The notes below the pieces were generated by a model. The model ran no database searches. It was not told the origin of the DNA and worked only from the letters and a program-made list of their open reading frames with translations. 64,000 nt of DNA from Acidobacteriota bacterium (lineage in GTDB: Bacteria; Acidobacteriota; CAIWXX01): the NCBI GenBank assembly GCA_040755995.1, contig JBFMAF010000023.1:192001-256000 (forward strand), given 5' to 3'. This document shows, piece after piece, positions 1-64,000 of this stretch; the first letter of the stretch is position 1, and the number at the start of each line of letters is the position of its first letter. The translations under genes and the position numbers were made by a program.

Positions 1-859
1 CGTGGCGCAGCGCGCGCGATGCGATCCCGGCTTCTTCCGCCAGGGCGATGAAACGCCGTGTGGCCAGCAGGCTCCCTGGGGGTGAGACCGCCACCTGTCC
101 GCGGCGCAGCTCGGCCCGCTCGATTCCGTGCAAGTTCAGCGCGACTCGTTGCCCCACGCGTGCCTCATCGACAGGGCCTCCGTAGACCTGGATCTGGCGG
201 ACGCGTGAGGTCGGTCCGCCCGGCAGGACCTCGACGTCCTGGCCTACACGGATCTGTCCGGAGACGGCGGTGCCGGTGACGATCGTGCCGGCGCCGCGCA
301 GGCTGAAGACGCGATCGATATTGTGGCGGAACACGCCGGCGGGCGCGCGTTCCGGTAAGCGCCGGGCGAGATTCAGCAGCTCCTCGTGAAGCCGTCCGAT
401 GCCGGAGTCGGTGCTGACGCTCGTCCCGATGACCGTGAAGTCGCCGCCGACCAGCCCGTTGAAATATTTACTACAACTGTCATAGATCTCAGGGCGGGCA
501 TCCGGCAAGTCGACTTTGGTGACAGCCACGATGCCGGTGCGGATGCCGAGCAGCCGGAGGATCTCGCCGTGCTCCCGCGTCTGCTCTCGAATGCCCTCCA
601 CCGCCGACACGGCCATCAGGAAGGCGTCGACACCGCCGATCCCCGCGAGCATGTTGCGCACGAATCGCACGTGTCCCGGGACGTCGATGAAGCCGATGGT
701 GATTCCGTCCATCACCATGTGCGCGAACCCGAGATCAATGGTGATCTCGCGCTCTTTCTCTTCCGGGAGCCTGTCCGGGTCGATGCCGGTGAGCGCCTTG
801 ACGAGCGAGGACTTGCCGTGGTCGATATGGCCGGCCGTGCCTATGATGACAAACTTCAT
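1..859 (-). CDS. selB: Selenocysteine-specific elongation factor SelB, 5' part (runs off the window edge)
   Basis: Not in the ORF track. Manual translation from ATG 859 gives MKFVIIGTAGHIDHGKSSLVKALTGIDPDRLPEEKEREITIDLGF...DVPGH...NMLAG...TKVD...IDRVFSLRGAGTIVTGT, the SelB G-domain and domain II. TATAAT at 880-885 upstream. Confidence 0.93.
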   Translation of the reverse strand, partial: MKFVIIGTAGHIDHGKSSLVKALTGIDPDRLPEEKEREITIDLGFAHMVMDGITIGFIDVPGHVRFVRNMLAGIGGVDAFLMAVSAVEGIREQTREHGEILRLLGIRTGIVAVTKVDLPDARPEIYDSCSKYFNGLVGGDFTVIGTSVSTDSGIGRLHEELLNLARRLPERAPAGVFRHNIDRVFSLRGAGTIVTGTAVSGQIRVGQDVEVLPGGPTSRVRQIQVYGGPVDEARVGQRVALNLHGIERAELRRGQVAVSPPGSLLATRRFIALAEEAGIASRALRH

Positions 860-982
860 TGCCGAAACTCCGACTTCCTATTATAGTGACTTCGTCGCAG
901 GTTTACCTGGCCGCTGAAGGGAGCCCCGAGGCGCGGGAGGGCCAGCCGGGCGTTCGCTTGAGAAATTACAGGAGGCGATCTG

Positions 983-1408
983 ATGAGCGATATGGAAATG
1001 CAGCCGACCAACCCCCAGGCCGCTTCGGAGGAAGCCGCTACCTCTCAGGCGGGGCCGCGGGGTGGATTCAGGAATGTCTCGAACGCCTTGCGGCACATAC
1101 GCGGGGCGATGGCCGCCCAGGATGTGAAGCAGAGGCGGGCCGATCGCATCATGATCGGCGTTGTGGCCGTGTCGGTGCTCACTCTTCTCGCTGCGGTCGT
1201 CTTCACGCCTCCGCCGCTGCTCATCATGGCCCCGCTGGTGGTGACATTCATCGCTCTGCTCGTCTACGTGTTCCACCGGATGGGGATCTTCCTGAGCGTG
1301 GGCCCGCGACAGGCGCTGATCTTCTGGCAGCTGGTCATAGGCTCCCTCTGGCTCGGCATCACCGCCGGCCTGCTGGTGATGCTCGGCAGCCTCTACTTCA
1401 CGAAGTGA
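983..1408 (+). CDS. Hypothetical membrane protein (about 3 TM segments)
   Basis: AGGAGG RBS before the ATG; three hydrophobic stretches. Confidence 0.7.
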   Translation: MSDMEMQPTNPQAASEEAATSQAGPRGGFRNVSNALRHIRGAMAAQDVKQRRADRIMIGVVAVSVLTLLAAVVFTPPPLLIMAPLVVTFIALLVYVFHRMGIFLSVGPRQALIFWQLVIGSLWLGITAGLLVMLGSLYFTK

Positions 1409-1442
1409 CGGGCGGCGTCACGGCTCCACCGCCAACTGACAA

Positions 1443-2303
1443 CTAGACCCACTTCTCCTGCAGTATCTCGCCGCGAAGCCCCACGACGATGACCTTCACT
1501 GGGACCTTGCGCGAGGCCTTCGCCACGGCGTCCTGAGCGAGCCGGACAAGTCCGCTGCAGCAGGGCACCTGCATGATTATGACGGTGATCGTGTTGACTT
1601 CGGCGTGGTCGATCAATGCGACGAGCTTCTCGAGGTAGGAGTCTTGCCCGTCGTCCAGCTTCGGGCAGGCGATGGCGAGGGTCTTGCCGCGCAGGTAGTC
1701 CCGATGGAAATCGGGGAGCGTAAACGGCACGCAGTCGGCTGCAAACAGCAGGTCCTTGCGGAGGAAGTGCGGGGCGAGGGGGGAGATCAGGTGGAGCTGA
1801 ATCGGCCAGTGAGTGAGCTCGGATTGGTGCCTGGTTTCCGGGGCGCTCTCGGCGACTACCGTCGCCGCGGCGGGCGCGAAATCCATCGATCTCGATCCTG
1901 GGCAGCCTCCGGCGTGGGCCGCGTGGTGCTTGTCCATGATGTTCGGAACCTCCATTGGATTCGGTATGTTCTGCTCTCTCAAGAAGGCGAGGGCTTGCCC
2001 GAGCAGCCTTTCCTCGTTATGCTCCTTGAGATGCTCCAGATGCGCCGCGATCACGTTTCTTCCCTGCCGCACGACGTTCTCCATGACCCGCCGCTCGTCG
2101 TACGGCTCGGCCTCCCTCTCCTCCACCGTGATCGCGCCTTCGGGGCAGTGCCCGAGGCAGGCTCCGAGGCCGTCGCAGAAGAGGTCGCTGATCAGCCGCG
2201 CCTTGCCGTCGATCATCTGGATTGCACCCTCGGGGCAGTTCGGAATGCACTCCTCGCATCCGGTGCACTTCTCTTCGTCGATCGTGATGATCTTCCTTCG
2301 CAT
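1443..2303 (-). CDS. 4Fe-4S dicluster protein with Cys-rich C-terminal domain
   Basis: CTGCEECIPNCP and CDGLGACLGHCP ferredoxin motifs; also GGCPGS, AADC, IACPKLD, MQVPCCSG. Confidence 0.85.
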   Translation of the reverse strand: MRRKIITIDEEKCTGCEECIPNCPEGAIQMIDGKARLISDLFCDGLGACLGHCPEGAITVEEREAEPYDERRVMENVVRQGRNVIAAHLEHLKEHNEERLLGQALAFLREQNIPNPMEVPNIMDKHHAAHAGGCPGSRSMDFAPAAATVVAESAPETRHQSELTHWPIQLHLISPLAPHFLRKDLLFAADCVPFTLPDFHRDYLRGKTLAIACPKLDDGQDSYLEKLVALIDHAEVNTITVIIMQVPCCSGLVRLAQDAVAKASRKVPVKVIVVGLRGEILQEKWV

Positions 2304-2384
2304 CGCTCTCTCCTTCGGCTCGGCCGCGCCGAGCTCATGCTCGCGTCAGACGATCTTATTATGGCCGCCCGCGATCCGGGCCGC

Positions 2385-2400
2385 CTTGATCCAGGTCAAG
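2385..2400. promoter_or_regulatory. FNR/DNR-type Crp-family operator CTTGAT-CCAG-GTCAAG
   Basis: Near-palindrome matching TTGAT-N4-ATCAA at 9 of 10 positions, between the divergent Fe-S gene and the Crp/Fnr gene. Confidence 0.65.
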
Positions 2401-2416
2401 CATCGGAACTTGCCGC

Positions 2417-3082
2417 ATGACCGAGCTGGAACGGCTTCTTGAGGAGTCAGGTTTCTTCAAGGGAGTTTCGCCCGAGAGCAAACGGGCGCTCGCCGCCATC
2501 TGCATCAGGAAGGCGCTGAAGAAGCGGGATGTGCTGTTCGTGGAGGCCGATCAGGGGCATGCCGTCTATCTGCTGGCGGCCGGAGGCGTGCAGCTCTATC
2601 GCACCACTGCTGAGGGTAGAGAGGTAGTGATCAAGACTGTGAAGCCGGGCGAGATCTTTGCCGAGGTGATCCTATTCGAGAAGGACAGGTATCCGGTGAG
2701 CGCCGCTGCCGTCGAGGACAGCCTGGTATACGCCATCCCGAAGCAGCGTTTTTACGCACTGCTGGACGAGGCGTCGTTCAGAAACGACTTCATCGGAATG
2801 CTAATGAAGAAGCAGCGCTATCTGGTGGACCAGATCGTGAGTCTCTCGGCCGCGGACGTGCGCGAACGATTCTTCAGGTTTCTGGCCGAGCAGTATGGCC
2901 GCAAAGAGGTGTACCAGGTGCGGCTGTCGAAGAAGGATGTGGCGGCCGCGATCGGGACGAATCCGGAGACGCTCTCTCGCCTGCTGGCTCGACTCAAGGA
3001 AGGAGGCGCCCTCGTGTGGGAGGACGATGAGATACGGTTGCGGAAGGGGCTGTGGCAGGAGAGGGAGGGGGAGCGCCGATGA
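2417..3082 (+). CDS. Crp/Fnr-family transcriptional regulator (DNR/HcpR-like)
   Basis: cNMP-binding fold (PGEIFAE) and C-terminal HTH (IGTNPETLSR); no N-terminal FNR Cys cluster. Confidence 0.9.
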   Translation: MTELERLLEESGFFKGVSPESKRALAAICIRKALKKRDVLFVEADQGHAVYLLAAGGVQLYRTTAEGREVVIKTVKPGEIFAEVILFEKDRYPVSAAAVEDSLVYAIPKQRFYALLDEASFRNDFIGMLMKKQRYLVDQIVSLSAADVRERFFRFLAEQYGRKEVYQVRLSKKDVAAAIGTNPETLSRLLARLKEGGALVWEDDEIRLRKGLWQEREGERR

Positions 3083-3411
3083 ACGATCGGAACGATCGCG
3101 GAACGGACGGGCAAGGCGCGCCCGTCGACGACTTGCGATTCTGCCAGAAGTGCGGGCGGGAGCTGCCGGCCGGGAAGCTCCGCTATCTGGTCCGCATCGA
3201 GGTCACCGCGGCATGCGAACCGATCGAGGTCGACCTCGACGAATCGAAGCACGACTACATACAAGACATCCGCCGTCTCATCGAGGACTGCGAGGGGCTC
3301 ACCGAAGAAGAGCTGATGCAGAGCGTGTACGTGTCGTTCCAGTTCGATCTCTGTCGCGCCTGCCAGCAGGCCTACATCCGGGACCCGCTCCCTCCGCGTT
3401 CAGACGGCTGA
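3079..3411 (+). CDS. Hypothetical protein with two CxxC motifs (putative Zn-binding)
   Basis: ATGA overlap with the Crp/Fnr stop; CQKC and CRAC motifs. Confidence 0.7.
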   Translation: MNDRNDRGTDGQGAPVDDLRFCQKCGRELPAGKLRYLVRIEVTAACEPIEVDLDESKHDYIQDIRRLIEDCEGLTEEELMQSVYVSFQFDLCRACQQAYIRDPLPPRSDG

Positions 3412-3479
3412 TGCCATTGCGGAGCTGACGGCCGGCCCGCCGAATCGCTGTGCGAACACCGTCCGCCTGCAGCTCAGGT

Positions 3480-3968
3480 TCATCTGCGAGCCTCACCGGC
3501 CAGAATCAGAATGCGCCTGCACAGATCGTCAGATAGACGATAGCCGTTGTCGCGCAGTTCATGGAGCGCCGCGTCGACGCGATGGATGAAGCCCTTCCGC
3601 TTCGCGGCGATCAGAACACGGCCGGTGCCGATCACACGGACCCCCCTTTTCCTGGCGGCGATTCGCCCCCGGCGCTCATCGACGAGCAGGAGACAATGCA
3701 TCTCCTCGGCCAACCGGATCGCCTGTGATTCTCCGGGATCAAGACATGCGATCGGCAGGCCGATCTGCGGGCCTCTGGGGCGCAGCCACTTGCCTTGGCT
3801 GAGGGCTTGCTCGAGTAGAAGAATCCCTGGCCGTTTCTCGCCAAGGCGGAGCTCCACGAGCACCGCCTGCGGAATGAAGACCTTGCCGAACAGCCCACGA
3901 AGAAGGGCCAACCGTCCGATCCGCGACAGGGCGATCAAAGGTCCGGCGTCAGAGACGACCGGTTTCAT
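3480..3968 (-). CDS. PIN-domain toxin (DUF3368-like)
   Basis: VVSDAGPLI, IPQAVLVEL, LDPGESQAI, LLVDERRGR, VIGTG motifs. Confidence 0.85.
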   Translation of the reverse strand: MKPVVSDAGPLIALSRIGRLALLRGLFGKVFIPQAVLVELRLGEKRPGILLLEQALSQGKWLRPRGPQIGLPIACLDPGESQAIRLAEEMHCLLLVDERRGRIAARKRGVRVIGTGRVLIAAKRKGFIHRVDAALHELRDNGYRLSDDLCRRILILAGEARR

Positions 3969-4306
3969 CAGATCTTGATCTTCATCTCCGCCCGGAGCTC
4001 ATCCGGCGGATAGTCAACCGCGGTGATGCCACTCGCCGCGAGCATATCCATGAATCTGTCCAGTGGGAGGCCGGCCATCTTTGCCGCCTTGGCCATTGTG
4101 ATCAAACCGCGTTCGAACAGGCATAGGGCCAAGTCCTTGTCCAGTCCGAGGTGGACAAGCCTTTCGTCGAACGGCACCGTCAGCGCCTCGGGCTTGCCTC
4201 TCTTGGTCAGGACGGAGAGTCGGCCGGCTTCCGCTCCCTTGATCAGGTCGCTGGACCGAAGTCTGAGGTCACGCACAGAGAAGACGTCCACCCCGTTTCT
4301 TCTCAT
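3968..4306 (-). CDS. Antitoxin, UPF0175-like with Phd-like N-terminus
   Basis: FSVRDLR...VLTKRGKP (Phd-like) followed by LFERGLITMAKAAKMAG; its stop overlaps the PIN gene start. Confidence 0.8.
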   Translation of the reverse strand: MRRNGVDVFSVRDLRLRSSDLIKGAEAGRLSVLTKRGKPEALTVPFDERLVHLGLDKDLALCLFERGLITMAKAAKMAGLPLDRFMDMLAASGITAVDYPPDELRAEMKIKI

Positions 4307-4443
4307 GGATTCACCCCCGCTTGATGTCACAACGAATCGTAGCACAAATCAGCGCCGCCTCCAAGGCCCCGGCTGGCGCGGGGGCCGATGGTCTCGACAC
4401 TCTGAACCGAGCAGGCGCGGGGCACAGGGCGCGCGGCGGCGGC

Positions 4444-5742
4444 TCAGCCCTGGCGGCGGCAGAAGTCAAGGTCCCAGGCCAGGCCCTTCGGCAGCGAGGA
4501 CTCCATCCAGTGGGCCAGCGGCCTGACATGTGCGGGCACATTCGCCGGGAAGGCGAACGTGCGCTTCGCGTCGATCGCCGCGGCGATGGCCGCGTCGTAG
4601 GACTCGACTGACCGGTCGAGGCTGTGGTGAGTGTCCATGAACTCGCGCGCGCGCCGCCCGCGCGCCTCGAAGTCGACGGGGTCGGCCAGGAGCTCCTTCA
4701 CGATCCTGGCGATGCCCTGCGCCTCGTCGAAAAGCGGCACGCGCGGCGCGATCGCGGGCGGGAAGTCCGAGAGGTGGAGGAGATCGGAGACCAGGGCGAC
4801 TCGGCCCGCCCCCAGCGCCTGCACCAGCGTCGCGCTCATCTCGCGGGCCGAAGGGTAGCGCAGGTTCAGCACGATAGTGACCGCGTGAAAAAGGGCGTTG
4901 AAGACCTCGGGGCGCACCGGGCCGGTGATGGTGACGCGTCCCTTGAGCCGGTATTTCTTCACCAGGGCGTGCGGGTCGAACTGCTTCGGATGCGCTCCGA
5001 CCAGTACGCAGTGTATTCTCGGGAAGCGGGATATCAGGAGCGAAACGGCTTCGAGGCACGACTCGATCCGTTTCTCCGACTTGATTGATCCGAAGCAGCC
5101 GAGGACCGGCCATGCGTTCCGGAGGCGATACCTGTCCAGAAGCGCGCCCTGCGGCGGGGTCTCTCGATAGCGGGGGAACTTGATCAGCACGGCGGGTGTA
5201 CGTGGAGATTGCGCCTTCAGCTCGTTAACCCCGTAGCTCGTATGAGCCGCAACCGCCAGCGAGCAGTCCACCATGAGCTTGTTCATCGGAAGCTGGAAGC
5301 ACGTCCACTCGGATGGAACGAACGTGAGCGTCTCCGCGATAGCCCGGCCGAGGCCCGGGTGGCAGTATTCCAGTTCGGCGCTGTATTGGTTTGCGCGACC
5401 GGTCTGAGCCAGGAATCCGCCGCGGGCGTGATGGACCACGATCTCGTGCAGAACCAGAAGACCTGCATACTGGAAGACGAACGGGAAGATGTACTTGTGA
5501 TGGAGGCTGTTGCCCATCTGGTAGATGTTCAGGTCGAACGGATCCTTGCGGGCGCGCCACGCGTATTCGTCGTGACGGAATCTCGGCAGTTCCGGCAGGA
5601 AGTCTCGCGATGGAGGGGACTCGCGATCGTAGCAGAGACTGATGTCGTGGTGCCTTGCCAGTCCGGGCAACAGCTCGGCTGCGTAATCGGCAATGCCCGA
5701 TGGGTTCGGGGGGAGCGGCGAGAAAAATGCGATCCGGGCCAC
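4444..5742 (-). CDS. Glycosyltransferase family 4
   Basis: FFSPLPPNPSGIADY, YQMGNS, LHE, GSIKSEKR, NLRYPS motifs. Confidence 0.85.
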   Translation of the reverse strand: MARIAFFSPLPPNPSGIADYAAELLPGLARHHDISLCYDRESPPSRDFLPELPRFRHDEYAWRARKDPFDLNIYQMGNSLHHKYIFPFVFQYAGLLVLHEIVVHHARGGFLAQTGRANQYSAELEYCHPGLGRAIAETLTFVPSEWTCFQLPMNKLMVDCSLAVAAHTSYGVNELKAQSPRTPAVLIKFPRYRETPPQGALLDRYRLRNAWPVLGCFGSIKSEKRIESCLEAVSLLISRFPRIHCVLVGAHPKQFDPHALVKKYRLKGRVTITGPVRPEVFNALFHAVTIVLNLRYPSAREMSATLVQALGAGRVALVSDLLHLSDFPPAIAPRVPLFDEAQGIARIVKELLADPVDFEARGRRAREFMDTHHSLDRSVESYDAAIAAAIDAKRTFAFPANVPAHVRPLAHWMESSLPKGLAWDLDFCRRQG

Positions 5743-5747
5743 GCGAG

Positions 5748-6779
5748 CTACCCGAGGAGGGCCGTGAGGACCGGATCCCAGCCGATACCGGAGACCGCGT
5801 CGACGCCGCGGGCCCCGAGGCCCCTGGCATAGGTCTTGTCGCCGAGCAAGCGCTTCACGGCGTCGCCGACCGTCCGCGGATCGGCCGGGACCACCAGGCC
5901 GTTCTCAGCGTCTCGGACGAACTCGAGGGTCCCACCGGAGTCTGTGCAGGTGATGACCGGTTTTCGCGACTTCATGGCTTCGATGGTGACGTAGCCGTAG
6001 TCCTCGTCGAGCGGGCCGTAGAATACGCACCCGCACGAAGCGTAGAGATCCAGCAGCTCGTCGTCGCCGATCTCGCCGGCGAACCTGACCCGCTGTTCGA
6101 CGCCGCACTCGATGGCGAATATCTCGAGCTTCTTCCGTATGCTCCCTTCGCCGACGATGACGCATGAGCTGGGCTCCGGCACGTGCTTCATGGCCTCGAT
6201 GACCAGCTCCGTACGCTTGTTCCACTCGAGTCTGCCAACGACCAGGACGAAATCCTCGAAGGTATCGCATCGGTAGCGATCGCCGAGGTGAGGCGGAGGG
6301 TACAGGGGAGACGACGGGATCCCATTGTACTTCGCCAGGCGCTCTGAGACGTTTTTCGAGATCGTGTAAATGCGCTCGCACTTGCGTATGCCGACGTTGT
6401 CGAGGCGGATCAGAGCATCGCGCACCTCGTTGTCGTATACCTCGTTCTGGAAGCTGCTGAAGCGTGTGGTGTAGTACTCGTATGCTTCCCGAAACTGGTG
6501 CACGAGCCAGAGCCTCTTGCGCGGATGTTCGATCAGGTACGACGGGAACTTCGTGGAGATCACGCAATCGATGGTCTCGCCGCTCATCTCGTCAAGGTTG
6601 ATCAACCGCCATGCCATGCAGTTCTTGAGAAGATCGGCCTTCGGCGTCCAGCGGAAGGGGAGCGTGACGATGTCGACGCGGTGTCCCGCCTCGGCGATCT
6701 TGTCCCTTAGCGACCGCATGAGTATCTCGGCACCGCCGCGGACGTACGGAACCTGCGGGCCGAGTATCAGTACGTTCAC
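5748..6779 (-). CDS. Glycosyltransferase family 4
   Basis: GGAE, GRLEWNKR and EDYGYVTIEAM (GT-B EX7E motif). Confidence 0.9.
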   Translation of the reverse strand: MNVLILGPQVPYVRGGAEILMRSLRDKIAEAGHRVDIVTLPFRWTPKADLLKNCMAWRLINLDEMSGETIDCVISTKFPSYLIEHPRKRLWLVHQFREAYEYYTTRFSSFQNEVYDNEVRDALIRLDNVGIRKCERIYTISKNVSERLAKYNGIPSSPLYPPPHLGDRYRCDTFEDFVLVVGRLEWNKRTELVIEAMKHVPEPSSCVIVGEGSIRKKLEIFAIECGVEQRVRFAGEIGDDELLDLYASCGCVFYGPLDEDYGYVTIEAMKSRKPVITCTDSGGTLEFVRDAENGLVVPADPRTVGDAVKRLLGDKTYARGLGARGVDAVSGIGWDPVLTALLG

Positions 6780-6795
6780 GCTCGTCTCCGGGCGC

Positions 6796-8493
6796 TCAGA
6801 GTTTCCTTGCGATCACGGCGTAGTCCTGCGGGCCGAACAGTATGCGGTTCAACTTCACCGTGTTCGGGTCGTCGCCGGCGAGCCGCAGCTCCTCCGGCAC
6901 CGGCATGCGGAAGACGACCTTCACGTCTTCGAAGCCTGCGTCCTCGTGCAGGAACCGCAACGTGTCGGGATGAAGCAGCAGGACGTGGGTCATGTCGCGG
7001 ACATAGGCTTCGAAGAGCGAGTAGAGCGATGTAGGATTGAGGGTCTCGACAACCATGCGCCCGCCGCGGCGCAGTTTCTTAAAAGCGTTTCTGACGAATG
7101 CCGTCAGGTACTTGGGCGTGAGATGTTCGACCACCTGGGCGCAGAAAATGCCGCCGAGGGACTCGTCAGCGACAGTATCGAGGTGTCGCAGGATGTCGGA
7201 GCGATGCGCGCTGAGCGCCTTCTCCCGGCATATCGTGACCATCGCCTCGTCGCTGTCGACACCGTAGCACTCGATTCCCTGGTCCACTAGCAGCTCGATG
7301 AACTCGCCCCTCCCGCATCCGGCGTCCAGGACCGGCCCGCCGCCGGCGAAATGCTCCACGTAGTCTCTGAATCTGTCCTTGATCAGCTCCTCGCTTCCGC
7401 GGAACCGCGCCTCGAAGTTGGCGTACGTGCATTCCCCGACCTCTTCGGCCGCCGGGGCCGGCTGCACCGCAGGCTCCGGCTGTGCTGCGGACGGGGGTGC
7501 CGCGGACTGCGACAGCGCGTCCAGGCGCCGTTTCAGCGCCCTGAGGTTGGCGGCGGCTTCGGACATTCGCGTCAGCAGATCCAGCCGGATCTGCGACGCC
7601 CTGGTGTCGAGCGAGGTCACTTTCGAGTCAAGTCTCGCCGCCTCCTCACGCACCAGATGCTCCATGTCGCGATGCAACTGATCGCGCGTCGCGGCAGCCT
7701 CGGCCATCTCTATCATCATCCGCTCCAGCTTCCGGTCGAACCAGCCCATCAGGTGGTCGACGCGCCCCGAGAGCAGGTCCACGCGATGTTGGACGAACGA
7801 TCGTACGCTCCAGTCGCCGTGGATATCTTTCAGAACGACGAGCAGGTGGTTATTGATGAGAGCGTTGAGCTCACGGTCTTTGGTGTCGATCAGCGAGATC
7901 AGCGATTGATAGAAGTGGATGCGCGCGTTTTCGTTGTGCTGCAGGTGAGTGGCGAGGTTGTGGTAGGCCTGGTTGAAGGTGTTCAGGAACTCCACCACTA
8001 CGCCGCGGAACTCGTTCTCGCGTTCCACGAGCTCCGCCTGCCGTCGCTCGACCGCCGTCGCCACCTCGACGATCTTCCGCGCAAGCTCGAGGGTCTTCTC
8101 TGTCGCCTCACGCTGCCGCGCGTGCGCCCAGTCCATGCGCCCGCTCAGCGCCCCGAAGCGTTCCTCGATCTGCAGCAGTCGCATGAGAAACACCCAGAGC
8201 TTTTCCTTGACGCGCCCCTTGAAGCCTGCCGGGAACGTCTGTCGCCGAAAGTCGCCGGGGACCGGGCTTTCGGGCGGCGGCGACACGGCCTCTCCCATGT
8301 CGGGGGACAACGAGGTGCCGGCGGGGACCGGGGCGGCGAGCTCGTTCAGGCGACGGAGAGATTCGGCGAGTCTCGGGTCGGAGTCTAGCGGAATCGGCAG
8401 CCGGTGGAGCCCGTCCAACCGCGTGAGACGCTCGTTGTACTGTCTCTCGGCATCCTCGCGTTCCGTCGTAAGTGTGTCAAGGCTTTTTTCCAT
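6796..8493 (-). CDS. Long coiled-coil plus C-terminal class I SAM-dependent methyltransferase
   Basis: Helical N-terminal ~370 aa, then FEARFRGS, VLDAGCGRGEF, QVVEHL, ETLNP, QDYAVIA. ATG 8493 has AGGAAG upstream. Confidence 0.85.
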   Translation of the reverse strand: MEKSLDTLTTEREDAERQYNERLTRLDGLHRLPIPLDSDPRLAESLRRLNELAAPVPAGTSLSPDMGEAVSPPPESPVPGDFRRQTFPAGFKGRVKEKLWVFLMRLLQIEERFGALSGRMDWAHARQREATEKTLELARKIVEVATAVERRQAELVERENEFRGVVVEFLNTFNQAYHNLATHLQHNENARIHFYQSLISLIDTKDRELNALINNHLLVVLKDIHGDWSVRSFVQHRVDLLSGRVDHLMGWFDRKLERMMIEMAEAAATRDQLHRDMEHLVREEAARLDSKVTSLDTRASQIRLDLLTRMSEAAANLRALKRRLDALSQSAAPPSAAQPEPAVQPAPAAEEVGECTYANFEARFRGSEELIKDRFRDYVEHFAGGGPVLDAGCGRGEFIELLVDQGIECYGVDSDEAMVTICREKALSAHRSDILRHLDTVADESLGGIFCAQVVEHLTPKYLTAFVRNAFKKLRRGGRMVVETLNPTSLYSLFEAYVRDMTHVLLLHPDTLRFLHEDAGFEDVKVVFRMPVPEELRLAGDDPNTVKLNRILFGPQDYAVIARKL

Positions 8494-8622
8494 CTGCGCT
8501 TCCTGGGCTACATACAAAGGATCTCAAGGGCCGCAGAGGTCGGCTCGTGATTCAGCGGCATGACCTTTGCAGTCGTGGACGTGGAGTCGATCCTTGCGCA
8601 GCCGAGGCCGAGGCAACGAGCA

Positions 8623-8802
8623 CTATTTGCCTTCCGCAAGCTTCGACTTCGGCTCCTCCGCTTCCCCCGTCAGGCCCTTCTTGAAGCCCCGGATTCCTTC
8701 GCCCAGCCCCTTCATCAAGGCCGGTATTCGCTTGGCGCCGAAGAGGACTACCACGAGGACAGCAATTAGAAGGATCTCCCAAGACCCTAGACTACCGAAC
8801 AT
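8623..8802 (-). CDS. tatA: Twin-arginine translocase subunit TatA
   Basis: MFGSLGSWEILLIAVLVVVLFGAKRIPALMKGLGEGIRGFKKG; GGGAGGT RBS. Confidence 0.93.
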   Translation of the reverse strand: MFGSLGSWEILLIAVLVVVLFGAKRIPALMKGLGEGIRGFKKGLTGEAEEPKSKLAEGK

Positions 8803-9070
8803 CAGTACCTCCCGCAATGGCGGACTAGCCCGACATTCTTTCATCTTGGCCACTACGCGTCAAATAGGACTCGACCTCCGTCTCGGCGGCGGCGCGTTTG
8901 CATTCCTCTCGGAACGCGGGACGGCTGGGCTTGTCGAAAGGAGCGGATCGAGGGCATCCCAAGCGAAAAGAAGGCGCGACGATGGTGCACCATCAGAAAC
9001 GTGCTCCACTGGGTGGACTGATCCCGCACAGATCCACTGCCGAACGCGTGGGCCGCAAACGAGTTGACGT

Positions 9071-10297
9071 TTACCCGGCGATCCAGCCGAGGCGGTCGAG
9101 CGTATCCTTGAGACACCGCGCTGTGTACGCGTGCCCGTTCGAGTTGTAATGGAATTCCCCGTTGCGCGGGAAGTACTCGCCGGGCACGGCTGTCATCCTC
9201 TCGAGCATGTTGAGATGGGGGATTGCCTGGACGTCGAGCTTCGGCGACAGCTCCGCGAAGTAGTCCCTCCGAACCTGATACTTCTCGGGTGCCACTACGA
9301 GCGACTTCAGCTCCGGCTGCACCTGGAAGTTGATCGGTATCATGACCACGATGAATCTCGCACCCCCATCGGCCGCCACATCTCGCATTCCTCTAACCAG
9401 CTTCATGAACAGCACTTCCTTGCGCCTGGTCTCCGGGTCGCTGACCTTCTGCATGATCAACGGGAATGGGTCGTCGAGCCCTTTCATCCGGATCTGCCGG
9501 TGCTTCGACGGCAGGTGCCTGGCCTGGCCGAACAGCGTCTTGTTCAGCAGAACCAGAAAGTGGCTTTCTCTCAGAACGGGGATTCTGTAGATGAACTCCC
9601 ATCCGGCGGTGCTCTTGCCCTGCGTGCGCGACCGAGGCCTGCCCCATTCGTCCGCGTACCGGTCGGGATCGACGATACGCACGGGCAGCCCGCGCTGGTC
9701 CTTTTCAACCCAGGTCTCTTCCTTGATGTCGGTGACGTCGTTTCCCACGAAGAACCCGTAGGTGACCACGTCGGGCTTGAATTTCATGCCCGCGTTCACC
9801 AGCCACGCGTACTGCTCATCCGGCGAATAGCCGTCAGCGAAGCCGGCATTGACGACTTCGACATTCTTGCCTTCACGTCGGTAGAGGCTTTCCAGCACGG
9901 CCGGGTACGACGCGTCATCGGCAACGAATAGCCCGAATGTGTATGAGTCCCCCAAGGCAAGGATGCGCTTCGTACCGGGCGGCTTCGCAAAGGCCGCCTC
10001 CCGGCCTCGCAACCCCATCGAGTTCGTCGTCACTGTGACCCAGCTTCCCGGGTCCTCCATCGACGGCTCCTTCACGACACTGTTCGGCCTCAGCGTGAGC
10101 GGGATGAAATCGCCGGAGCGCCACTGGTGGCCGACCAGGGTGACGAGGCTGGAGTAGGTCTGTTGAGGCACGATCAGCCGGACGGCGACCTCGCAGATCG
10201 CGAACCCAACGGCCGCGGAAACCAGGATCGCAACGAGCGCGAAGGCGGCCTTCCTGCCTCTGCCCGGCGCGGGCGCGGCAGCGGGAGCGCCGTTCAT
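9071..10297 (-). CDS. Membrane-anchored SGNH/GDSL hydrolase (possible polysaccharide acetylation/deacetylation)
   Basis: N-terminal TM; LGDSYTFG, VVNAG, GNDV and EFHYNSNGH blocks. Confidence 0.8.
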   Translation of the reverse strand: MNGAPAAAPAPGRGRKAAFALVAILVSAAVGFAICEVAVRLIVPQQTYSSLVTLVGHQWRSGDFIPLTLRPNSVVKEPSMEDPGSWVTVTTNSMGLRGREAAFAKPPGTKRILALGDSYTFGLFVADDASYPAVLESLYRREGKNVEVVNAGFADGYSPDEQYAWLVNAGMKFKPDVVTYGFFVGNDVTDIKEETWVEKDQRGLPVRIVDPDRYADEWGRPRSRTQGKSTAGWEFIYRIPVLRESHFLVLLNKTLFGQARHLPSKHRQIRMKGLDDPFPLIMQKVSDPETRRKEVLFMKLVRGMRDVAADGGARFIVVMIPINFQVQPELKSLVVAPEKYQVRRDYFAELSPKLDVQAIPHLNMLERMTAVPGEYFPRNGEFHYNSNGHAYTARCLKDTLDRLGWIAG

Positions 10298-10324
10298 CGG
10301 ATTGACTCGACCCCCTCCCGGCCT

Positions 10325-11692
10325 TCAGCCTTCGTACCTGGCCAGAGCCCGCCGGCGCTCTTCGTGACCCGGTCGGCCCATCAGTGCAAAGGTGTTGAGC
10401 TTGCCCTCTTCAACTCCCGGCTGGTCGTACGCGTTGACTCCGAGCATCTCTCCGGTGAAGGCCGTCTGAAGCTCGAAGAACATGATCAGCGCGCCCATGC
10501 TGAACTCGTCGACCCTGGGAATCGAGAGCGTCATGCTCGGCCGGCCGTCGGATGCCAGCGCGATCTCGGTGGCCCGCCGCTCGGCTCGCATGAGCTCACC
10601 GAGCGGGTGACCGCCCAGGTAGGCGGAGGACGGATACTTCTGGAGGTCCTTCGGGATCCGCGCCTCGCGCGACGACTTCCTCACGTCCAGGAAGAAGACG
10701 AACTTGTCGTCGGGGCCTTCGCGAAGGAGCTGCACCTGCGAGTGCTGGTCTATGGTGCCAATACTTCCTAAAAGCGTCTGCCCTGCGCCGACGATCCGTC
10801 CGTCGCGCGCCGTCCGTTTGCCGAGGCTCTCAGCCCAGAGCTGCCTGTACCAGTCGGCGAAGGATTGCAGGTTCGACGCGTACGGCATGAACACCTGCGT
10901 CCTTCGCCCGCGCTCCAGATAGCGGTACAGGACAAGCGAAGAAAGCAGCGGCGAATTCTCCGGCACCTTCGGCCCCATCCCCAGCTCGACCATGGCGCGC
11001 GCGCCGGCCAGCAGCTTCGTGACGGATGCGCCGAAGAAGTGCGCCGGAAGCAAGCCCACCGGCGTGAGCACCGAGAACCTCCCGCCCACATCCGGTGGAA
11101 TGGCGAAGGTGGCATATCCCTCTTCGCGCGCGAGCTCGAGCAGCTCGCCCTTGTGCGGATCGGTGGTGGCCACGATGTGCTGGTTGAATCTCCTCCCCAG
11201 GCCCTTCATCAGCCAGCGGCGCACGATCATGAAGTTGGCGGCCGTCTCGGCCGTCGATCCGCTCTTGCTGACGACGTTTACCAGGGTCTCGCGGGGATTG
11301 AGCAGGCGCAGCGTGCTGTCGACCAGGTCTGCGTCGACGTTGTCCAGGACGAAGAACCGGCAGCCTGCGCGCTGCCTCCCGAGCCAGTTGTGATACCAGG
11401 GGCGCAGCGCAGCGCAGAGCGCCTGGGCGCCGAGCGACGATCCGCCGATGCCAACGAGCAAGAAGTTCTGGAACCGCTTCCCCCGCGCGAATCGAAGGAT
11501 CTCCTTTGGGATGTCGAGGTCGAAGGGCAGCCTCGTGAATCCCACCTCGCCCGTTTCCGCACGCCTCTTCAGTGCGGTCAGGGCATTTGCAGCCAGCTCG
11601 CAGGTCTCTACCTCGGCGGCGGCAAGCCCGGTGGTGGGCAAGTACCGGTCGGTCGCAAACCGAACGTCCAGGGCCGGCAGTTGTCTGTTCAT
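10325..11692 (-). CDS. pgi: Glucose-6-phosphate isomerase
   Basis: VGIGGSSLG, VSKSGSTAET, GGRFSVLT, QLWAESLGK, DQHSQ, DQPGVEEGK. Confidence 0.95.
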   Translation of the reverse strand: MNRQLPALDVRFATDRYLPTTGLAAAEVETCELAANALTALKRRAETGEVGFTRLPFDLDIPKEILRFARGKRFQNFLLVGIGGSSLGAQALCAALRPWYHNWLGRQRAGCRFFVLDNVDADLVDSTLRLLNPRETLVNVVSKSGSTAETAANFMIVRRWLMKGLGRRFNQHIVATTDPHKGELLELAREEGYATFAIPPDVGGRFSVLTPVGLLPAHFFGASVTKLLAGARAMVELGMGPKVPENSPLLSSLVLYRYLERGRRTQVFMPYASNLQSFADWYRQLWAESLGKRTARDGRIVGAGQTLLGSIGTIDQHSQVQLLREGPDDKFVFFLDVRKSSREARIPKDLQKYPSSAYLGGHPLGELMRAERRATEIALASDGRPSMTLSIPRVDEFSMGALIMFFELQTAFTGEMLGVNAYDQPGVEEGKLNTFALMGRPGHEERRRALARYEG

Positions 11693-11892
11693 CGCTCTTG
11701 TTCCTCCGTTCGCAAGCTGTCGGGACGAGACGCCGATATCGAGTCCCCGCACCCGCTCAGGGCTTCTTCGCGGGTACCCGGCGCTCTGTCACAGCCTTTC
11801 GATCAACCTGCGTCATCTTCGGGCGATTCTTTATCGTGCGACTCACTATCTTTCCGAGCTTCTGATTCCTGAAGGGCTGCTTCATGGCGTGT

Positions 11893-13938
11893 TCAACGCT
11901 CCTGCGTGAGCTGGAAGATCGTCTCCTGCCTTCTCATGTCCACGGCCACTACCTGCACCTTGACGCGATCTCCTATCTTGATCCTCTTCCGGCCCGATTT
12001 TAGCACAAAGCTCCCTGGGTCGAGCTCCCAGCGCCCGGGCATGGAATCCACCCTGACCTTGCCTTCGACATAGAGCCCCTGGAGATCGACGATCAGATGA
12101 TGCGCAGAGAAGCCGATGACGGTCGCGTCATAGGTCTCCCCGAGCCGCTTGCGCATGAAGCGCGCCACCTTCCACGCGACGATCTCTCGCTCTATCTCCT
12201 CCGCATCTCGCTCCAGCCGGCTCACAGCGGTGCCCAGAGCCTCGAGATCGGTCCCTTTCGACGGCTCCGCGGCCGACACGGCCGCGCGGAGAGCGCGATG
12301 CGCCACCAGATCCGGATACCGGCGGATCGGTGAGGTGAAGTGCAGGTAGGAGGTCTTGGCGAGGCCGAAATGCCCCAGGTTGAGCGGGGTGTAGCGAGCG
12401 AGCATCAGGGCGCGGAGGATCCTGTAGGTCAAGAACTTCTCCTCGGGTCGATCCTGTGCGTTCTCGATTGCGCGCTGGAAATCACGAGGCTCGGGGTCGG
12501 GGAGTTGGATCGCCGGCACGCGGAAGATCTCCAGTATGTCGTTCAGCTCCTCCACCTTCTCCGCCTCCGGCGGTTCGTGCGCACGATAGAGCACCTGGGT
12601 GTTCGAGGCATACAGGTGGTCTGCGACGGCCTCGTTGGCCGCAAGCATGAATTCCTCGACGAGCCTGTGCGTCGAAAGCCGCGGGTACGGCGAGATGTGA
12701 ACCAGCTCGCCGGCCATGTCGAAATGCAGAAGCGGTTCCGGGAGATCGAAATCCAGGCTGCCCCGTTGGCGCCGGAGGTCGCACATTCTTTCCGAGAGCT
12801 CCTTCATCCCCAGCAGCGCGTCGAGTATTGCAGGGGACCCCGATCGTTCCTCGATCATCCTGTTGGCTTCCGTGTAGGTGAGCCTGGCGGCGCTTCGGAT
12901 CACGCTCGGGTAGAACTCGGCGCCGATCACCTCTCCACGCCGGTCCACCTCCATCATCACACTGAACGCAAGTCGATCCACACCGGCACGCAGGCTGCAA
13001 AGATCGTCGCTCAGACGCGGTGGGAGCATCGGTACAACGCCGCGTGGGAAATAGACCGAGCAGCCGCGCGAGGCCGCGTCGCGATCCAGCGGCGAGCCCT
13101 CGGCCACGAAGTACGAGACATCCGCGATATGCACGCCCAGAATCCAGGTGTCCGCCGATCGTCCCGGTTGCAGGCTTACCGCGTCATCGAAGTCTTTCGC
13201 ATCGTCAGGGTCGATTGTGAAGCAGAGCAGCTCCCGGAAGTCCTTGCGACGCCGGATCTCTGAAGTGGGGATCTTCTCGGTGTAGCTCGCCGCCTGCGCA
13301 CGCGCCTCATCGGAAAAGTCCACGGGGCGGCGGTGCGTCTCGAGCACGATCCGCTCTTCGATGCCCTCGTCGTCAACGTGCCCGAGCACTTCCACCACAC
13401 GCGCCGTACGCTCGCCGCGAGCGTAGTCCAGCGCGACCCGAACTACCCGACCATCCAGCTCACCGGCCGGGCCCTGCGTGAGCTCAACCTCCTCCATCGT
13501 CCTGCGGAACGGCAGAAGCCAACAGGCCGGCCCACGCCTGCTCACGATGCCCAGCGTCGTGGCGAGCCGCTCGGTGACCCGCATCACCTTGCCAGCGGTT
13601 CGCTCTGGGTGAGTGAGATCCACCTCCACCGTGTCGCCGTCGCGGGCCCCTGCGCGGAGCCACTTCGGGATGAAGATGTCGCTCCCGCCGGCCCTCGGTC
13701 TCACGAATCCGAAGCCGCGGCCGGTCTCCATGAATTCACCCGAGATGGGCGGCCGGCGCAGCTCCAACCGGCCCCGGCCGCCTCGCACTACCACCTCCTC
13801 CCGCTTCAACTCGCGGAGCAATCGCTTGAAGGCGGTCATCTCCCGCTTGGTGACGCCGAGGAGAGTCGCGAGCGACCTTGCGGACACCCCACCAGACCTC
13901 TTCATCGCATCGAGCAGTCGCTTCCTGTCCGGCAGCAT
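11893..13938 (-). CDS. rnr: Ribonuclease R (RNB family)
   Basis: N-terminal HTH and cold-shock region; TIDPDDAKDFDDA; HFTSPIRRYPD; C-terminal S1. Confidence 0.93.
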   Translation of the reverse strand: MLPDRKRLLDAMKRSGGVSARSLATLLGVTKREMTAFKRLLRELKREEVVVRGGRGRLELRRPPISGEFMETGRGFGFVRPRAGGSDIFIPKWLRAGARDGDTVEVDLTHPERTAGKVMRVTERLATTLGIVSRRGPACWLLPFRRTMEEVELTQGPAGELDGRVVRVALDYARGERTARVVEVLGHVDDEGIEERIVLETHRRPVDFSDEARAQAASYTEKIPTSEIRRRKDFRELLCFTIDPDDAKDFDDAVSLQPGRSADTWILGVHIADVSYFVAEGSPLDRDAASRGCSVYFPRGVVPMLPPRLSDDLCSLRAGVDRLAFSVMMEVDRRGEVIGAEFYPSVIRSAARLTYTEANRMIEERSGSPAILDALLGMKELSERMCDLRRQRGSLDFDLPEPLLHFDMAGELVHISPYPRLSTHRLVEEFMLAANEAVADHLYASNTQVLYRAHEPPEAEKVEELNDILEIFRVPAIQLPDPEPRDFQRAIENAQDRPEEKFLTYRILRALMLARYTPLNLGHFGLAKTSYLHFTSPIRRYPDLVAHRALRAAVSAAEPSKGTDLEALGTAVSRLERDAEEIEREIVAWKVARFMRKRLGETYDATVIGFSAHHLIVDLQGLYVEGKVRVDSMPGRWELDPGSFVLKSGRKRIKIGDRVKVQVVAVDMRRQETIFQLTQER

Positions 13939-14123
13939 GAGGAGAGCACTCTACCGGATCGACGGCCCTGCGGCAAGCGTGGGCCCGCAGAGATTGCGCA
14001 GATTGGAATGAACACGGAGATGACCCGCGCGCTCAGAGCCGGTCTGAGGTGCGGATGGATACCCCCGGTCGACTCCGGGGCGGTGCGGCCGGCTGGGCGG
14101 AGCTGTGGTATAGTTGGGCCCCG

Positions 14124-14876
14124 ATGGCGCTTGAAACGAGACCGTCGGTGACCGCGTTCTTCCCGGCGTACAACGATGCGGGGACCATCGCTTCGATGGT
14201 CGTGAGCGTGTATTCCACGCTCGAGAGGCTCGTCGACGACTTCGAGGTCCTCGTGATCAACGATGGCAGCCGAGATCACACGCGCGAGGTGCTTGCCACG
14301 CTCGAGAGGGCGTTTCCGCGGCTTCGCGTCATCGATCACGATACGAACCGCGGCTACGGCGGGGCGCTCCGCAGCGGCTTCTTCGGGGCCAAGAAGGACC
14401 TTGTCTTCTACACCGACGGCGATGCGCAGTACGACCCGCGCGAGGTCGAGCTGCTGCTGGCCAAGATGCGCAACGGTGTGGACATGGTGAACGGCTGGAA
14501 GATCTCCCGCTCCGACCCGCTCCACCGCATCATCATCGGAAAGATATACTGCTGGTTGATGAAGCTCATGTTCCGGATAAGGCTGAGGGACATCGACTGC
14601 GACTTCAGGCTCATAAGGAGAGGAGTGTTCGACGACATCCAGCTGGAGTCCTCCAGCGGGACGATATGCGTCGAACTCGTGAAGAAGATCGAGCGGGCGG
14701 GCTGCAGGGTTGAGGAAGTCCCCGTCCATCACTTCTTCCGCGCCTACGGGAAGAGCCAGTTCTTTAACCTCAGGCGCCTGTTCACAACTGCAGTCGATCT
14801 GACGAAGCTCTGGATGCGGCTGATGATCCATGACCGCCGCCGGGACACGGGCGAGCCCGCCCGTACGGCCCGCTGA
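14124..14876 (+). CDS. Glycosyltransferase family 2 (polyprenol-phosphate glycosyltransferase-like)
   Basis: FFPAYND, INDGSRD, NRGYGGA, TDGDAQYD, DIDCDF. Confidence 0.9.
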   Translation: MALETRPSVTAFFPAYNDAGTIASMVVSVYSTLERLVDDFEVLVINDGSRDHTREVLATLERAFPRLRVIDHDTNRGYGGALRSGFFGAKKDLVFYTDGDAQYDPREVELLLAKMRNGVDMVNGWKISRSDPLHRIIIGKIYCWLMKLMFRIRLRDIDCDFRLIRRGVFDDIQLESSSGTICVELVKKIERAGCRVEEVPVHHFFRAYGKSQFFNLRRLFTTAVDLTKLWMRLMIHDRRRDTGEPARTAR

Positions 14877-14958
14877 ATCCTCCGTCGCCGGCGGATGAAG
14901 CCTCCGCCCTGTGGGGCAGGCGCGGGGACGCGGTGAGGGGAGACGCGGAGAAGGACCG

Positions 14959-16182
14959 CTACCGGCTGCTGGCAACAGCGGCTTCGTAGAGCGCCTCGAT
15001 CCTGGGGATGACAGCATCTGGGCTGAAGTGAGCCTCGACACGTCTTCTCGCCGCCGCACCGAGCTCCAGCGCCCGCGCAGGGTTCATGGCGAGACCCCGG
15101 ATGGCCGATGCGAATTCGGCCACACTGTGCGTGAAGACTCCGCTGACCCCGTCCTCCAGTATCTCCCGCGCGCCGCCGTTTCCCTGATCGAAGACCACGC
15201 TGGTCCGGCCTACTGCACCGGCCTCGATGACTACCCGCCCCAGTGGCTCATCCCAGCGCCCCGGAAAGAGGTTGAACTGCCCGCCCGCGAGGAGATCGAT
15301 CATTTGATCGCGTTCCAGCCAGCCGGTGATGCGCCCCTGGACGCGTCCCGAGGCGATCTCTGTCTCGATCAGCCCGCGCAACGGGCCCTCTCCTATGAAC
15401 ACAACCGGCAGACCGCATGCGGCCGCGCGCAGCGCTTCGAGCAGCTCACCTATGCCTTTCGAACAGGTGAACTTGCCCGCATACGTGATGTAAGCGGGTG
15501 CAGTCGTCTGCCCGGAGAGTGGGGCCGGCCGGTCCAGTGCCGCGAAATTGGGGATCACCGTTATGCGATTTTCGGGAAGGAACGACAGGAGCTCCTGTTT
15601 GAGCCGGTGCGAAATCGAGATGACAGCTGTTGCGCCAGCGATCGACTCGCGGACGCGCTTCAGATAGCGGCGGACGTACGGCATCATGGCAGGCGCCGCA
15701 GGGGCGAGCGCATGGATGTTCGCCGAGAGACACCGGATGATTCGCCAGGGCGTGCATCCCTCGCACCTGGATTCTCCGCTCATCTTCGTGCCCCAGAAGC
15801 AGACCGGCCAGTAGTCGCGAACGGTGATGGCCGACGGGATGCCGCAGTCGCGAGCCGCGTCGATCGAGGCCGGGCCGGTCTTGACGTGCTGGGCATGGAC
15901 GATGCCGAAGCGCTCGCGAGCAATCAGCTCCGCAGCGAATCGGCGGAACCGCCGCGGGAATATCTCGCGATCGGCTGCATGCCGGAGAAGAGGGACGGAG
16001 GTTTGCCATGCGGGGAAGCCGATCTGAGGAATCCCCTCGAATTCGGGCTGATCCGGAGCGCCCGGCCTCAGGACGGACACATGGTGTCCGCGGGCAACCA
16101 GCGCGCGGGTCTGCTCGTAGGCACTCCACCCCGATCCTCCGCAACGTGGAGGGAACGCATCGGTCACGAACAGAATGCGCAT
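14959..16182 (-). CDS. Glycosyltransferase family 4
   Basis: FPPRCGGS, KGI, EPLGRVVIEA motifs. Confidence 0.88.
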   Translation of the reverse strand: MRILFVTDAFPPRCGGSGWSAYEQTRALVARGHHVSVLRPGAPDQPEFEGIPQIGFPAWQTSVPLLRHAADREIFPRRFRRFAAELIARERFGIVHAQHVKTGPASIDAARDCGIPSAITVRDYWPVCFWGTKMSGESRCEGCTPWRIIRCLSANIHALAPAAPAMMPYVRRYLKRVRESIAGATAVISISHRLKQELLSFLPENRITVIPNFAALDRPAPLSGQTTAPAYITYAGKFTCSKGIGELLEALRAAACGLPVVFIGEGPLRGLIETEIASGRVQGRITGWLERDQMIDLLAGGQFNLFPGRWDEPLGRVVIEAGAVGRTSVVFDQGNGGAREILEDGVSGVFTHSVAEFASAIRGLAMNPARALELGAAARRRVEAHFSPDAVIPRIEALYEAAVASSR

Positions 16183-16213
16183 GGGAGACTCCTACGCGCG
16201 AGACGCTGCGCGC

Positions 16214-16894
16214 TCAGCGTGACAGGCGATAGCGCAAGAGCGTGTAAATCACCATCCAACCGTCGCGCCATCCGATCTTCTTTCCTTCCTCGTGAGTCCG
16301 CGCTCTGTATGTGATCGGCACCTCTTTGATCGGGATGTGGCGTCTGAGCACCTTGGCGGTAACCTCGGGGCAGAACTCGAAGCGGCGGCACCGCAAGTCG
16401 AGATCCTTGAGCAGGTCGGTGCGGAACGCCTTGTAGCAGGTGGCCTCGTCCGTGATGTTGGCACGGAAGAGGACATTGGCAAACCAGGTGAAAAACCGGT
16501 TGGCGATGCGGTTGATGAGGCGCATCTGCTCGATGCGTCCCAGAAAACGCGACCCGTAGACGACGCTTGTCTCCGGGTCCTGGAACGGAACGAGCATGTT
16601 CGAGTACTCGTTGCAGTCGTATTCGAGGTCGGCGTCCTGAATGATCACGATGTCGCCGGTGACATGCTGCAATCCAATTCGAATCGCCGTCCCCTTGCCT
16701 CCGTTCCTCTCGGCATGCACGACTCGCAGCCGCGGCTGGCAGTCCATGGATTCCAGTATCCGTCGCGTTCCGTCCGTCGACCCGTCGTTGACGACGACCA
16801 CCTCGAGGTCGAGAGGGAGACTCAGAGTGCGCTCGACGCACTGGCGCACGGTTGGTTCCTCGTTGTAGACAGGCAGGATAACCGACAGTTTCAT
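16214..16894 (-). CDS. Glycosyltransferase family 2 (Dol-P-Man synthase-like)
   Basis: PVYNE, VNDGSTDGT, GKG, QDADLEY, TCYK, GKKIGWRDG. Confidence 0.9.
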   Translation of the reverse strand: MKLSVILPVYNEEPTVRQCVERTLSLPLDLEVVVVNDGSTDGTRRILESMDCQPRLRVVHAERNGGKGTAIRIGLQHVTGDIVIIQDADLEYDCNEYSNMLVPFQDPETSVVYGSRFLGRIEQMRLINRIANRFFTWFANVLFRANITDEATCYKAFRTDLLKDLDLRCRRFEFCPEVTAKVLRRHIPIKEVPITYRARTHEEGKKIGWRDGWMVIYTLLRYRLSR

Positions 16895-16952
16895 CAAGCG
16901 CCGATTCTACTAGAACCCGTGCAGATCAGACAAAGAGAATCTCGCTGGTGTA

Positions 16953-18116
16953 TCAGCCATGCCAGAGTAGGAACGGCACACGGGGCTCGACCAGGATGCC
17001 CGCGATGGAGACCAGGCTGAAGGCGCCGGCTGTCGAGACGCTCAGGAGATCCCAGGAGCCGGGTTCGTCATCGAGACTCAGGAGCAGCAGCGGGAACACA
17101 GGAGACAGGTACCGGCTGATGTTGATGATGCGCCAGCAGTCCTCCTTCAGAAACAGCGCGAAGACTACGTAATAGAGGATCAGCAGCGGACACACGGCCA
17201 ATCCCTTTCGAAGCTTCAGGAGCTGCGTGATCGTGATGACGGCGACAACTCCGACGAACAGGAGCGGCGCGACGTCATGGTAGACGAACTGCCGCCAGGG
17301 GAGCGCGGGATTCAGGTGGCGGATGACGTCGAGAATCCCCTGGAATGGGGCCGCGAAGACCTCGGCCGCGTCTGTAACCGCGCGAGCGCTGTAGTGGACC
17401 GCGACAAACAGCAGATAGGCCGCCCAGGGCAATGGGGATGCCGCCAGGATCAATGCCGTCTTCCACTCGCGCCTCGCAAGAGAAGCAATGGCCAGCCCGA
17501 GCGGGATCACGAGCGTGTACTCGTTCGAGAGCAGCGAGAGAGAGAAGCATGCAGCTGAGAAGACCGGTCTCTTCCGATAGAAGAGGTAGATGCCGGCGCA
17601 GGCAAGCGAGAGCGAGAGCGGGGTCGTCAAACTGTACTTGACGCCCACGATCTCCGCGATCGAGAGCCCATAGACGATCGCAAACGCCGGCGGGCGGCGC
17701 AACAGCTGGAGGGTCGCTGCAATGGCACAGGTACCGGCGGTGACCGCGATTAGGTTGATGACAAGCATGGTCAATGGCAAAAGGTCGCGCCGGCCCAGTG
17801 CCAGAACGTGGGACAGCAGCGGATACAAGATCCGCTTCAGCCGGTACGGCACCGCGTACTCGGGGCCCGGGAACGGATCGACGGCGACGAAGTAGTTTTC
17901 CTTTCCGTCGAATCCGGTGCTCTGCGTGAGAACCACCAGCCCGTCGGTCATTCGGTCGGCATTCAACGCTGCCGACGCCCGGTTGATTCGAATGAAACCG
18001 CTCACGTGCCAGTCGAACTTCGAGGCGATGACGGTGGCGAGCAGGACGTGGACGCACGCGACCATGACTGTCGTGTGCCGAACCGATACCCCTCCGAGTC
18101 TCTTCAGCTCCGGCAT
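16953..18116 (-). CDS. Multi-pass membrane protein, GT-C-like cell-surface glycopolymer protein (AZOBR_p60025-like)
   Basis: GFDG...YFVAVDPF...YRLKRILYPLL motif, many TM segments, located among GT genes. Family name is from recall. Confidence 0.6.
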   Translation of the reverse strand: MPELKRLGGVSVRHTTVMVACVHVLLATVIASKFDWHVSGFIRINRASAALNADRMTDGLVVLTQSTGFDGKENYFVAVDPFPGPEYAVPYRLKRILYPLLSHVLALGRRDLLPLTMLVINLIAVTAGTCAIAATLQLLRRPPAFAIVYGLSIAEIVGVKYSLTTPLSLSLACAGIYLFYRKRPVFSAACFSLSLLSNEYTLVIPLGLAIASLARREWKTALILAASPLPWAAYLLFVAVHYSARAVTDAAEVFAAPFQGILDVIRHLNPALPWRQFVYHDVAPLLFVGVVAVITITQLLKLRKGLAVCPLLILYYVVFALFLKEDCWRIINISRYLSPVFPLLLLSLDDEPGSWDLLSVSTAGAFSLVSIAGILVEPRVPFLLWHG

Positions 18117-18117
18117 G

Positions 18118-19620
18118 TCACCTGCGAGATGCCCTCGCGGGCACCAGATGTCGCAGAGATCGCGCGGCGCGCCGGCTGATCTGCGCAAGATGGTGCGGGT
18201 TCAGGCAGAGGCGGGCATATCGCAGCAGTGTGGTCGGGCTGAGCAGCACATGATGGAAGAAGAAATGCCGGTCGCTCTCCCGGCGGATGCGTTCCCAGCC
18301 GGCAAGAAGCTCCAGCGGCGCCAGCGCCTCGCTGCGGACGTACGGTGTGGCTCCAACCCGCACCCGCTCGTCAATCATCAGCGAGTAGATGTCTGCGAAC
18401 TGCAACAGCCCCCTGGCCTCGGCGGTCTTGTAGAACTCCGTCTCCGGGTACGGGAACGCCATCGTGAGGTGCACGTTATCTGCATGCAGATCGTTGATCA
18501 GGTGGAGCGTATGATCGAGAGTCTCTCGGGTCTCCCACGGCATGCCGACGATCACGTCTACATGCGCGGCCATGCCGGCGGCCTGAGTGTCGGCCACCAC
18601 ACGCCGCACGACATCGTCGCCGAAGTTCTTGTGATTGGCCGCCCGGGATTCCGGGTCACCCGCCTCGAGCCCGTACTCGATGTGCCGGCAGCCCGCCCCC
18701 GCCATGCTCTCCAGAAGCTCCGGCGACACGCAGTCCATCCTGGTGAGACATCTCCAGAGCATCCCGAGGCGCCTCTCGATCATCAGCTCGCACAGCCTCG
18801 TTGCGCGCTTCTGGTCCAGCGTGAACGTCTCGTCCCAGAAGAACACGTTTCCGACACCGTGACGATTCTTCACATGCTCCAGCTCCGCCACTACCCGCTC
18901 CGGCGACATCGACCGCCACCGCCGGTCGTAGCCGCGATAGACGCTCGTCCCGATAATGCAGAAAGGACACAGGTACGGGCAATCGCGGGTGGTGCGCATT
19001 CGAATCCCCGGGACGATCCTCTCGTAGCGGGGGGCGGCGAGATACGAGATCGAATAACGGTCCACAGGCAACAGGTCGTAAGCCATGAACGGTATCGAAT
19101 CCAGGTCCGGAGCCGGTTGCGCCGGCGGGGTCGCCGCGATTTCCCGGTCTCGCCGGTAGGCGATCCCGAGAACGCTCCCGGGCTCGCGGAGTCCCCGCGC
19201 TAGCGCCGGCAGCACCACCTCGACCTGCCCTCGCACGATGAAGTCGATCTGCGTGAAATCGTTCAGCATGCGCTCCGGGTACAGCGGCGCCAGCGTCGTC
19301 TCGACCAGAGCCACCTTCGCCTCGCGGCCGAACTTCCGCTTCACGATCTCGCCCACCCGACTGTCGCCGCGGATCAGTCCCGCCGCCGACTTGTAAACGA
19401 AAAGATCCGCTGCCGGGAGCTCGCGTTCCAGTCGCACCCAGTCCCAATCGAGTGCGTTGGCGTCGACGATCTCGACATCCGCCGCCTCGCGCAGCATCGG
19501 CGCCACCGCGGCGAATCGCAGGGGAAACGGCGTGTACGGGACGTTCTGAAAACAGATCTCGTCACGCAGGGTCCTCATGTGAGGATGCGACTTGGGCGGC
19601 ACCACCAGCACAATCTTCAT
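18118..19620 (-). CDS. B12-binding-domain radical SAM protein
   Basis: CPYLCPFC (CxxxCxxC), DETF, YGLEAG, VGMPWET; N-terminal cobalamin-binding-like region. Confidence 0.9.
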   Translation of the reverse strand: MKIVLVVPPKSHPHMRTLRDEICFQNVPYTPFPLRFAAVAPMLREAADVEIVDANALDWDWVRLERELPAADLFVYKSAAGLIRGDSRVGEIVKRKFGREAKVALVETTLAPLYPERMLNDFTQIDFIVRGQVEVVLPALARGLREPGSVLGIAYRRDREIAATPPAQPAPDLDSIPFMAYDLLPVDRYSISYLAAPRYERIVPGIRMRTTRDCPYLCPFCIIGTSVYRGYDRRWRSMSPERVVAELEHVKNRHGVGNVFFWDETFTLDQKRATRLCELMIERRLGMLWRCLTRMDCVSPELLESMAGAGCRHIEYGLEAGDPESRAANHKNFGDDVVRRVVADTQAAGMAAHVDVIVGMPWETRETLDHTLHLINDLHADNVHLTMAFPYPETEFYKTAEARGLLQFADIYSLMIDERVRVGATPYVRSEALAPLELLAGWERIRRESDRHFFFHHVLLSPTTLLRYARLCLNPHHLAQISRRAARSLRHLVPARASRR

Positions 19621-19756
19621 GACCCCGCTATCCTCGGGGTTGGTTCAGAGTCGCGCCGCATCCGTGCCCTCCATGCAGAACGTGAAAGCGTAACAGAAAG
19701 GCACCTGCCTGACCAGCCCGCCTTTGCGCCCGAACGCCGCGGGAGGCACGGGCGCG

Positions 19757-19842
19757 AGCCCCGGAGGGGCGAGATATCGGTAGCCCAGGGCGTGAGCCCT
19801 GGGTTGCGACGTGCACAGGACCGGCAAGCCCCGTAGGGGCGG
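19757..19842. repeat. REP-like palindromic cluster
   Basis: AGCCCCGGAGGGGCG, then GTAGCCCAGGGCGTGAGCCCTGGGT, then AGCCCCGTAGGGGCG: three hairpins in an intergenic gap. Confidence 0.65.
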
Positions 19843-19891
19843 CACAACGGGACGGCCATCGGAGGGAGCCTATGTCGTCGCTTCTCCGCCG

Positions 19892-21031
19892 CTATCCCTT
19901 CCGGCGAAATACGAGCGCCGCCCAGCCGACGAGGTAGCCTGCGCCCGAGAGCAGATGCCACGCGAAGGCATAGACGCATGCCGGCGGCATGAGCGCAACG
20001 CGCTCGCCTTCCTTCAGCGCCCGCAGGGCGTTCCTCACGGAGATGATGGCGGGGAGAGCCAGGCTCGACAGCGGGACGGCAAGCCCGGCGACCAGCAGAG
20101 GAGGATCTCCCGCGAAGAACGCATATGCGCAAAGAAGCGTCAGGAAGAGCAGGTGAAACGCTGCAAGTGGAACGCGCATGCACAGGCGATGAACGACGAA
20201 AGTGCGATTGAAGGCCGAGGCGAACAGGAGGAGCGACAGCAACAGTCGCGCGAGCGCGGGGAGCGCCAGCAGCGGGATCGCCATAAGGCACCACAGGTAG
20301 CAACGCGTTTGCAGGCCGTCGTAGCGATGCCGCTTGTAGAGGAGCGCCGCCGTTCTGCCGTACAACAGAGCCTTCTTGAGCCCGCCGCTCACGGTCTTCT
20401 GCCGCGACGAGAAGATGTACTCGACGCGCGCTTCCGGGTGAAGCAGTATCTTGTACCCGGCCGCGCGCATCTTGATCGAAAGATCTGTATCCTCGCCCGC
20501 CGTGAAGAACGCCGGGTCCCAGGCGCCGAGTTTCTCGATCACGTCGCGCCGATAGGCATCGGCCTTGCCGCGGAAGAAATCGATCTCGGCCGGCGCATCC
20601 GTCCGCGGATTGAGGTGCTGCGGGCAGACCACGTCGAAGAGGCGCGCGCCGAGCGGCAGCGATGCTCTGGGCGGGTACACGCGCCGCGAGACGACCGCAC
20701 CGACCGAGGGATCACCGAACAGCTGCAGCATCTTCAAGGTCCATTCGGGATCGACAAGCAGGCAGTCTGAGTGCAGGCTGAAGACGATGGGGGCGCTGGC
20801 CGCCCGAAACCCCCGCGTGAGCGATGCGCCAAGCCCGACGTTGCGCTCGTTGCGCAGCAGCTTGATGCCGGGGATCCGATCGAGCACCGCGCCCGTCCGG
20901 TCCGTCGAATGGTCGTCTACGACGATGACCTCCTTGTCAGGCAGACTCTGTGCGAGGGCGGCTCGAACGGTCCGCTCGATGTACTCCGCGTCGTTGTACG
21001 CGCAGATCACGATAGATGCGGCCGGCGTCAT
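19892..21031 (-). CDS. Glycosyltransferase family 2 with C-terminal TM helices
   Basis: ICAYND, VDDHSTD, GEDTDL; hydrophobic C-terminus. Confidence 0.88.
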   Translation of the reverse strand: MTPAASIVICAYNDAEYIERTVRAALAQSLPDKEVIVVDDHSTDRTGAVLDRIPGIKLLRNERNVGLGASLTRGFRAASAPIVFSLHSDCLLVDPEWTLKMLQLFGDPSVGAVVSRRVYPPRASLPLGARLFDVVCPQHLNPRTDAPAEIDFFRGKADAYRRDVIEKLGAWDPAFFTAGEDTDLSIKMRAAGYKILLHPEARVEYIFSSRQKTVSGGLKKALLYGRTAALLYKRHRYDGLQTRCYLWCLMAIPLLALPALARLLLSLLLFASAFNRTFVVHRLCMRVPLAAFHLLFLTLLCAYAFFAGDPPLLVAGLAVPLSSLALPAIISVRNALRALKEGERVALMPPACVYAFAWHLLSGAGYLVGWAALVFRRKG

Positions 21032-21067
21032 CAGGCGGAGGTTATACCATGACGAGCCCACGCAATG

Positions 21068-21189
21068 GTAGGGACGACCGGCGGCCGCACTGTTGCGGTC
21101 GCCGCGCGCCGGTCGTCGCGGGCATCGCCCCGTCGTGTCGGCAACGGGGCGATGGCCGGGTGTACGGGCGACGCATGCGTCGCCCCTAC
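21068..21189. repeat. Inverted pair of GTAG-type REP sequences (REPIN-like)
   Basis: GTAGGGACGACCGGC... on the + strand, GTAGGGGCGACGCATGCGTCGCCC on the - strand, with an internal CATCGCCCCG/CGGGGCGATG hairpin. Confidence 0.65.
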
Positions 21190-21224
21190 CGCCGGGGTAG
21201 GATTAAAGATCTTTCATTTTCTTC

Positions 21225-21253
21225 TTGACGAATCCAGGGTGCCAACCTATTCT
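21225..21253 (+). promoter_or_regulatory. Sigma70-type promoter of the hydrogenase operon
   Basis: TTGACG-N17-TATTCT preceded by an AT-rich stretch. Confidence 0.6.
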
Positions 21254-21311
21254 ACCCGGCAATGGCTGCGAATCCACCAATGCGGCTTTGCACTTTCAAC
21301 AGGAGGTGATT

Positions 21312-22421
21312 GTGGGCAAACCCATCGAATGCCTGACTCACTTTGACCGTGAAGAGGCACGGGGAGTGAGCCGGCGGGATTTCGTCAAGATCTGCACCAT
21401 GGCCGCTGCGTCACTCGGCTTACCGGCATGGGTCGGCGAGAAGATGGCGCAGGCCGCGGCCGCAGGGAAGCTGAGACCCTCGGTCGTCTGGCTGCACTTC
21501 CAGGAATGTACGGGGTGCACTGAGACTCTTCTCAGGACCACCCACCCGGCGTTGGCCGAGCTGATTCTGGATCTCATCTCACTCGACTACCACGAGACCG
21601 TATCGGCCGCCGCCGGAGATCAAATCGAGGAAAATCTGAAAAACACGATCGAAGCCAACGCAGGGAAGTTCATCTGCGTGATCGAGGGTGCCATACCCAC
21701 CAAGGACAACGGGATCTACTGCAAGATCGGAGGACGGACGGCTCTGGAGATCGCCAACGAAGTCGCCGAAAAAGCCGCTGCTATCATTGCTATTGGTTCA
21801 TGCGCGTCATTCGGCGGCCTCGCCGCGGCGGATCCGAATCCGACCGGAGCGGCGGGAGCCCCGCAGGTGCTCAAGGGCAAGCCCGTGGTGACGATTCCCG
21901 GATGTCCTCCGAATCCGTACAACTTCCTCGGAGTGGCCTTGCAGTACGCTACGTTGGGCAGCCTGCCGGCCCTGGACGAATTGGGGCGTCCGGCCTTCGC
22001 CTATGCGCGTACGATCCACGAGGACTGCCCGAGGCGGCCGCACTTCGACGCCGGCCGGTTCGCGGAGAAATTCGGCGACCAGGGGCATCGGGATGGGTAC
22101 TGCCTCTACAGGCTGGGATGCAAGGGCCCGGGCACGCACGCCAACTGCTCGATCCAGAATTTCAACGAGGTGGGCGCATGGCCGGTGGGTGTGGGGCACC
22201 CGTGCGCAGGGTGCACGGAACAGCAGCACGCGTTCCGCACGGCGCTCTTCACCACGATCGAGATCGAGCGGCCGACGCCGCCTGACACCTATCCGCCGAT
22301 CGAGGCCAAGCAGGGCGGCATCGGAACGCTGGCCGTGGGCTTCGCCGGTCTGGTTGGAGGCGCGCTCCTCGGAGCCGGCTACGCCACGTCCAGGAAGCTG
22401 GGAGAGGAGAAGGAGAAGTAG
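21312..22421 (+). CDS. hybO: [NiFe] hydrogenase small subunit (Hyb type)
   Basis: AGGAGG RBS and GTG start; Tat signal SRRDFVK; ECTGC, GSCA, PGCPP, CLYRLGCKGP; C-terminal TM. Confidence 0.92.
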   Translation: MGKPIECLTHFDREEARGVSRRDFVKICTMAAASLGLPAWVGEKMAQAAAAGKLRPSVVWLHFQECTGCTETLLRTTHPALAELILDLISLDYHETVSAAAGDQIEENLKNTIEANAGKFICVIEGAIPTKDNGIYCKIGGRTALEIANEVAEKAAAIIAIGSCASFGGLAAADPNPTGAAGAPQVLKGKPVVTIPGCPPNPYNFLGVALQYATLGSLPALDELGRPAFAYARTIHEDCPRRPHFDAGRFAEKFGDQGHRDGYCLYRLGCKGPGTHANCSIQNFNEVGAWPVGVGHPCAGCTEQQHAFRTALFTTIEIERPTPPDTYPPIEAKQGGIGTLAVGFAGLVGGALLGAGYATSRKLGEEKEK

Positions 22422-22422
22422 C

Positions 22423-23301
22423 ATGCCCATCGATCGACGCTCCGTTCTGAAAGGACTGGTAGCGGCGGGAGGGGTGGCTGTCGCGAGTGGTGCGAGCACG
22501 GTTGCGGCGCGGGAGCGCAAGGCGCCTCCGGATGACGCGGTTGGAATGCTCTATGACGCAACGCGCTGTATCGGCTGCAAGGCTTGTGTCGTGAAGTGCA
22601 AGGAGGCCAACGGATTGCCCCCGGATGCCCCGGACGGCCTGCACGATGCGCCGGTCGACCTCAACGCCTCGACAAAGAACATCATCAAGCTCTACAAGGA
22701 TGCCGACCGGATTTCGTACATGAAGGCGCAGTGCATGCATTGCGTCGATCCGGCGTGCGTATCGGTTTGCATGTTCGGCTCCTTGCAGAAGGGCGAGCTT
22801 GGCATTGTGACCTACAATCCCGACCGGTGCCTGGGCTGCCGCTACTGCCAGGTCGCCTGCCCGTTCAACGTTCCGAAGTTCGAGTGGTCGAAGGCGGTGC
22901 CGCAGATAGTGAAGTGCGAGATGTGCCGTCATCTGATCGCGAAGGGCGGGCAGCCGGCTTGCTGCGAGGTCTGCCCCCGGGAAGCAGTGATCTACGGGAA
23001 GCTCGCCGATCTGAAGGCAGACGCCAGGGATCGGCTGGCGAAGAACCCGGATCGATATGTGCAGAAAGTGTACGGCGATACCGACGGCGGAGGCACGCAG
23101 GTGATCTGTCTCTCGGCCGTCCCGTTCGAACTCCTCGGGCTTCCGGATCTCGGCGACGAGCCTGTGCCGAAGCTGTCCGAGACCATCCAGCACGGCGTCT
23201 ACTACGGCTTCATCCCGCCGGTGGTTCTCTATGGGGCACTGGGATTGGTGATGCTCCGCAACCGGAAGCGTGGAGGGACGGGTGAGGAGGTGAAGAAATG
23301 A
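22423..23301 (+). CDS. hybA: Hydrogenase Fe-S subunit HybA
   Basis: Tat signal DRRSVLK; CIGCKAC, CMHCVDPACVSVC, CLGCRYCQVACP, KCEMC; C-terminal TM. Confidence 0.92.
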   Translation: MPIDRRSVLKGLVAAGGVAVASGASTVAARERKAPPDDAVGMLYDATRCIGCKACVVKCKEANGLPPDAPDGLHDAPVDLNASTKNIIKLYKDADRISYMKAQCMHCVDPACVSVCMFGSLQKGELGIVTYNPDRCLGCRYCQVACPFNVPKFEWSKAVPQIVKCEMCRHLIAKGGQPACCEVCPREAVIYGKLADLKADARDRLAKNPDRYVQKVYGDTDGGGTQVICLSAVPFELLGLPDLGDEPVPKLSETIQHGVYYGFIPPVVLYGALGLVMLRNRKRGGTGEEVKK

Positions 23302-24485
23302 GCGAGCACGCACATCCTGCGCCCGTCGGCGGCGACATCCTCACGAAGCCGTTCAAGATCATTCTGGCGATCTTCGGTCTCGGCGCCGTGCTGATTCTCT
23401 GGCGCTACGCTACCGGGCTGGGCTCGGTCACTGCTCTGAACGACGGCTATCCCTGGGGAATCTGGATCGCGTTCGATGTCGTTGCGGGAACCGCTCTGGC
23501 CTGCGGCGGCTACGCCGTCGCCATTCTCTGTTACATCCTGAACAAGGGCGAGTACCATCCGCTGGTGCGCCCCGCGGTTCTGACGAGCGCACTGGGCTAC
23601 TCAGTCGCTGCCGTCGCCATCGCGGTTGACGTCGGCCGTTACTGGAACCTATATCTGGCCGCATTGCCGTGGAAGTGGAACCTCAACTCGGTTCTCCTCG
23701 AAGTGGCTCTGTGCGTCATGTCCTACATCGTCGTGCTGTGGATAGAGATGTCCCCTGCCTTCATGGAGGTCTGGAAGGACGGCAAGCAGCCGTTTCTGCG
23801 GCGGGCTTCTCAGAGCGCCTATCCGATTGTCAACAAAGCCCTGATCTGGATTCTCGCCCTCGGCATCCTGCTTCCCACGATGCACCAGTCGTCACTGGGC
23901 TCCGTCTTCCTGGTCTCTACGACGAAGCTCCACAAGCTCTGGCATACGCCATTGCTGCCGTTGCTTTTCCTGATCTCGTGCATCGCCCTCGGCTATGCCG
24001 CGGTCGTCTTCGAGGCGACTCTCTCGAGCATCGCGTTCAAGAAGGTGCGGGAGACGAAGATGTTGGCCTCGCTCTCGGGCGTCATGGCGATAGTGCTGGC
24101 CATCTACCTCGGTATTCGTTTTCTCGACCTGATCTTCCGTGGCAGGCTCGGGCTGATGTTCAAGCCGGATCTCTATGCGCTGTTTTTCTGGATCGAAGTG
24201 GTCCTGTTCGCCGCGCCCGCGCTCATGCTGATGTCGAAGGCGTCGCGGGCGAGCGCAGGAAACCAGTTCCGGGCGGCCATCTTGATGATGCTCGCCGGAG
24301 TCCTGTACCGCTTCGATGTTTATCTGATCGGGTACAACCCGGGTGCCGGCTGGTCCTACTTCCCGTCGATACCGGAGATGCTCATCACGTTCGGCGTGGT
24401 CTCGCTCGAGATCATGGCCTACATTTACATCGTGAAGCGATTCCCGGTTCTCGCCGGCGGCACCGCAACAAGTTCGCCACGGTAG
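23298..24485 (+). CDS. hybB: Hydrogenase membrane subunit HybB (NrfD family)
   Basis: YPWGIWIAFDV, ALACGGY, LPTMHQSSLG; about 10 TM segments. Confidence 0.92.
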   Translation: MSEHAHPAPVGGDILTKPFKIILAIFGLGAVLILWRYATGLGSVTALNDGYPWGIWIAFDVVAGTALACGGYAVAILCYILNKGEYHPLVRPAVLTSALGYSVAAVAIAVDVGRYWNLYLAALPWKWNLNSVLLEVALCVMSYIVVLWIEMSPAFMEVWKDGKQPFLRRASQSAYPIVNKALIWILALGILLPTMHQSSLGSVFLVSTTKLHKLWHTPLLPLLFLISCIALGYAAVVFEATLSSIAFKKVRETKMLASLSGVMAIVLAIYLGIRFLDLIFRGRLGLMFKPDLYALFFWIEVVLFAAPALMLMSKASRASAGNQFRAAILMMLAGVLYRFDVYLIGYNPGAGWSYFPSIPEMLITFGVVSLEIMAYIYIVKRFPVLAGGTATSSPR

Positions 24486-24495
24486 GAAGGAGCTC

Positions 24496-26190
24496 ATGAG
24501 AATCACCGTAGATCCAATCACAAGAATAGAAGGCCACCTGCGCATCGACTGCGAAGTCGACGGCGGGGCTGTCCGGGACGCCTGGTCCTCCGGGCAGATG
24601 TGGCGTGGAATCGAAGTCATGCTCAGGGGGCGCGATCCGCGCGACGCGCAATTCTTCACTCAGCGGTCCTGCGGCGTGTGCACGACGGTTCACGCGCTGG
24701 CCTCCGTGCGCGCCGTCGAGAACGCACTCGACATGGAGATCCCGCTCAACGCGCAGTACATCCGAAACATGATCGTCCTGGCCCACGCACTGCACGATCA
24801 CATCGTCCACTTCTATCACCTGTGCGCGCTCGACTGGGTGGACGTCGTATCCGCATTGCAGGGCGATCCCGCCAAGGCATCGAGTCTCGCCGAGAGCCTC
24901 TCGCCGTGGCCGCGCAACAGCAAGAAGGAGCTCGAGGCGGTCAAGGCGAAGCTGAAGGCATTCGTGGACAGCGGGCAGCTCGGCCCCTTCGCCAACGGCT
25001 ACTGGGGACACCCGGCATACAAGCTTCCGCCCGAAGTCAACCTGCTGGCGGTGGCTCACTACCTGCAGGCGCTCGAGTACCAGCGAATCCCGAACATGGC
25101 CGTCGGCATCCTCGGCGGCAAGACTCCACATATCCAGAACCTTACGGTCGGTGGGGTGTCCAATGCCGTGAACCTGGACAACGCCGCGGCCCTCAATATG
25201 GAGAGACTCTTTTGGGTGAAGGACCTGCTCGAACAGACCGCCGCGTTCGTTCAGCAGGTGTACTTCATCGACATGTGCGCCGTCGGGGCCATGTACGCGG
25301 ACTGGGTCAAGTACGGCGCGGGTGTCAAGAACTACCTCGCAGTCCCCGACCTGCCGCTCGACACCAAGGGAACCAAATTCGACATGCCTGGCGGCGTGAT
25401 CGTCGACGGCAATCTGGAGGGTGTGAAGCCAATCGCCAGCTTCCAGGACACGTTCTTCAAGGACAACGTCAAGGAGTCCATCGCGTGCTCCTGGTACGAC
25501 GGCAACTGGTCGCGCCATCCGTACGAAGAGGAGACCGCACCCAAGTACAGCGACTACGACCCGAGCGGGAAGTACTCGTGGGTCAAGGCTCCTCGCTTCG
25601 ACGGCCGGCCGATGCAGGTGGGACCGCTTTCGCAGGTGCTGGTGGCTTTCGCACAGGGAGACGAGCTCACCACGACATGGGCCGTCAAGGCGCTCGAAAC
25701 CGTGGGCGCCATCGCGGGGGCCAAGCTGACTCCCGCCATCCTCCATTCCACAATCGGAAGGATCGCTGCACGCTCCATCCGGTGCGCCGTCATGTCCGAG
25801 CTGGCGCTGAAACACTGGCAGATGCTCGTCGAGAACATCGGCAAGGGCGATACGGCGACCTTCAACGCGCCGACGTTCCCGAGCGGCGAACAGAAGGGCT
25901 TCGGCTTCCACGAAGCGCCTCGCGGGACCCTCTCTCACTGGATCGTGATCCGCGACGGCAAGATCGCGAACTACCAGCAGGTGGTACCGTCGACATGGAA
26001 CGCTGGACCGCGCGACGAGAAGGGGCAGAAGGGGCCGTACGAGGCGTGCCTCGTCGGCAATCCCATCGCCGATCCCAAGCGCCCGCTCGAAGTGCTGCGC
26101 ACGATCCACTCGTTCGACCCGTGCCTCGCGTGCGCCATACACACGCACGATGCGGAAGGGAACGAGGTGGGGCAGGCAAGGGTGCTGTAG
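24496..26190 (+). CDS. hybC: [NiFe] hydrogenase large subunit (group 1c-like)
   Basis: DPITRIEGH; L1 motif QRSCGVCTTVH; L2 motif SFDPCLACAIH followed by a cleavable tail. Confidence 0.95.
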   Translation: MRITVDPITRIEGHLRIDCEVDGGAVRDAWSSGQMWRGIEVMLRGRDPRDAQFFTQRSCGVCTTVHALASVRAVENALDMEIPLNAQYIRNMIVLAHALHDHIVHFYHLCALDWVDVVSALQGDPAKASSLAESLSPWPRNSKKELEAVKAKLKAFVDSGQLGPFANGYWGHPAYKLPPEVNLLAVAHYLQALEYQRIPNMAVGILGGKTPHIQNLTVGGVSNAVNLDNAAALNMERLFWVKDLLEQTAAFVQQVYFIDMCAVGAMYADWVKYGAGVKNYLAVPDLPLDTKGTKFDMPGGVIVDGNLEGVKPIASFQDTFFKDNVKESIACSWYDGNWSRHPYEEETAPKYSDYDPSGKYSWVKAPRFDGRPMQVGPLSQVLVAFAQGDELTTTWAVKALETVGAIAGAKLTPAILHSTIGRIAARSIRCAVMSELALKHWQMLVENIGKGDTATFNAPTFPSGEQKGFGFHEAPRGTLSHWIVIRDGKIANYQQVVPSTWNAGPRDEKGQKGPYEACLVGNPIADPKRPLEVLRTIHSFDPCLACAIHTHDAEGNEVGQARVL

Positions 26191-26289
26191 AGCCGGTCGA
26201 GGGCAAACAGGGTGGGCTCGGGACGTCGGGCGTCCCGAGCCCGGCCCATCTTCTTCACCTGCGAGCGGGGCACTTCTGGGCACCAACCC

Positions 26290-26841
26290 GTGAATCGAAT
26301 CAGGATCATCGGCATCGGAAATGTCTTGATGGGTGACGACGCGCTCGGCCCATACATGGTCCAGATTCTCGAGAGCGCATATGCCTTTCCCGAGGATGTG
26401 ACGTTGATCGATGCCGGAACGCCGGGACTCGACCTGACCGCTTTCTTCATGGGCACACAGGCGGTGATAGTGGTAGACACGGTGCGGGCCAAGGGCGATG
26501 CGGGTGAAGTGCGGCTCTATCGTCGCGAGGAACTGCTCCGGAGTCCGCTCGGGGTTCGGCTGAGCCCGCATGATCCCGGGCTGAACCAGGCGCTGCGCGC
26601 GGCGGAATTCCACGGGGACGCGCCGCGAGACGTCCTGCTCGTGGGCGTGATTCCCGAACGCGTTGACACGGGCGCGGGACTGAGTCAGGCTGTGCGGCGT
26701 GCGCTCCCGCGAGTCGAAGCGGAGATACTGCGCGAGCTGGCGCGATTCGGCGTAGTCCCGACTGTGCGCAAGCCCAGAAAGGAGCCCGACATCTGGTGGG
26801 AGCGAGAACCCGGTGCACCCAGGCAAGAGCCGGCGACCTGA
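26290..26841 (+). CDS. hybD: Hydrogenase maturation protease
   Basis: IIGIGNVLMGDDALG, DAGT, IVVD, SPH motifs. GTG start is approximate. Confidence 0.88.
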   Translation: MNRIRIIGIGNVLMGDDALGPYMVQILESAYAFPEDVTLIDAGTPGLDLTAFFMGTQAVIVVDTVRAKGDAGEVRLYRREELLRSPLGVRLSPHDPGLNQALRAAEFHGDAPRDVLLVGVIPERVDTGAGLSQAVRRALPRVEAEILRELARFGVVPTVRKPRKEPDIWWEREPGAPRQEPAT

Positions 26842-26843
26842 GC

Positions 26844-27215
26844 ATGATGCAGAGAATCGAAAGCTGGCTGATCCACCTCATCGCGCTGCACAGCATAGTG
26901 GTGGGCGTGTTTTTGCTGATACTGCCGCCGTGGGCGGTGCGTTTCGGAGGATTCGGAGAGGTCTCTCCACCCTTCTTCGCGCACCAGGCCGGCGCTTTCC
27001 ACCTGGTGGTGGCGGCGGCATATCTGATCGAGTACCTGCGCTACCGGGGTGTGATCATCCTCGTGTTCGCAAAGGCCCTGGCAACCGTCTTTCTCTTCGC
27101 CTGCACCTTACTGGACGGCGCTCCGTGGATCGTTCCATTCTCCGGTGTGGCGGACTTCATGATGGGCGCGGTGGTGCTGGTCGTCCATCTGAAGGTTGCC
27201 CGGGAGAGGCAGTAA
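26844..27215 (+). CDS. Small 4-TM hypothetical membrane protein
   Basis: Starts 2 nt after hybD; four hydrophobic helices with His residues. Confidence 0.7.
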   Translation: MMQRIESWLIHLIALHSIVVGVFLLILPPWAVRFGGFGEVSPPFFAHQAGAFHLVVAAAYLIEYLRYRGVIILVFAKALATVFLFACTLLDGAPWIVPFSGVADFMMGAVVLVVHLKVARERQ

Positions 27216-27441
27216 GCGAGAGGCCGCAGCGCCCGCTCGTCGCACAGCGCGAAGGCGTGCCGAAGAACCGCGGGCCGCGGCTCAACGGGCTCATGCGAGC
27301 GTGTACGTTTTCTGTGCTCTTTGAGCGGCCAACATGCGTGTGCTGTGACCTTGACCGGCCGTGCAGTCGGCCTTATATTTGGTGATAAGGCTGCGTTGAG
27401 GAGACGGCGCTCGGCCAAGATGCATAGCATAGAGACATACC

Positions 27442-28353
27442 ATGGATACGTTGCGTGACAGGTACTTGAACCCGTTCACGGACTTCGGGTTCAAGAAGAT
27501 ATTCGGCACGGAGCTGAACAAGGACTTGCTCATCGATTTCCTGAACGAGGTGATACGCGAGCGTGGCCGAATCACGGACGTGAACTACCGTGTCACCGAG
27601 CAACTTGGCATCATGGAGGCGGACAGGCGTGCGATATTCGACATCTACTGCCAGAGCGAAAGCGGGGAGAGGTTCATAGTAGAGTTGCAGAAGGCCAAGC
27701 AGAACTACTTCAGGGACCGGAGCATATACTACGCCACATTTCCAATCCAAGAGCAGGCGCAGAAGGGAGAGTGGGATTACAGGCTCGATCCCGTCTACAT
27801 GGTAGGAGTCCTCGACTTTGTGTTCAACGACGAGCACCGGGACAAGACGGTCGTAACCGAAGTGAGGCTGATGGACACCCGAACAAGAGAAGTCTTCTAT
27901 GACAAGCTGGCGTTCATCTACCTGCAGATGCCCAATTTCACGAAGGTTGAGGAGCAGCTCGAGACGCATTTCGACAAGTGGCTGTATGTTCTCAAGCATC
28001 TGCCGGACCTCCAGGAGCGGCCTGCGAGGCTTCAAGAACGCGTCTTCGCGCGTTTGTTCGAGATTGCGGAGATCGCGAAGTTCACAGCCGAGGAGAGGCA
28101 CGCCTACGAGGACAGCCTGAAGCATTACAGAGACCTGAAGAACACGATCGATACCGCGCGCGAAGAGGGGCGTGCTGAAGGAGAGCAGATCGGATTGGAG
28201 AAAGGCCGGGCCCAAGGCGAGCATGACGGAATCAAGATGGGCAAGATCGAGGTCGCTCGCGCACTGCTGAGCCGGGGCATGAATGAGGCGGAAATCTCAC
28301 GGCTGACTGGGCTGCCCCAGGAGGAGATCGAACGTATCGCGAAGGGCCGGTAA
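27442..28353 (+). CDS. Rpn family PD-(D/E)XK nuclease / putative transposase
   Basis: NPFTDFGFKKIFG, FDIYC, IVELQ, RSIYY; C-terminal GxxxG repeats and a TGL..EEI tail. Confidence 0.9.
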   Translation: MDTLRDRYLNPFTDFGFKKIFGTELNKDLLIDFLNEVIRERGRITDVNYRVTEQLGIMEADRRAIFDIYCQSESGERFIVELQKAKQNYFRDRSIYYATFPIQEQAQKGEWDYRLDPVYMVGVLDFVFNDEHRDKTVVTEVRLMDTRTREVFYDKLAFIYLQMPNFTKVEEQLETHFDKWLYVLKHLPDLQERPARLQERVFARLFEIAEIAKFTAEERHAYEDSLKHYRDLKNTIDTAREEGRAEGEQIGLEKGRAQGEHDGIKMGKIEVARALLSRGMNEAEISRLTGLPQEEIERIAKGR

Positions 28354-28436
28354 GGCCTGCTCTGCCCATGGCTTTCGAGTGCCACGGCTGCAACTCTCAA
28401 CTCTGGACGTCAAGCGCGGCCAGGACGGCCTCGGGA

Positions 28437-28622
28437 GCTTCATCGCTCCGAGGCCGCGCCTCGCTAGCAGGCTTCGGCAGAAAAAGATGTTGCGATTGAG
28501 TCGATGCTGCAGCGGCGCGTCATTGGCTCTGAAGTCCCACGGTAGTCACTGTCGACTCGCGACGCGAGGCGTGGTGAGAGCGGTCCTGCACGCTTCATCG
28601 GTCTGAGGCCGCGCCTCGCTAG
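28437..28622. repeat. 31-bp direct repeat (28437-28467 and 28592-28622) between convergent rpn and HNH genes
   Basis: GCTTCATCGnTCnGAGGCCGCGCCTCGCTAG, 29 of 31 identical; the first copy overlaps a hairpin at 28426-28456. Confidence 0.7.
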
Positions 28623-29161
28623 TAGTCGCTGTCGAGCTCGATGTTCCAGTACAGGTAGTCCCGCCAGCATTCCGGCGTACTGTGTATGGACAGTTTCACC
28701 GTCACGCGAGGCAGCCAACCCGGCCGCTCCGGCTTCCTCACGAGCTTCATCCCGGACTGAGAAGGCGTACGCCCGCCCTTCTTGCGATTGCATTCGATGC
28801 AGCAGGTCACGATGTTCTCCCACCGCTTCTCGCCGCCCAGAGAAACCGGGATCACGTGGTCGAAGGTAAGATCCTCTGTGGAGTACTTCTGGCCGCAGTA
28901 CTGGCAGCGGTGGTCGTCGCGGGCGTAGATGTTTGCCCGCGAGAACTTGACCCACCTTGCTGGAGGCTTGACCTTGATGAACCGCAGCAGTCGCAGCACC
29001 GCCGGAAGCTTGAAGGTGATCGAGATCGAGCGGATCTCCTGCTCGTACTCCTCGACCACCTCCACCTTGCCCTGGCAGAGCAGACGGATGGCCTTCTGCC
29101 ACGCGATGATCTTCAGCGGCTCATAGGTGGCATTCAGTAGCAGCGCCGGCGCGTAACTCAT
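28619..29161 (-). CDS. HNH endonuclease (McrA-like)
   Basis: LLLNATYEPL, RDDHRCQYCG, TFDHVIP, WENIVTCCIECNRKKG. Confidence 0.9.
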   Translation of the reverse strand: MSYAPALLLNATYEPLKIIAWQKAIRLLCQGKVEVVEEYEQEIRSISITFKLPAVLRLLRFIKVKPPARWVKFSRANIYARDDHRCQYCGQKYSTEDLTFDHVIPVSLGGEKRWENIVTCCIECNRKKGGRTPSQSGMKLVRKPERPGWLPRVTVKLSIHSTPECWRDYLYWNIELDSDY

Positions 29162-29185
29162 CGGAGATGCCTCACAAGCGGACAC

Positions 29186-29214
29186 ATTTTACTACCCATG
29201 TCAAGTCTATGCAA
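29186..29214 (-). promoter_or_regulatory. Sigma70-type promoter of the HNH gene
   Basis: TTGCAT-N17-TAAAAT on the minus strand. Confidence 0.6.
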
Positions 29215-29576
29215 GATTCAGGCCAACAAACCAACGATCTACCGGGCCTGCAGCCGGCGAAGATCCGCTGCTTCGATGCCCGCAGCATTCCTCCTGCCTC
29301 GCGACGGATAGCCGATCTTCGCAAGCCGGCGGCGGCGAATCCTCTGTTCCGAGAGCTCAGTGGCACGGCACCCAATGTCCAGATTTCCCACCTGTGCGTC
29401 CGCAATCGCAGACGCAAGATCGTTGCAATCGGGCCGTCGGACGAACTGAAGCGAACCAGCGAACCGGTGGGACTTGAACCGTGCCTCCGATGGGTCTAAG
29501 ATGGCACCGGCGATCGAGGGAACCTGATAAGCCCGCGCCGAAATCATAGTGCACTGGCGAGGCGTGGTTTGCATAC

Positions 29577-32015
29577 ATGAGTAGGTTTGAGGCGGATGTC
29601 AAAGTCCTGGACGTTTCGTATTTCAATCACACGCAGAAGAGGAACGGTGAAGAGGAAAAATTCCCCGTTCTCGAGATATTCGGGCGCACCAGGGAAGGCC
29701 AGAGCATCACGCTGCTCTACCCGCGCTTCTATCCGTACTTCTACATCCTGAATCCGACTGCGCAGGCGCAGAAGGAGCTCTCCGGCGACGCCCGGGTCAG
29801 GGCGGTCGAGCCGGCTGTGCTCCTGCACGATTCCAAGGAGGCACCGGCTCTCAAGGTGACTCTGTATGTACCGGGCGACACGCCGGAGTACCGGGACCGC
29901 TACGGTGGAATCGCCGCCGACATTCTTTTCCGCTTCCGCTTCATGTTCGACATGGATCTGGGCTACTGCATTCACGCGCGCGGAAGCGAGCTTGCGAACC
30001 GGCAGATGGGAGGCCGCACGTACCTCTCTTCGACTCTCGTGCACCTGGAGGAAGCCGGGGAGATCCCGTACTTCACCTCGCCGCTGAACATCCTCTCGTT
30101 CGACATCGAGAACGTCATCGGAGGCGAGATCCTGTGCATCGGCCTGGTCTCTCAGTTCGGCGAGAAGATGGAGACCCGTGTGCTGGACGGGGGCGAGCGG
30201 AAGGTGTTGGAGGACTTCATACGCATCGTCAAGACCGAGGACTACGACATCCTCTCGGGATACAACATCTGCAACTACGACCTGCCGTATATGGAGATGC
30301 GCGCGCAGAAGCTGGGCATCAACATGGATATCGGGCGAAATCTGCGCTCGATGCTCGTCAGGGAAAAAGGCGGCGGCAGCCGGAACGGCGAGAAGCGTTT
30401 TGTCGACAAGGGGACCAGCAAGACCGTCGAGATAGCCGGGCGGGTAGTGGTGGACAGCTGGTACTTCGCGCGCAAGGAGAAGCGTCCGAAGCGCGAGACG
30501 CTTTCAGCAATGGCGCAGATGATCCTGGGCAAAGACAAGCTCCCGATGGACACGTTGAAGCTGAAGGAGGAATGGGCGAAGGACGCCGAGCGCGTGAAGG
30601 AGTATTGCCTGCAGGACACCGTACTATCGCACGAGATTCTGGAAAAGATCCGGGTGGTGCAGAAATACGAGGCGCTTGCATCGGTTGCGCGGTTGTCTCT
30701 GGCCGATGCCTTTTGCGACCGCAACAGCGTGTATATCGATTCGCTGTTCATTCGGGAGGCCGACCGGGAGCACGTGGCGGTGCCCAACATGCGTCGTTCG
30801 ACCAACGGGGATGAGGAATCGATCGAAGGCGGTTACGTGCACCAACCCTCTCCGGGCCTCTATGACCGCGTGATCGTCTTCGACTTCGCGTCGCTGTATC
30901 CGAGTGTCATCCTGGAGAACAACATCTGCGCGACCACCCTCTCGGAGAATGGCACTATCGTGTCTCCGCTGGGGGTTCGCTTCCTGGCTCCTGACGTGAA
31001 GCAGGGGATGCTGCCGCGTATCATGCGGCGCCTGTTGCAGGCCCGCAGGGAGAGCAAGAAGCTGATGAAGCAGGCGGCCAGTCCGGAGGAGAAGGACTTC
31101 TACAACCGGCTGCAAAACGCCCAGAAGATCCTCGCCAATGCGCACTTCGGCGTCTTCAGCTCCAGGTTCTACCGCTTCACCGACCAGCGAATCGGCGGGT
31201 CGATTACAGCTTTCGCCCGGCAGGGCACCAAGGGTCTCATCGAAACGCTGACGAAGGACGGCCACAAGGTCGTCTACTCGGACACAGATTCGCTCTTCGT
31301 CGTCTCCCCGCACACCGACCTGCAGAAGACGATCGAGTTCGGTGAGACGGTCGTGGAGCGGTTCAGCCATGGAGACATTCGTCTGGAGATGGAGAAGGTG
31401 ATGGATCCGCTCTTCCTGAGCTCGGCGAAAAAAAGGTACTTCGGCAAGATCGTCTGGCCGGGCCCCGGCGAGATCTTCGTGCGCGGTTTCGAGACCAGGC
31501 GCGGTGACAGCTTCGACATGCAGACGAAGAGCCTGGAGATGCTATTCGAGTACATCCTGAACCGCGACCCGGACGGTGCCGTCGAATTCTGCCGGCAAGT
31601 CCTCCGCGATCTCGACCAGGGCAATGTTGCCCTTGAAGACCTGGTCATATCGAAGACCGCGGCCGATCCCAACACGTACAAGGTGATCGAGGAGGAGACC
31701 GAGTCATCCCTGTTCGGCGTGAAGACCGTGACGAAGCGCCGTGTGGCCGACAGCCTGCCCATCGTTCAGGCCGTCGAGAAGGCGCAGAACCTCGGCGAAG
31801 TCATCTCGCCCGGGATGAAGGTCAGCTGGATCGTCGTCGACTCCCGCATGACCCCGCAGCGAGTAGAGCCCTACATCGACGGCAAGAAGTTCAACTACAC
31901 GCCCGATTACGAGTACTACCGAGAGCGCCTTCTCGACAGCTACCTGCGCGTGCTCGACGTCTTCGACGTCCGGAGAGATGACCTGGCCGAATCGCGCCAG
32001 CTTTCGCTGTTCTAG
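29577..32015 (+). CDS. polB: Family B DNA polymerase with 3'-5' exonuclease and archaeal-style N-terminal domain
   Basis: Exo motifs FDIE, YNICNYD, YCLQD; polymerase motifs DFASLYPS, KILANAHFG, YSDTDS, KKRY; C-terminal QLSLF. Confidence 0.92.
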   Translation: MSRFEADVKVLDVSYFNHTQKRNGEEEKFPVLEIFGRTREGQSITLLYPRFYPYFYILNPTAQAQKELSGDARVRAVEPAVLLHDSKEAPALKVTLYVPGDTPEYRDRYGGIAADILFRFRFMFDMDLGYCIHARGSELANRQMGGRTYLSSTLVHLEEAGEIPYFTSPLNILSFDIENVIGGEILCIGLVSQFGEKMETRVLDGGERKVLEDFIRIVKTEDYDILSGYNICNYDLPYMEMRAQKLGINMDIGRNLRSMLVREKGGGSRNGEKRFVDKGTSKTVEIAGRVVVDSWYFARKEKRPKRETLSAMAQMILGKDKLPMDTLKLKEEWAKDAERVKEYCLQDTVLSHEILEKIRVVQKYEALASVARLSLADAFCDRNSVYIDSLFIREADREHVAVPNMRRSTNGDEESIEGGYVHQPSPGLYDRVIVFDFASLYPSVILENNICATTLSENGTIVSPLGVRFLAPDVKQGMLPRIMRRLLQARRESKKLMKQAASPEEKDFYNRLQNAQKILANAHFGVFSSRFYRFTDQRIGGSITAFARQGTKGLIETLTKDGHKVVYSDTDSLFVVSPHTDLQKTIEFGETVVERFSHGDIRLEMEKVMDPLFLSSAKKRYFGKIVWPGPGEIFVRGFETRRGDSFDMQTKSLEMLFEYILNRDPDGAVEFCRQVLRDLDQGNVALEDLVISKTAADPNTYKVIEEETESSLFGVKTVTKRRVADSLPIVQAVEKAQNLGEVISPGMKVSWIVVDSRMTPQRVEPYIDGKKFNYTPDYEYYRERLLDSYLRVLDVFDVRRDDLAESRQLSLF

Positions 32016-32392
32016 TCTCCGGAGCGCGTTCGAGCTATTCGGATGCCGAAGGAGTCGAGCCCTGCGCCTTTCACCTTTCGCAGCGTCAAGACGACGGCAC
32101 GAACACCTCCCAGTCGCAGGATCTCGGAGGCGATCGCCCCGCCCAGAGATTCCAGCAGGCGATGCTCGGATCGCCCCGCTACCGCCTGGACAAGATCGAA
32201 GACATGCTGGTAATCGATCGTGTCCTCGATCCGGTCGCTTATCTGCGCGCGGCGAAGATCCCGCTGAATCTCGATAGAGAGCGTGCAGCGAGGCCGGCGA
32301 GACCGCTCGCGGGCCGTCGTGCCCACTCGCGGCCGGATCCGGACGCCCTCCAGGAGAACCATGTCAGCCGGGCCGCGCCGCGACTTCATCAC
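32012..32392 (-). CDS. folB: Dihydroneopterin aldolase
   Basis: VG...ER, SDRIEDTIDY, LLESL, LRK motifs. Start is uncertain. Confidence 0.85.
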   Translation of the reverse strand: MMKSRRGPADMVLLEGVRIRPRVGTTARERSRRPRCTLSIEIQRDLRRAQISDRIEDTIDYQHVFDLVQAVAGRSEHRLLESLGGAIASEILRLGGVRAVVLTLRKVKGAGLDSFGIRIARTRSGD

Positions 32393-32447
32393 TCGGGTCC
32401 GCCCGGCGGCCGCAGCGCGCCCGCACGCGCTGCCGTTGTCTCAAGGT

Positions 32448-32687
32448 CTAGCGCTTCGGAGTGCATCCTGCGCAGCTCGATGCGGAGCATCCGGCGCAGC
32501 CTCCGCCCATCGAGGACGTGAACGTACTCTTTCCACCAGAGGACACGCTTTTCATTCCGAAGACGGAGAACTCGCGACTATTATTGAAGCCGCCGCACTT
32601 GGGGCAGGCGATCGCTTCGTTCCTGCTCATTACCAGCATCTCGAACTTGACCTTGCAGTCCTCGCAAACGTACTCGTAAATCGGCAT
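32448..32687 (-). CDS. FmdB-family zinc-ribbon protein
   Basis: MPIYEYVCEDC...CPKCG plus a Cys-rich tail; AGGAG RBS. Confidence 0.88.
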   Translation of the reverse strand: MPIYEYVCEDCKVKFEMLVMSRNEAIACPKCGGFNNSREFSVFGMKSVSSGGKSTFTSSMGGGCAGCSASSCAGCTPKR

Positions 32688-32935
32688 CTACAACTCCTAC
32701 GATGAATCTAGCACAGCTCTGCGCCAAGTCAATCGACCCTGCTCCCTCGGCGAATCACGGGACAGCTGCGCCCGATTGCCGGCCGACAATATGCGTGGAC
32801 ATCGCGCTCGGCCGGTTGTACAGTGTTGCGGTGCATACCGCGTTCGCCCGACCGGGAGGAGACAGGCTCTCGGCTATTCGACCGCGGCGGCGCGTCTGAT
32901 TGATGGCACCCGACGAATGAGCAGGAGGCAACGCG

Positions 32936-33658
32936 TTGAGCAAGATCAAAAGGCCGGCTTTCGTACTCGCAGTCATGACAGCCCTCGCCGGGGTCGCATC
33001 GGCCCAGAACATGAACGAACTGTCCGACCAGGAGGTGTCTAATCGCCTCACTTACATTCAGACCGTCCTGAACGAGGGGCAGACAAAGGCCAAGGTCTGG
33101 TGGTACGGTTGGCTTGTGGGATACACGGGTGCCACGGCCGGCCAGATGGCGTTCTACGCCGCCACGGATGAGCAGAAGACAAAGCAGGACATGGCCGCTG
33201 GGGCCGGCACCACGGCCCTCGGGGCCGTCGGGTTGCTCATCATGCCCATGGATCCAGCCCGGCTGCCCAATGATCTTCGCGCGATCCCAGCCGACACACC
33301 CGAGGCGCGGCGGGCCAAGCTGGCCACGGCAGAGAGCTACCTCCGCCGGAGCGCTGCGCGCGAGGCGAGCGGGCGATCGTGGAAGGTCCACGCACTCGCG
33401 GCGGCGGTCAACCTCGGAGCCGGCCTTGCTATCGGCCTTCGGCACGATCGCCCATTCTCCGACGGCCTGATCACATTCGCCGTCGGGCAACTGGTTTCTG
33501 AGGCTCAGATATTCACGCAGCCGAGAAGGGCGATTCGTGACCTCCGGGAATATGAGGGGCGGTCTGACTGGAGCAGTGCGAGCGTTCGGAGCGAGGCGCC
33601 TCGCGAGTGGTACATCGGAGCTTCTCCGTCGGGATTCGTCGTCGGGCTCAGGTTCTGA
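32936..33658 (+). CDS. Hypothetical exported/membrane protein
   Basis: AGGAGG RBS, TTG start, signal peptide ending ASA-Q, C-terminal Phe. Confidence 0.7.
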   Translation: MSKIKRPAFVLAVMTALAGVASAQNMNELSDQEVSNRLTYIQTVLNEGQTKAKVWWYGWLVGYTGATAGQMAFYAATDEQKTKQDMAAGAGTTALGAVGLLIMPMDPARLPNDLRAIPADTPEARRAKLATAESYLRRSAAREASGRSWKVHALAAAVNLGAGLAIGLRHDRPFSDGLITFAVGQLVSEAQIFTQPRRAIRDLREYEGRSDWSSASVRSEAPREWYIGASPSGFVVGLRF

Positions 33659-33662
33659 GGGA

Positions 33663-35222
33663 CTATTGGCCGCGTGAAGATCCCTTTGTAAGCACACGTG
33701 CGCGAATCAGGCGCACGCCATGAACGCTCTTCTGGTAGGATCTTGCGAGGTCGGCGGCCGGGGTGTCGCCGGCAGGCAACCAGAAGAATCCTCCGAGCCT
33801 GTGAACCAATTTGGCCCTGACCGGCTGCATTGTCGCCGGGTCGCCGGGCTGGATGTTCTCGACCCGGATGCCGGATTCGGTGCCGACGTACTCGATCAGC
33901 GCGCTTGTCTCGATCAATCCGTACGGATCCGCACCTCGCACGTAGTAGACCTTGTTCAAGCCGAGGGATTGCTGGGCCAGCTCGGCGCAGATATCGCGCG
34001 ATTCCGCCCTGAGAAACAGAACAGGAACATCAATGGGGAAGACATCCACGATCCGGCGGGCTTCGTCTAGCAGACGCTGACTCCTTTCGGAGATGCGCGC
34101 GTAGTCAGCGACCTCGGCCCGGGCCACGTTGAGGCCGGCAATACCAACAAGCCCCGCGAGTGCGAGCAAGAGAGCTGTCACCCACCGAGAATGCTGTGCG
34201 GCCGTTTCAGCGAGGCTCGCGGCGAGAAGCAGGAAACCGAGATAAGGAATCGCGATGTATCGCGTGGGCATGTAGGGTATCAGCGCTACTGGAATGAGCG
34301 GGAGTAGTAGTAGACAAAGCCCGAGTGCGCCCGGGGCAGAACGTGACCGAAGCGCGTACCATCCCGCCAGAAGGACCACCAAAGTGGCGAGCAATCCCTT
34401 CCATCCGACGGGGAAACCGACGGGCACTGGCTCCTGCATCTGAAGGAAGGCGGAGAAGAGGTGCGGGATCTTCGCCATTGGGGCGATGTCGTATTCGTAG
34501 GTCCTCCATTGTTCGCGCGGTTCCGTGGGCAGGTAGAGAACAAGGTATGCGACGAGGGCGATCAGAAAAGGCGCCATCGCACGAAGCGACTTTCTCCACG
34601 ACGAGCCGTGGTGAAAACGTTCGAGGACTAATGCGATCGCCGGAGTGACTACCCAGGTCTCCTTGCTGCAGATCGCCATGGCCGTCGACACGCCGGCAAG
34701 TGCAATCCGCGCGCGCGACCAATCTTCTCCCGATCGTGGCCAGGCCGCCGCGAGGCCAAGCAACCCGAGCGCGAGCAGGGCGTCGGCGAGCATCGCTGGT
34801 TGGGTCGCTATCTCGATGGAGTAAGGTGAAGTCACCCAGAGCAGAGCGACACAGAGTGCTGTGACGTGGTGAAGCCGCAGCCGCATAGAGGCCAGTAGAA
34901 GCAGTATCCCGTTGGCGGAATGCACGAGGAGGTTGTCGAGCCGATAACCCAGGGGATTGATCCCCCAGAGCGCCCGGTCGATCAGGAACACGAGCGTGGT
35001 GGACGGCCTGAAGTAGTTGCCCATTCGAGAGAAGAACAGGTCGGGCCTGTCCGGAACGCGTCTCGTATACTGTATCCACTCATAGTCATCTCCGACGAGC
35101 GCCATGTGTAGAGTGGGAGCGAGGAGTGCAAACACGGCAAGCGGGATGACCGCAGCGCACAGCAGCCCGATGAGCCTTCGCGACGAAGCCGCGGGAGGCG
35201 TCAATCGCTGCACCGTGGCCAT
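33663..35222 (-). CDS. Multi-pass membrane protein, GT-C/ArnT-like
   Basis: GDDY, YFRP, NLLVH, SKE motifs; about 10 TM segments. Start inferred at ATG 35222, just after TAGAAT. Confidence 0.65.
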   Translation of the reverse strand: MATVQRLTPPAASSRRLIGLLCAAVIPLAVFALLAPTLHMALVGDDYEWIQYTRRVPDRPDLFFSRMGNYFRPSTTLVFLIDRALWGINPLGYRLDNLLVHSANGILLLLASMRLRLHHVTALCVALLWVTSPYSIEIATQPAMLADALLALGLLGLAAAWPRSGEDWSRARIALAGVSTAMAICSKETWVVTPAIALVLERFHHGSSWRKSLRAMAPFLIALVAYLVLYLPTEPREQWRTYEYDIAPMAKIPHLFSAFLQMQEPVPVGFPVGWKGLLATLVVLLAGWYALRSRSAPGALGLCLLLLPLIPVALIPYMPTRYIAIPYLGFLLLAASLAETAAQHSRWVTALLLALAGLVGIAGLNVARAEVADYARISERSQRLLDEARRIVDVFPIDVPVLFLRAESRDICAELAQQSLGLNKVYYVRGADPYGLIETSALIEYVGTESGIRVENIQPGDPATMQPVRAKLVHRLGGFFWLPAGDTPAADLARSYQKSVHGVRLIRARVLTKGSSRGQ

Positions 35223-35496
35223 CGGCGCCCATTCTATACAGCGCGTCATGAGTCCACAACAGATGGTATGTACCTCCGGGTCATGTTCGTAGCTGTGAAC
35301 GGAGCCCGCACGCGCCCTGCCGACTTCAACCGCGTAGGCAGCGTGGCGCCCGGCAATGGCCGCGCGCAGCAGCCCGCATCCGCGGTATTCCCGACGGCCC
35401 TTGAGGGACGCCCCACACAGTGGCACAATGATACCGGTGGACATGTGGGAGAGGAAGTCGAAGGGGTGACCTACGCAAGTCGGGAGGCGAGAGCCA

Positions 35497-36033
35497 ATGG
35501 GGGGTGAGGCTGGCGTCGAGCCGGAGGAGACGGTTTGCCCACTCCCTGAGGTTGCCGAGTGGGCGGTGGCCTGGACCAAGGCGCGCGCGGAGAAGACGTT
35601 CGTGAAGTACCTGGACGGCTTGGGCGTCAAGTCGTATCTCCCGCTGGCCCGCAAGCGCCGAGTCTACGGGAGGCACATACGGCAGTCGCTGCTGCCGTTG
35701 TTTCCAGGGTACGTCTTCTACGACGCCACCGGGATTGACCGGCGCGGGGTGTTCGAATCGAGGAAGGTGGCGCAGATCCTGCGCACGGAGGAGCAGGAGA
35801 GGCTGAAGGAGGAGCTGGCGAGCCTCTCGCTCGCCCTCGCGCAGCAGCCGCTGCTCCACAATGTTCCATTCGATGTCTCCGGCACGCCCGTGCGCGTGGT
35901 CGGCGGCCCGTTCAAGGATGTGCGCGGCGAGTTCATCCGCCGCAAGAAGGGCGACATGCTGGTCGTCAAGATCACACTGCTCCAGCGCGCCGTCGAGATG
36001 GAGATCGATGAGGCGTACGTGGAGAGAGTCTAG
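35497..36033 (+). CDS. NusG paralog (RfaH/UpxY/LoaP-like antiterminator)
   Basis: WAVAWTKARAEK, YLP, PLFPGYVF (NGN domain) and GTPVRVVGGPF (KOW domain); not in a secE-nusG-rplK context. Confidence 0.9.
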   Translation: MGGEAGVEPEETVCPLPEVAEWAVAWTKARAEKTFVKYLDGLGVKSYLPLARKRRVYGRHIRQSLLPLFPGYVFYDATGIDRRGVFESRKVAQILRTEEQERLKEELASLSLALAQQPLLHNVPFDVSGTPVRVVGGPFKDVRGEFIRRKKGDMLVVKITLLQRAVEMEIDEAYVERV

Positions 36034-36076
36034 AAGATTTCAGGTTGCTGTCGTTGATGAACCATCTACTCGGCCG

Positions 36077-36994
36077 ATGGTGATCATGGACGCGCACTCT
36101 ACGGCGGTAACTATCCTGACCGAGCTGGATCAGACCGCCCGGGGCGTTGCGATCGGGCAGTTTCTGGCGGAAATGACCTACCGCGAGGCGAAGCAGATTC
36201 TCGGCCCGGCAGGCATAGACGTCCTGGTGCTCAAGGGCCCACACCTCGGCAACACGGTCTACGATTCACCAGCCGAACGCCCGTACTGCGACCTGGACCT
36301 GCTAGTCAGGCCGCGGGACCACCGCAAGGCGATCGAGCTTCTGACGCAGGGGCGCTTCACGCTCGCCGACTGGGATCCCGCTCGACTGGCTACCGAGCGC
36401 ACCTACTACAACCGGGCGCTGCGCTCGCGCTTCGGCGTGCTGGTCGAGTTGCACCGAGACCTCGCCGGGCACGCCCGCTATCCCGTCGACGTGGATGCGC
36501 TCTTCTCCCGCGCGGAATCCTTTCGGTTCGGCGAGACCGATGCGCGCGGACTCGGCACAGAAGATCTTCTCTGCCACCTGTGCCTCCACATCACGAAGAC
36601 TTACTTCTGGCTGGTCCAGCCGAAGCATCTCGAGGACATCAGGCTGCTGGTCGGCCGGCGGACGATAGACTGGGAGGTGCTGTCTGAGCGGATCGAGCAG
36701 ACGCGCTGCCGCGTCGGATCGTACTACTGCTTCATGTCGGCGAGTGAGAAGCTCGGTGTAGACGTCCCACGCTGGGTATTGGAGGCACTGAGGCCCGGCC
36801 CGGTCCGTAGATGGTGGCTGGAACGATTCATCGACTGGCGGAACTGGCCGTCGTACAAGTACCCCGCGCACTCATCCGCGCAGGTACAGTGGCGCGTGGG
36901 CATTCCATTGATCGATCGAGTGAAGGACTGGGTCCCGTTCACACTGACGTACGCATCCATCAGGCTCAAGGACGCCGCCTGTCGCCTGCGGTGA
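36077..36994 (+). CDS. Nucleotidyltransferase family protein (NTP_transf_5-like)
   Basis: VLVLKGP, R...DLDLLV, VELH, LCHLCLH, DI motifs. Start is approximate. Confidence 0.82.
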   Translation: MVIMDAHSTAVTILTELDQTARGVAIGQFLAEMTYREAKQILGPAGIDVLVLKGPHLGNTVYDSPAERPYCDLDLLVRPRDHRKAIELLTQGRFTLADWDPARLATERTYYNRALRSRFGVLVELHRDLAGHARYPVDVDALFSRAESFRFGETDARGLGTEDLLCHLCLHITKTYFWLVQPKHLEDIRLLVGRRTIDWEVLSERIEQTRCRVGSYYCFMSASEKLGVDVPRWVLEALRPGPVRRWWLERFIDWRNWPSYKYPAHSSAQVQWRVGIPLIDRVKDWVPFTLTYASIRLKDAACRLR

Positions 36995-37006
36995 AAGCGG
37001 GGGCGG

Positions 37007-38836
37007 CTATCCGCGCTCTTGCATCTGCGCTATCCACGATGTTGCGTAGCGTCCTCCTGCGGAAAGCAGCTCCGCGTGGGTGCCACATTCAACCACGCGG
37101 CCCTGCTGCATCACATGGATGATGTCCGCCCGCATCGCGGTGGTGAAGCGGTGCGTGATGAGGAGGGTCGTGCGGCCTGCTGCCAGATCGCGAAAGCGGT
37201 CCATCCACGATGCCTCGGCCCAGGAGTCCATGGCGCTGGTCGGCTCGTCGAGAAGCATGATGGGAGCCTGGCGGAGGAATGCGCGTGCGAGCGCCAGCCG
37301 GTGCCACTCGCCTACGCTCAGCTCCGTCCCGCCGGCGAACCACTTCCCGAGCAGGGTGTCATATCCTTCAGGTAGACGCGCCACTGGACCATCGGCACCG
37401 GCCGCGCGTGCCGCGGCTTCAATCGCCTGTCGCGACGGCGCGCCGGCCAGGTCGCCAAGGGCGATGTTCTCGGCGACCGACGCGCTGTACTGGACGGGTT
37501 CCTGGAAGAGCACTGCAACAAGCCGCCGCAGCTCGGGGACGGAGAGGGTGCGGATGTCGACGCCGTCGAGCTCCACGCCGCCCTGTTCCGGATCGTACAG
37601 GCGGCAGACGAGCTTGATCAGGGTTGTCTTCCCCGCTCCGTTCTCGCCGACCACGGCCACCATCTTCCCAGCAGGGATGAAGAGGTCGAGGCCGCGGAGC
37701 ACGTCACGTCGGCCGTTCGGATAACGGAAGGTGACGTTCTTGAAGGCGATGCCGTGGCGCAGAACGGTGGGCGCAGGCCGTGGCTGCCTCGGATCCCTGA
37801 TCCGCGTTTCGAGCCCCAGGAACTCGAAGAGGTCTCCCAGGAATAGTGTGTTGCCGTAGATCTGGCCGAGGTTATGGAGCAGGTTGCTCATCAGCCCCTG
37901 TCCTCGGGTGAAGGCCTGGTAGAAGAAGGCGAGGACGCCGAGGCTGATCTCCCCGAGAATCGCGCGCCAGACCATCCACCCCATGGCACCGGCTGTTATG
38001 AGCAGACCGAAGACAGCTGCCGACAGCTCCCCCAGCCCTGCCGCCCTCTCCAGCCGGAGACTCTCCTTGCGCAGGCGGCCGCGCACACCCCTGTAGGCTT
38101 GCATGAAGTAGTCGCCGAGGGCCATGATGCGGATCTCGGAGGCCGGCACGACGTTCGTGAGGAGCCAGTTGTAGTACCATGCGCGGCGCTCGTCGGCAGT
38201 CATGCGCACGCGAGACTCGTGCATCCTCGCCCCGTGCCGCAGGACCACGTAGAGGGCGGGTACGGTGCTGATCAACAGCACCACAGGCAGCCAGGCACCG
38301 AGCGGTATCAGCACCGCGGTCATCGCGATCAAAGTGATCATATTCTGGAAGATCGCGCCGGCCTGTTCGATGAGCGTGACGGGACGGTATTGGGCCTCCT
38401 GCTGAGCCCGGAACATGTGGTCATGGTACTCCGGGGATTCGTAGTAGGCCATGTCGACCGAGATGGACTTCTGGTGGATCAGGCCTGCGATGTGGTCCTT
38501 GACGAGCTCGGCCTGCTGGGTACGCGTCCATTCGATGAGGCCTTCAGCGATCTCGTCCAGCAGCATCACGGCGGCTACGGCCGCCACGCAGAGCAGAAGC
38601 GGCCGGGCGGCCGGCCAGATCGTCCCGGCGCCCATCACCGCCACCAGGTCGTCCACGAGTATCCTGGTCAGGTAGACGGTTGCTATCGGCAGGAGCCCCT
38701 GGATCACGAGGAGTCCCGTCCATAGAAACATCCACCTCCCGGCGCCGGCCCAGACAAGCCGGAGTGCCCGGGGGATATAGGGCAGGTGGGCAAGGAATCT
38801 GCGGAACAACCCTGCGGCAGACTGATTGACAGCCAT
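37007..38836 (-). CDS. ABC exporter, fused permease and ATPase
   Basis: N-terminal TMD; GENGAGKTT; LSVGEW; LLDEPT; ITHR. Confidence 0.92.
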   Translation of the reverse strand: MAVNQSAAGLFRRFLAHLPYIPRALRLVWAGAGRWMFLWTGLLVIQGLLPIATVYLTRILVDDLVAVMGAGTIWPAARPLLLCVAAVAAVMLLDEIAEGLIEWTRTQQAELVKDHIAGLIHQKSISVDMAYYESPEYHDHMFRAQQEAQYRPVTLIEQAGAIFQNMITLIAMTAVLIPLGAWLPVVLLISTVPALYVVLRHGARMHESRVRMTADERRAWYYNWLLTNVVPASEIRIMALGDYFMQAYRGVRGRLRKESLRLERAAGLGELSAAVFGLLITAGAMGWMVWRAILGEISLGVLAFFYQAFTRGQGLMSNLLHNLGQIYGNTLFLGDLFEFLGLETRIRDPRQPRPAPTVLRHGIAFKNVTFRYPNGRRDVLRGLDLFIPAGKMVAVVGENGAGKTTLIKLVCRLYDPEQGGVELDGVDIRTLSVPELRRLVAVLFQEPVQYSASVAENIALGDLAGAPSRQAIEAAARAAGADGPVARLPEGYDTLLGKWFAGGTELSVGEWHRLALARAFLRQAPIMLLDEPTSAMDSWAEASWMDRFRDLAAGRTTLLITHRFTTAMRADIIHVMQQGRVVECGTHAELLSAGGRYATSWIAQMQERG

Positions 38837-38925
38837 GCCCCCTAGTATCACCCAGAATCGCTCCGCATGGAAATAGGCGATCACGGAATTCGGCGGACCA
38901 GGCTGAATTCGAGGGAAAGTTTATG

Positions 38926-38953
38926 TTGACAAATCGGTATTCGCGTGCATACT
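38926..38953 (+). promoter_or_regulatory. Putative sigma70 promoter of the EPS locus
   Basis: TTGACA-N16-CATACT in an AT-rich intergenic region. Confidence 0.55.
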
Positions 38954-38977
38954 TAGGAGAAATAAAGAGTCTGAATC

Positions 38978-38989
38978 GGCGGTAGATTG
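38978..38989 (+). promoter_or_regulatory. ops-like element GGCGGTAGATTG
   Basis: Exact match to the RfaH ops consensus GGCGGTAGnnTG, in the leader of a polysaccharide-export operon. Confidence 0.55.
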
Positions 38990-39105
38990 GAGCACGGGAA
39001 GCAGCAACAGGGCAAGCGGATTGATGGCACGGCATCTCGATTTCGAGTGTGCTGTCGGATCACCAGCAATCGCGAGTGGTGGTCACGGAGCATAAGGAGG
39101 GAAAC

Positions 39106-39591
39106 ATGCTCAGAACGATCCGGCGAAACGTGGGTGGAATGGCTCTCTTCTTCGCGTGGGCAGTACTTTTCGCAACGATGCCGCTGGAGTTGATGGCTCA
39201 GACTGCCGAGCAGGCGACGGGGAGTGTCGTGGGCTTCCTGTATGACACCGACGGCAAGAGTCCGGTCAAGGAAGGGATCCTGAAGTTCAAGAACGTCTTC
39301 ACGAACCAGGAATTCCTCAGCCAGCCCACCGATGACCAGGGCGCCTACAAGGTCGAAGGCCTCCCGATAGGACAGTATACCGCTGTAGCCACCGTCGACA
39401 AGAAGGACTACAAGTTCGAGTACGTCATCGTCGTGGTCAGTCCGAACGAACAGGCCAAGGTCAATTTCATGCTCTACAAGAGACGCGGCTGCCTGTGGCT
39501 GGTCCTGCTGGGCGGGGGCGCCGCGGTGGCAACCACTGCTGCCATTCTCCTCACGGGCGAAGAGGAGCCGCCGGCCAGCCCTGCAAGGTGA
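39106..39591 (+). CDS. Exported protein with carboxypeptidase-regulatory-like beta-sandwich and C-terminal hydrophobic tail
   Basis: AAGGAGG RBS; signal peptide; TDDQGAY...LPIGQY motif; C-terminal TM. Confidence 0.78.
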   Translation: MLRTIRRNVGGMALFFAWAVLFATMPLELMAQTAEQATGSVVGFLYDTDGKSPVKEGILKFKNVFTNQEFLSQPTDDQGAYKVEGLPIGQYTAVATVDKKDYKFEYVIVVVSPNEQAKVNFMLYKRRGCLWLVLLGGGAAVATTAAILLTGEEEPPASPAR

Positions 39592-39716
39592 GATGACAAG
39601 GTCGCGGGGACATGCGCAAGCACCGGGCGGTTGCTACATCCCCGCGATTGATGCCTCCTCGATTCTGTTGATCTGCGCGCAGGAGATAGGGCTGCGCCGC
39701 AGGGGGTGATGGAACA

Positions 39717-40970
39717 ATGCCACGGGTTCCCCCCGGCCGTTCCCGCCCTCTCCGGAATGCGGCATCCCTGCTGCTGGCGGCCTGCCTGGCGGGGCCGAAC
39801 GTCTGCTCCGGCATCGAATCCGAAGATCCTATCGAGAAGATCCGTCGGATGTACGACGATGCGCCTTTTCGCCTGGGGCCGTTCAAGGCGTCGCCTGAGC
39901 TGTTTTTGAACAACGCCGGTGTCGACGACAACGTCTGGGGCGCCTACGAGGATCCGATCCGTGACTTCACCTTCACGGCGGGCGGCGGCGGCACGCTCTT
40001 CCTCCGTGCGGGCCATCGCGTTCTCCTCTCTGTGCACGAGACCCCGAGTTACGTGTACTTCAACGAGACTGAACAGCTCCGGGGGTGGAACAACGCGCTG
40101 ACCGTGCGGCAGCACGTGGCGCTCAACCGGTTTCTCGTGACTTTCACCGAGGCGGCCTCGATCGTCCGCGAGCGATACAGTTCGGAGATGGACGCTCCGC
40201 CGCGGCACAAGGAGAACGCAATCGAAGGCTCGGTGCTGTGGCTGACCGCCCAGCGTACGTCCTTGGAGATCCGCGGCAGGGGCACGCAGATTCGATACAC
40301 CGACGAAGACTTCGAGGGGCAGAACCTCGATACGCTCCTGAGCCGCGACGAGACGCTCGTGGCCGGGAGGCTCTACTACCAGCTCTTCCCGAAGACGAAG
40401 TTGTTCGTGGAGGGCGAGGGCGTTCGGTACGCCTTCAGGGATGACCCGGAGGCCAGGGATTCGCGAAGCCGCGGCCTCTACGCGGGCTTCGAGTTCTCGC
40501 CGGAAGCCACTCTGTCCGGCGCGGTGAGACTGGGTTACGAGTCATTCGAGCCGCTCGATCCGGCGGCGAAGTCTTACGACGGCATTGCAGGCGAGGCCAA
40601 GATCGCATATCGCTTCATGAGCCGTTTCGTTGCCCGGGGGCTCTTCTCGAGGAACCCATACTTCTCGGTCTACTCCGACAACACGTACTTCCTGGAGACG
40701 CGCGCGGGGATCGGGGGCACGGTTTACCTGCTGCGTGGGCTGCGCATCGAGTACGACTACACCCGCGGAGAGAACTCGTACCCTGAGGAACCCTCGCCGG
40801 AGAACAGGGTGGATCGCTATTACATAAACCAGTTCCGCCTTGCGTATCGCCTGCGCCGGCACTGGGACCTCGGCCTGTCAGTCTACCAGTGGTCGCGCGA
40901 CTCGACCGTCACCGACCTGGGAGACAACAGAACTACGTGGGGATTCAATCTTGCCTATGCCGGGAAGTAG
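39717..40970 (+). CDS. EPS-associated outer-membrane beta-barrel protein
   Basis: Signal peptide, GVDDNV motif, alternating beta-strand pattern; directly upstream of wzc. Confidence 0.75.
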   Translation: MPRVPPGRSRPLRNAASLLLAACLAGPNVCSGIESEDPIEKIRRMYDDAPFRLGPFKASPELFLNNAGVDDNVWGAYEDPIRDFTFTAGGGGTLFLRAGHRVLLSVHETPSYVYFNETEQLRGWNNALTVRQHVALNRFLVTFTEAASIVRERYSSEMDAPPRHKENAIEGSVLWLTAQRTSLEIRGRGTQIRYTDEDFEGQNLDTLLSRDETLVAGRLYYQLFPKTKLFVEGEGVRYAFRDDPEARDSRSRGLYAGFEFSPEATLSGAVRLGYESFEPLDPAAKSYDGIAGEAKIAYRFMSRFVARGLFSRNPYFSVYSDNTYFLETRAGIGGTVYLLRGLRIEYDYTRGENSYPEEPSPENRVDRYYINQFRLAYRLRRHWDLGLSVYQWSRDSTVTDLGDNRTTWGFNLAYAGK

Positions 40971-40975
40971 CCGAT

Positions 40976-41025
40976 GGAATTCAGATTTCGGATCTCAAAT
41001 CTCAGGTTTCGGATCTGGGATCTGG
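40976..41025. repeat. Degenerate heptamer tandem repeat (TCAGATT/TCGGATC)
   Basis: TCAGATT TCGGATC TCAAATC TCAGGTT TCGGATC TGGGATC. Confidence 0.7.
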
Positions 41026-41107
41026 TGGTTAGCGAGCAGGCGGTGGTTCTGATTCTCCGTTGCCGCCCGGAGGCGGTGAATTCGAGAATCCAGATTGGGG
41101 TGAGCCG

Positions 41108-43318
41108 ATGAACGAATGGGGTGCCGAAGGAGTCCAGCCGGTCGAGGAGATCAATCTCCGCGACTATTGGGTGATCGTCCGGAAGAGGCGCTGGATCATT
41201 CTCACCAGCGTCATCGTCGTCGCGCTACTCGGCACGCTATACAGCCTGATGCAGCGTCCGGCATATAGAGCCACGGCCACGCTGCTCATCGACAAGGAGC
41301 TCAACATCCTCAGCAGTATGGAAGGATTCTATTACGACGCCTGGTACGTTCAGAGCGAGTACCTCCAGACTCAGTACAAGCTGCTCCAGAGCCGCACGCT
41401 CGCCGAACGCGTCGTCGAGAGGCTGAAGCTGGATCAGAATCCTGAGTTCGGATTCGACCCCGCCGATAAGAAGGCGGATCCTGCGGAGGCGGCCGAGCGG
41501 AGGGGCGGAATCGCCGGTCTGGTGCAGGCAGTGATCCAGGTAGCGCCGGTGAAGGACACCAGGCTTGTGAACGTCAGCTACACGGCGAACGATCCGGCGT
41601 TGGCGGCAACAATCGCCAACAGCCTGGTCAACACGTTCATCGAGATGGATATCGAGCGGAAGTACCAGGCAACCGAACAGGCCAGCGCCTTCCTGACAGA
41701 ACAGGTGTCGGATCTGCGCAAGACGATCGCCAACCTCGAGCGGCAGCTCCAGGACTACTCCGTGAAAAAGAGCATCGTGGCCCTCAGCGACAAGGAGACC
41801 ACGATCGTGGAGAAACTCGGCGATCTGAACCGGGCTCTCACCGAGGCGCAGATCGACCGGGTGCGCAAGGAAGCCGTCTACAAGCAGCTCTCAGGTGCCG
41901 CGCCGGACGCCCTGCAGGATGTCCCCGGCAACGAGGTCTTCAAGAGCACGAAAGAAGACTACGTGCGATTGCAGCGCGAATACCAGAAGAAGGGAGAGAT
42001 CTTCAAGCCGGAGTACCCGGAAATGATCGCGCTGAAGGCGGAGCTGGATAACGCGCGGCGGGCGGTGGAGGCTGAAGCCAGGAACCTCGCCAGCAGCGCG
42101 TACGCCGACTACCAGGCGGCGCTCAAGAAGGAACAGGCGCTCGCCTCGATGTTCGACGATCAGAAGTCCGAGGCCACGCAGCTCAACAGCGCCGCCATCC
42201 AGTACAACAGCATAAAGATCGAGATCGACAACAAGAAGCGCCTCATGGAGGAGCTGCTGACGAAGCAGAGCGAGACCGGGATCTCGGCGCGGCTCCGCGG
42301 CCTGCGCACGTCCAACATCCGTGTGGTCGACCGGGCCGAGGTGCCCAAGGTTCCAATCGGCCCCAGAACCAGGCGGAACGCTCTGCTCTCGATTCTGCTT
42401 GGGCTCTTCGCGGGCCTCGGCCTCGCGTTCCTCATCGAGCACCTGGATAGCTCGGTGAAGAGTACGGAGGAGGTCGAGAGGATAGCGGCCCTGCCGGCTC
42501 TGGGCGTCATCCCTGCGCTCAACCCAGACTCCAACCGCAACGGTTATTACTACTACTATTACAGGCGGCGGACACCCGGGGCCGGCAAGAGCGCGAAGCC
42601 GGCCGTCGACCAGCCGAAATCGATCGACCTCATCCCTTTGACGGCCTCGCGATCGAACATCGCCGAGGCGTATCGGGCCGTCCGTACCGCTGTTCTGATG
42701 GCGTCGGTCGACAATCCGCACCGGGTGTTCATCGTGACCTCCGCGCTGCCGAGCGAGGGCAAGTCCGCGACGGCATCGAACCTGGCCGCTTCGCTGACGC
42801 AAGCGGACAAGAAGGTGCTGCTGCTCGACCTGGACCTCCGCAAGCCGCGCCTCCACCGGATCCTCGGAATGAAGAACGTCAACGGTCTCACCAACTACCT
42901 TTCCGGCGCGGCAGAATACATGAGCATCGTGAGACCCACGAAGGTCCCGGGTCTCTTCCTGGTCTCCTCGGGACCCCTGCCGCCCAACCCGGCAGAGCTG
43001 CTGCATTCGCAGAAGATGGCGGAGCTGATGAGCAGCTTGCGCCAACACTTCGACTACGTGCTGATCGATTCGCCGCCGATGCTGACCGTCACCGACGCCC
43101 TCGTGATCGCCCCCCGGACCGACGGCGTGCTGCTCGTCGTCTGGGGTGGCAAGACGTCCCGCGAGGCGCTCAAACGGGCCCGCGAGAAAATGGACCTCCT
43201 GAAAGTCCATTGCATCGGCGTCGTCCTGAACAACATCGACCTCGAACGCCACGATTACTACTACCGGCATCACTACTACCACTACTACTACGCAGATCAG
43301 GAGCAGGGTAAATCGTAG
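41108..43318 (+). CDS. wzc: Polysaccharide co-polymerase / tyrosine autokinase Wzc
   Basis: Two TMs flanking a coiled coil; TSALPSEGKS; DLDLRKP; IDSPP; C-terminal Tyr cluster. Confidence 0.93.
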   Translation: MNEWGAEGVQPVEEINLRDYWVIVRKRRWIILTSVIVVALLGTLYSLMQRPAYRATATLLIDKELNILSSMEGFYYDAWYVQSEYLQTQYKLLQSRTLAERVVERLKLDQNPEFGFDPADKKADPAEAAERRGGIAGLVQAVIQVAPVKDTRLVNVSYTANDPALAATIANSLVNTFIEMDIERKYQATEQASAFLTEQVSDLRKTIANLERQLQDYSVKKSIVALSDKETTIVEKLGDLNRALTEAQIDRVRKEAVYKQLSGAAPDALQDVPGNEVFKSTKEDYVRLQREYQKKGEIFKPEYPEMIALKAELDNARRAVEAEARNLASSAYADYQAALKKEQALASMFDDQKSEATQLNSAAIQYNSIKIEIDNKKRLMEELLTKQSETGISARLRGLRTSNIRVVDRAEVPKVPIGPRTRRNALLSILLGLFAGLGLAFLIEHLDSSVKSTEEVERIAALPALGVIPALNPDSNRNGYYYYYYRRRTPGAGKSAKPAVDQPKSIDLIPLTASRSNIAEAYRAVRTAVLMASVDNPHRVFIVTSALPSEGKSATASNLAASLTQADKKVLLLDLDLRKPRLHRILGMKNVNGLTNYLSGAAEYMSIVRPTKVPGLFLVSSGPLPPNPAELLHSQKMAELMSSLRQHFDYVLIDSPPMLTVTDALVIAPRTDGVLLVVWGGKTSREALKRAREKMDLLKVHCIGVVLNNIDLERHDYYYRHHYYHYYYADQEQGKS

Positions 43319-43417
43319 GCGTTCGTTTGGCGTTGGCCGCGCTGCTCTCTGCTCCCTACGCGGTGACGCGGTGAAGGGCCGGTGACGGGGTCATGAATTC
43401 CTTATCACTCTGGCTCC

Positions 43418-43468
43418 GCTTCTCGGTTTCCCTCCTCACCGTTTCCCCGTTTCTCCGTTTCCCCGGCT
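43418..43468. repeat. Octamer tandem repeat (CCGTTTCY)
   Basis: CCGTTTCC CCGTTTCT CCGTTTCC run upstream of ftsE. Confidence 0.65.
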
Positions 43469-43544
43469 CGGCTGCAACACGCCGCAGCCTATCCCGTGCA
43501 ACAGTTGGACCGATAGAACGATTCATGCCGTATAATAGGGTGCA

Positions 43545-44225
43545 ATGGTCCAGTTCTTCCACGTCTACAAACAGTATGATCGCGACACGACCGCGCTCAC
43601 GGATATCAATCTGCAGATTCGGCGAGGCGAGTTTGTGTTCGTCACGGGGCCCAGCGGAGCCGGGAAGACGACCCTGTTGCGGCTGGTCTTCCGCGACGAG
43701 CTGCCCAGCAAGGGGCAGATCCTGGTGGCGGGACGCAACATTGGTGTGATGCCCATCGGCAAGCTCTATCGCCTGCGGCGGAACATAGGGGTGGTTTTCC
43801 AGGACTTCAAGCTGCTGAAGCGGCGCACGGTGATCGAGAACATCTGCTTCGCGCTGCAGATCGTGGCCGTGCCGGTGCGCGCGCAGAGGCAGCGTGCCTT
43901 CGCCATCCTCAAGATGGTGGGCCTGCAGCACAAGATGCAGTCTCATCCTCTGCAGCTTTCGGGTGGGGAACAGCAGCGGGTCGCGATTGCCCGCGCTCTG
44001 GTGAACGAGCCTCCGTTGCTGCTCGCCGACGAGCCCACCGGCAACCTGGACCCGGAGCTTTCGCAGGAGATCATGCGGATCTTCGGCGACATCAACGTTC
44101 ACGGCACCACGGTGGTCGTGGCGACGCACAACCGCGAGATCATCCGGGCGATGGGCAAGCGCACGGTGACGCTTGACCGCGGCCGTGTGGTAGACGATAC
44201 CGGGAAGCCGTCCGAGGCGGCATGA
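43545..44225 (+). CDS. ftsE: Cell division ATP-binding protein FtsE
   Basis: [41 protein letters not shown]; followed by ftsX. Confidence 0.95.
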
Positions 44226-45124
44226 TCCTTTTTCAGAACTTCCGATACTTCCTCTCAGAGGCGCTGCACAGCCTCTGGCGGAGCCGCGCGCGCAACCTGC
44301 TGTCGCTCGCCACCATCACCATCTCGCTTGCAGTCACCGGGGTCTTCCTGTATCTCTCTCTGAACGCGCGCGCCGTGGTGCGGGCGTGGGTGCGTGACAT
44401 TCCGATGATCTTCTTCCTGAGGGAGGGCACGAGCGAGGCGGAGGTGCATCGGCTGCGCGAGAAGTTCATGAGCAATCCCATGGTGCAGCGGGTCAGCTAC
44501 GTCTCCCCGGCCGACGCGCTGGCCCGGTTCAGGACCGCCTACGCGCGCTTCGCCGACCTCAGCGCCGAGCTCGGCGAGAACCCGTTTCCGGCTTCGTTCG
44601 AGGTCAAGCTCGGTGCGGGGGCCTCGCGCGCCGCGATGCAGTCGATCGTGGACGAGATGAGGCAGCAGCGCAGCGTGAGCGACGTGCAGTTCGATGAGGC
44701 GTGGGTGAAACGGCTCGACGCCTCGCTGCTGCTCGTGGACGCAGCCGGCATCTTCCTCGGCGGCATCCTGATGCTGGCCTCGATCTTCACCATCTCGAAC
44801 GTCATCCGCCTGAACATATACAGCTACCAGGAGGAGATCGAGATCATGATGCTGGTAGGGGCGACCCTGGGCTTCATCCGCGCCCCGTTCCTGATCGAGG
44901 GAGCCATCCAGGGCCTGTTCGGCGGCGCCCTCTCCCTCGGCGCCTTGGCCGTCCTGCTGCAGGGCTTCTTACGCTACGTGGCGCCGCTGAATCCGCTGAT
45001 ATCCTCGTTCGTCAAGATCCAATTCCTGCCGTTCAACGCCTGCATCGCCGTCATCCTCGGCGGCATGATCATGGGGCTGATTGGGAGCGCCACCTCGGTG
45101 GGGAAGGTGGTTAGAGAGACGTGA
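44222..45124 (+). CDS. ftsX: Cell division permease FtsX
   Basis: ENPFPASF, ISNVIRL, EIEIMMLVGAT..FIRAPFLIEG. Confidence 0.93.
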   Translation: MILFQNFRYFLSEALHSLWRSRARNLLSLATITISLAVTGVFLYLSLNARAVVRAWVRDIPMIFFLREGTSEAEVHRLREKFMSNPMVQRVSYVSPADALARFRTAYARFADLSAELGENPFPASFEVKLGAGASRAAMQSIVDEMRQQRSVSDVQFDEAWVKRLDASLLLVDAAGIFLGGILMLASIFTISNVIRLNIYSYQEEIEIMMLVGATLGFIRAPFLIEGAIQGLFGGALSLGALAVLLQGFLRYVAPLNPLISSFVKIQFLPFNACIAVILGGMIMGLIGSATSVGKVVRET

Positions 45125-45272
45125 GGATCTCAGATTTCAGATTCCAGATTCCAGATTTCGGATTGGCCGCACCGCATTCGGCATCGCTGAATCGGGCTTC
45201 TGCACTCCGCACTCGGCATTCCGCTTCGGCTTGTATCGCTATTCCGCATTCCGCATTCCGCATTCCGCATTC
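45125..45272. repeat. Heptamer tandem repeats (YCAGATT)n and (TTCCGCA)n
   Basis: TCAGATT TCAGATT CCAGATT CCAGATT TCGGATT, then four ATTCCGC units just before ATG 45273. Confidence 0.8.
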
Positions 45273-46439
45273 ATGAGACGCCCCTTCTACCTCCGCTTGC
45301 TGCTTTTCCTACTGAAGTGGCTCTTCGTTCCGATCTGCCTCTTTGTCGCCGCCGTCGTCGGGCTCTATTTCGCCGTACGGAACAATGTTCCGGACATCTC
45401 GCCGCTCAAGAGCTTCACCCCGCTTGCCACGACCCGGCTCTTCGATCGGGGCGGCGCGCTGATCGCCCAGTTCCAGGACCCGCGGATCCGCTTGTGGGTA
45501 ACGCTGGACAAGGTGCCGAAGGAGGTCATTGATGCTGTCACGTGCGCCGAGGACCCCAACTTCTTCACGCACGGGGGTGTCGACGTACCTGCCATCTGGG
45601 AAGCGCTGAAGATCGACATCCAGCACATGGCCTATGTCCGGGGAGCATCGACAATCACGCAGCAGCTCATGAAGAACCTCTTCCTGTCGCGCGAGAAGAC
45701 CCTGACCAGGAAGATCAAGGAAGTCGTACTATCGACAAACGTCGAGAACTTGATTACCAAGCGCGAGATCCTCGAGCAGTACTTGAACCAGGTGGAATGG
45801 GGAGAGAACCTGCATGGGATCGAAGCGGCGAGCCGGTATTATTTTGGCAAACCCGTCGAGTCGCTCCGCATGGACCAGGGGGCGCTCCTGGCCGGCATGC
45901 TACCCAACCCCAAGTACTACAACCCATACACAAACCTGTCGAAGCTTCGGGTCCGCCAACGCATCATCCTGGGGCTCATGTGGAAGTACCACAAGATCAG
46001 CAAGCCACAGTACGAGGAGGCCATTGCGCGCCCGGTTGTGCTGGCCACGACGAAGACGCGGCCATACGTGGCCTCGGAACTCAAGGAGCGCTACCGCACC
46101 AAGCCGGTTGGCTACCGCCTGATCATCGAGGACACGATCGAGGACTACCTCGGCCCCTTCAGGCTCTGGCAGGGCGGCCTGACGCTCCACACCACCCTCG
46201 ACCTCGACACCGTGAAGCAGGCCGAGAGATTCTTGGGCAAACCCGAGAGGCTGATACGGCGCCGCTTCGCATTGCTGCGCAAGGGCGGCGCCGTCGTCGG
46301 AATCGCCACGGCCCCCACCAAGAGCTCTGACCCGAAGTTCGATGTTTGGATCAAGGAGCGGGGGATCGTGGTCGAGATAGTAACGGATCGGATTCCGTGG
46401 GACCAGATTCTGGTGGCTCCCAGAACGGAGGCAAAATGA
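45273..46439 (+). CDS. Peptidoglycan transglycosylase (GT51) lacking a transpeptidase domain
   Basis: N-terminal TM; AEDPNFFTHGG, GASTITQQL, RKIKE, KREILEQYLN; ends soon after TTLD. Confidence 0.85.
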   Translation: MRRPFYLRLLLFLLKWLFVPICLFVAAVVGLYFAVRNNVPDISPLKSFTPLATTRLFDRGGALIAQFQDPRIRLWVTLDKVPKEVIDAVTCAEDPNFFTHGGVDVPAIWEALKIDIQHMAYVRGASTITQQLMKNLFLSREKTLTRKIKEVVLSTNVENLITKREILEQYLNQVEWGENLHGIEAASRYYFGKPVESLRMDQGALLAGMLPNPKYYNPYTNLSKLRVRQRIILGLMWKYHKISKPQYEEAIARPVVLATTKTRPYVASELKERYRTKPVGYRLIIEDTIEDYLGPFRLWQGGLTLHTTLDLDTVKQAERFLGKPERLIRRRFALLRKGGAVVGIATAPTKSSDPKFDVWIKERGIVVEIVTDRIPWDQILVAPRTEAK

Positions 46440-47701
46440 GAGCGGATTTCGTGCTGGAGAACATAGGTGAGCTTGTGACGCCGATCGGTCCGGCGCCGCT
46501 CTGCGGCCCGGCGGCATCCGAGCTTCGCGTCGTCCCCAAGGCCCTTGTCGCCTCCCTCAACGGACGCATAGTCTATGCCGGGACGCGCGCGGGGGCCGAT
46601 ATCGAGCTCATGCCGGGCGCCAGGCGGCTGGACGCCCGAGGGAAGGCGGTGCTGCCGGGGTTCGTAGATTGTCACACACACCTGCCGTTCGCCGGGGACC
46701 GGTCGTACGAGTTCCTTCTCCGCATGCAGGGCAAGACCTACCAGGAGATCGCCGCGGCCGGCGGCGGCATCAACAGCACCGTGAAGGCTACGCGGGAGGC
46801 CTCCGAATGGGACCTCCAGGCCCTGGCGGAATCGCGGGTGGACCGCGCCTTGCTCCACGGCACCACCGCCATGGAGGCGAAGAGCGGCTACGGGCTTGAC
46901 CTTGAGAACGAGCTGAAGCAACTCCGGGTTTGCCGGAAGATCGCCGCAACACACGTAATGACGATCATCCCAACGTGCATGTGCGCGCACGATTTCCCGC
47001 CGGAGTACCGGCTGCAGCGCGAGAAGTACGTCGAAGTGATCTGCGAGGAGATTCTGCCCGAGGTTCGCCGGCAGGGATTGGCCGATTTCTTCGACGTGTT
47101 CGTCGAAGAAGGCGTGTATACGCGCGCCCAGGCTACACTGCTCTGCACGCGAGCGAAGGATCTGGGGTTCCAACTGAAGATACACGCGGACGAGCTGAGC
47201 GACACGGGTGGAGCCGGACTGGCAGCCGAGCTCGGAGCCATCTCGGCCGAGCACCTGCTGTACGCGTCCAAGGCCGGGATCCGAGAGATGGCTGCCGCGC
47301 ACGTCGTGGCGGTGCTGCTGCCGGGAGTCCCGTTCTTCCTGATGATGGACCGGCACGCTCCTGCGCGCGCGATGATCGAGGCCGGGGTCGCCGTGGCTCT
47401 CGCCACCGACCTCAACCCGGGCAGCTCCTACACCGAGTCCATGCCCGCGATCATGCAGCTCGCCTGCTTCAGAATGAAGCTGAAGGTGGAAGAAGCGCTG
47501 GTCGCGGCCACGCTCAACGCGGCGCGGGCCATCCGGCGGGATCAGGACATAGGCAGCATCGAGATCGGCAAACAGATGGACGCCGTCGTGCTCAACAGCG
47601 CCTCATACGTCGACCTGATATACCACTTCGGCGTAGACCCGGTGGCCTCGGTGATCAAGGGAGGCCGCGTTGTGGTTCAGGACGGCTGGATGGTCAGCTG
47701 A
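46436..47701 (+). CDS. hutI: Imidazolonepropionase
   Basis: PGFVDCHTH, GGGINSTV, EAKSGYGL, IHADEL, SAEHL, ATDLNPGS. Confidence 0.95.
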   Translation: MRADFVLENIGELVTPIGPAPLCGPAASELRVVPKALVASLNGRIVYAGTRAGADIELMPGARRLDARGKAVLPGFVDCHTHLPFAGDRSYEFLLRMQGKTYQEIAAAGGGINSTVKATREASEWDLQALAESRVDRALLHGTTAMEAKSGYGLDLENELKQLRVCRKIAATHVMTIIPTCMCAHDFPPEYRLQREKYVEVICEEILPEVRRQGLADFFDVFVEEGVYTRAQATLLCTRAKDLGFQLKIHADELSDTGGAGLAAELGAISAEHLLYASKAGIREMAAAHVVAVLLPGVPFFLMMDRHAPARAMIEAGVAVALATDLNPGSSYTESMPAIMQLACFRMKLKVEEALVAATLNAARAIRRDQDIGSIEIGKQMDAVVLNSASYVDLIYHFGVDPVASVIKGGRVVVQDGWMVS

Positions 47702-47802
47702 GAGTTGTCAGTTGGCGCAACACCACCGACCCCGGCGCGCAACTGGCAACTGCTTCCTCACTCGTCGGCCAGCGCCGTTCGTTTACCACCGACTGACAAC
47801 TA

Positions 47803-48396
47803 TCAACTGACAACTGCCAGCTGTTTTCTCAGCGTGTCTGCTTCCGCCTTGAGCTCACTCACGACCTGCTGGTCCTTGATGGACGGAATGTTGATATCGA
47901 CGTTGGCGAGGCCGCCGATGAGACCGGTGCGCGCGAGCTCGCGGGCGACGGTCCAGTCGCTGCGTATCGAATCGAGGACGTCGGAGGAAACGGCGTCGAG
48001 TCGCGCGAGCAGCTCGGAGCAGGTCCTGGCCGTTCTCATTGGCACCCTGGCGGCCTCGATCGAGGCCTGTTGTATCGCGGCCGAGCGCGCCGCCTTTTCG
48101 ATCTCGGTGCCCTTCGGAAGCTTGAAGGCCGCCATCACGGCGTCGTAGGCAGAGCTGTCCTGGTCCATCAGGTCGCCGAGCGTTGCGGCGGCTGCCGGCA
48201 TCGCTGCTGCCACATCGGCCAGCGCGTCATGGTCGGGCTTCTTCTTGAGAGAGATCCTGGCCACCATTTCCAGCAGCGAGGCCGATAGCATGCCGGCGAG
48301 GGCTGCCGCCGTGCCGCCGCCCGGAGTGGGATCGCTGGATGCAAGCTTCAGGGTGAAATCGACGATCCGGCAGTTGACGAATTTCTCTTGTTTCAT
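47803..48396 (-). CDS. Formiminotetrahydrofolate cyclodeaminase / cyclohydrolase family protein
   Basis: LASSDPTPGGGTAAA, DSSAYDAVMAAFKLPK, NVDINI. Confidence 0.88.
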   Translation of the reverse strand: MKQEKFVNCRIVDFTLKLASSDPTPGGGTAAALAGMLSASLLEMVARISLKKKPDHDALADVAAAMPAAAATLGDLMDQDSSAYDAVMAAFKLPKGTEIEKAARSAAIQQASIEAARVPMRTARTCSELLARLDAVSSDVLDSIRSDWTVARELARTGLIGGLANVDINIPSIKDQQVVSELKAEADTLRKQLAVVS

Positions 48397-48504
48397 GATG
48401 CCTCCGATCAGGGTCCTCTATTGCGGGCAGACGAGCGCGGGATGGACGCGGGGAACCAAAGGGGCCCTGCTCACCGCGTCTCCGTGTCCTCGCGTCTCGG
48501 CGTC

Positions 48505-48933
48505 TCAGATCTTCTTGAAAAGGGCGTCAAACGCCTGGCGTGGGTCGGAGGGAGTGCTGGACGAGTCGATCGAGATATCGACGGTGATCTTCGGCTTGAA
48601 GAGCTTGCACATGTTGGCGACCCGTTTCGATTCGATCGGTTCCTCCAGCGGTTGGCTGCACTCGAAGCGTACGGAGGGATCGAAGAAGCGGCAGTTGATG
48701 CACGAGTGTATGTCTGCGCCGCAGCTTGCGCATTTCTCGCCGGGTGTGAGAACGTCCGGGAGCGCCTGGGAGTTGCCGCAGCTCGCGCACCTGAACAGGC
48801 GCCTGGCGGTGCGCGGCTCGGGGACGCGAATCACGGGATCGGTCTTGCTCCTCGGCTGGCGCGGCCGGCGCGCGGCGGGCTTGGGCCTGCCGGAGTCCAT
48901 GTAGCCGCGCTGGCGATATTTCTGGGGGGCCAT
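48505..48933 (-). CDS. Conserved hypothetical Cys-rich (Zn-finger) protein
   Basis: CASCG, CASCG, CINCRFFD plus two further Cys; starts 3 nt after the mglA stop. Confidence 0.75.
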   Translation of the reverse strand: MAPQKYRQRGYMDSGRPKPAARRPRQPRSKTDPVIRVPEPRTARRLFRCASCGNSQALPDVLTPGEKCASCGADIHSCINCRFFDPSVRFECSQPLEEPIESKRVANMCKLFKPKITVDISIDSSSTPSDPRQAFDALFKKI

Positions 48934-48936
48934 GGT

Positions 48937-49521
48937 TCACCCCTTCCGCAGTTCGACCAGGATCAGCTTGACCGTGGCCTTGAGCGTTTCGAAGACGCCC
49001 AGGCCCTGAGGGGCGACGGCCTCGATGACGGGCTCGCCCTTCTTCATCAGCTCCGCCGCCAACACCTGTGCAGGCGCAGCTGATGGCAGGTCGCGCTTGT
49101 TCAGTTGGAGCACGTACGGGATGGCCATTAGGTCGAAACCCTGGCTCTTGAGGTTGATGTCGAGGTTCTGGAGGCTTTCGATATTGGCCTCCCGGCGTTC
49201 CTCCTGCGAATCCGCCACGAAGATCACGCCGTCCACCCCCTTCAGGATGAGCCTGCGGCTCGCGTCGTAGAACACCTGTCCGGGGACGGTGTAGAGGTGG
49301 AAGCGAGTCTTGAAGCCGCGGACGGTGCCGAGGTCGAGGGGGAGGAAGTCGAAGAAGAGAGTGCGGTCGGTCTCGGTGGCGAGCGAGATAAGTCGTCCCT
49401 TGGCGTTGGGGTGGGTCTTGTCGTAGATGTACTGAAGGTTGGTGGTCTTGCCGCAGAGGCCGGGGCCGTAGTATACGATCTTGCAGTTGACTTCCCGTGC
49501 GGCGTAATTGATGAACGTCAT
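48937..49521 (-). CDS. mglA: Small Ras-like GTPase MglA
   Basis: [36 protein letters not shown]. Confidence 0.95.
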
Positions 49522-49539
49522 CGAAAGGTCGTGACGGGG

Positions 49540-50040
49540 TCAGGCCGAGAAGAGGTTGTCGATGTCCTCGTCGGTGATCTCCGAGAATGGCGATTCGAAC
49601 CCCGTCCCCAGCGCCTCCTTCTCTTTCTCTGCCTTGGCGAGAATCTGGTCGAACACATGGGTCAACTCCACGCTGGCCTTCTTTACGCGCAGGCGAACGA
49701 GACCCAGGCTGCTGCGGTCATCGAAGATGACCACGAGAATGATGCGCTGGGCCACGATGGTGATGTGGATGTTGTCCTTCTGGCCTTCGCCGTGGATGAC
49801 CAGAAACTCCTTCTCGCCAATCAGCTTCGCTAGCCCATCGGATGCGGCCACGTTGCCTGCCGTCAGTGAGGCCAATGAGGTCGTATCGAGGTTCTCGATG
49901 TCCCCGTGGGCGGCGATTGGTTGGCCATTCTTGTCCACGAGGAACACGATCTTCGCATTTGCATCGCTGCGCAGCCGAGCGATGATCTGCTTGAGAAGAT
50001 TGAACTCCTCCTCGTACACGACCATGTTTGGAGAGAGCAT
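49540..50040 (-). CDS. mglB: Roadblock/LC7 GAP MglB
   Basis: LVDKNGQ, TSLASLTAGNVAA, SLGLVRLRV, SEITDEDIDNLF. Confidence 0.95.
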   Translation of the reverse strand: MLSPNMVVYEEEFNLLKQIIARLRSDANAKIVFLVDKNGQPIAAHGDIENLDTTSLASLTAGNVAASDGLAKLIGEKEFLVIHGEGQKDNIHITIVAQRIILVVIFDDRSSLGLVRLRVKKASVELTHVFDQILAKAEKEKEALGTGFESPFSEITDEDIDNLFSA

Positions 50041-50204
50041 AAACCGAATTCACCTCGCCAGAGTAACGCACTCACCCGATAAGCGGGCTACTGAGACTGG
50101 AATTATATCGAAAGCCCACAGCCAAATCAAACCATTCCACGGGGTTGCCGCATGGTTGAGTCAGAACGGATGCCCGGGGCCTCTGCAGCTCCCCGGTGTC
50201 CGAC

Positions 50205-50312
50205 GCTGAGACGCGGGGAGGGAGAGACGCGGAGAGCCGGGTCAAGGCAGTCTCCGTCTCTCCGGTTCGCCGGTTCTCCGCTTCGCCGTTTCCCCGGTTC
50301 TCCGTGCCCCCG
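50205..50312. repeat. Degenerate octamer repeats in facing orientation (GAGACGCG / CCGGTTCY)
   Basis: GAGACGCGGG...GAGACGCGGAGA, then CCGGTTCG CCGGTTCT CCGCTTCG CCGTTTCC CCGGTTCT. Confidence 0.7.
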
Positions 50313-50358
50313 CGCCGGCTGCGATGTGCAGCCGTTTTGCGGAGTTCCGATGTCCACC

Positions 50359-50958
50359 TCAAAGCTCCCGTCGTGCCATGAGCGCCCGTGCGAGGGTGAC
50401 CTCGTCCGCGTATTCGAGATCGCCGCCCACCGGGATTCCCATTCCGATGCGGGTGACCTTGCAGCCTGAGGGTTTGATTAGCTTGAGGAGGTACAGGGCG
50501 GTGGCTTCGCCGTCTATGGTCGGGTTCGTGGCGATTATGACCTCGGTTACTCCACCGCTCCGAATCCGGTCCATCAGTCCGGCGACAGCGAGGTCCTCCG
50601 GGTTGACACCGTGGATAGGCGACAGGCTGCCCAGCAGCACGTGGTACAGGCCGCGAAACTCGCCGCTTTTCTCCACGGGCAGCACCGATGAGGGCTCTTC
50701 CACAACACAGATCACCGACCTGTTCCGTCCGGGATCGGCGCAGAAATGGCACAGGTCGCCGACCGCGAAGTAGTTGCACTGTCTGCAACGGTGGACCTGT
50801 CGCTTGGCGTCGAGAAACGCGGTCGACAGCGACTCGACCTGTTCCGGCTGCGTCTTCAGCACGTGGAAGACTATCCGCTGGGCGGACTTCGGGCCGATGC
50901 CCGGGAGCCTCTTCAGCTCGTCTACCAGCCGCTCTATGGGTTCCGGGAATACGCCCAT
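50359..50958 (-). CDS. recR: Recombination mediator RecR
   Basis: LPGIGPKSAQR, C4 zinc finger, ATNPTIDGEAT, GIPVGGDLEYAD. Confidence 0.96.
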   Translation of the reverse strand: MGVFPEPIERLVDELKRLPGIGPKSAQRIVFHVLKTQPEQVESLSTAFLDAKRQVHRCRQCNYFAVGDLCHFCADPGRNRSVICVVEEPSSVLPVEKSGEFRGLYHVLLGSLSPIHGVNPEDLAVAGLMDRIRSGGVTEVIIATNPTIDGEATALYLLKLIKPSGCKVTRIGMGIPVGGDLEYADEVTLARALMARREL

Positions 50959-51122
50959 GGGACTCAGTGATCTCCCTTGCCTGGCGGCGAAAGCTGCGGC
51001 CTGCCTCGGCGGAATCGGAGAAACGGGGAATCGGGGAAGCGGAGAGTGGGCCGGGGCCGCTTCGCGGCCTGTCGGTCTCTTCGCGTCACGACACCAGTCG
51101 GGCGCACAGCCTTGTTCTTGCC

Positions 51123-51428
51123 TCAGAAGCCGGGGAGGTTGAGTGCCGACGCGAAGCCGCTGAGCTGCTGGCGCGCCGATTCGTCCGCCTTGTTCATGGC
51201 GTCGTTGAGCGCCGCCTGGATCAGGTCCTGCAGCATCTCGCGCTCTTCGGGCTTGATCACATCGGGGTCGATCGTGACTGCGAGGACATGCTTGTGGCCG
51301 TCGATCGTGACCTTGACCATGCCGCCGCCGCTCGAGCCTTCAAACCGCTGCTCCGCCATCTGCTGCTGGATCTGCTCCTGCATCTTCTGAGCGGTCTTCA
51401 TCATCTGCTGCAAGTCTTTCAGTCCCAT
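51123..51428 (-). CDS. ybaB: YbaB/EbfC nucleoid-associated protein
   Basis: AQKMQ, GSSGGGMVKV, EMLQDLI; lies between dnaX and recR. Confidence 0.93.
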   Translation of the reverse strand: MGLKDLQQMMKTAQKMQEQIQQQMAEQRFEGSSGGGMVKVTIDGHKHVLAVTIDPDVIKPEEREMLQDLIQAALNDAMNKADESARQQLSGFASALNLPGF

Positions 51429-51485
51429 CGCGTTACTCCTTGTGCGCCACGGGATCGGCCTGTAGCAGAACCCCGCAGAGATTCA

Positions 51486-52640
51486 TCACCGCCCCTCCTT
51501 AGGTGCAGCCGCTTCGATCGCCTTCAGAGCCTCGCCGATGGGCAGGAGTTTGCGGAAGTGGCACATGTTCAGCAGTCCGGCCTCGATGAGGTATCGAGGG
51601 TTGTGGATGAACTTCAGGTTGGCGTCGATCTGCATGAGGAACTGGAGGTGGCGGAGGAGGTCGGCGTCCTGCGGGAAGAGCCCGGCGACGTCGCGGAGCC
51701 CCGCGATGTCCTCGCTGTAAACGTCGAGAATCTTGTCGGGGGCCCGAGCTACTTTCACGATCAGCACCTGGCGCAGGTAGTTTTCGAAGTCGTGCAGGAA
51801 ATTGATGAGATCGTAGCCGCTGTCTACGATCTGGGCGATCTCGTCGAGGATGGCGCCGCCGTTCTGCTCGGCCAGTGCCTGCGCGACGCGCCGGTGCACG
51901 TCCGCGGGCATGATGTTGAGGATGACATTGACCTCGTCGTCGCGGACGCTGTCGCCGCAGTAGGCGACGAGCTGATCCAGGAGCGAGATGCCGTCGCGCG
52001 AGCTGCCGGCGGCCAGGCGCGCGACCTGGTAGAGAGCGCGCTCGGTGATCGTGACCGACTCCTTCTCGCATATCGATTTCAGGTGGTCGACGAGTGTCGG
52101 AATGGCGAGCGGACGGAAGAAGAAGACCTGGCATCGCGACAGGATCGTCGCCGGGACCTTGCGGTACTCGGTGGTGGCGAAGATGAAGACGATCCAGGAG
52201 GGCGGCTCTTCGAGCGTCTTCAGCAGGGCGTTGAATGCCGCCTGCGTGACCATGTGCACTTCGTCTATGATCACGACCTTGTATCGATCGCGGAACGGCG
52301 TGTACCGAACGTCCTCGCGCAGCTCGCGGATCTGATCCACACCTCCGCTGCTCGCGCCGTCGATCTCCATTATGTCCACGGCGTTCCCGGCCAGCGCCTC
52401 CTTGCAGCTCGTGCACTCGTTGCACGGGGATGCGGTGGGGCCGCTGGCGCAGTTGAGTGCTTTGGCGAGCAGCCGCGCCGTGGTGGTCTTGCCGATGCCT
52501 CGCATTCCAGAGAAGAGATACGCGTGGTGGATCCGCCGCCGTTCGAGACTGTTGCGAAGTGTCGTGACGATCGGCTCCTGGCCCACCACCTCCTCGAAGG
52601 ACTGCGGGCGATGCTTGCGCGCGAGTGCCAGATAGCTCAT
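51486..52640 (-). CDS. dnaX: DNA polymerase III clamp loader gamma/tau (short form, 384 aa)
   Basis: LARKHRPQSF, GMRGIGKTT, PCNECTSC, IDEVHM, LLKTLEEPP, SRC. Confidence 0.95.
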   Translation of the reverse strand: MSYLALARKHRPQSFEEVVGQEPIVTTLRNSLERRRIHHAYLFSGMRGIGKTTTARLLAKALNCASGPTASPCNECTSCKEALAGNAVDIMEIDGASSGGVDQIRELREDVRYTPFRDRYKVVIIDEVHMVTQAAFNALLKTLEEPPSWIVFIFATTEYRKVPATILSRCQVFFFRPLAIPTLVDHLKSICEKESVTITERALYQVARLAAGSSRDGISLLDQLVAYCGDSVRDDEVNVILNIMPADVHRRVAQALAEQNGGAILDEIAQIVDSGYDLINFLHDFENYLRQVLIVKVARAPDKILDVYSEDIAGLRDVAGLFPQDADLLRHLQFLMQIDANLKFIHNPRYLIEAGLLNMCHFRKLLPIGEALKAIEAAAPKEGR

Positions 52641-52731
52641 GGGGCAGTTGGCGGTTGTCAGTTGCCAGTCGTCAGTGAGAGTCGCGTGATCATTGTCGCT
52701 GCCGTCCGCACGTTTTATTAGAAAAATGCCC

Positions 52732-52844
52732 GGCGGTGGCCCCCGGTTGACCGCGGCACATGAGGCGTTCTGCTTACCGTTGCTTCCTTCCGGACCTGGC
52801 GGGGTTCACAGTGCCTCATTGCACGGGACCGGAGTCCACCCTCC
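52732..52844 (-). ncRNA. ffs: Small signal recognition particle RNA (4.5S)
   Basis: Minus-strand GTGAACCCCGCCAGGTCCGGAAGGAAGCAACGGTAAGC helix-8 core within a long hairpin; upstream of dnaX. Confidence 0.93.
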
Positions 52845-52965
52845 GAGGCACTCTTACAATATCAAGAATCTCTCGCCAGTTCCAGTTGACCCCTGACCCC
52901 TGATGATTCAGCCAAAGGGATCTTGCACGGACAATCCTAGTCGCTCAGCACATGTGAGACGCGGC

Positions 52966-53031
52966 CTTGACAGAATCTTGATGCCACGCGGGTGTTATTT
53001 GACCCCGTCTTGATCTGTCGAGAGCTACATT
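52966..53031 (+). promoter_or_regulatory. Four YTTGAY half-sites (OmpR/KdpE-type tandem boxes) and a -10 element for the kdp operon
   Basis: CTTGAC-N5-CTTGAT at 52966-52982 and TTTGAC-N5-CTTGAT at 52998-53014; TACATT at 53026-53031. Confidence 0.55.
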
Positions 53032-53192
53032 TCTCTTTGACCGGGCGCCGCAGCCGAAGGTTCGGATGCGGTCGCCGGGAGGGAGATTGTGGAACTGCTT
53101 CACGTGGCCCACCGCGCCGGACCGTCGGGAGGAATGAGCCGCCAGCGGCGCTTCTGGTTCCGTGCGATGGCCACGTTTGTGAAGGAGGCAAG

Positions 53193-53507
53193 ATGGAAGT
53201 GATCGAGATCAGACCGAACCTGGTAGCCGACCCGGAAGGCCGGGGACTGAGTGACTTCTTCGCCGCCCAGCTCGTCTGCGAGCGTGCCACGGCCCGGCGT
53301 GTGTTCCTCGCACACATGACGGCGATCCTCGGCGTTCCTGTCTGGTTCTGCGCCACGATCTCGCAACTACGAACGCTGCGAGAGCCCGCGTTGATCCTGT
53401 TCGCGATAGTCGCTGCGGCTCTTGCCGTCTCGTTCGTCACAGAGATCCGCTGCCGTCTCGCGGTCAGCGAAGCTGAGAAACACGTCAGAGTCAACAGGGT
53501 CGGATGA
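53193..53507 (+). CDS. Hypothetical 2-TM protein leading the kdp operon
   Basis: AAGGAGG RBS and ATG; two hydrophobic segments. Confidence 0.65.
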   Translation: MEVIEIRPNLVADPEGRGLSDFFAAQLVCERATARRVFLAHMTAILGVPVWFCATISQLRTLREPALILFAIVAAALAVSFVTEIRCRLAVSEAEKHVRVNRVG

Positions 53508-53515
53508 GGCTGACC

Positions 53516-53599
53516 ATGGCTGACGTAGTCCTCTTGCTTCTGACGATCGCGTTTTTCGCAATGAGCTGGGCGTTTGCCCGCGCCTGCGGGCGACTTTAG
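53516..53599 (+). CDS. 27-aa hydrophobic peptide upstream of kdpF
   Basis: MADVVLLLLTIAFFAMSWAFARACGRL with GAGG RBS; below the ORF-track cutoff. Confidence 0.7.
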   Translation: MADVVLLLLTIAFFAMSWAFARACGRL

Positions 53600-53607
53600 G
53601 AGAACGT

Positions 53608-53697
53608 ATGCATGTCGAATACTGGCTCGGGGCGGCGCTTGCGCTGCTGCTCCTCGTGTACCTGGTCTATGCGCTCGTGCGCGCGGAAGAGTTCTAG
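53608..53697 (+). CDS. kdpF: K+-transporting ATPase subunit F
   Basis: MHVEYWLGAALALLLLVYLVYALVRAEEF (YL.YAL.R.E.F motif); AGGAG RBS; not in the ORF track. Confidence 0.9.
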   Translation: MHVEYWLGAALALLLLVYLVYALVRAEEF

Positions 53698-53736
53698 CCG
53701 CATGCTGACAACAGAAAGGCGATCCGGGAGCTCCTC

Positions 53737-55458
53737 ATGACAGTCATAGGGTGGTCGCAGATCCTCATCTACGCGCTGCTTGTGCTGCTTGTCACTAAGC
53801 CCGCCGGCGTATATCTCTATCGAGTCTTCGAGAGCGAGCGGCGTCCGTTGCCGAGCGTCTTCGGCCGTCTGGAGCGATTCGTGTGCCGCCTCTGCGGGGT
53901 CGACGATCACGCCGGGCAGACCTGGAAGGAGTACACGCTGGCGTTGCTCGCGTTCAGCGTGCTCGGCATCCTGGTCACCTACGCGATCGAGCGCTCGCAG
54001 CACGTGCTGCCGTTCAACCCGCAGCGATTCCCGCCGGTGGCTCCGGCGCTTGCCTGGAGTACCGCCGTGAGTTTCACCACCAACACCAACTGGCAGGCGT
54101 ACGCCGGCGAATCGACTATGAGCTATTTTGCGCAGATGGCCGGCCTGGCCTGGCACAACTTCACATCCGCCGCCGCCGGCATCGCTGTAGCCCTCGCGCT
54201 CGCGCGTGGGCTGACGCGCCAGTCGGGGCCGGCCGGACCCCAGACGATCGGCAACTTCTGGATCGACCTGATCCGGTCCGTTCTCTATGTGCTGCTCCCC
54301 GTGTCCATCGTCGTCGCGCTGGTCTTCGTCGGGATGGGGATGATCCAGAACCTCTCTCCCTATGTCGAGGTCGCGACGCTCGATGGCGGCAGCCAGGCGA
54401 TCGCGATGGGGCCGGTGGCGTCGCAGGAGGTCATCAAGGAGCTCGGCACCAACGGCGGCGGGTTCTTCAACGCCAACGCCGCGCATCCATTCGAGAATCC
54501 GACTCCGCTGACGAATCTGATCGAGCTGCTGCTCATTTTCGTTATCCCGGCGGGGCTCACATACACGTACGGCCGCATGGCGGGGGACGCCCGGCAGGGA
54601 TGGGGGATCTTCGCCGCGATGGCGGTGCTCTTCTTGGCCGGCATCACCGCCGCGTACTGGGCCGAGTCGCACGGCAACCCGGCCCTCGCGCGGCTCGGTG
54701 TTGAGGAGCCGATCGGAAACATGGAGGGCAAGGAGGTGCGCTTCGGCATCTCCGCCTCGACACTCTTCGCCACGGTGACCACGGACGCATCCTGCGGAGC
54801 GGTCAACTCCATGCACGACAGCTACACCCCGCTCGGCGGTCTCGTGCCGCTCGTCAACATCCAGCTCGGCGAGGTCATCTTCGGCGGAGTTGGCGCCGGA
54901 CTCTACGGGATGCTCGTCATGGTGCTGCTTTCGGTGTTCATTGCGGGGCTGATGGTCGGGCGCACTCCCGAGTACCTCGGCAAGAAGATCGAGGCGAAAG
55001 AGATGAAGCTCGCGATGCTCTACATCCTGGTGTTCCCGATCGCCATCCTTGTCTTGTCGGCATGGTCGGCGGTGGCGAGCTACGGGACGTCGTCGCTCAA
55101 CAACTCGGGGCCCCACGGGCTCTCCGAGATCCTCTACGCCTGTACGAGCGGCGCGGGCAACAACGGCTCCGCGTTCGCCGGTCTCAATGCGAATACCGCA
55201 TGGTGGAATATCTCCCTCGGCCTGGACATGCTCATCGGGCGGTTCTTGATGATGATTCCGGCATTGGCCATCGCAGGATCGATGGTCGGGAAGAAAGTCG
55301 TACCGGCAGGCCCGGGCACATTCCCCACCACCGGTCCGCTCTTCACGTTCGTGCTCGTATCGGTAGTGATCGTTGTGGGAGCCCTGACGTTCTTTCCAGC
55401 GCTCAGCCTCGGGCCCGTGGTGGAACACTTTCTTGGGGCAGCAGGGAGGACATTCTGA
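53737..55458 (+). CDS. kdpA: K+-transporting ATPase subunit A
   Basis: [40 protein letters not shown]. Confidence 0.97.
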
Positions 55459-57506
55459 TGCCGGCAATGAGAGCAAAGGCTGTGCCGCTCTTCGATTGGG
55501 AGATCCTCCGTAAGGCCGTCCCCGAGAGCTTCCGAAAGCTCGCGCCGCTGCACGTCGCAAAGAACCCCGTGATGTTCGTCGTCGAAGTGGGGAGTGTCCT
55601 GACCTCCGTGTTGTGGGTTCGCGATCTTGTCGCCGGCCACCCGAGCGCGCCACTGTGGTTCACGGGTCAGGTCGCGATATGGTTGTGGTTCACGGTGGTG
55701 TTCGCCAACTTCGCCGAAGCCGTCGCAGAAGGGCGCGGCAAGGCGCAGGCCGAGAGCCTCAGAAAGATGCGTACGGAATTGACGGCCGTGCGCCGAGTCG
55801 ACGGCAGAGAGGAGACCGTGCCGGCATCCAGGCTGGGCAAGGGGGACGTTGTCATCGTCGAGGCGGGGATGCTTATCCCGGGAGATGGAGAAGTGATCGA
55901 GGGCATTGCGTCGGTCGACGAATCTGCTATCACCGGCGAATCGGCTCCGGTGATCCGGGAGTCCGGCGGCGATCGATCGGCCGTGACGGGCGGCACGAAG
56001 GTGCTCTCGGATCGAATCGTCGTGCGCATCACCGCGAACCCCGGCGAATCGTTCCTGGATCGGATGATCGAGCTCGTCGAGGGAGCCTCACGCCAGAAGA
56101 CCCCGAACGAGATCGCGCTCCACATCCTGCTGGTCGGCCTGACGATCGTGTTCCTGATCGCCTGCGTGACGCTGGTGCCGCTGGCCCTGTACTCGGGCGT
56201 TGCGCTGTCAACGACCTCGGTGGTGGCGCTTCTCGTCTGCCTCATCCCGACTACCATCGGCGGCCTCCTCTCCGCGATCGGAATCGCCGGCATGGACCGG
56301 CTCTTGCGCAAGAACGTCATCGCGATGAGCGGCCGCGCGGTGGAGGCCGCGGGCGACGTGGACGTTCTCCTTCTCGACAAGACCGGCACCATCACGCTCG
56401 GAAACCGGATGGCAACCGGCTTCATCCCTCTGCCAGGCGTGACCGAGGTTGAGCTCGCCGACGCGGCTCAGCTGGCCAGCCTGGCGGACGAGACGCCCGA
56501 GGGCCGCTCGATCGTCGTCCTCGCCAAGGAGAAGTACCGCCTTCGAGGCCGCGACGTGCGGCAGATCGGTGCGAGCTTCGTTCCATTCTCGGCCCATACG
56601 CGGATGAGCGGCTGCGACCTGGACGGCCGGCGGATCCGGAAGGGCGCAGTCGACGCGATCCGCAAACACGTCGTGTCGCTCGGTGGGCGGGCCTCCGACG
56701 GCCTCGATGCCATCGCACAGGCTATCGGCGATTCAGGCGGCACACCGCTGGCGGTCTCCGACGGCGATCGCCTGCTCGGCGTGATCCACCTCAAGGACGT
56801 CGTGAAGGGCGGCATCAGGGAGCGGTTCGCTCGGTTCCGCGCCATGGGCATTCGGACAGTGATGATCACGGGCGACAACCCTCGAACCGCCGCCGCCATC
56901 GCGGCCGAAGCGGGAGTGGATGATTTCCTGGCCGAAGCGACGCCTGAGCGGAAGATGGTGCTCATCAAGGAGGAACAGGCCAAGGGCAAGCTGGTCGCGA
57001 TGACCGGAGACGGCACGAACGATGCTCCGGCTCTCGCCCAGGCCGACGTCGGCGTCGCCATGAATACGGGCACTCAGGCGGCCAAGGAGGCCGGTAACAT
57101 GATCGACCTCGACTCCAATCCCACGAAGCTCCTGGAGGTCGTGGAGGTCGGCAAGCAGCTCCTGATGACGCGCGGCAACCTGACCACCTTCTCGATCGCC
57201 AACGATGTGGCGAAGTATTTCGCCATTCTGCCGGCGATGTTCATGTCGGTGTTCCCGGAGATAACACCGCTCAACCTCATGCATCTCGCATCGCCGCAGA
57301 GCGCGATTCTCTCAGCCGTGATCTTCAACGCGCTCATCATCGTGTTGCTCATCCCGCTTGCGTTACGCGGCGTGCGCTACAGGCCGCTTGGGGCAGCAGC
57401 GCTCCTCCGGCGCTCGCTGTCCATCTACGGCCTCGGCGGGATTGTCGCCCCGTTTGTGGGCATCAAGGCCGTCGACATCGCTCTTCAAGCGATGCATGTC
57501 CTCTGA
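55458..57506 (+). CDS. kdpB: K+-transporting ATPase subunit B (P-type ATPase)
   Basis: [35 protein letters not shown]. Confidence 0.97.
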
Positions 57507-57514
57507 GGTTAACC

Positions 57515-58108
57515 ATGAAAGAGACACTTGTCATCGCTATGCGCACGACGCTGGTTACACTGCTGCTCACCGGCCTGGCCTATCCGCTTCTCGTCACCGG
57601 CCTTGCGCAACTGATCTTCCCGCACCAGGCGAACGGCAGCCTGGTTCGGGACGAGCGCGGGCGAATCGTGGGCTCCGAGCTGATTGGCCAGGCGTTCACA
57701 AGCCCGGCCTACTTGCAGCCCCGGCCGTCGGCAGCCGGTGCCGGCGGGTACGACGCCGCCGCATCCTCCGGCTCGAATCTCGGGCCGACCTCCGCCAGGT
57801 TGCGAGAGCGAGTAGCGGCGGAGGCGGAGCGTCTGCGCAGCGCTAATCCGGAGAAGCGTGAGATCCCCGCCGACCTCGTCACGACCTCGGCCAGCGGGCT
57901 CGATCCCCACATCTCACCCGAGGCGGCTCTCTGGCAGGTCCCGCGCATCGCCGCGGCGAGACGAGTCGCACCCGTTCGGGTGCGCGGTGTCGTCGAGGCG
58001 AATGTCGAGGGGCGCGAGCTTGGCATCCTGGGCGAGCCCAGAGTGAACGTGCTACTCGTGAACCTGGCCCTCGACCGGCAGTTCGGCCGCCCGGGGAGCC
58101 TGCCTTGA
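57515..58108 (+). CDS. kdpC: K+-transporting ATPase subunit C
   Basis: [40 protein letters not shown]. Confidence 0.96.
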
Positions 58109-58226
58109 GAGGCATGAGAGGTTGCCGCTCGGCCAAGTGAGCCTGACACCGCGAAGTGAATCGATTTCACGAGTCCCAGTTGTCACTGCAGATGACGGGG
58201 TGTCTCGATCGACCGAGCACGGGAGA

Positions 58227-59375
58227 ATGACGAAGGATCGCACGCGTGCGGAGGATTTCCTCGAGCTCCTCGAGCGCGCCAGGCGGGGACGCCTGAAGGT
58301 GTACCTCGGGTTCGCGGCGGGCGTCGGCAAGACCTACCGGATGCTGGAGGAGGCACATTCGCTGAAGAAGAGGGGTATGGATGTCGTGATCGGCCTGGTG
58401 GAGCCACACGGGCGGCCCGAGACGGCTGCCCTCATCGATGGGCTCGAAGTCGTCCCCCGCAAGCGCATCGAGTACCGGGGTGTAGTAGTAGAAGAGATGG
58501 ACCTCGACGCCGTCCTCGCCCGGCGCCCCCAGATCGCCATCGTCGATGAGCTGGCGCACACGAATGCGCCGGGGTCCAGAAACCGCAGGCGATACCAGGA
58601 CGTGCTGGAGATCTGCGAGGCAGGCTTCAACGTCATCTGCGCGTTCAACGTACAGCACCTCGAATCTCTGAAAGATCTCGTGGAGCGCGAGACCGGCGTC
58701 GTGGTGCGAGAGACGGTTCCGGACACGTTCTTGAGGCAGGCCGACCAGGTGGTGACATTGGATCTCAGCGTCGAGGACCTCGTCGAACGCCTTCATGGCG
58801 GGAAGATCTATACACAAGACAAGGTGGCGTGGGCGCTCCAGCACTTCTTCAAAGACCGCAACTTGAAGACGCTGCGCGAGCTCGTCCTGCGGGAGGTTGC
58901 GGAGAGCGTCGAGCGATCCGGCAGTCCGCCCGAGGGTTCGGCGCAGGCCGGCCCGACGCCCGTCGCCTGGAAGATCATGGTGTGCATGTCGTCCTATTCG
59001 CCGCGGGCCACGGCGCTTCTCCGTCGTGGCTCCCGCATGGCCGGGCGGCTTTCGACCGATTGGTACGTCGTCTATGTCGAGACGCCACAGGAAGCCCCCA
59101 ACCAAATCGATGCGGCAATCCAGCGGCATCTTCACGAGAACATCCAGATCGCCCGCGAGCTGGGCGCGGAGGTGGCGCATATCAAGGGGCGTGAGCCGGT
59201 TCGTGCCATCCTGGACTTTGCGAATTCCCACGGGGTGGGCCATCTCATCGTCGGGCGGTCGCACCAGCCGTGGTGGAAGCGGTTCCTCGGAATCGACTTC
59301 GTCCAACGGATCGTGCGGGAGGCGACGGATGTCGACGTGCAGGTTGTGGCGTTCGAGGAGCCTGAACGGCCATGA
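58227..59375 (+). CDS. kdpD: Soluble N-terminal half of a split KdpD (KdpD and Usp domains)
   Basis: GRLKVYLGFAAGVGKT, VDELAHTN, NVQHLESL, then a Usp domain; no TM or kinase region. Confidence 0.9.
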   Translation: MTKDRTRAEDFLELLERARRGRLKVYLGFAAGVGKTYRMLEEAHSLKKRGMDVVIGLVEPHGRPETAALIDGLEVVPRKRIEYRGVVVEEMDLDAVLARRPQIAIVDELAHTNAPGSRNRRRYQDVLEICEAGFNVICAFNVQHLESLKDLVERETGVVVRETVPDTFLRQADQVVTLDLSVEDLVERLHGGKIYTQDKVAWALQHFFKDRNLKTLRELVLREVAESVERSGSPPEGSAQAGPTPVAWKIMVCMSSYSPRATALLRRGSRMAGRLSTDWYVVYVETPQEAPNQIDAAIQRHLHENIQIARELGAEVAHIKGREPVRAILDFANSHGVGHLIVGRSHQPWWKRFLGIDFVQRIVREATDVDVQVVAFEEPERP

Positions 59376-60709
59376 CGCTGCGGAGGAAGCTCCTCTTGGC
59401 CCAGCTGCCGCTCGGGCTCGTCCTCACTCTCCTGGGGATCGTCTCAGTCGTCACGGTCGACACCCTGGGTAAGACATCCGACCGCATCCTGAGGGACAAC
59501 TACCGGAGCGTGCTTTCGGCACAACGAATGAAGGAGTTCGTCGAGCGCATCGACACTGCGGCGCTCTTCCTGGTCGCCGGTGAGAACGAACGAGGCATAG
59601 CTCAGGCCGAAACCTACCGCACCCCCTTCGAGCAAGAGCTGAGAGTCCAGGAAGGAAACATCACCGAAGCCGGCGAGCTGGAGGCCACGCGAGAGCTCCG
59701 CGCCGCCTGGAGTGCCTACACAAGGGCGTTCGACGAGCTCGAGGCAAACCCCGTGGCGGCCGTCTATTTCGACAGACTCGAGCCACGGTTCAAGGCCGTC
59801 AGTGCAGCCGCGGACGCTGTTCTGGCGCTCAATCAAGATGCGATGGTCCGCAAGAGCGAGGAGGCCCGCAAGATCGCCCGCAGCAAGATGAACCTGATGA
59901 CCGGTGTCACACTACTCGCGCTGTGCGCTGGTATCTTCTCCTCCTTCTGGCTCACCAGCCGCCTCATGCTTCCTCTCGAGAGCTTGAGCCTGGCCGTCAG
60001 GCGCGTGGGGGAAGGCGACCACTCGGCACGAGCGGCGGTGGAGGGCGATGACGAAATCGCGCATCTCGCGCGGGAGATCAACGAGATGACAACGCGCATC
60101 GAGACGTATCGACGAAGCTCGCTTGGCGAGCTGCTGCAGGCGCAGCTCGCCTCGCAAGCCGCCATCGACAGTATCCCGGATCCAGTGATCATCTTCGCCG
60201 TTGATGGCGGCCTGCTCTGCTCGAACCAGGCAGCCGACATCATGCTCGACATGGACATCTCGCAGGGGTCGTCCGGGGGCCTGGCGCCGGTCGATCAAGA
60301 GCTGAGGGCGGCAATCGAGCGGGTTCGGGATCACGTCCTGACGGGGAAAGGACCGTACCTGCCCAAGGGGCTCGATGAGGCCGTCACAATGCCCTCCTCT
60401 GAGGGAGAACGATACTTGCTGCCGCGAGCCACACCGGTCTACAGCGAAGAGAAAGTGATTACGGGCGTCACCGTGATCCTGCAGGACGTGACCCGTCTCC
60501 GCCGATTCGATGATCTCCGGCGGAACCTCTCGGCGGGCTTCGCCCACCAGATCGGCGTCCCGCTCGGTTCGCTGCGCATGGCGATCCATGTGTGTATCGA
60601 TGGAGCGGCGGGCGAGCTGACTCCGAAGCAGCTCGACATCCTCTACGCTGCTCGCGACGAGTGCGAGCGCATGCAGACGATCGTCGAGGAGTTCCAGGAC
60701 CTCACATGA
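59372..60709 (+). CDS. Membrane sensor (4HB-HAMP-PAS-DHp) lacking the HATPase domain
   Basis: TM, ILRDNYRSV, TM, HAMP, PAS (IDSIPDPV...LQDVT), degenerate H-box AHQIGVPL; stops at the end of the DHp. Confidence 0.85.
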   Translation: MTLRRKLLLAQLPLGLVLTLLGIVSVVTVDTLGKTSDRILRDNYRSVLSAQRMKEFVERIDTAALFLVAGENERGIAQAETYRTPFEQELRVQEGNITEAGELEATRELRAAWSAYTRAFDELEANPVAAVYFDRLEPRFKAVSAAADAVLALNQDAMVRKSEEARKIARSKMNLMTGVTLLALCAGIFSSFWLTSRLMLPLESLSLAVRRVGEGDHSARAAVEGDDEIAHLAREINEMTTRIETYRRSSLGELLQAQLASQAAIDSIPDPVIIFAVDGGLLCSNQAADIMLDMDISQGSSGGLAPVDQELRAAIERVRDHVLTGKGPYLPKGLDEAVTMPSSEGERYLLPRATPVYSEEKVITGVTVILQDVTRLRRFDDLRRNLSAGFAHQIGVPLGSLRMAIHVCIDGAAGELTPKQLDILYAARDECERMQTIVEEFQDLT

Positions 60710-61191
60710 AGCTCGCCGACTTCCTCGGACCCGACGCCGTGATACCGGAGCTGCAGGGGCGGGATCCCCGATCGGTGCTCGCGGATCTCAGCGCTCCAAT
60801 CGCCGAGGCCGAGGGGTTGAGCACGTCGGAACTGGTGGAAGGTCTCCTCGAGCGGGAGGCGTTGGGTTCGACCGCCGTCGGCGACGGTGTCGCGCTTCCG
60901 CACGCGAGGTTTGCGAAGCTGACGAGGTTGACGGCGAGCTTCGGCCGTTCGAGAGCCGGGATACCCTTTGGTGCCGCAGACGGCGAGCCGGTGCATCTCT
61001 TCTTCGCGATCTTCACGCCGGAGGACCTGGCCGGAGCCCACCTCAAGGCCCTGGCACACGTGAGCCGCGTCCTGGGCAATCCCGCTATTCGCGAGGCCGC
61101 GCTGAGCGCCGCGGACGCCGACGAGATCTACCGGGCTCTCATCTCGAACGACAGGCCCTCGCCTGTCGTGCCTGATCGAGGCGCCACCTGA
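60706..61191 (+). CDS. ptsN: PTS EIIA component (EIIA-Ntr/fructose type)
   Basis: EREALGSTAVGDGVALPHAR (phospho-His), DGEPVHLFF, HLKALA; ATGA overlap with the upstream sensor. Confidence 0.85.
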   Translation: MKLADFLGPDAVIPELQGRDPRSVLADLSAPIAEAEGLSTSELVEGLLEREALGSTAVGDGVALPHARFAKLTRLTASFGRSRAGIPFGAADGEPVHLFFAIFTPEDLAGAHLKALAHVSRVLGNPAIREAALSAADADEIYRALISNDRPSPVVPDRGAT

Positions 61192-61360
61192 GGCGACTTC
61201 GGCTACGCGCCGGGGGTGGGCAAGACACACCCGATATTGGAGTCTGGCCGGCGCCTCGTGGCCCAGCACGTCGATGAGGTCGTGGGATGCGTTGAGCCAC
61301 ACGGCCGTCCGCAAACAGCCGAGCTGGTGGACGGCATCGGGGTGACGCCGCACGACTGGA
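61192..61360 (+). pseudogene. Degenerate fragment of a KdpD N-terminal domain, in frame after the ptsN stop
   Basis: GDFGYAPGVGKTHPILESGRRL...VVGCVEPHGRPQTAELVDG aligns with LGFAAGVGKTYRMLEEAHSL...VIGLVEPHGRPETAALIDG of 58227-59375. Confidence 0.8.
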
Positions 61361-61657
61361 GCACGCCTTCCAGTACGACTTGGCCAAGTAGCGAGGGATT
61401 CCGTCGCTTACCGGACCAGATCTTGTCTAGGCCGGCAACCGCACTTCACGCGTGGACTCTGTGAGCGTCCAGTCATGGGGTGTGATCAACATCATCTTGG
61501 CCAATCCGTGGGGCAGTACCTGCTCCGGCCAGGAGATTCTCATCAGACTTGCCGGCGCTGTGCAGCATAGACGGTTACGATACCAGACATTCGTCGGCAT
61601 GCAAACAAGTCAGCGGAGCCACAGTCACCAAGGCATAGAACGATATACCTTCTTTCG

Positions 61658-62392
61658 ATGGCCATTGCTTTCGACATCGCTGTAGTGCACAATTGTCGGG
61701 ATCAAATGGACCTGCGTCGAGTTCGCGCGATTGTGTCGACCACGGGCGATCCTGCTTTCGCCACCGATGAACGGGGCCTGATTGTCGGGTGGAACCGAGC
61801 CAGTGAGGAGCTGATGGGGATTCCGGCCGAGAAGAGTATCGGCAAGCCCTGCGGCGAAGTCCTGGATGCCGCTGATGAATGTGGGCCCGTCTGCTCCCGA
61901 GATTGCGTCGTGCAGCGGGCTGTCCACAGAAAGACGCCCCTCAGGAATTTCGATTTCCTGATACCGACCAAGGCCGGGAGGCAGTGGTGCAATGTCTCTG
62001 TGTTCTGGGTCGACGGCGAGGCGACCGGTTCCTGGTACGCAGTCCACATCCTCCGGATGATCGACATTCGGAAGCGGATGGAGCTTCTTCTGGCAGACTT
62101 CATCCGGGGCTGCACGGATCTCCCCACGGAGCAAGTCAAGGCTCTGATCTCGAAATCACGAACGCCTGCCCGAGACAGCAGGCTGACTGCGCGGGAGCTG
62201 GAAACCTTGCAGCTGGTCTCACGAGGCATGACCACGCACCAGATGGCCAAGAAGATGGGCATCAGCCGTACGACCGTGAACAACCACATCCAGCATCTGA
62301 TGAAGAAGCTCGGCGCAAGAACCCGCCTGGAAGCCCTCCGGCGCGCCGAGCGTGCCGGGCTCCTGCCATGGGCTCATGATCAGGGGCAATGA
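61658..62392 (+). CDS. PAS-domain LuxR-family transcriptional regulator
   Basis: PAS (IVGWNRASEELMG) and LuxR HTH (LTARE...ISRTTVNNH). Start may be ATG 61706. Confidence 0.88.
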   Translation: MAIAFDIAVVHNCRDQMDLRRVRAIVSTTGDPAFATDERGLIVGWNRASEELMGIPAEKSIGKPCGEVLDAADECGPVCSRDCVVQRAVHRKTPLRNFDFLIPTKAGRQWCNVSVFWVDGEATGSWYAVHILRMIDIRKRMELLLADFIRGCTDLPTEQVKALISKSRTPARDSRLTARELETLQLVSRGMTTHQMAKKMGISRTTVNNHIQHLMKKLGARTRLEALRRAERAGLLPWAHDQGQ

Positions 62393-62487
62393 GCGGTTCC
62401 TGGCGCTGAGCTCATTGCGCCTCCTCGATCAACGGCTGTGATCGTTTGCCCTTGGTGAGTCGCCCCCTCCGACAAGCCACAGACCTG

Positions 62488-62557
62488 AAGACATCCGCAG
62501 ATTCATGAGATTGCGAAGACATCCGCAGATTCCGCAGATCTGCGATATCTGCGGATC
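62488..62557. repeat. CGCAGAT-type short repeats with an inverted arm
   Basis: AGACATCCGCAGATT twice, then CCGCAGAT...ATCTGCGG. Confidence 0.65.
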
Positions 62558-62714
62558 TCCGGGTTCGCAGCCATACCCGCTACCCGCGTTCGCCAAAGCC
62601 TTCGTACCCCTGTGTATGTCACCACTACTAGACAGACTCATCACGAGAATGATGTGAATATGCGATTGTTCCCTCCCCTTGGGAACCCTGATAATCAGTT
62701 GGGCGGTTGGATAC

Positions 62715-63332
62715 ATGCTGCCATTTGAACGGCATCAGTGCGAGGGCGCAACGGAGTCTCATCAACGCGGCGATGTCACTGAGCTGCTGAAAGAATGGCG
62801 CGAGGGGAGCGAGGAGGCGCTGCAGCGGCTGATCCCTCTTGTCTACGGAGAGCTGCGTTCACGGGCCGCACGATACCTGCGGCACGAGCGCGCCGGACAC
62901 ACGCTGCAGCCGACCGCGCTGGTTCATGAAGCGTTTCTCCGCCTCTTCGGGCAGCACCCGGTCGAGTGGCAGAATCGGGCGCAGTTTTTCGGCGTGGCTG
63001 CTCAGATGATGCGTCGGATACTTGTCGATCATGCGCGATCCAAGTACGCCGGGAAGCGCGGCGGCGTGTGCATTAAGCTGGACGTCGAGTCGGTAGAGGA
63101 TGCTCCTGCCGGAGCTACTACGGTCGATGTTGTCGCCGTCGATCAGGCGCTGAGCAGGCTTGCGGCGCTCGATCCCGATCAGGCGCGAGTCGTCGAGCTC
63201 CGGTTCTTCGGTGGATTGACGGTCGAAGAAACGGCGGAAGTCATCGGATGTTCGCCGCGGACCGTGAAGCGCGAGTGGCGTTCGGCCAAGGCGTGGCTCC
63301 ACAGGGAGCTGTCAGGAGCAGGAGCACGTTGA
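62715..63332 (+). CDS. ECF sigma factor, TIGR02999/ECF43-type
   Basis: DVTELL, VYGELR, HTLQPTALVHEAFLRL, RRILVDHAR, VELRFFGGLT. Start is approximate. Confidence 0.9.
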   Translation: MLPFERHQCEGATESHQRGDVTELLKEWREGSEEALQRLIPLVYGELRSRAARYLRHERAGHTLQPTALVHEAFLRLFGQHPVEWQNRAQFFGVAAQMMRRILVDHARSKYAGKRGGVCIKLDVESVEDAPAGATTVDVVAVDQALSRLAALDPDQARVVELRFFGGLTVEETAEVIGCSPRTVKREWRSAKAWLHRELSGAGAR

Positions 63333-64000
63333 CACCCGAACGATGGTCGCGCGTGAAAGCGCTCTTCGACGAAGCGTGTGAGCGGCCGGACGGGGAGCGT
63401 GCTGCGTTTCTCGACGATGCCTGCCCGGGGGACACCGAGTTGCGAGGCGAGGTCGAGGCGCTCCTCCGCTCCGATGAGGCAGCGCCCGGATTCCTCGACA
63501 CTCCCGCCGCCGTGACAACCGGCGCCGTCACGGATCGTCCCGTGAGGCAGGCCGGGCCGTACAGCATAGTGCGCGAGATCGGTCGAGGCGGAATGGGTGC
63601 TGTCTACCTGGCGACCCGCGCCGACAGCGAGTACAGGAAGGACGTTGCGTTGAAGATCCTGCCGCTCGGTCTCGACTCCGAGCTCGCGCAGGAGAAGTTT
63701 CGGAACGAGCGGCAGATCCTCGCTTCGCTCCAACACCCCTACATCGCGGCGCTCCACGACGGCGGAACCACCGAGGATGGCCTGCTCTACTTCGTCATGG
63801 AGCATGTACAGGGGGAGGATGTCCTCACCTACTGCGATCGCAGAAGGCTCTCGATCACCGCGCGCCTCGAGCTGTTCCGAAAGATCTGCTCGGCCGTCCA
63901 GTACGCTCATCAGAACCTTGTCATCCACCGCGACATCAAGCCCGGGAACATCTTCGTGACCGAGTCCGGCGATCCGAAGCTGCTCGATTTCGGCATCTCG
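63329..64000 (+). CDS. Ser/Thr protein kinase, 5' part (runs off the window edge)
   Basis: Not in the ORF track. TTG overlaps the sigma stop: MTPERWSRVKALF...IGRGGMGAVY...VALK...HPYIA...HRDIKPGNI...LLDFGIS. Confidence 0.92.
   Translation, partial: MTPERWSRVKALFDEACERPDGERAAFLDDACPGDTELRGEVEALLRSDEAAPGFLDTPAAVTTGAVTDRPVRQAGPYSIVREIGRGGMGAVYLATRADSEYRKDVALKILPLGLDSELAQEKFRNERQILASLQHPYIAALHDGGTTEDGLLYFVMEHVQGEDVLTYCDRRRLSITARLELFRKICSAVQYAHQNLVIHRDIKPGNIFVTESGDPKLLDFGIS

What the first reader, a model, noticed from the sequence alone, without database searches (positions are those of the whole stretch)
29577..32015. Archaeal-style family B DNA polymerase carrying a bacterial beta-clamp motif
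Seen: the N-terminus (LDVSY, FYPYFY, PGDTPEYR, AADILF..RF..D) follows the archaeal PolB N-terminal domain rather than E. coli Pol II. Exo and polymerase carboxylates are intact, but motif B reads NAHFG (usually NSxYG) and motif C reads YSDTD (usually YGDTD). The protein ends in QLSLF, an exact QL[S/D]LF beta-clamp consensus. From recall, FYRFT..IG.SIT and RGFE.RR.DSF resemble Thermoplasmatota PolB. Positions matching the archaeal uracil pocket (V93, E111, P115) appear substituted. No phage genes flank it. Inference: an archaea-to-bacteria transfer retooled for DnaN, possibly with altered fidelity.
Basis: partly seen in the sequence, partly recalled or inferred. Interest (0 to 1): 0.75.

Follow-up and report, generated by a model that had tools for sequence, protein, structure and literature searches.

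The report
Archaeal DNA polymerase domesticated in bacteria
A soil-type bacterium carries a DNA-copying enzyme of archaeal descent that now ends in the bacterial sliding-clamp docking motif, in a lineage that lacks the usual bacterial repair polymerase and whose normal replication polymerase looks dead, so this enzyme may have taken over core DNA synthesis.

Summary
The 812-aa ORF at 29577-32015 is real. It is a complete family B DNA polymerase with intact exonuclease and polymerase sites. It is not bacterial Pol II: it scores 183 bits against a curated cut-off of 570.

It belongs to a monophyletic 16-member bacterial clade, found in an Acidobacteria-labelled class and in Ca. Lindowbacteria. 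That clade sits inside an archaeal-type clade that includes the Thermoplasmatota PolBs. The exact donor is unresolved.

All 16 bacterial members end in Q[L/M]xLF, at the place where the archaeal relatives carry PIP-like boxes. All six carrier genomes have DnaN, and none has PCNA above cut-off. The contig is solidly bacterial: dnaA-dnaN, dnaX-ybaB-recR and bacterial SRP RNA are on it, and codon usage matches the neighbours.

The wider context was unexpected:
- All 6 of 6 carrier genomes lack a Pol I polymerase domain and keep only a stand-alone 5'-nuclease. In the phylum sample, 389 of 401 genomes have Pol I.
- In the window's class (3 of 3 genomes), the DnaE1 ortholog has lost its catalytic aspartate motif.
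- In the same class, DnaX lacks the tau C-terminus.
- The only other intact alpha-type polymerase there is DnaE2-like.

The PolB is therefore probably a core polymerase rather than an accessory one. It likely replaces Pol I, and in this class it may be the replicase. Clamp binding and function are inferred, not shown.

The parts
29577..32015 (+). polB: 812-aa family B DNA polymerase of archaeal (Thermoplasmatota-like, 'B4'/Delta-like clade) descent, including its stop codon
   Evidence: ORF. Pfam PF00136 and PF03104. AF2 model pLDDT 92.5, pTM 0.88. Foldseek top 50 are archaeal PolB or Pol delta. Phylogeny.
30099..30113 (+). Exo I motif FDIEN (D176, E178)
   Evidence: Invariant D and E in A1 and A3. 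Group table.
30252..30290 (+). Exo II motif (N230, D235), with a clade-specific Cys232
30597..30626 (+). Exo III motif YCLQD (Y343, C344, D347). The Cys is typical of the Delta-like clade.
   Evidence: Clade feature as described in PMC7544198, section 18.
30876..30938 (+). Polymerase motif A, DFASLYPS...NNIC.TT (D436, C451)
31122..31157 (+). Polymerase motif B, QKILANAHFGVF. His523 is invariant and unique to the bacterial clade. Phe524 replaces the usual Tyr in the Acidobacteria-type subclade only.
   Evidence: His in 16 of 16 bacterial members, against Phe in 35 of 42 of the Thermoplasmatota group. Tyr in 10 and Phe in 6 of the bacterial members.
31269..31298 (+). Polymerase motif C, YSDTDS (D569, D571)
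   Evidence: Ser is the majority state in the archaeal relatives (24 of 42).
31998..32012 (+). C-terminal QLSLF, a putative beta-clamp-binding motif. It sits at the position of the proximal PIP-like box of the archaeal relatives.
   Evidence: Tail pLDDT is low, i.e. flexible. Complex prediction with the genome's own DnaN gave weak support.
29496..29504 (+). CTAAGATGG, a -10-like element conserved upstream of polB in the three genomes of the class
   Evidence: Alignment of the upstream regions, sequence. Its function is inferred only.
51486..52640 (-). dnaX: a short (384 aa) gamma-like clamp-loader subunit with domains I-III only and no tau C-terminal domains
   Evidence: Pfam. Stop-to-stop frames are 426-457 aa in the 3 class genomes, against 540-786 aa in 21 relatives.
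52737..52835 (-). Bacterial small SRP RNA, a marker that the contig is bacterial
   Evidence: Rfam, 76.1 bits.

Best explanation
The gene encodes a catalytically complete, proofreading family B DNA polymerase. Its ancestor came from an archaeon (or an archaeal virus) carrying a Thermoplasmatota-like PolB, the 'B4' group at the root of the Pol-delta-like clade.

In bacteria the protein was cut back to end right after its proximal PIP-like box. That box became Q-L-x-L-F, the bacterial beta-clamp motif. The enzyme is therefore inferred to ride on DnaN, loaded by the bacterial gamma complex.

It is not an optional Pol II-like accessory. It is the only high-fidelity polymerase left in these genomes. 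All carriers have lost the Klenow part of Pol I and keep only a stand-alone 5'-nuclease, so PolB most likely does gap filling in Okazaki-fragment maturation and in excision repair. This would resemble Pol delta/PolB working with FEN1 on PCNA.

In the window's own class the DnaE1 ortholog has lost its catalytic aspartates and DnaX has lost its tau domains. There, PolB is also the best candidate for bulk chromosome replication.

Shown: sequence, fold, phylogenetic position, motif distribution and gene presence/absence. Inferred: clamp binding, the cellular role and the direction of transfer.
For: Identity and origin:
- establish a family B polymerase of archaeal/Pol-delta type.
- On the curated Pol II model NF004421 it scores 182.8 bits against a cut-off of 570. 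True Pol II genes of the same phylum score 742-760 bits (4 of 4 tested).
- The bacterial clade is monophyletic. FastTree: 16 of 16 rows, support 100. IQ-TREE LG+C20: 9 of 9 rows, support 100.
- It lies inside a 61-row clade (support 100) whose named members are all Thermoplasmatota.

Bacterial residence:
- The window is C23:192001-256000 of a 339-kb contig. That contig also carries dnaA-dnaN.
- The window itself holds dnaX-ybaB-recR, bacterial SRP RNA and Acido-Lenti-1 RNA.
- GC3 is 0.83, like the neighbouring genes.
- The gene is present in 3 of 3 genomes of the GTDB class and in Ca. Lindowbacteria records with bacterial neighbours such as a TonB-dependent receptor.

Clamp switch:
- Q[LM]xLF at the C-terminus in 16 of 16 bacterial members, 0 of 42 and 1 of 36 archaeal-type relatives. 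The relatives end in PIP-like boxes.
- 13 of 17 other PolBs of the phylum end in QxxLF; the 4 of them scored on the curated model are true Pol II.
- DnaN is present in 6 of 6 carriers. PCNA above cut-off is present in 0 of 6.
- Complex prediction of the PolB tail with the genome's own DnaN gave weak support: score 0.54, best of 3 controls 0.04. The pass mark was reached by 116 of 157 solved complexes and 2 of 215 mismatched pairs. A score at or below 0.60 was seen in only 18 of those 157 solved complexes and in both mismatched pairs that passed. The runs agree in at least 62% of contacts, and partner pLDDT is at least 61. This is a textbook-like pair, so the result may reflect memory of solved structures.

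Core role:
- PF00476 (Pol I polymerase domain) is absent from 6 of 6 carriers. It is present in 389 of 401 genomes of the phylum sample and in 365 of 371 high-quality genomes. The 3 carriers are among the 12 genomes without it.
- tblastn with two full-length Pol I proteins hits the window's genome only over residues about 3-290.
- A stand-alone FEN is present in 6 of 6 carriers, with frames of 304-366 aa. In the 3 class genomes it ends in a QxxLF-like motif.
- Canonical DnaE1 scores 327-366 bits on PF07733 in 22 of 22 relatives. The class genomes reach only 236-242 and 127-153 bits.
- The DnaE1-like copy lacks PDxDxDF in 3 of 3 genomes and has degenerate GRGS, YRPGP and FNKSHS motifs. It is a long-branch sister of the DnaE1 clade (support 96) and is only 50-52% conserved across the three genera.
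- The other copy nests among accessory DnaE2-like copies (support 98 and 99) and lies beside an ImuB-like gene.
- There is no third alpha gene in the whole genome.
- DnaX frames are 426-457 aa in the class, against 540-786 aa in 21 relatives.
- Across the three genera, PolB is the second most conserved of the six proteins compared (DnaE2-like copy 77%) and the most conserved among the replisome proteins: 72-74%, against DnaN 50-54% and FEN 57-60%.
Against: - There is no biochemical or expression evidence.
- Clamp binding rests on a motif plus one weak, possibly memory-driven prediction.
- QxxLF at the very C-terminus also occurs in two archaeal-type relatives: P0085 (Poseidoniia) and P0148. 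The motif could therefore be partly inherited.
- Pol I loss does not require this PolB. In the phylum sample, 9 non-carriers also gave no PolA hit, 3 of them at least 90% complete. A 2026 survey finds about 4% of bacteria without PolA, mostly with a solo 5'-nuclease (PMC12926913, section 15).
- The Lindowbacteria-type carriers keep an alpha subunit with intact catalytic motifs. The replicase idea therefore applies to one class only.
- The DnaE2-like enzyme could be that class's replicase.
- The carriers form only two lineages, so the co-occurrences amount to at most two independent events.
- Completeness of the three Lindowbacteria-type genomes is not given.
- The archaeal identity of the unnamed basal lineages rests on their PIP-like termini alone.
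Confidence: 0.6

Rival explanations
1. It is an accessory, Pol II-like repair or translesion/restart polymerase, a functional analogue of E. coli Pol II. It happens to be of archaeal descent. Replication and Okazaki-fragment maturation are done by the remaining C-family enzymes, namely the DnaE2-like copy in the class and the divergent DnaE in Lindowbacteria.
For: - Bacterial PolBs described so far are accessory (PMC12926913, introduction passage).
- It has the same terminal motif as the PolBs of the phylum that end in QxxLF, four of which score as true Pol II.
- None of the 6 carriers has a canonical Pol II, so it could simply fill that niche.
- The Lindowbacteria-type DnaE keeps its catalytic motifs.
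- Bacteria can live without the Pol I polymerase if a 5'-nuclease is present (PMC12926913, section 15).
Against: - It does not explain why 6 of 6 carriers lack PolA.
- It does not explain why the class's DnaE1 ortholog has lost its catalytic motif and DnaX its tau domains.
- PolB is more conserved than DnaN or FEN.
- No LexA-type box of the recalled GTTCN7GTTC form lies upstream. This is a weak test.
Confidence: 0.25
2. The terminal QLSLF is only a truncated remnant of the archaeal PIP-like box. The enzyme works without a clamp, or with some other partner.
For: - The motif sits at the homologous place of the archaeal proximal box.
- 20 of 42 proteins of the Thermoplasmatota group have QxxLF somewhere in their last 60 residues, and 2 archaeal-type relatives end in QxxLF.
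- The complex score is only 'weak support'.
Against: - Leu (one Met) at +1 and termination at or one residue after the Phe are found in 16 of 16 bacterial members and in 1 of 78 archaeal-type relatives.
- The motif converges on the ending of 13 of 17 other PolBs of the phylum, of which the 4 tested are true Pol II.
- The hosts have DnaN and no PCNA.
Confidence: 0.08
3. It is a polymerase of a phage, plasmid or other mobile element that sits in the chromosome.
For: An HNH endonuclease and a PD-(D/E)XK transposase-like gene lie immediately upstream. The HNH gene is also near polB in one sister genome, at 84% identity.
Against: - No relative was found on viral contigs using clade-specific patterns.
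- The best phage hit is at most 25% identical and the best plasmid hit at most 28%.
- No phage or mobile module appears in any of the 6 neighbourhoods.
- Synteny is kept within the Lindowbacteria lineage.
- Codon usage matches the host.
Confidence: 0.03
4. It is an assembly or binning artefact: an archaeal fragment joined to a bacterial contig.
For: These are draft genomes. The nearest non-bacterial relatives are archaeal.
Against: - The window is part of a 339-kb contig that also carries dnaA-dnaN. dnaX-ybaB-recR and bacterial SRP RNA lie within 21 kb of polB.
- Base composition and GC3 are uniform across the region.
- The gene is only 40-43% identical to any archaeal protein.
- It recurs in 5 other bacterial genomes.
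Confidence: 0.02

Closest known systems
[quoted passage not shown] 2020, PMC7544198)
   Same: - These are the best non-bacterial hits, at 40-43% identity over the full length.
- They fall in the same 61-row clade (support 100).
- They share FDIEN in Exo I, Cys in Exo III and motif A, YSDTDS, Ala at the E111-equivalent position, and the same domain order.
   Different: - The bacterial proteins form their own long-stemmed clade outside the named Thermoplasmatota subclade.
- They lack the Lys-rich tail with the terminal LTLEDFF-type box and end in Q[LM]xLF instead.
- They have His in motif B and have lost the P115-equivalent residue.
- They live with DnaN, not PCNA.
E. coli-type DNA polymerase II (bacterial group G1)
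   Same: A family B polymerase with an active proofreading domain, about 780-810 aa, with a C-terminal QxxLF clamp motif. 13 of 17 other PolBs of the phylum end this way, and the 4 of them tested are true Pol II.
   Different: - Only about 25-29% identical.
- Fails the curated Pol II model, 183 bits against a cut-off of 570.
- PDB E-value is 7e-22, against 1e-51 for archaeal PolB and Pol delta.
- Not among the top 50 structural matches.
- NCBI's name 'DNA polymerase II' for two clade members is therefore a misnomer at family level.
Bacterial G2 PolBs, derived from archaeal PolB2 (PMC7544198; PMC12926913)
   Same: A precedent for an archaeal PolB transferred to and fixed in bacteria (passages seen).
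   Different: G2 has an inactivated exonuclease and is thought to act in a mutasome. The present clade keeps all exonuclease and polymerase residues and stems from a different archaeal group.
Pol delta / archaeal PolB with FEN1 on PCNA (Okazaki-fragment maturation; established knowledge)
   Same: A proofreading B-family polymerase plus a separate flap nuclease, each with a C-terminal clamp-docking peptide. Here these are PolB with QLSLF and, in the class, a solo FEN with QTGLF/QSGLF/QGDLF. Structural likeness to Pol delta reaches TM 0.85.
   Different: The clamp is the bacterial beta dimer, and the nuclease is the bacterial Pol I-type 5'-nuclease rather than FEN1. Whether the two proteins work together is an inference.
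Bacteria without Pol I that retain a solo 5'-nuclease (about 4% of species; PMC12926913, section 15)
   Same: Loss of the Pol I polymerase with retention of the 5'-nuclease.
   Different: In the sections of that paper that I read, no B-family replacement is proposed. The paper also states that every species has a DnaE-type catalytic subunit, whereas this class has only a degenerate DnaE1 and a DnaE2-like copy.

Membership tests
Family B DNA polymerase | Pfam DNA_pol_B and DNA_pol_B_exo1 above their gathering scores | tested here: met
   187.1 and 55.4 bits, against cut-offs of 23.
Family B DNA polymerase | Exo I-III carboxylates, and the motif A and motif C aspartates | tested here: met
   D176, E178, D235, D347, D436 and D571 are invariant, and D569 is nearly invariant, in 76 sequences. 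All are invariant in the 16 bacterial members.
Family B DNA polymerase | The N-terminal/exo/palm/fingers/thumb fold | tested here: met
   AF2 pLDDT 92.5. Foldseek TM is 0.79-0.85 to KOD, 9N and Pol delta.
Bacterial DNA polymerase II (G1; NCBIfam NF004421 equivalog) | Score at or above the curated cut-off of 570 bits | tested here: not met
   182.8 bits. Four Pol II genes from the same phylum score 742-760 bits.
Archaeal B4 / Delta-like clade (PMC7544198) | Groups with Thermoplasmatota PolBs in a phylogeny | tested here: inconclusive
   It is inside the same 61-row clade (support 100) but outside the 30-row Thermoplasmatota subclade (support 95), and the base of the clade is unresolved. The paper's group table (S5) was not in the text held, so its own assignment of the Lindowbacteria sequence is unknown.
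Archaeal B4 / Delta-like clade (PMC7544198) | Conserved Cys in Exo I, Exo III and motif A | tested here: inconclusive
   C344 (Exo III) and C451 (motif A) are present. Exo I has Asn, as do 40 of 42 of the Thermoplasmatota group.
Archaeal B4 / Delta-like clade (PMC7544198) | PCNA-directed PIP-type C-terminus | tested here: not met
   0 of 16 bacterial members carry a PIP-like box. All end in Q[LM]xLF.
Beta-clamp client proteins (QL[SD]LF / QxxLF motif) | The motif lies in an exposed, flexible terminus | tested here: met
   QLSLF forms the last 5 residues. Mean pLDDT of the last two 10-residue blocks is 69 and 43. The motif is conserved in 16 of 16 members.
Beta-clamp client proteins (QL[SD]LF / QxxLF motif) | Physical binding to the DnaN pocket | tested here: inconclusive
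   The complex prediction gave weak support: 0.54 against a best control of 0.04, with the caveats given. No experiment was possible.
Archaeal uracil-sensing PolB (Tgo/Pfu type; pocket residue list recalled) | Pocket residues Y7, P36, Y37, V93, E111, I114, P115, F116 | tested here: inconclusive
   Y15, P53, Y54, I116 and F118 are kept. V93->T, E111->A and P115->L are changed. E111->A is shared with 39 of 42 archaeal relatives. Function cannot be judged from sequence.
Bacterial replicative Pol III alpha (DnaE1), tested on the genome's own DnaE1 ortholog | Curated DnaE1 model NF004226 at or above 1002 bits, and the PDxDxDF catalytic motif | tested here: not met
   550 and 573 bits, against 1433 bits for a relative's DnaE1. 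The motif is absent in 3 of 3 class genomes.

The most novel reading that the evidence does not exclude
In this class of three genera, labelled Acidobacteria, the archaeal-derived PolB has replaced the C-family enzyme as the chromosomal replicase. It would run on the bacterial beta clamp, the gamma-only clamp loader and DnaB. DnaE1 would survive only as a catalytically dead, fast-evolving relic or scaffold. Pol I would be reduced to a clamp-tethered flap nuclease.

This would be the first bacteria known without a C-family replicative polymerase. It would also be a natural hybrid replisome, and a living example of non-orthologous replicase displacement across domains. The Lindowbacteria-type genomes have PolB, no Pol I and an intact but divergent DnaE. 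They would represent the intermediate stage.
Probability: 0.4. Interest if true: 0.97.

Novelty: new variant of a known kind. Interest (0 to 1): 0.88.

Why it matters
Replicative polymerases are the textbook case of non-homologous core machinery: family C in bacteria, families B and D in archaea and eukaryotes. How such a replacement could ever happen is an old open question.

This case is a fully intact archaeal-type PolB fixed in two bacterial lineages. Its clamp-docking peptide has been converted in place from PIP-like to beta-type. Its hosts have lost Pol I. In one lineage they also show a decayed DnaE1 and a tau-less clamp loader.

At the least, this adds a fourth, independently acquired bacterial PolB group. 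[quoted passage not shown] It also gives a clean natural experiment in re-targeting a polymerase from PCNA to beta.

At most, it makes replicase displacement directly testable with a handful of recombinant proteins.

Tried and rejected
- **LexA box.** A LexA-type box (GTTCN7GTTC, a consensus recalled from memory) gave 53 matches in the window against 48.6 expected, and none in the polB upstream region. This gives no evidence of SOS control.
- **P0131 as sister.** P0131 appeared as sister of the bacterial clade in FastTree (support 98). The link dissolved under the mixture model. Its contig could not be fetched.
- **Naming the unlabelled basal lineages.** 20 proteins were looked up and none carried a taxon name.
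- **Conserved gene cassette.** Only loose synteny exists within the class (HNH in one genome, FolB in another), and none between the two lineages.
- **Viral contigs.** None were found, but only two clade-specific peptide patterns were scanned.
- **Metagenome scan with the clade alignment.** Only 2 loci were found, both Lindowbacteria-type.
- **Sequencing runs for coverage or expression.** None was listed and no RNA holder was listed. This is not evidence either way.
- **MCM search.** Uninformative. The family also rings in all 10 bacterial controls, and the own-genome hits are weak partial AAA+ matches.
- **DnaX in Lindowbacteria-type genomes.** Only marginal hits of 22-25 bits, so tau length there is undetermined.
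- **Kazlauskas et al. supplement.** The Lindowbacteria sequence is in their starting set (Table S2). The table with group assignments was not in the stored text, so I cannot say how they classified it.
- **Earlier notes of this scan.** Nothing relevant.
- **Literature searches**. No paper was found that describes a Thermoplasmatota-like PolB in bacteria or a bacterium without an active DnaE1/DnaE3. These searches cover only the open-access and bioRxiv library held.


Full report
**The observation.** The window holds an uninterrupted ORF at 29577..32015 (+) of 812 aa. Pfam assigns DNA_pol_B (187 bits) and the family B exonuclease domain (55 bits).

In a 76-sequence alignment the exonuclease carboxylates (D176, E178, D235, D347) and the polymerase carboxylates (D436, D571, with D569 nearly invariant) are conserved. 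In the 16 bacterial clade members all of them are invariant. An AlphaFold2 model built on that alignment is confident (pLDDT 92.5, pTM 0.88). Only the last dozen residues are poorly defined. Its 50 best Foldseek matches in the PDB are all archaeal PolBs (KOD, 9N, Tgo, Pfu, P. abyssi, P. calidifontis) or Pol delta, with TM up to 0.85. E. coli Pol II is not among them.

**Not Pol II.** By sequence the best solved relatives are yeast Pol delta (5.6e-52) and Thermococcales PolB (about 1e-51). E. coli Pol II scores only 7e-22. On NCBI's curated Pol II equivalog model the protein scores 182.8 bits against a cut-off of 570. Four PolBs from other genomes of the same phylum score 742-760 bits. Two clade members are nevertheless named 'DNA polymerase II' in NCBI.

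**Relatives.** A search of 5.8 billion clustered proteins gave three tiers of hits:
- five proteins at 70-75% identity, one of them from a record titled Acidobacteria bacterium;
- ten proteins at 53-55% identity;
- after a gap, about 80 proteins at 38-46% identity.

Every named member of the third tier is Thermoplasmata, Thermoplasmatales, Methanomassiliicoccales, Poseidoniia or Thalassarchaeaceae. Pol delta follows at 27-30%.

A scan of one genome per GTDB species found six loci. Two are in Acidobacteria-titled records, two in Candidatus Lindowbacteria records and two in records titled 'bacterium'. A scan of 241 million metagenome records added only two more, both of the Lindowbacteria type. 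The clade is therefore rare.

**Phylogeny.** I started from the 267 proteins that the two searches returned.
- I kept those of 700-960 aa, plus Pol delta hits under 1250 aa. That gave 183.
- I dropped 11 irregular 'src' entries, 25 near-duplicates (at least 80% identical) and one fragment. That left 157 rows.

In FastTree the 16 bacterial proteins form one clade (support 100), inside a clade of about 95 rows that holds all the Thermoplasmatota hits.

For a mixture-model IQ-TREE run (LG+C20+F+G4, quick search, SH-aLRT only) I reduced this to 78 rows: 9 bacterial, 21 from the Thermoplasmatota group, 31 unnamed relatives and 17 outgroup rows.
- The bacteria are again monophyletic (support 100, stem 0.54).
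- They lie inside a 61-row clade (support 100) that is separated from B3-like, Pol delta and a further group.
- The base of that clade is a polytomy of about eight lineages.
- The 30-row subclade with all the named Thermoplasmatota (support 95) excludes the bacteria.
- An apparent sister seen in FastTree (P0131) did not hold.

The descent from this archaeal-type clade is therefore well supported. The precise donor is not. Kazlauskas et al. 2020 (PMC7544198; I read passages and section 18) call the Thermoplasmatota enzymes group B4, at the root of a Pol-delta-like clade marked by Cys residues in Exo I, Exo III and motif A. The present protein has the Exo III and motif A Cys, and Asn in Exo I, as do 40 of 42 of the Thermoplasmatota group. 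That paper's main text recognises only three bacterial groups, G1 to G3. A Lindowbacteria member is in its starting dataset (Table S2). The table of group assignments was not in the stored supplement.

**Is it really in a bacterium?**
- The window is C23:192001-256000 of a 7.7-Mb assembly in 56 contigs, 99.84% complete with 3% contamination.
- The window itself holds a bacterial small SRP RNA, an Acido-Lenti-1 RNA, a dnaX-ybaB-recR cluster, a [NiFe] hydrogenase, FtsEX and a PBP-type transglycosylase.
- dnaA-dnaN lie on the same contig.
- G+C is flat across the window. The gene's GC3 of 0.83 equals that of its neighbours.
- The gene is present in all 3 genomes of the GTDB class, which is also the whole family and three genera.
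- In the other carriers its neighbours are ordinary bacterial genes, including a TonB-dependent receptor. Synteny is kept within the Lindowbacteria type.
- Phage records hold nothing above 25% identity and plasmids nothing above 28%. A scan of viral contigs with two clade-specific patterns found nothing.

**The clamp motif.** All 16 full-length bacterial members end in Q-[L/M]-x-L-F. In 15 the Phe is the last residue, and one has a single extra residue.

Of 42 proteins of the Thermoplasmatota group, none has this ending. Instead, 32 end in a hydrophobic-x-acidic-aromatic box (LTLEDFF type) after a Lys-rich tail, and 20 have a QxxLF somewhere in their last 60 residues. Of 36 other archaeal-type relatives, 15 carry a QxxhxxAr PIP-like box in their last 20 residues. 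Only one (P0148) ends in QLKLF. One Poseidoniia protein (P0085) ends in QSRLF.

The distance from the conserved VFG/VFD element of the thumb to the Gln differs by only one residue between the bacterial and archaeal proteins (read). The bacterial motif therefore looks like an in-place conversion of the proximal PIP-like box, combined with loss of the tail.

The same ending occurs on 13 of 17 other PolBs of the phylum; the four of them scored on the curated model are true Pol II. All six carrier genomes have DnaN, and none has a PCNA match above cut-off.

A complex prediction of PolB residues 700-812 (with the 16-row alignment) against the genome's own DnaN gave 'weak support': score 0.54 against a best of 3 controls of 0.04. 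The tool's calibration is as follows:
- The pass mark was reached by 116 of 157 solved complexes and by 2 of 215 mismatched pairs.
- A score of 0.60 or below was seen in only 18 of those 157, and in both mismatched pairs that passed.
- The runs agree in at least 62% of contacts, and partner pLDDT is at least 61.

Clamp-peptide complexes have been solved, so the pass may reflect memory.

**Other motifs.** I took Tgo-Pol numbering from the alignment printed and tabulated key columns by group.
- Motif C (YSDTDS) is the majority state of the archaeal relatives.
- In motif B, Ala in place of Ser is common in the relatives (17 of 42).
- The following His is present in 16 of 16 bacterial members, against Phe in 35 of 42 relatives.
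- The Tyr-to-Phe change is confined to the six Acidobacteria-type proteins.
- Of the uracil-pocket residues (a list recalled from memory), Y7, P36, Y37, I114, F116 and R119 have equivalents.
- V93 is Thr in 15 of 16 bacterial members and in 11 of 42 relatives.
- E111 is Ala in the bacteria and in 39 of 42 relatives.
- P115 is Val or Leu in the bacteria but Pro in 39 of 42 relatives.

Whether uracil sensing or fidelity is altered cannot be told from sequence.

**The unexpected context: no Pol I.** I profiled the genome's polymerases and found no family A polymerase domain (PF00476) in the window's genome. None was found in the five other carriers even at E <= 1. All 10 bacterial control genomes were positive.

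In an even sample of the phylum, 389 of 401 genomes have the domain, and 365 of 371 high-quality genomes. These counts include three unpublished genomes (G048, G151, G025), each positive. The conclusion does not depend on them. The 12 negatives include the three carriers (98-100% complete). Of the other nine, six are under 90% complete.

As an independent check, I ran tblastn with two full-length Pol I proteins from relatives against the whole genome. They match only over residues about 3-290, the 5'-nuclease, at 42% identity (E 1e-61 and 1e-65). Nothing better than E of about 2 was found for the Klenow part.

All six carriers have this stand-alone nuclease, with frames of 304-366 aa. In the three class genomes it ends in QTGLFDDD, QSGLFDDENE or QGDLFGDTD, which is again a QxxLF-like motif. 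The Lindowbacteria-type nucleases do not end this way.

**The unexpected context: Pol III.** The genome has exactly two alpha-subunit homologs. Both pass only the superfamily model. They fail the curated DnaE1 model (711 and 550 bits, cut-off 1002) and the error-prone DnaE2 model (591 and 281 bits, cut-off 939). Controls behave as expected: a relative's DnaE1 scores 1433 bits and a relative's DnaE2 scores 1324 bits on their respective models.

On PF07733, 22 of 22 other relatives have a 327-366-bit copy in a DnaE1-length open frame, 1156-1243 aa in 19 of them. The other three frames (771, 862 and 1027 aa) are shorter. Fifteen of the 22 also have a second copy at 249-290 bits. The three class genomes reach only 236-242 and 127-153 bits.

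In an alignment with 12 canonical DnaE1 sequences:
- The weaker copy lacks the PDxDxDF motif in 3 of 3 genomes. It reads MAIDV..SN, FSIEV..FF and PAVEV..SH.
- Its GRGSxxGS, YRPGP and FNKSHS motifs are degenerate.
- Its PHP motif is kept.

In a tree this copy is a long-branch sister of the DnaE1 clade (support 96, stem 1.22). It is only 50-52% identical among the three genera. The stronger copy keeps its catalytic motifs but nests (support 98 and 99) among the accessory second copies of relatives that also have a canonical DnaE1. It lies next to a Y-family ImuB-like gene.

The Lindowbacteria-type genomes have one divergent alpha subunit (151-185 bits on PF07733, 760 bits on the DnaE1 model) with intact catalytic motifs.

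DnaX in the window is 384 aa and has domains I-III only. Stop-to-stop frames are 426-457 aa in the three class genomes, against 540-786 aa in 21 relatives. The tau domains that bind alpha and DnaB are therefore missing. DnaB itself is present.

Across the three genera the identities are: PolB 72-74%, the DnaE2-like copy 77%, DnaN 50-54%, FEN 57-60% and the degenerate DnaE1 50-52%. Between the two host lineages PolB is 55% identical, while DnaN is 26% and FEN 35%. This points to strong constraint, to spread of the already adapted gene between the two bacterial lineages, or to both.

**Reading.** The gene presence/absence pattern and the motif states are shown. The functional reading is inferred.

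PolB is the only proofreading, catalytically intact, clamp-motif-bearing polymerase in these genomes. The simplest account is a non-orthologous displacement in two steps:
1. An archaeal-type PolB was acquired and re-targeted to beta. It made the Klenow part of Pol I dispensable in both lineages.
2. In the window's class it also took over bulk replication. DnaE1 and the tau part of DnaX then decayed.

A 2026 survey of complete bacterial genomes (PMC12926913; I read sections 15 and 18 and further passages) makes these statements:
- Bacterial PolBs are accessory.
- PolA is found in about 96% of species, and most of the rest carry a solo 5'-nuclease.
- Every species has a DnaE1 or DnaE3 catalytic subunit.

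The lineage studied here falls outside those statements. This is presumably because it is known only from draft genomes.

My literature searches found no description of such a clade. They cover only the open-access and bioRxiv library held.

**Caveats.**
- The co-occurrences rest on at most two independent lineages.
- Completeness of the Lindowbacteria-type genomes is unknown.
- Pol I loss also occurs without this PolB.
- The DnaE2-like enzyme could be the class's replicase.
- Clamp binding is not demonstrated.
- The archaeal identity of the unnamed basal lineages rests on their PIP-like termini alone.

Noticed in passing
L038 (G000:C49:88176-91646), ORF 1090-1983 (-); also L041 and L042: The stand-alone 5'-nuclease (a Pol I N-terminal domain homolog, 297 aa) of the three class genomes ends in a QxxLF-like motif (QTGLFDDD, QSGLFDDENE, QGDLFGDTD). 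This may be a beta-clamp tether. The Lindowbacteria-type nucleases lack it.
   Followed up: partly
G000:C33:98700-101600 (-), with orthologs in L061 and L062: A DnaE1-derived protein of 921-987 aa has lost the PDxDxDF catalytic motif but keeps its PHP motif. It is intact as an ORF in three genera although only 50-52% conserved. It may be a pseudo-polymerase with a structural or nuclease role.
   Followed up: partly
L008, L010, L011, L012 (genomes G028, G246, G144, G043): Four small-genome (2.4-2.8 Mb) members of the phylum carry yet another archaeal/eukaryotic-type PolB of about 802 aa. It passes TIGR00592 but fails the Pol II model. Its thumb end resembles Thermococcales PolB, and it has no clamp motif at the C-terminus. 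These genomes do have Pol I.
   Followed up: partly
window 27442-28353 (+) and 28619-29185 (-): A PD-(D/E)XK (PDDEXK_2) transposase-like gene and an HNH endonuclease gene lie directly upstream of polB. The HNH gene recurs near polB in one sister genome at 84% identity. The transposase-like gene does not recur.
   Followed up: partly
window 29496-29504: A short element, CTAAGAT[G/T]G (-10-like), is shared by the polB upstream regions of all three class genomes. Otherwise these regions are poorly conserved.
   Followed up: no
window 19757-19803 (-): An Acido-Lenti-1 sRNA (Rfam RF01687, 47.6 bits) lies between a radical SAM gene and a glycosyltransferase gene.
   Followed up: no
window 21225-26841 (+): A [NiFe] hydrogenase cluster: small subunit, NrfD-like membrane protein, large subunit and HycI-type maturation protease.
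   Followed up: no
window 48937-50040 (-): A Roadblock/LC7 protein lies next to a weak Arf/Ras-like GTPase hit. This looks like an MglB/MglA-like pair, just downstream of recR.
   Followed up: no
genomes G297, G070, G141: Three further genomes of the phylum, 92-100% complete, gave no Pol I polymerase-domain hit and do not carry this PolB. G070 has a different PolB hit. I did not check whether these are assembly gaps or real losses.
   Followed up: no
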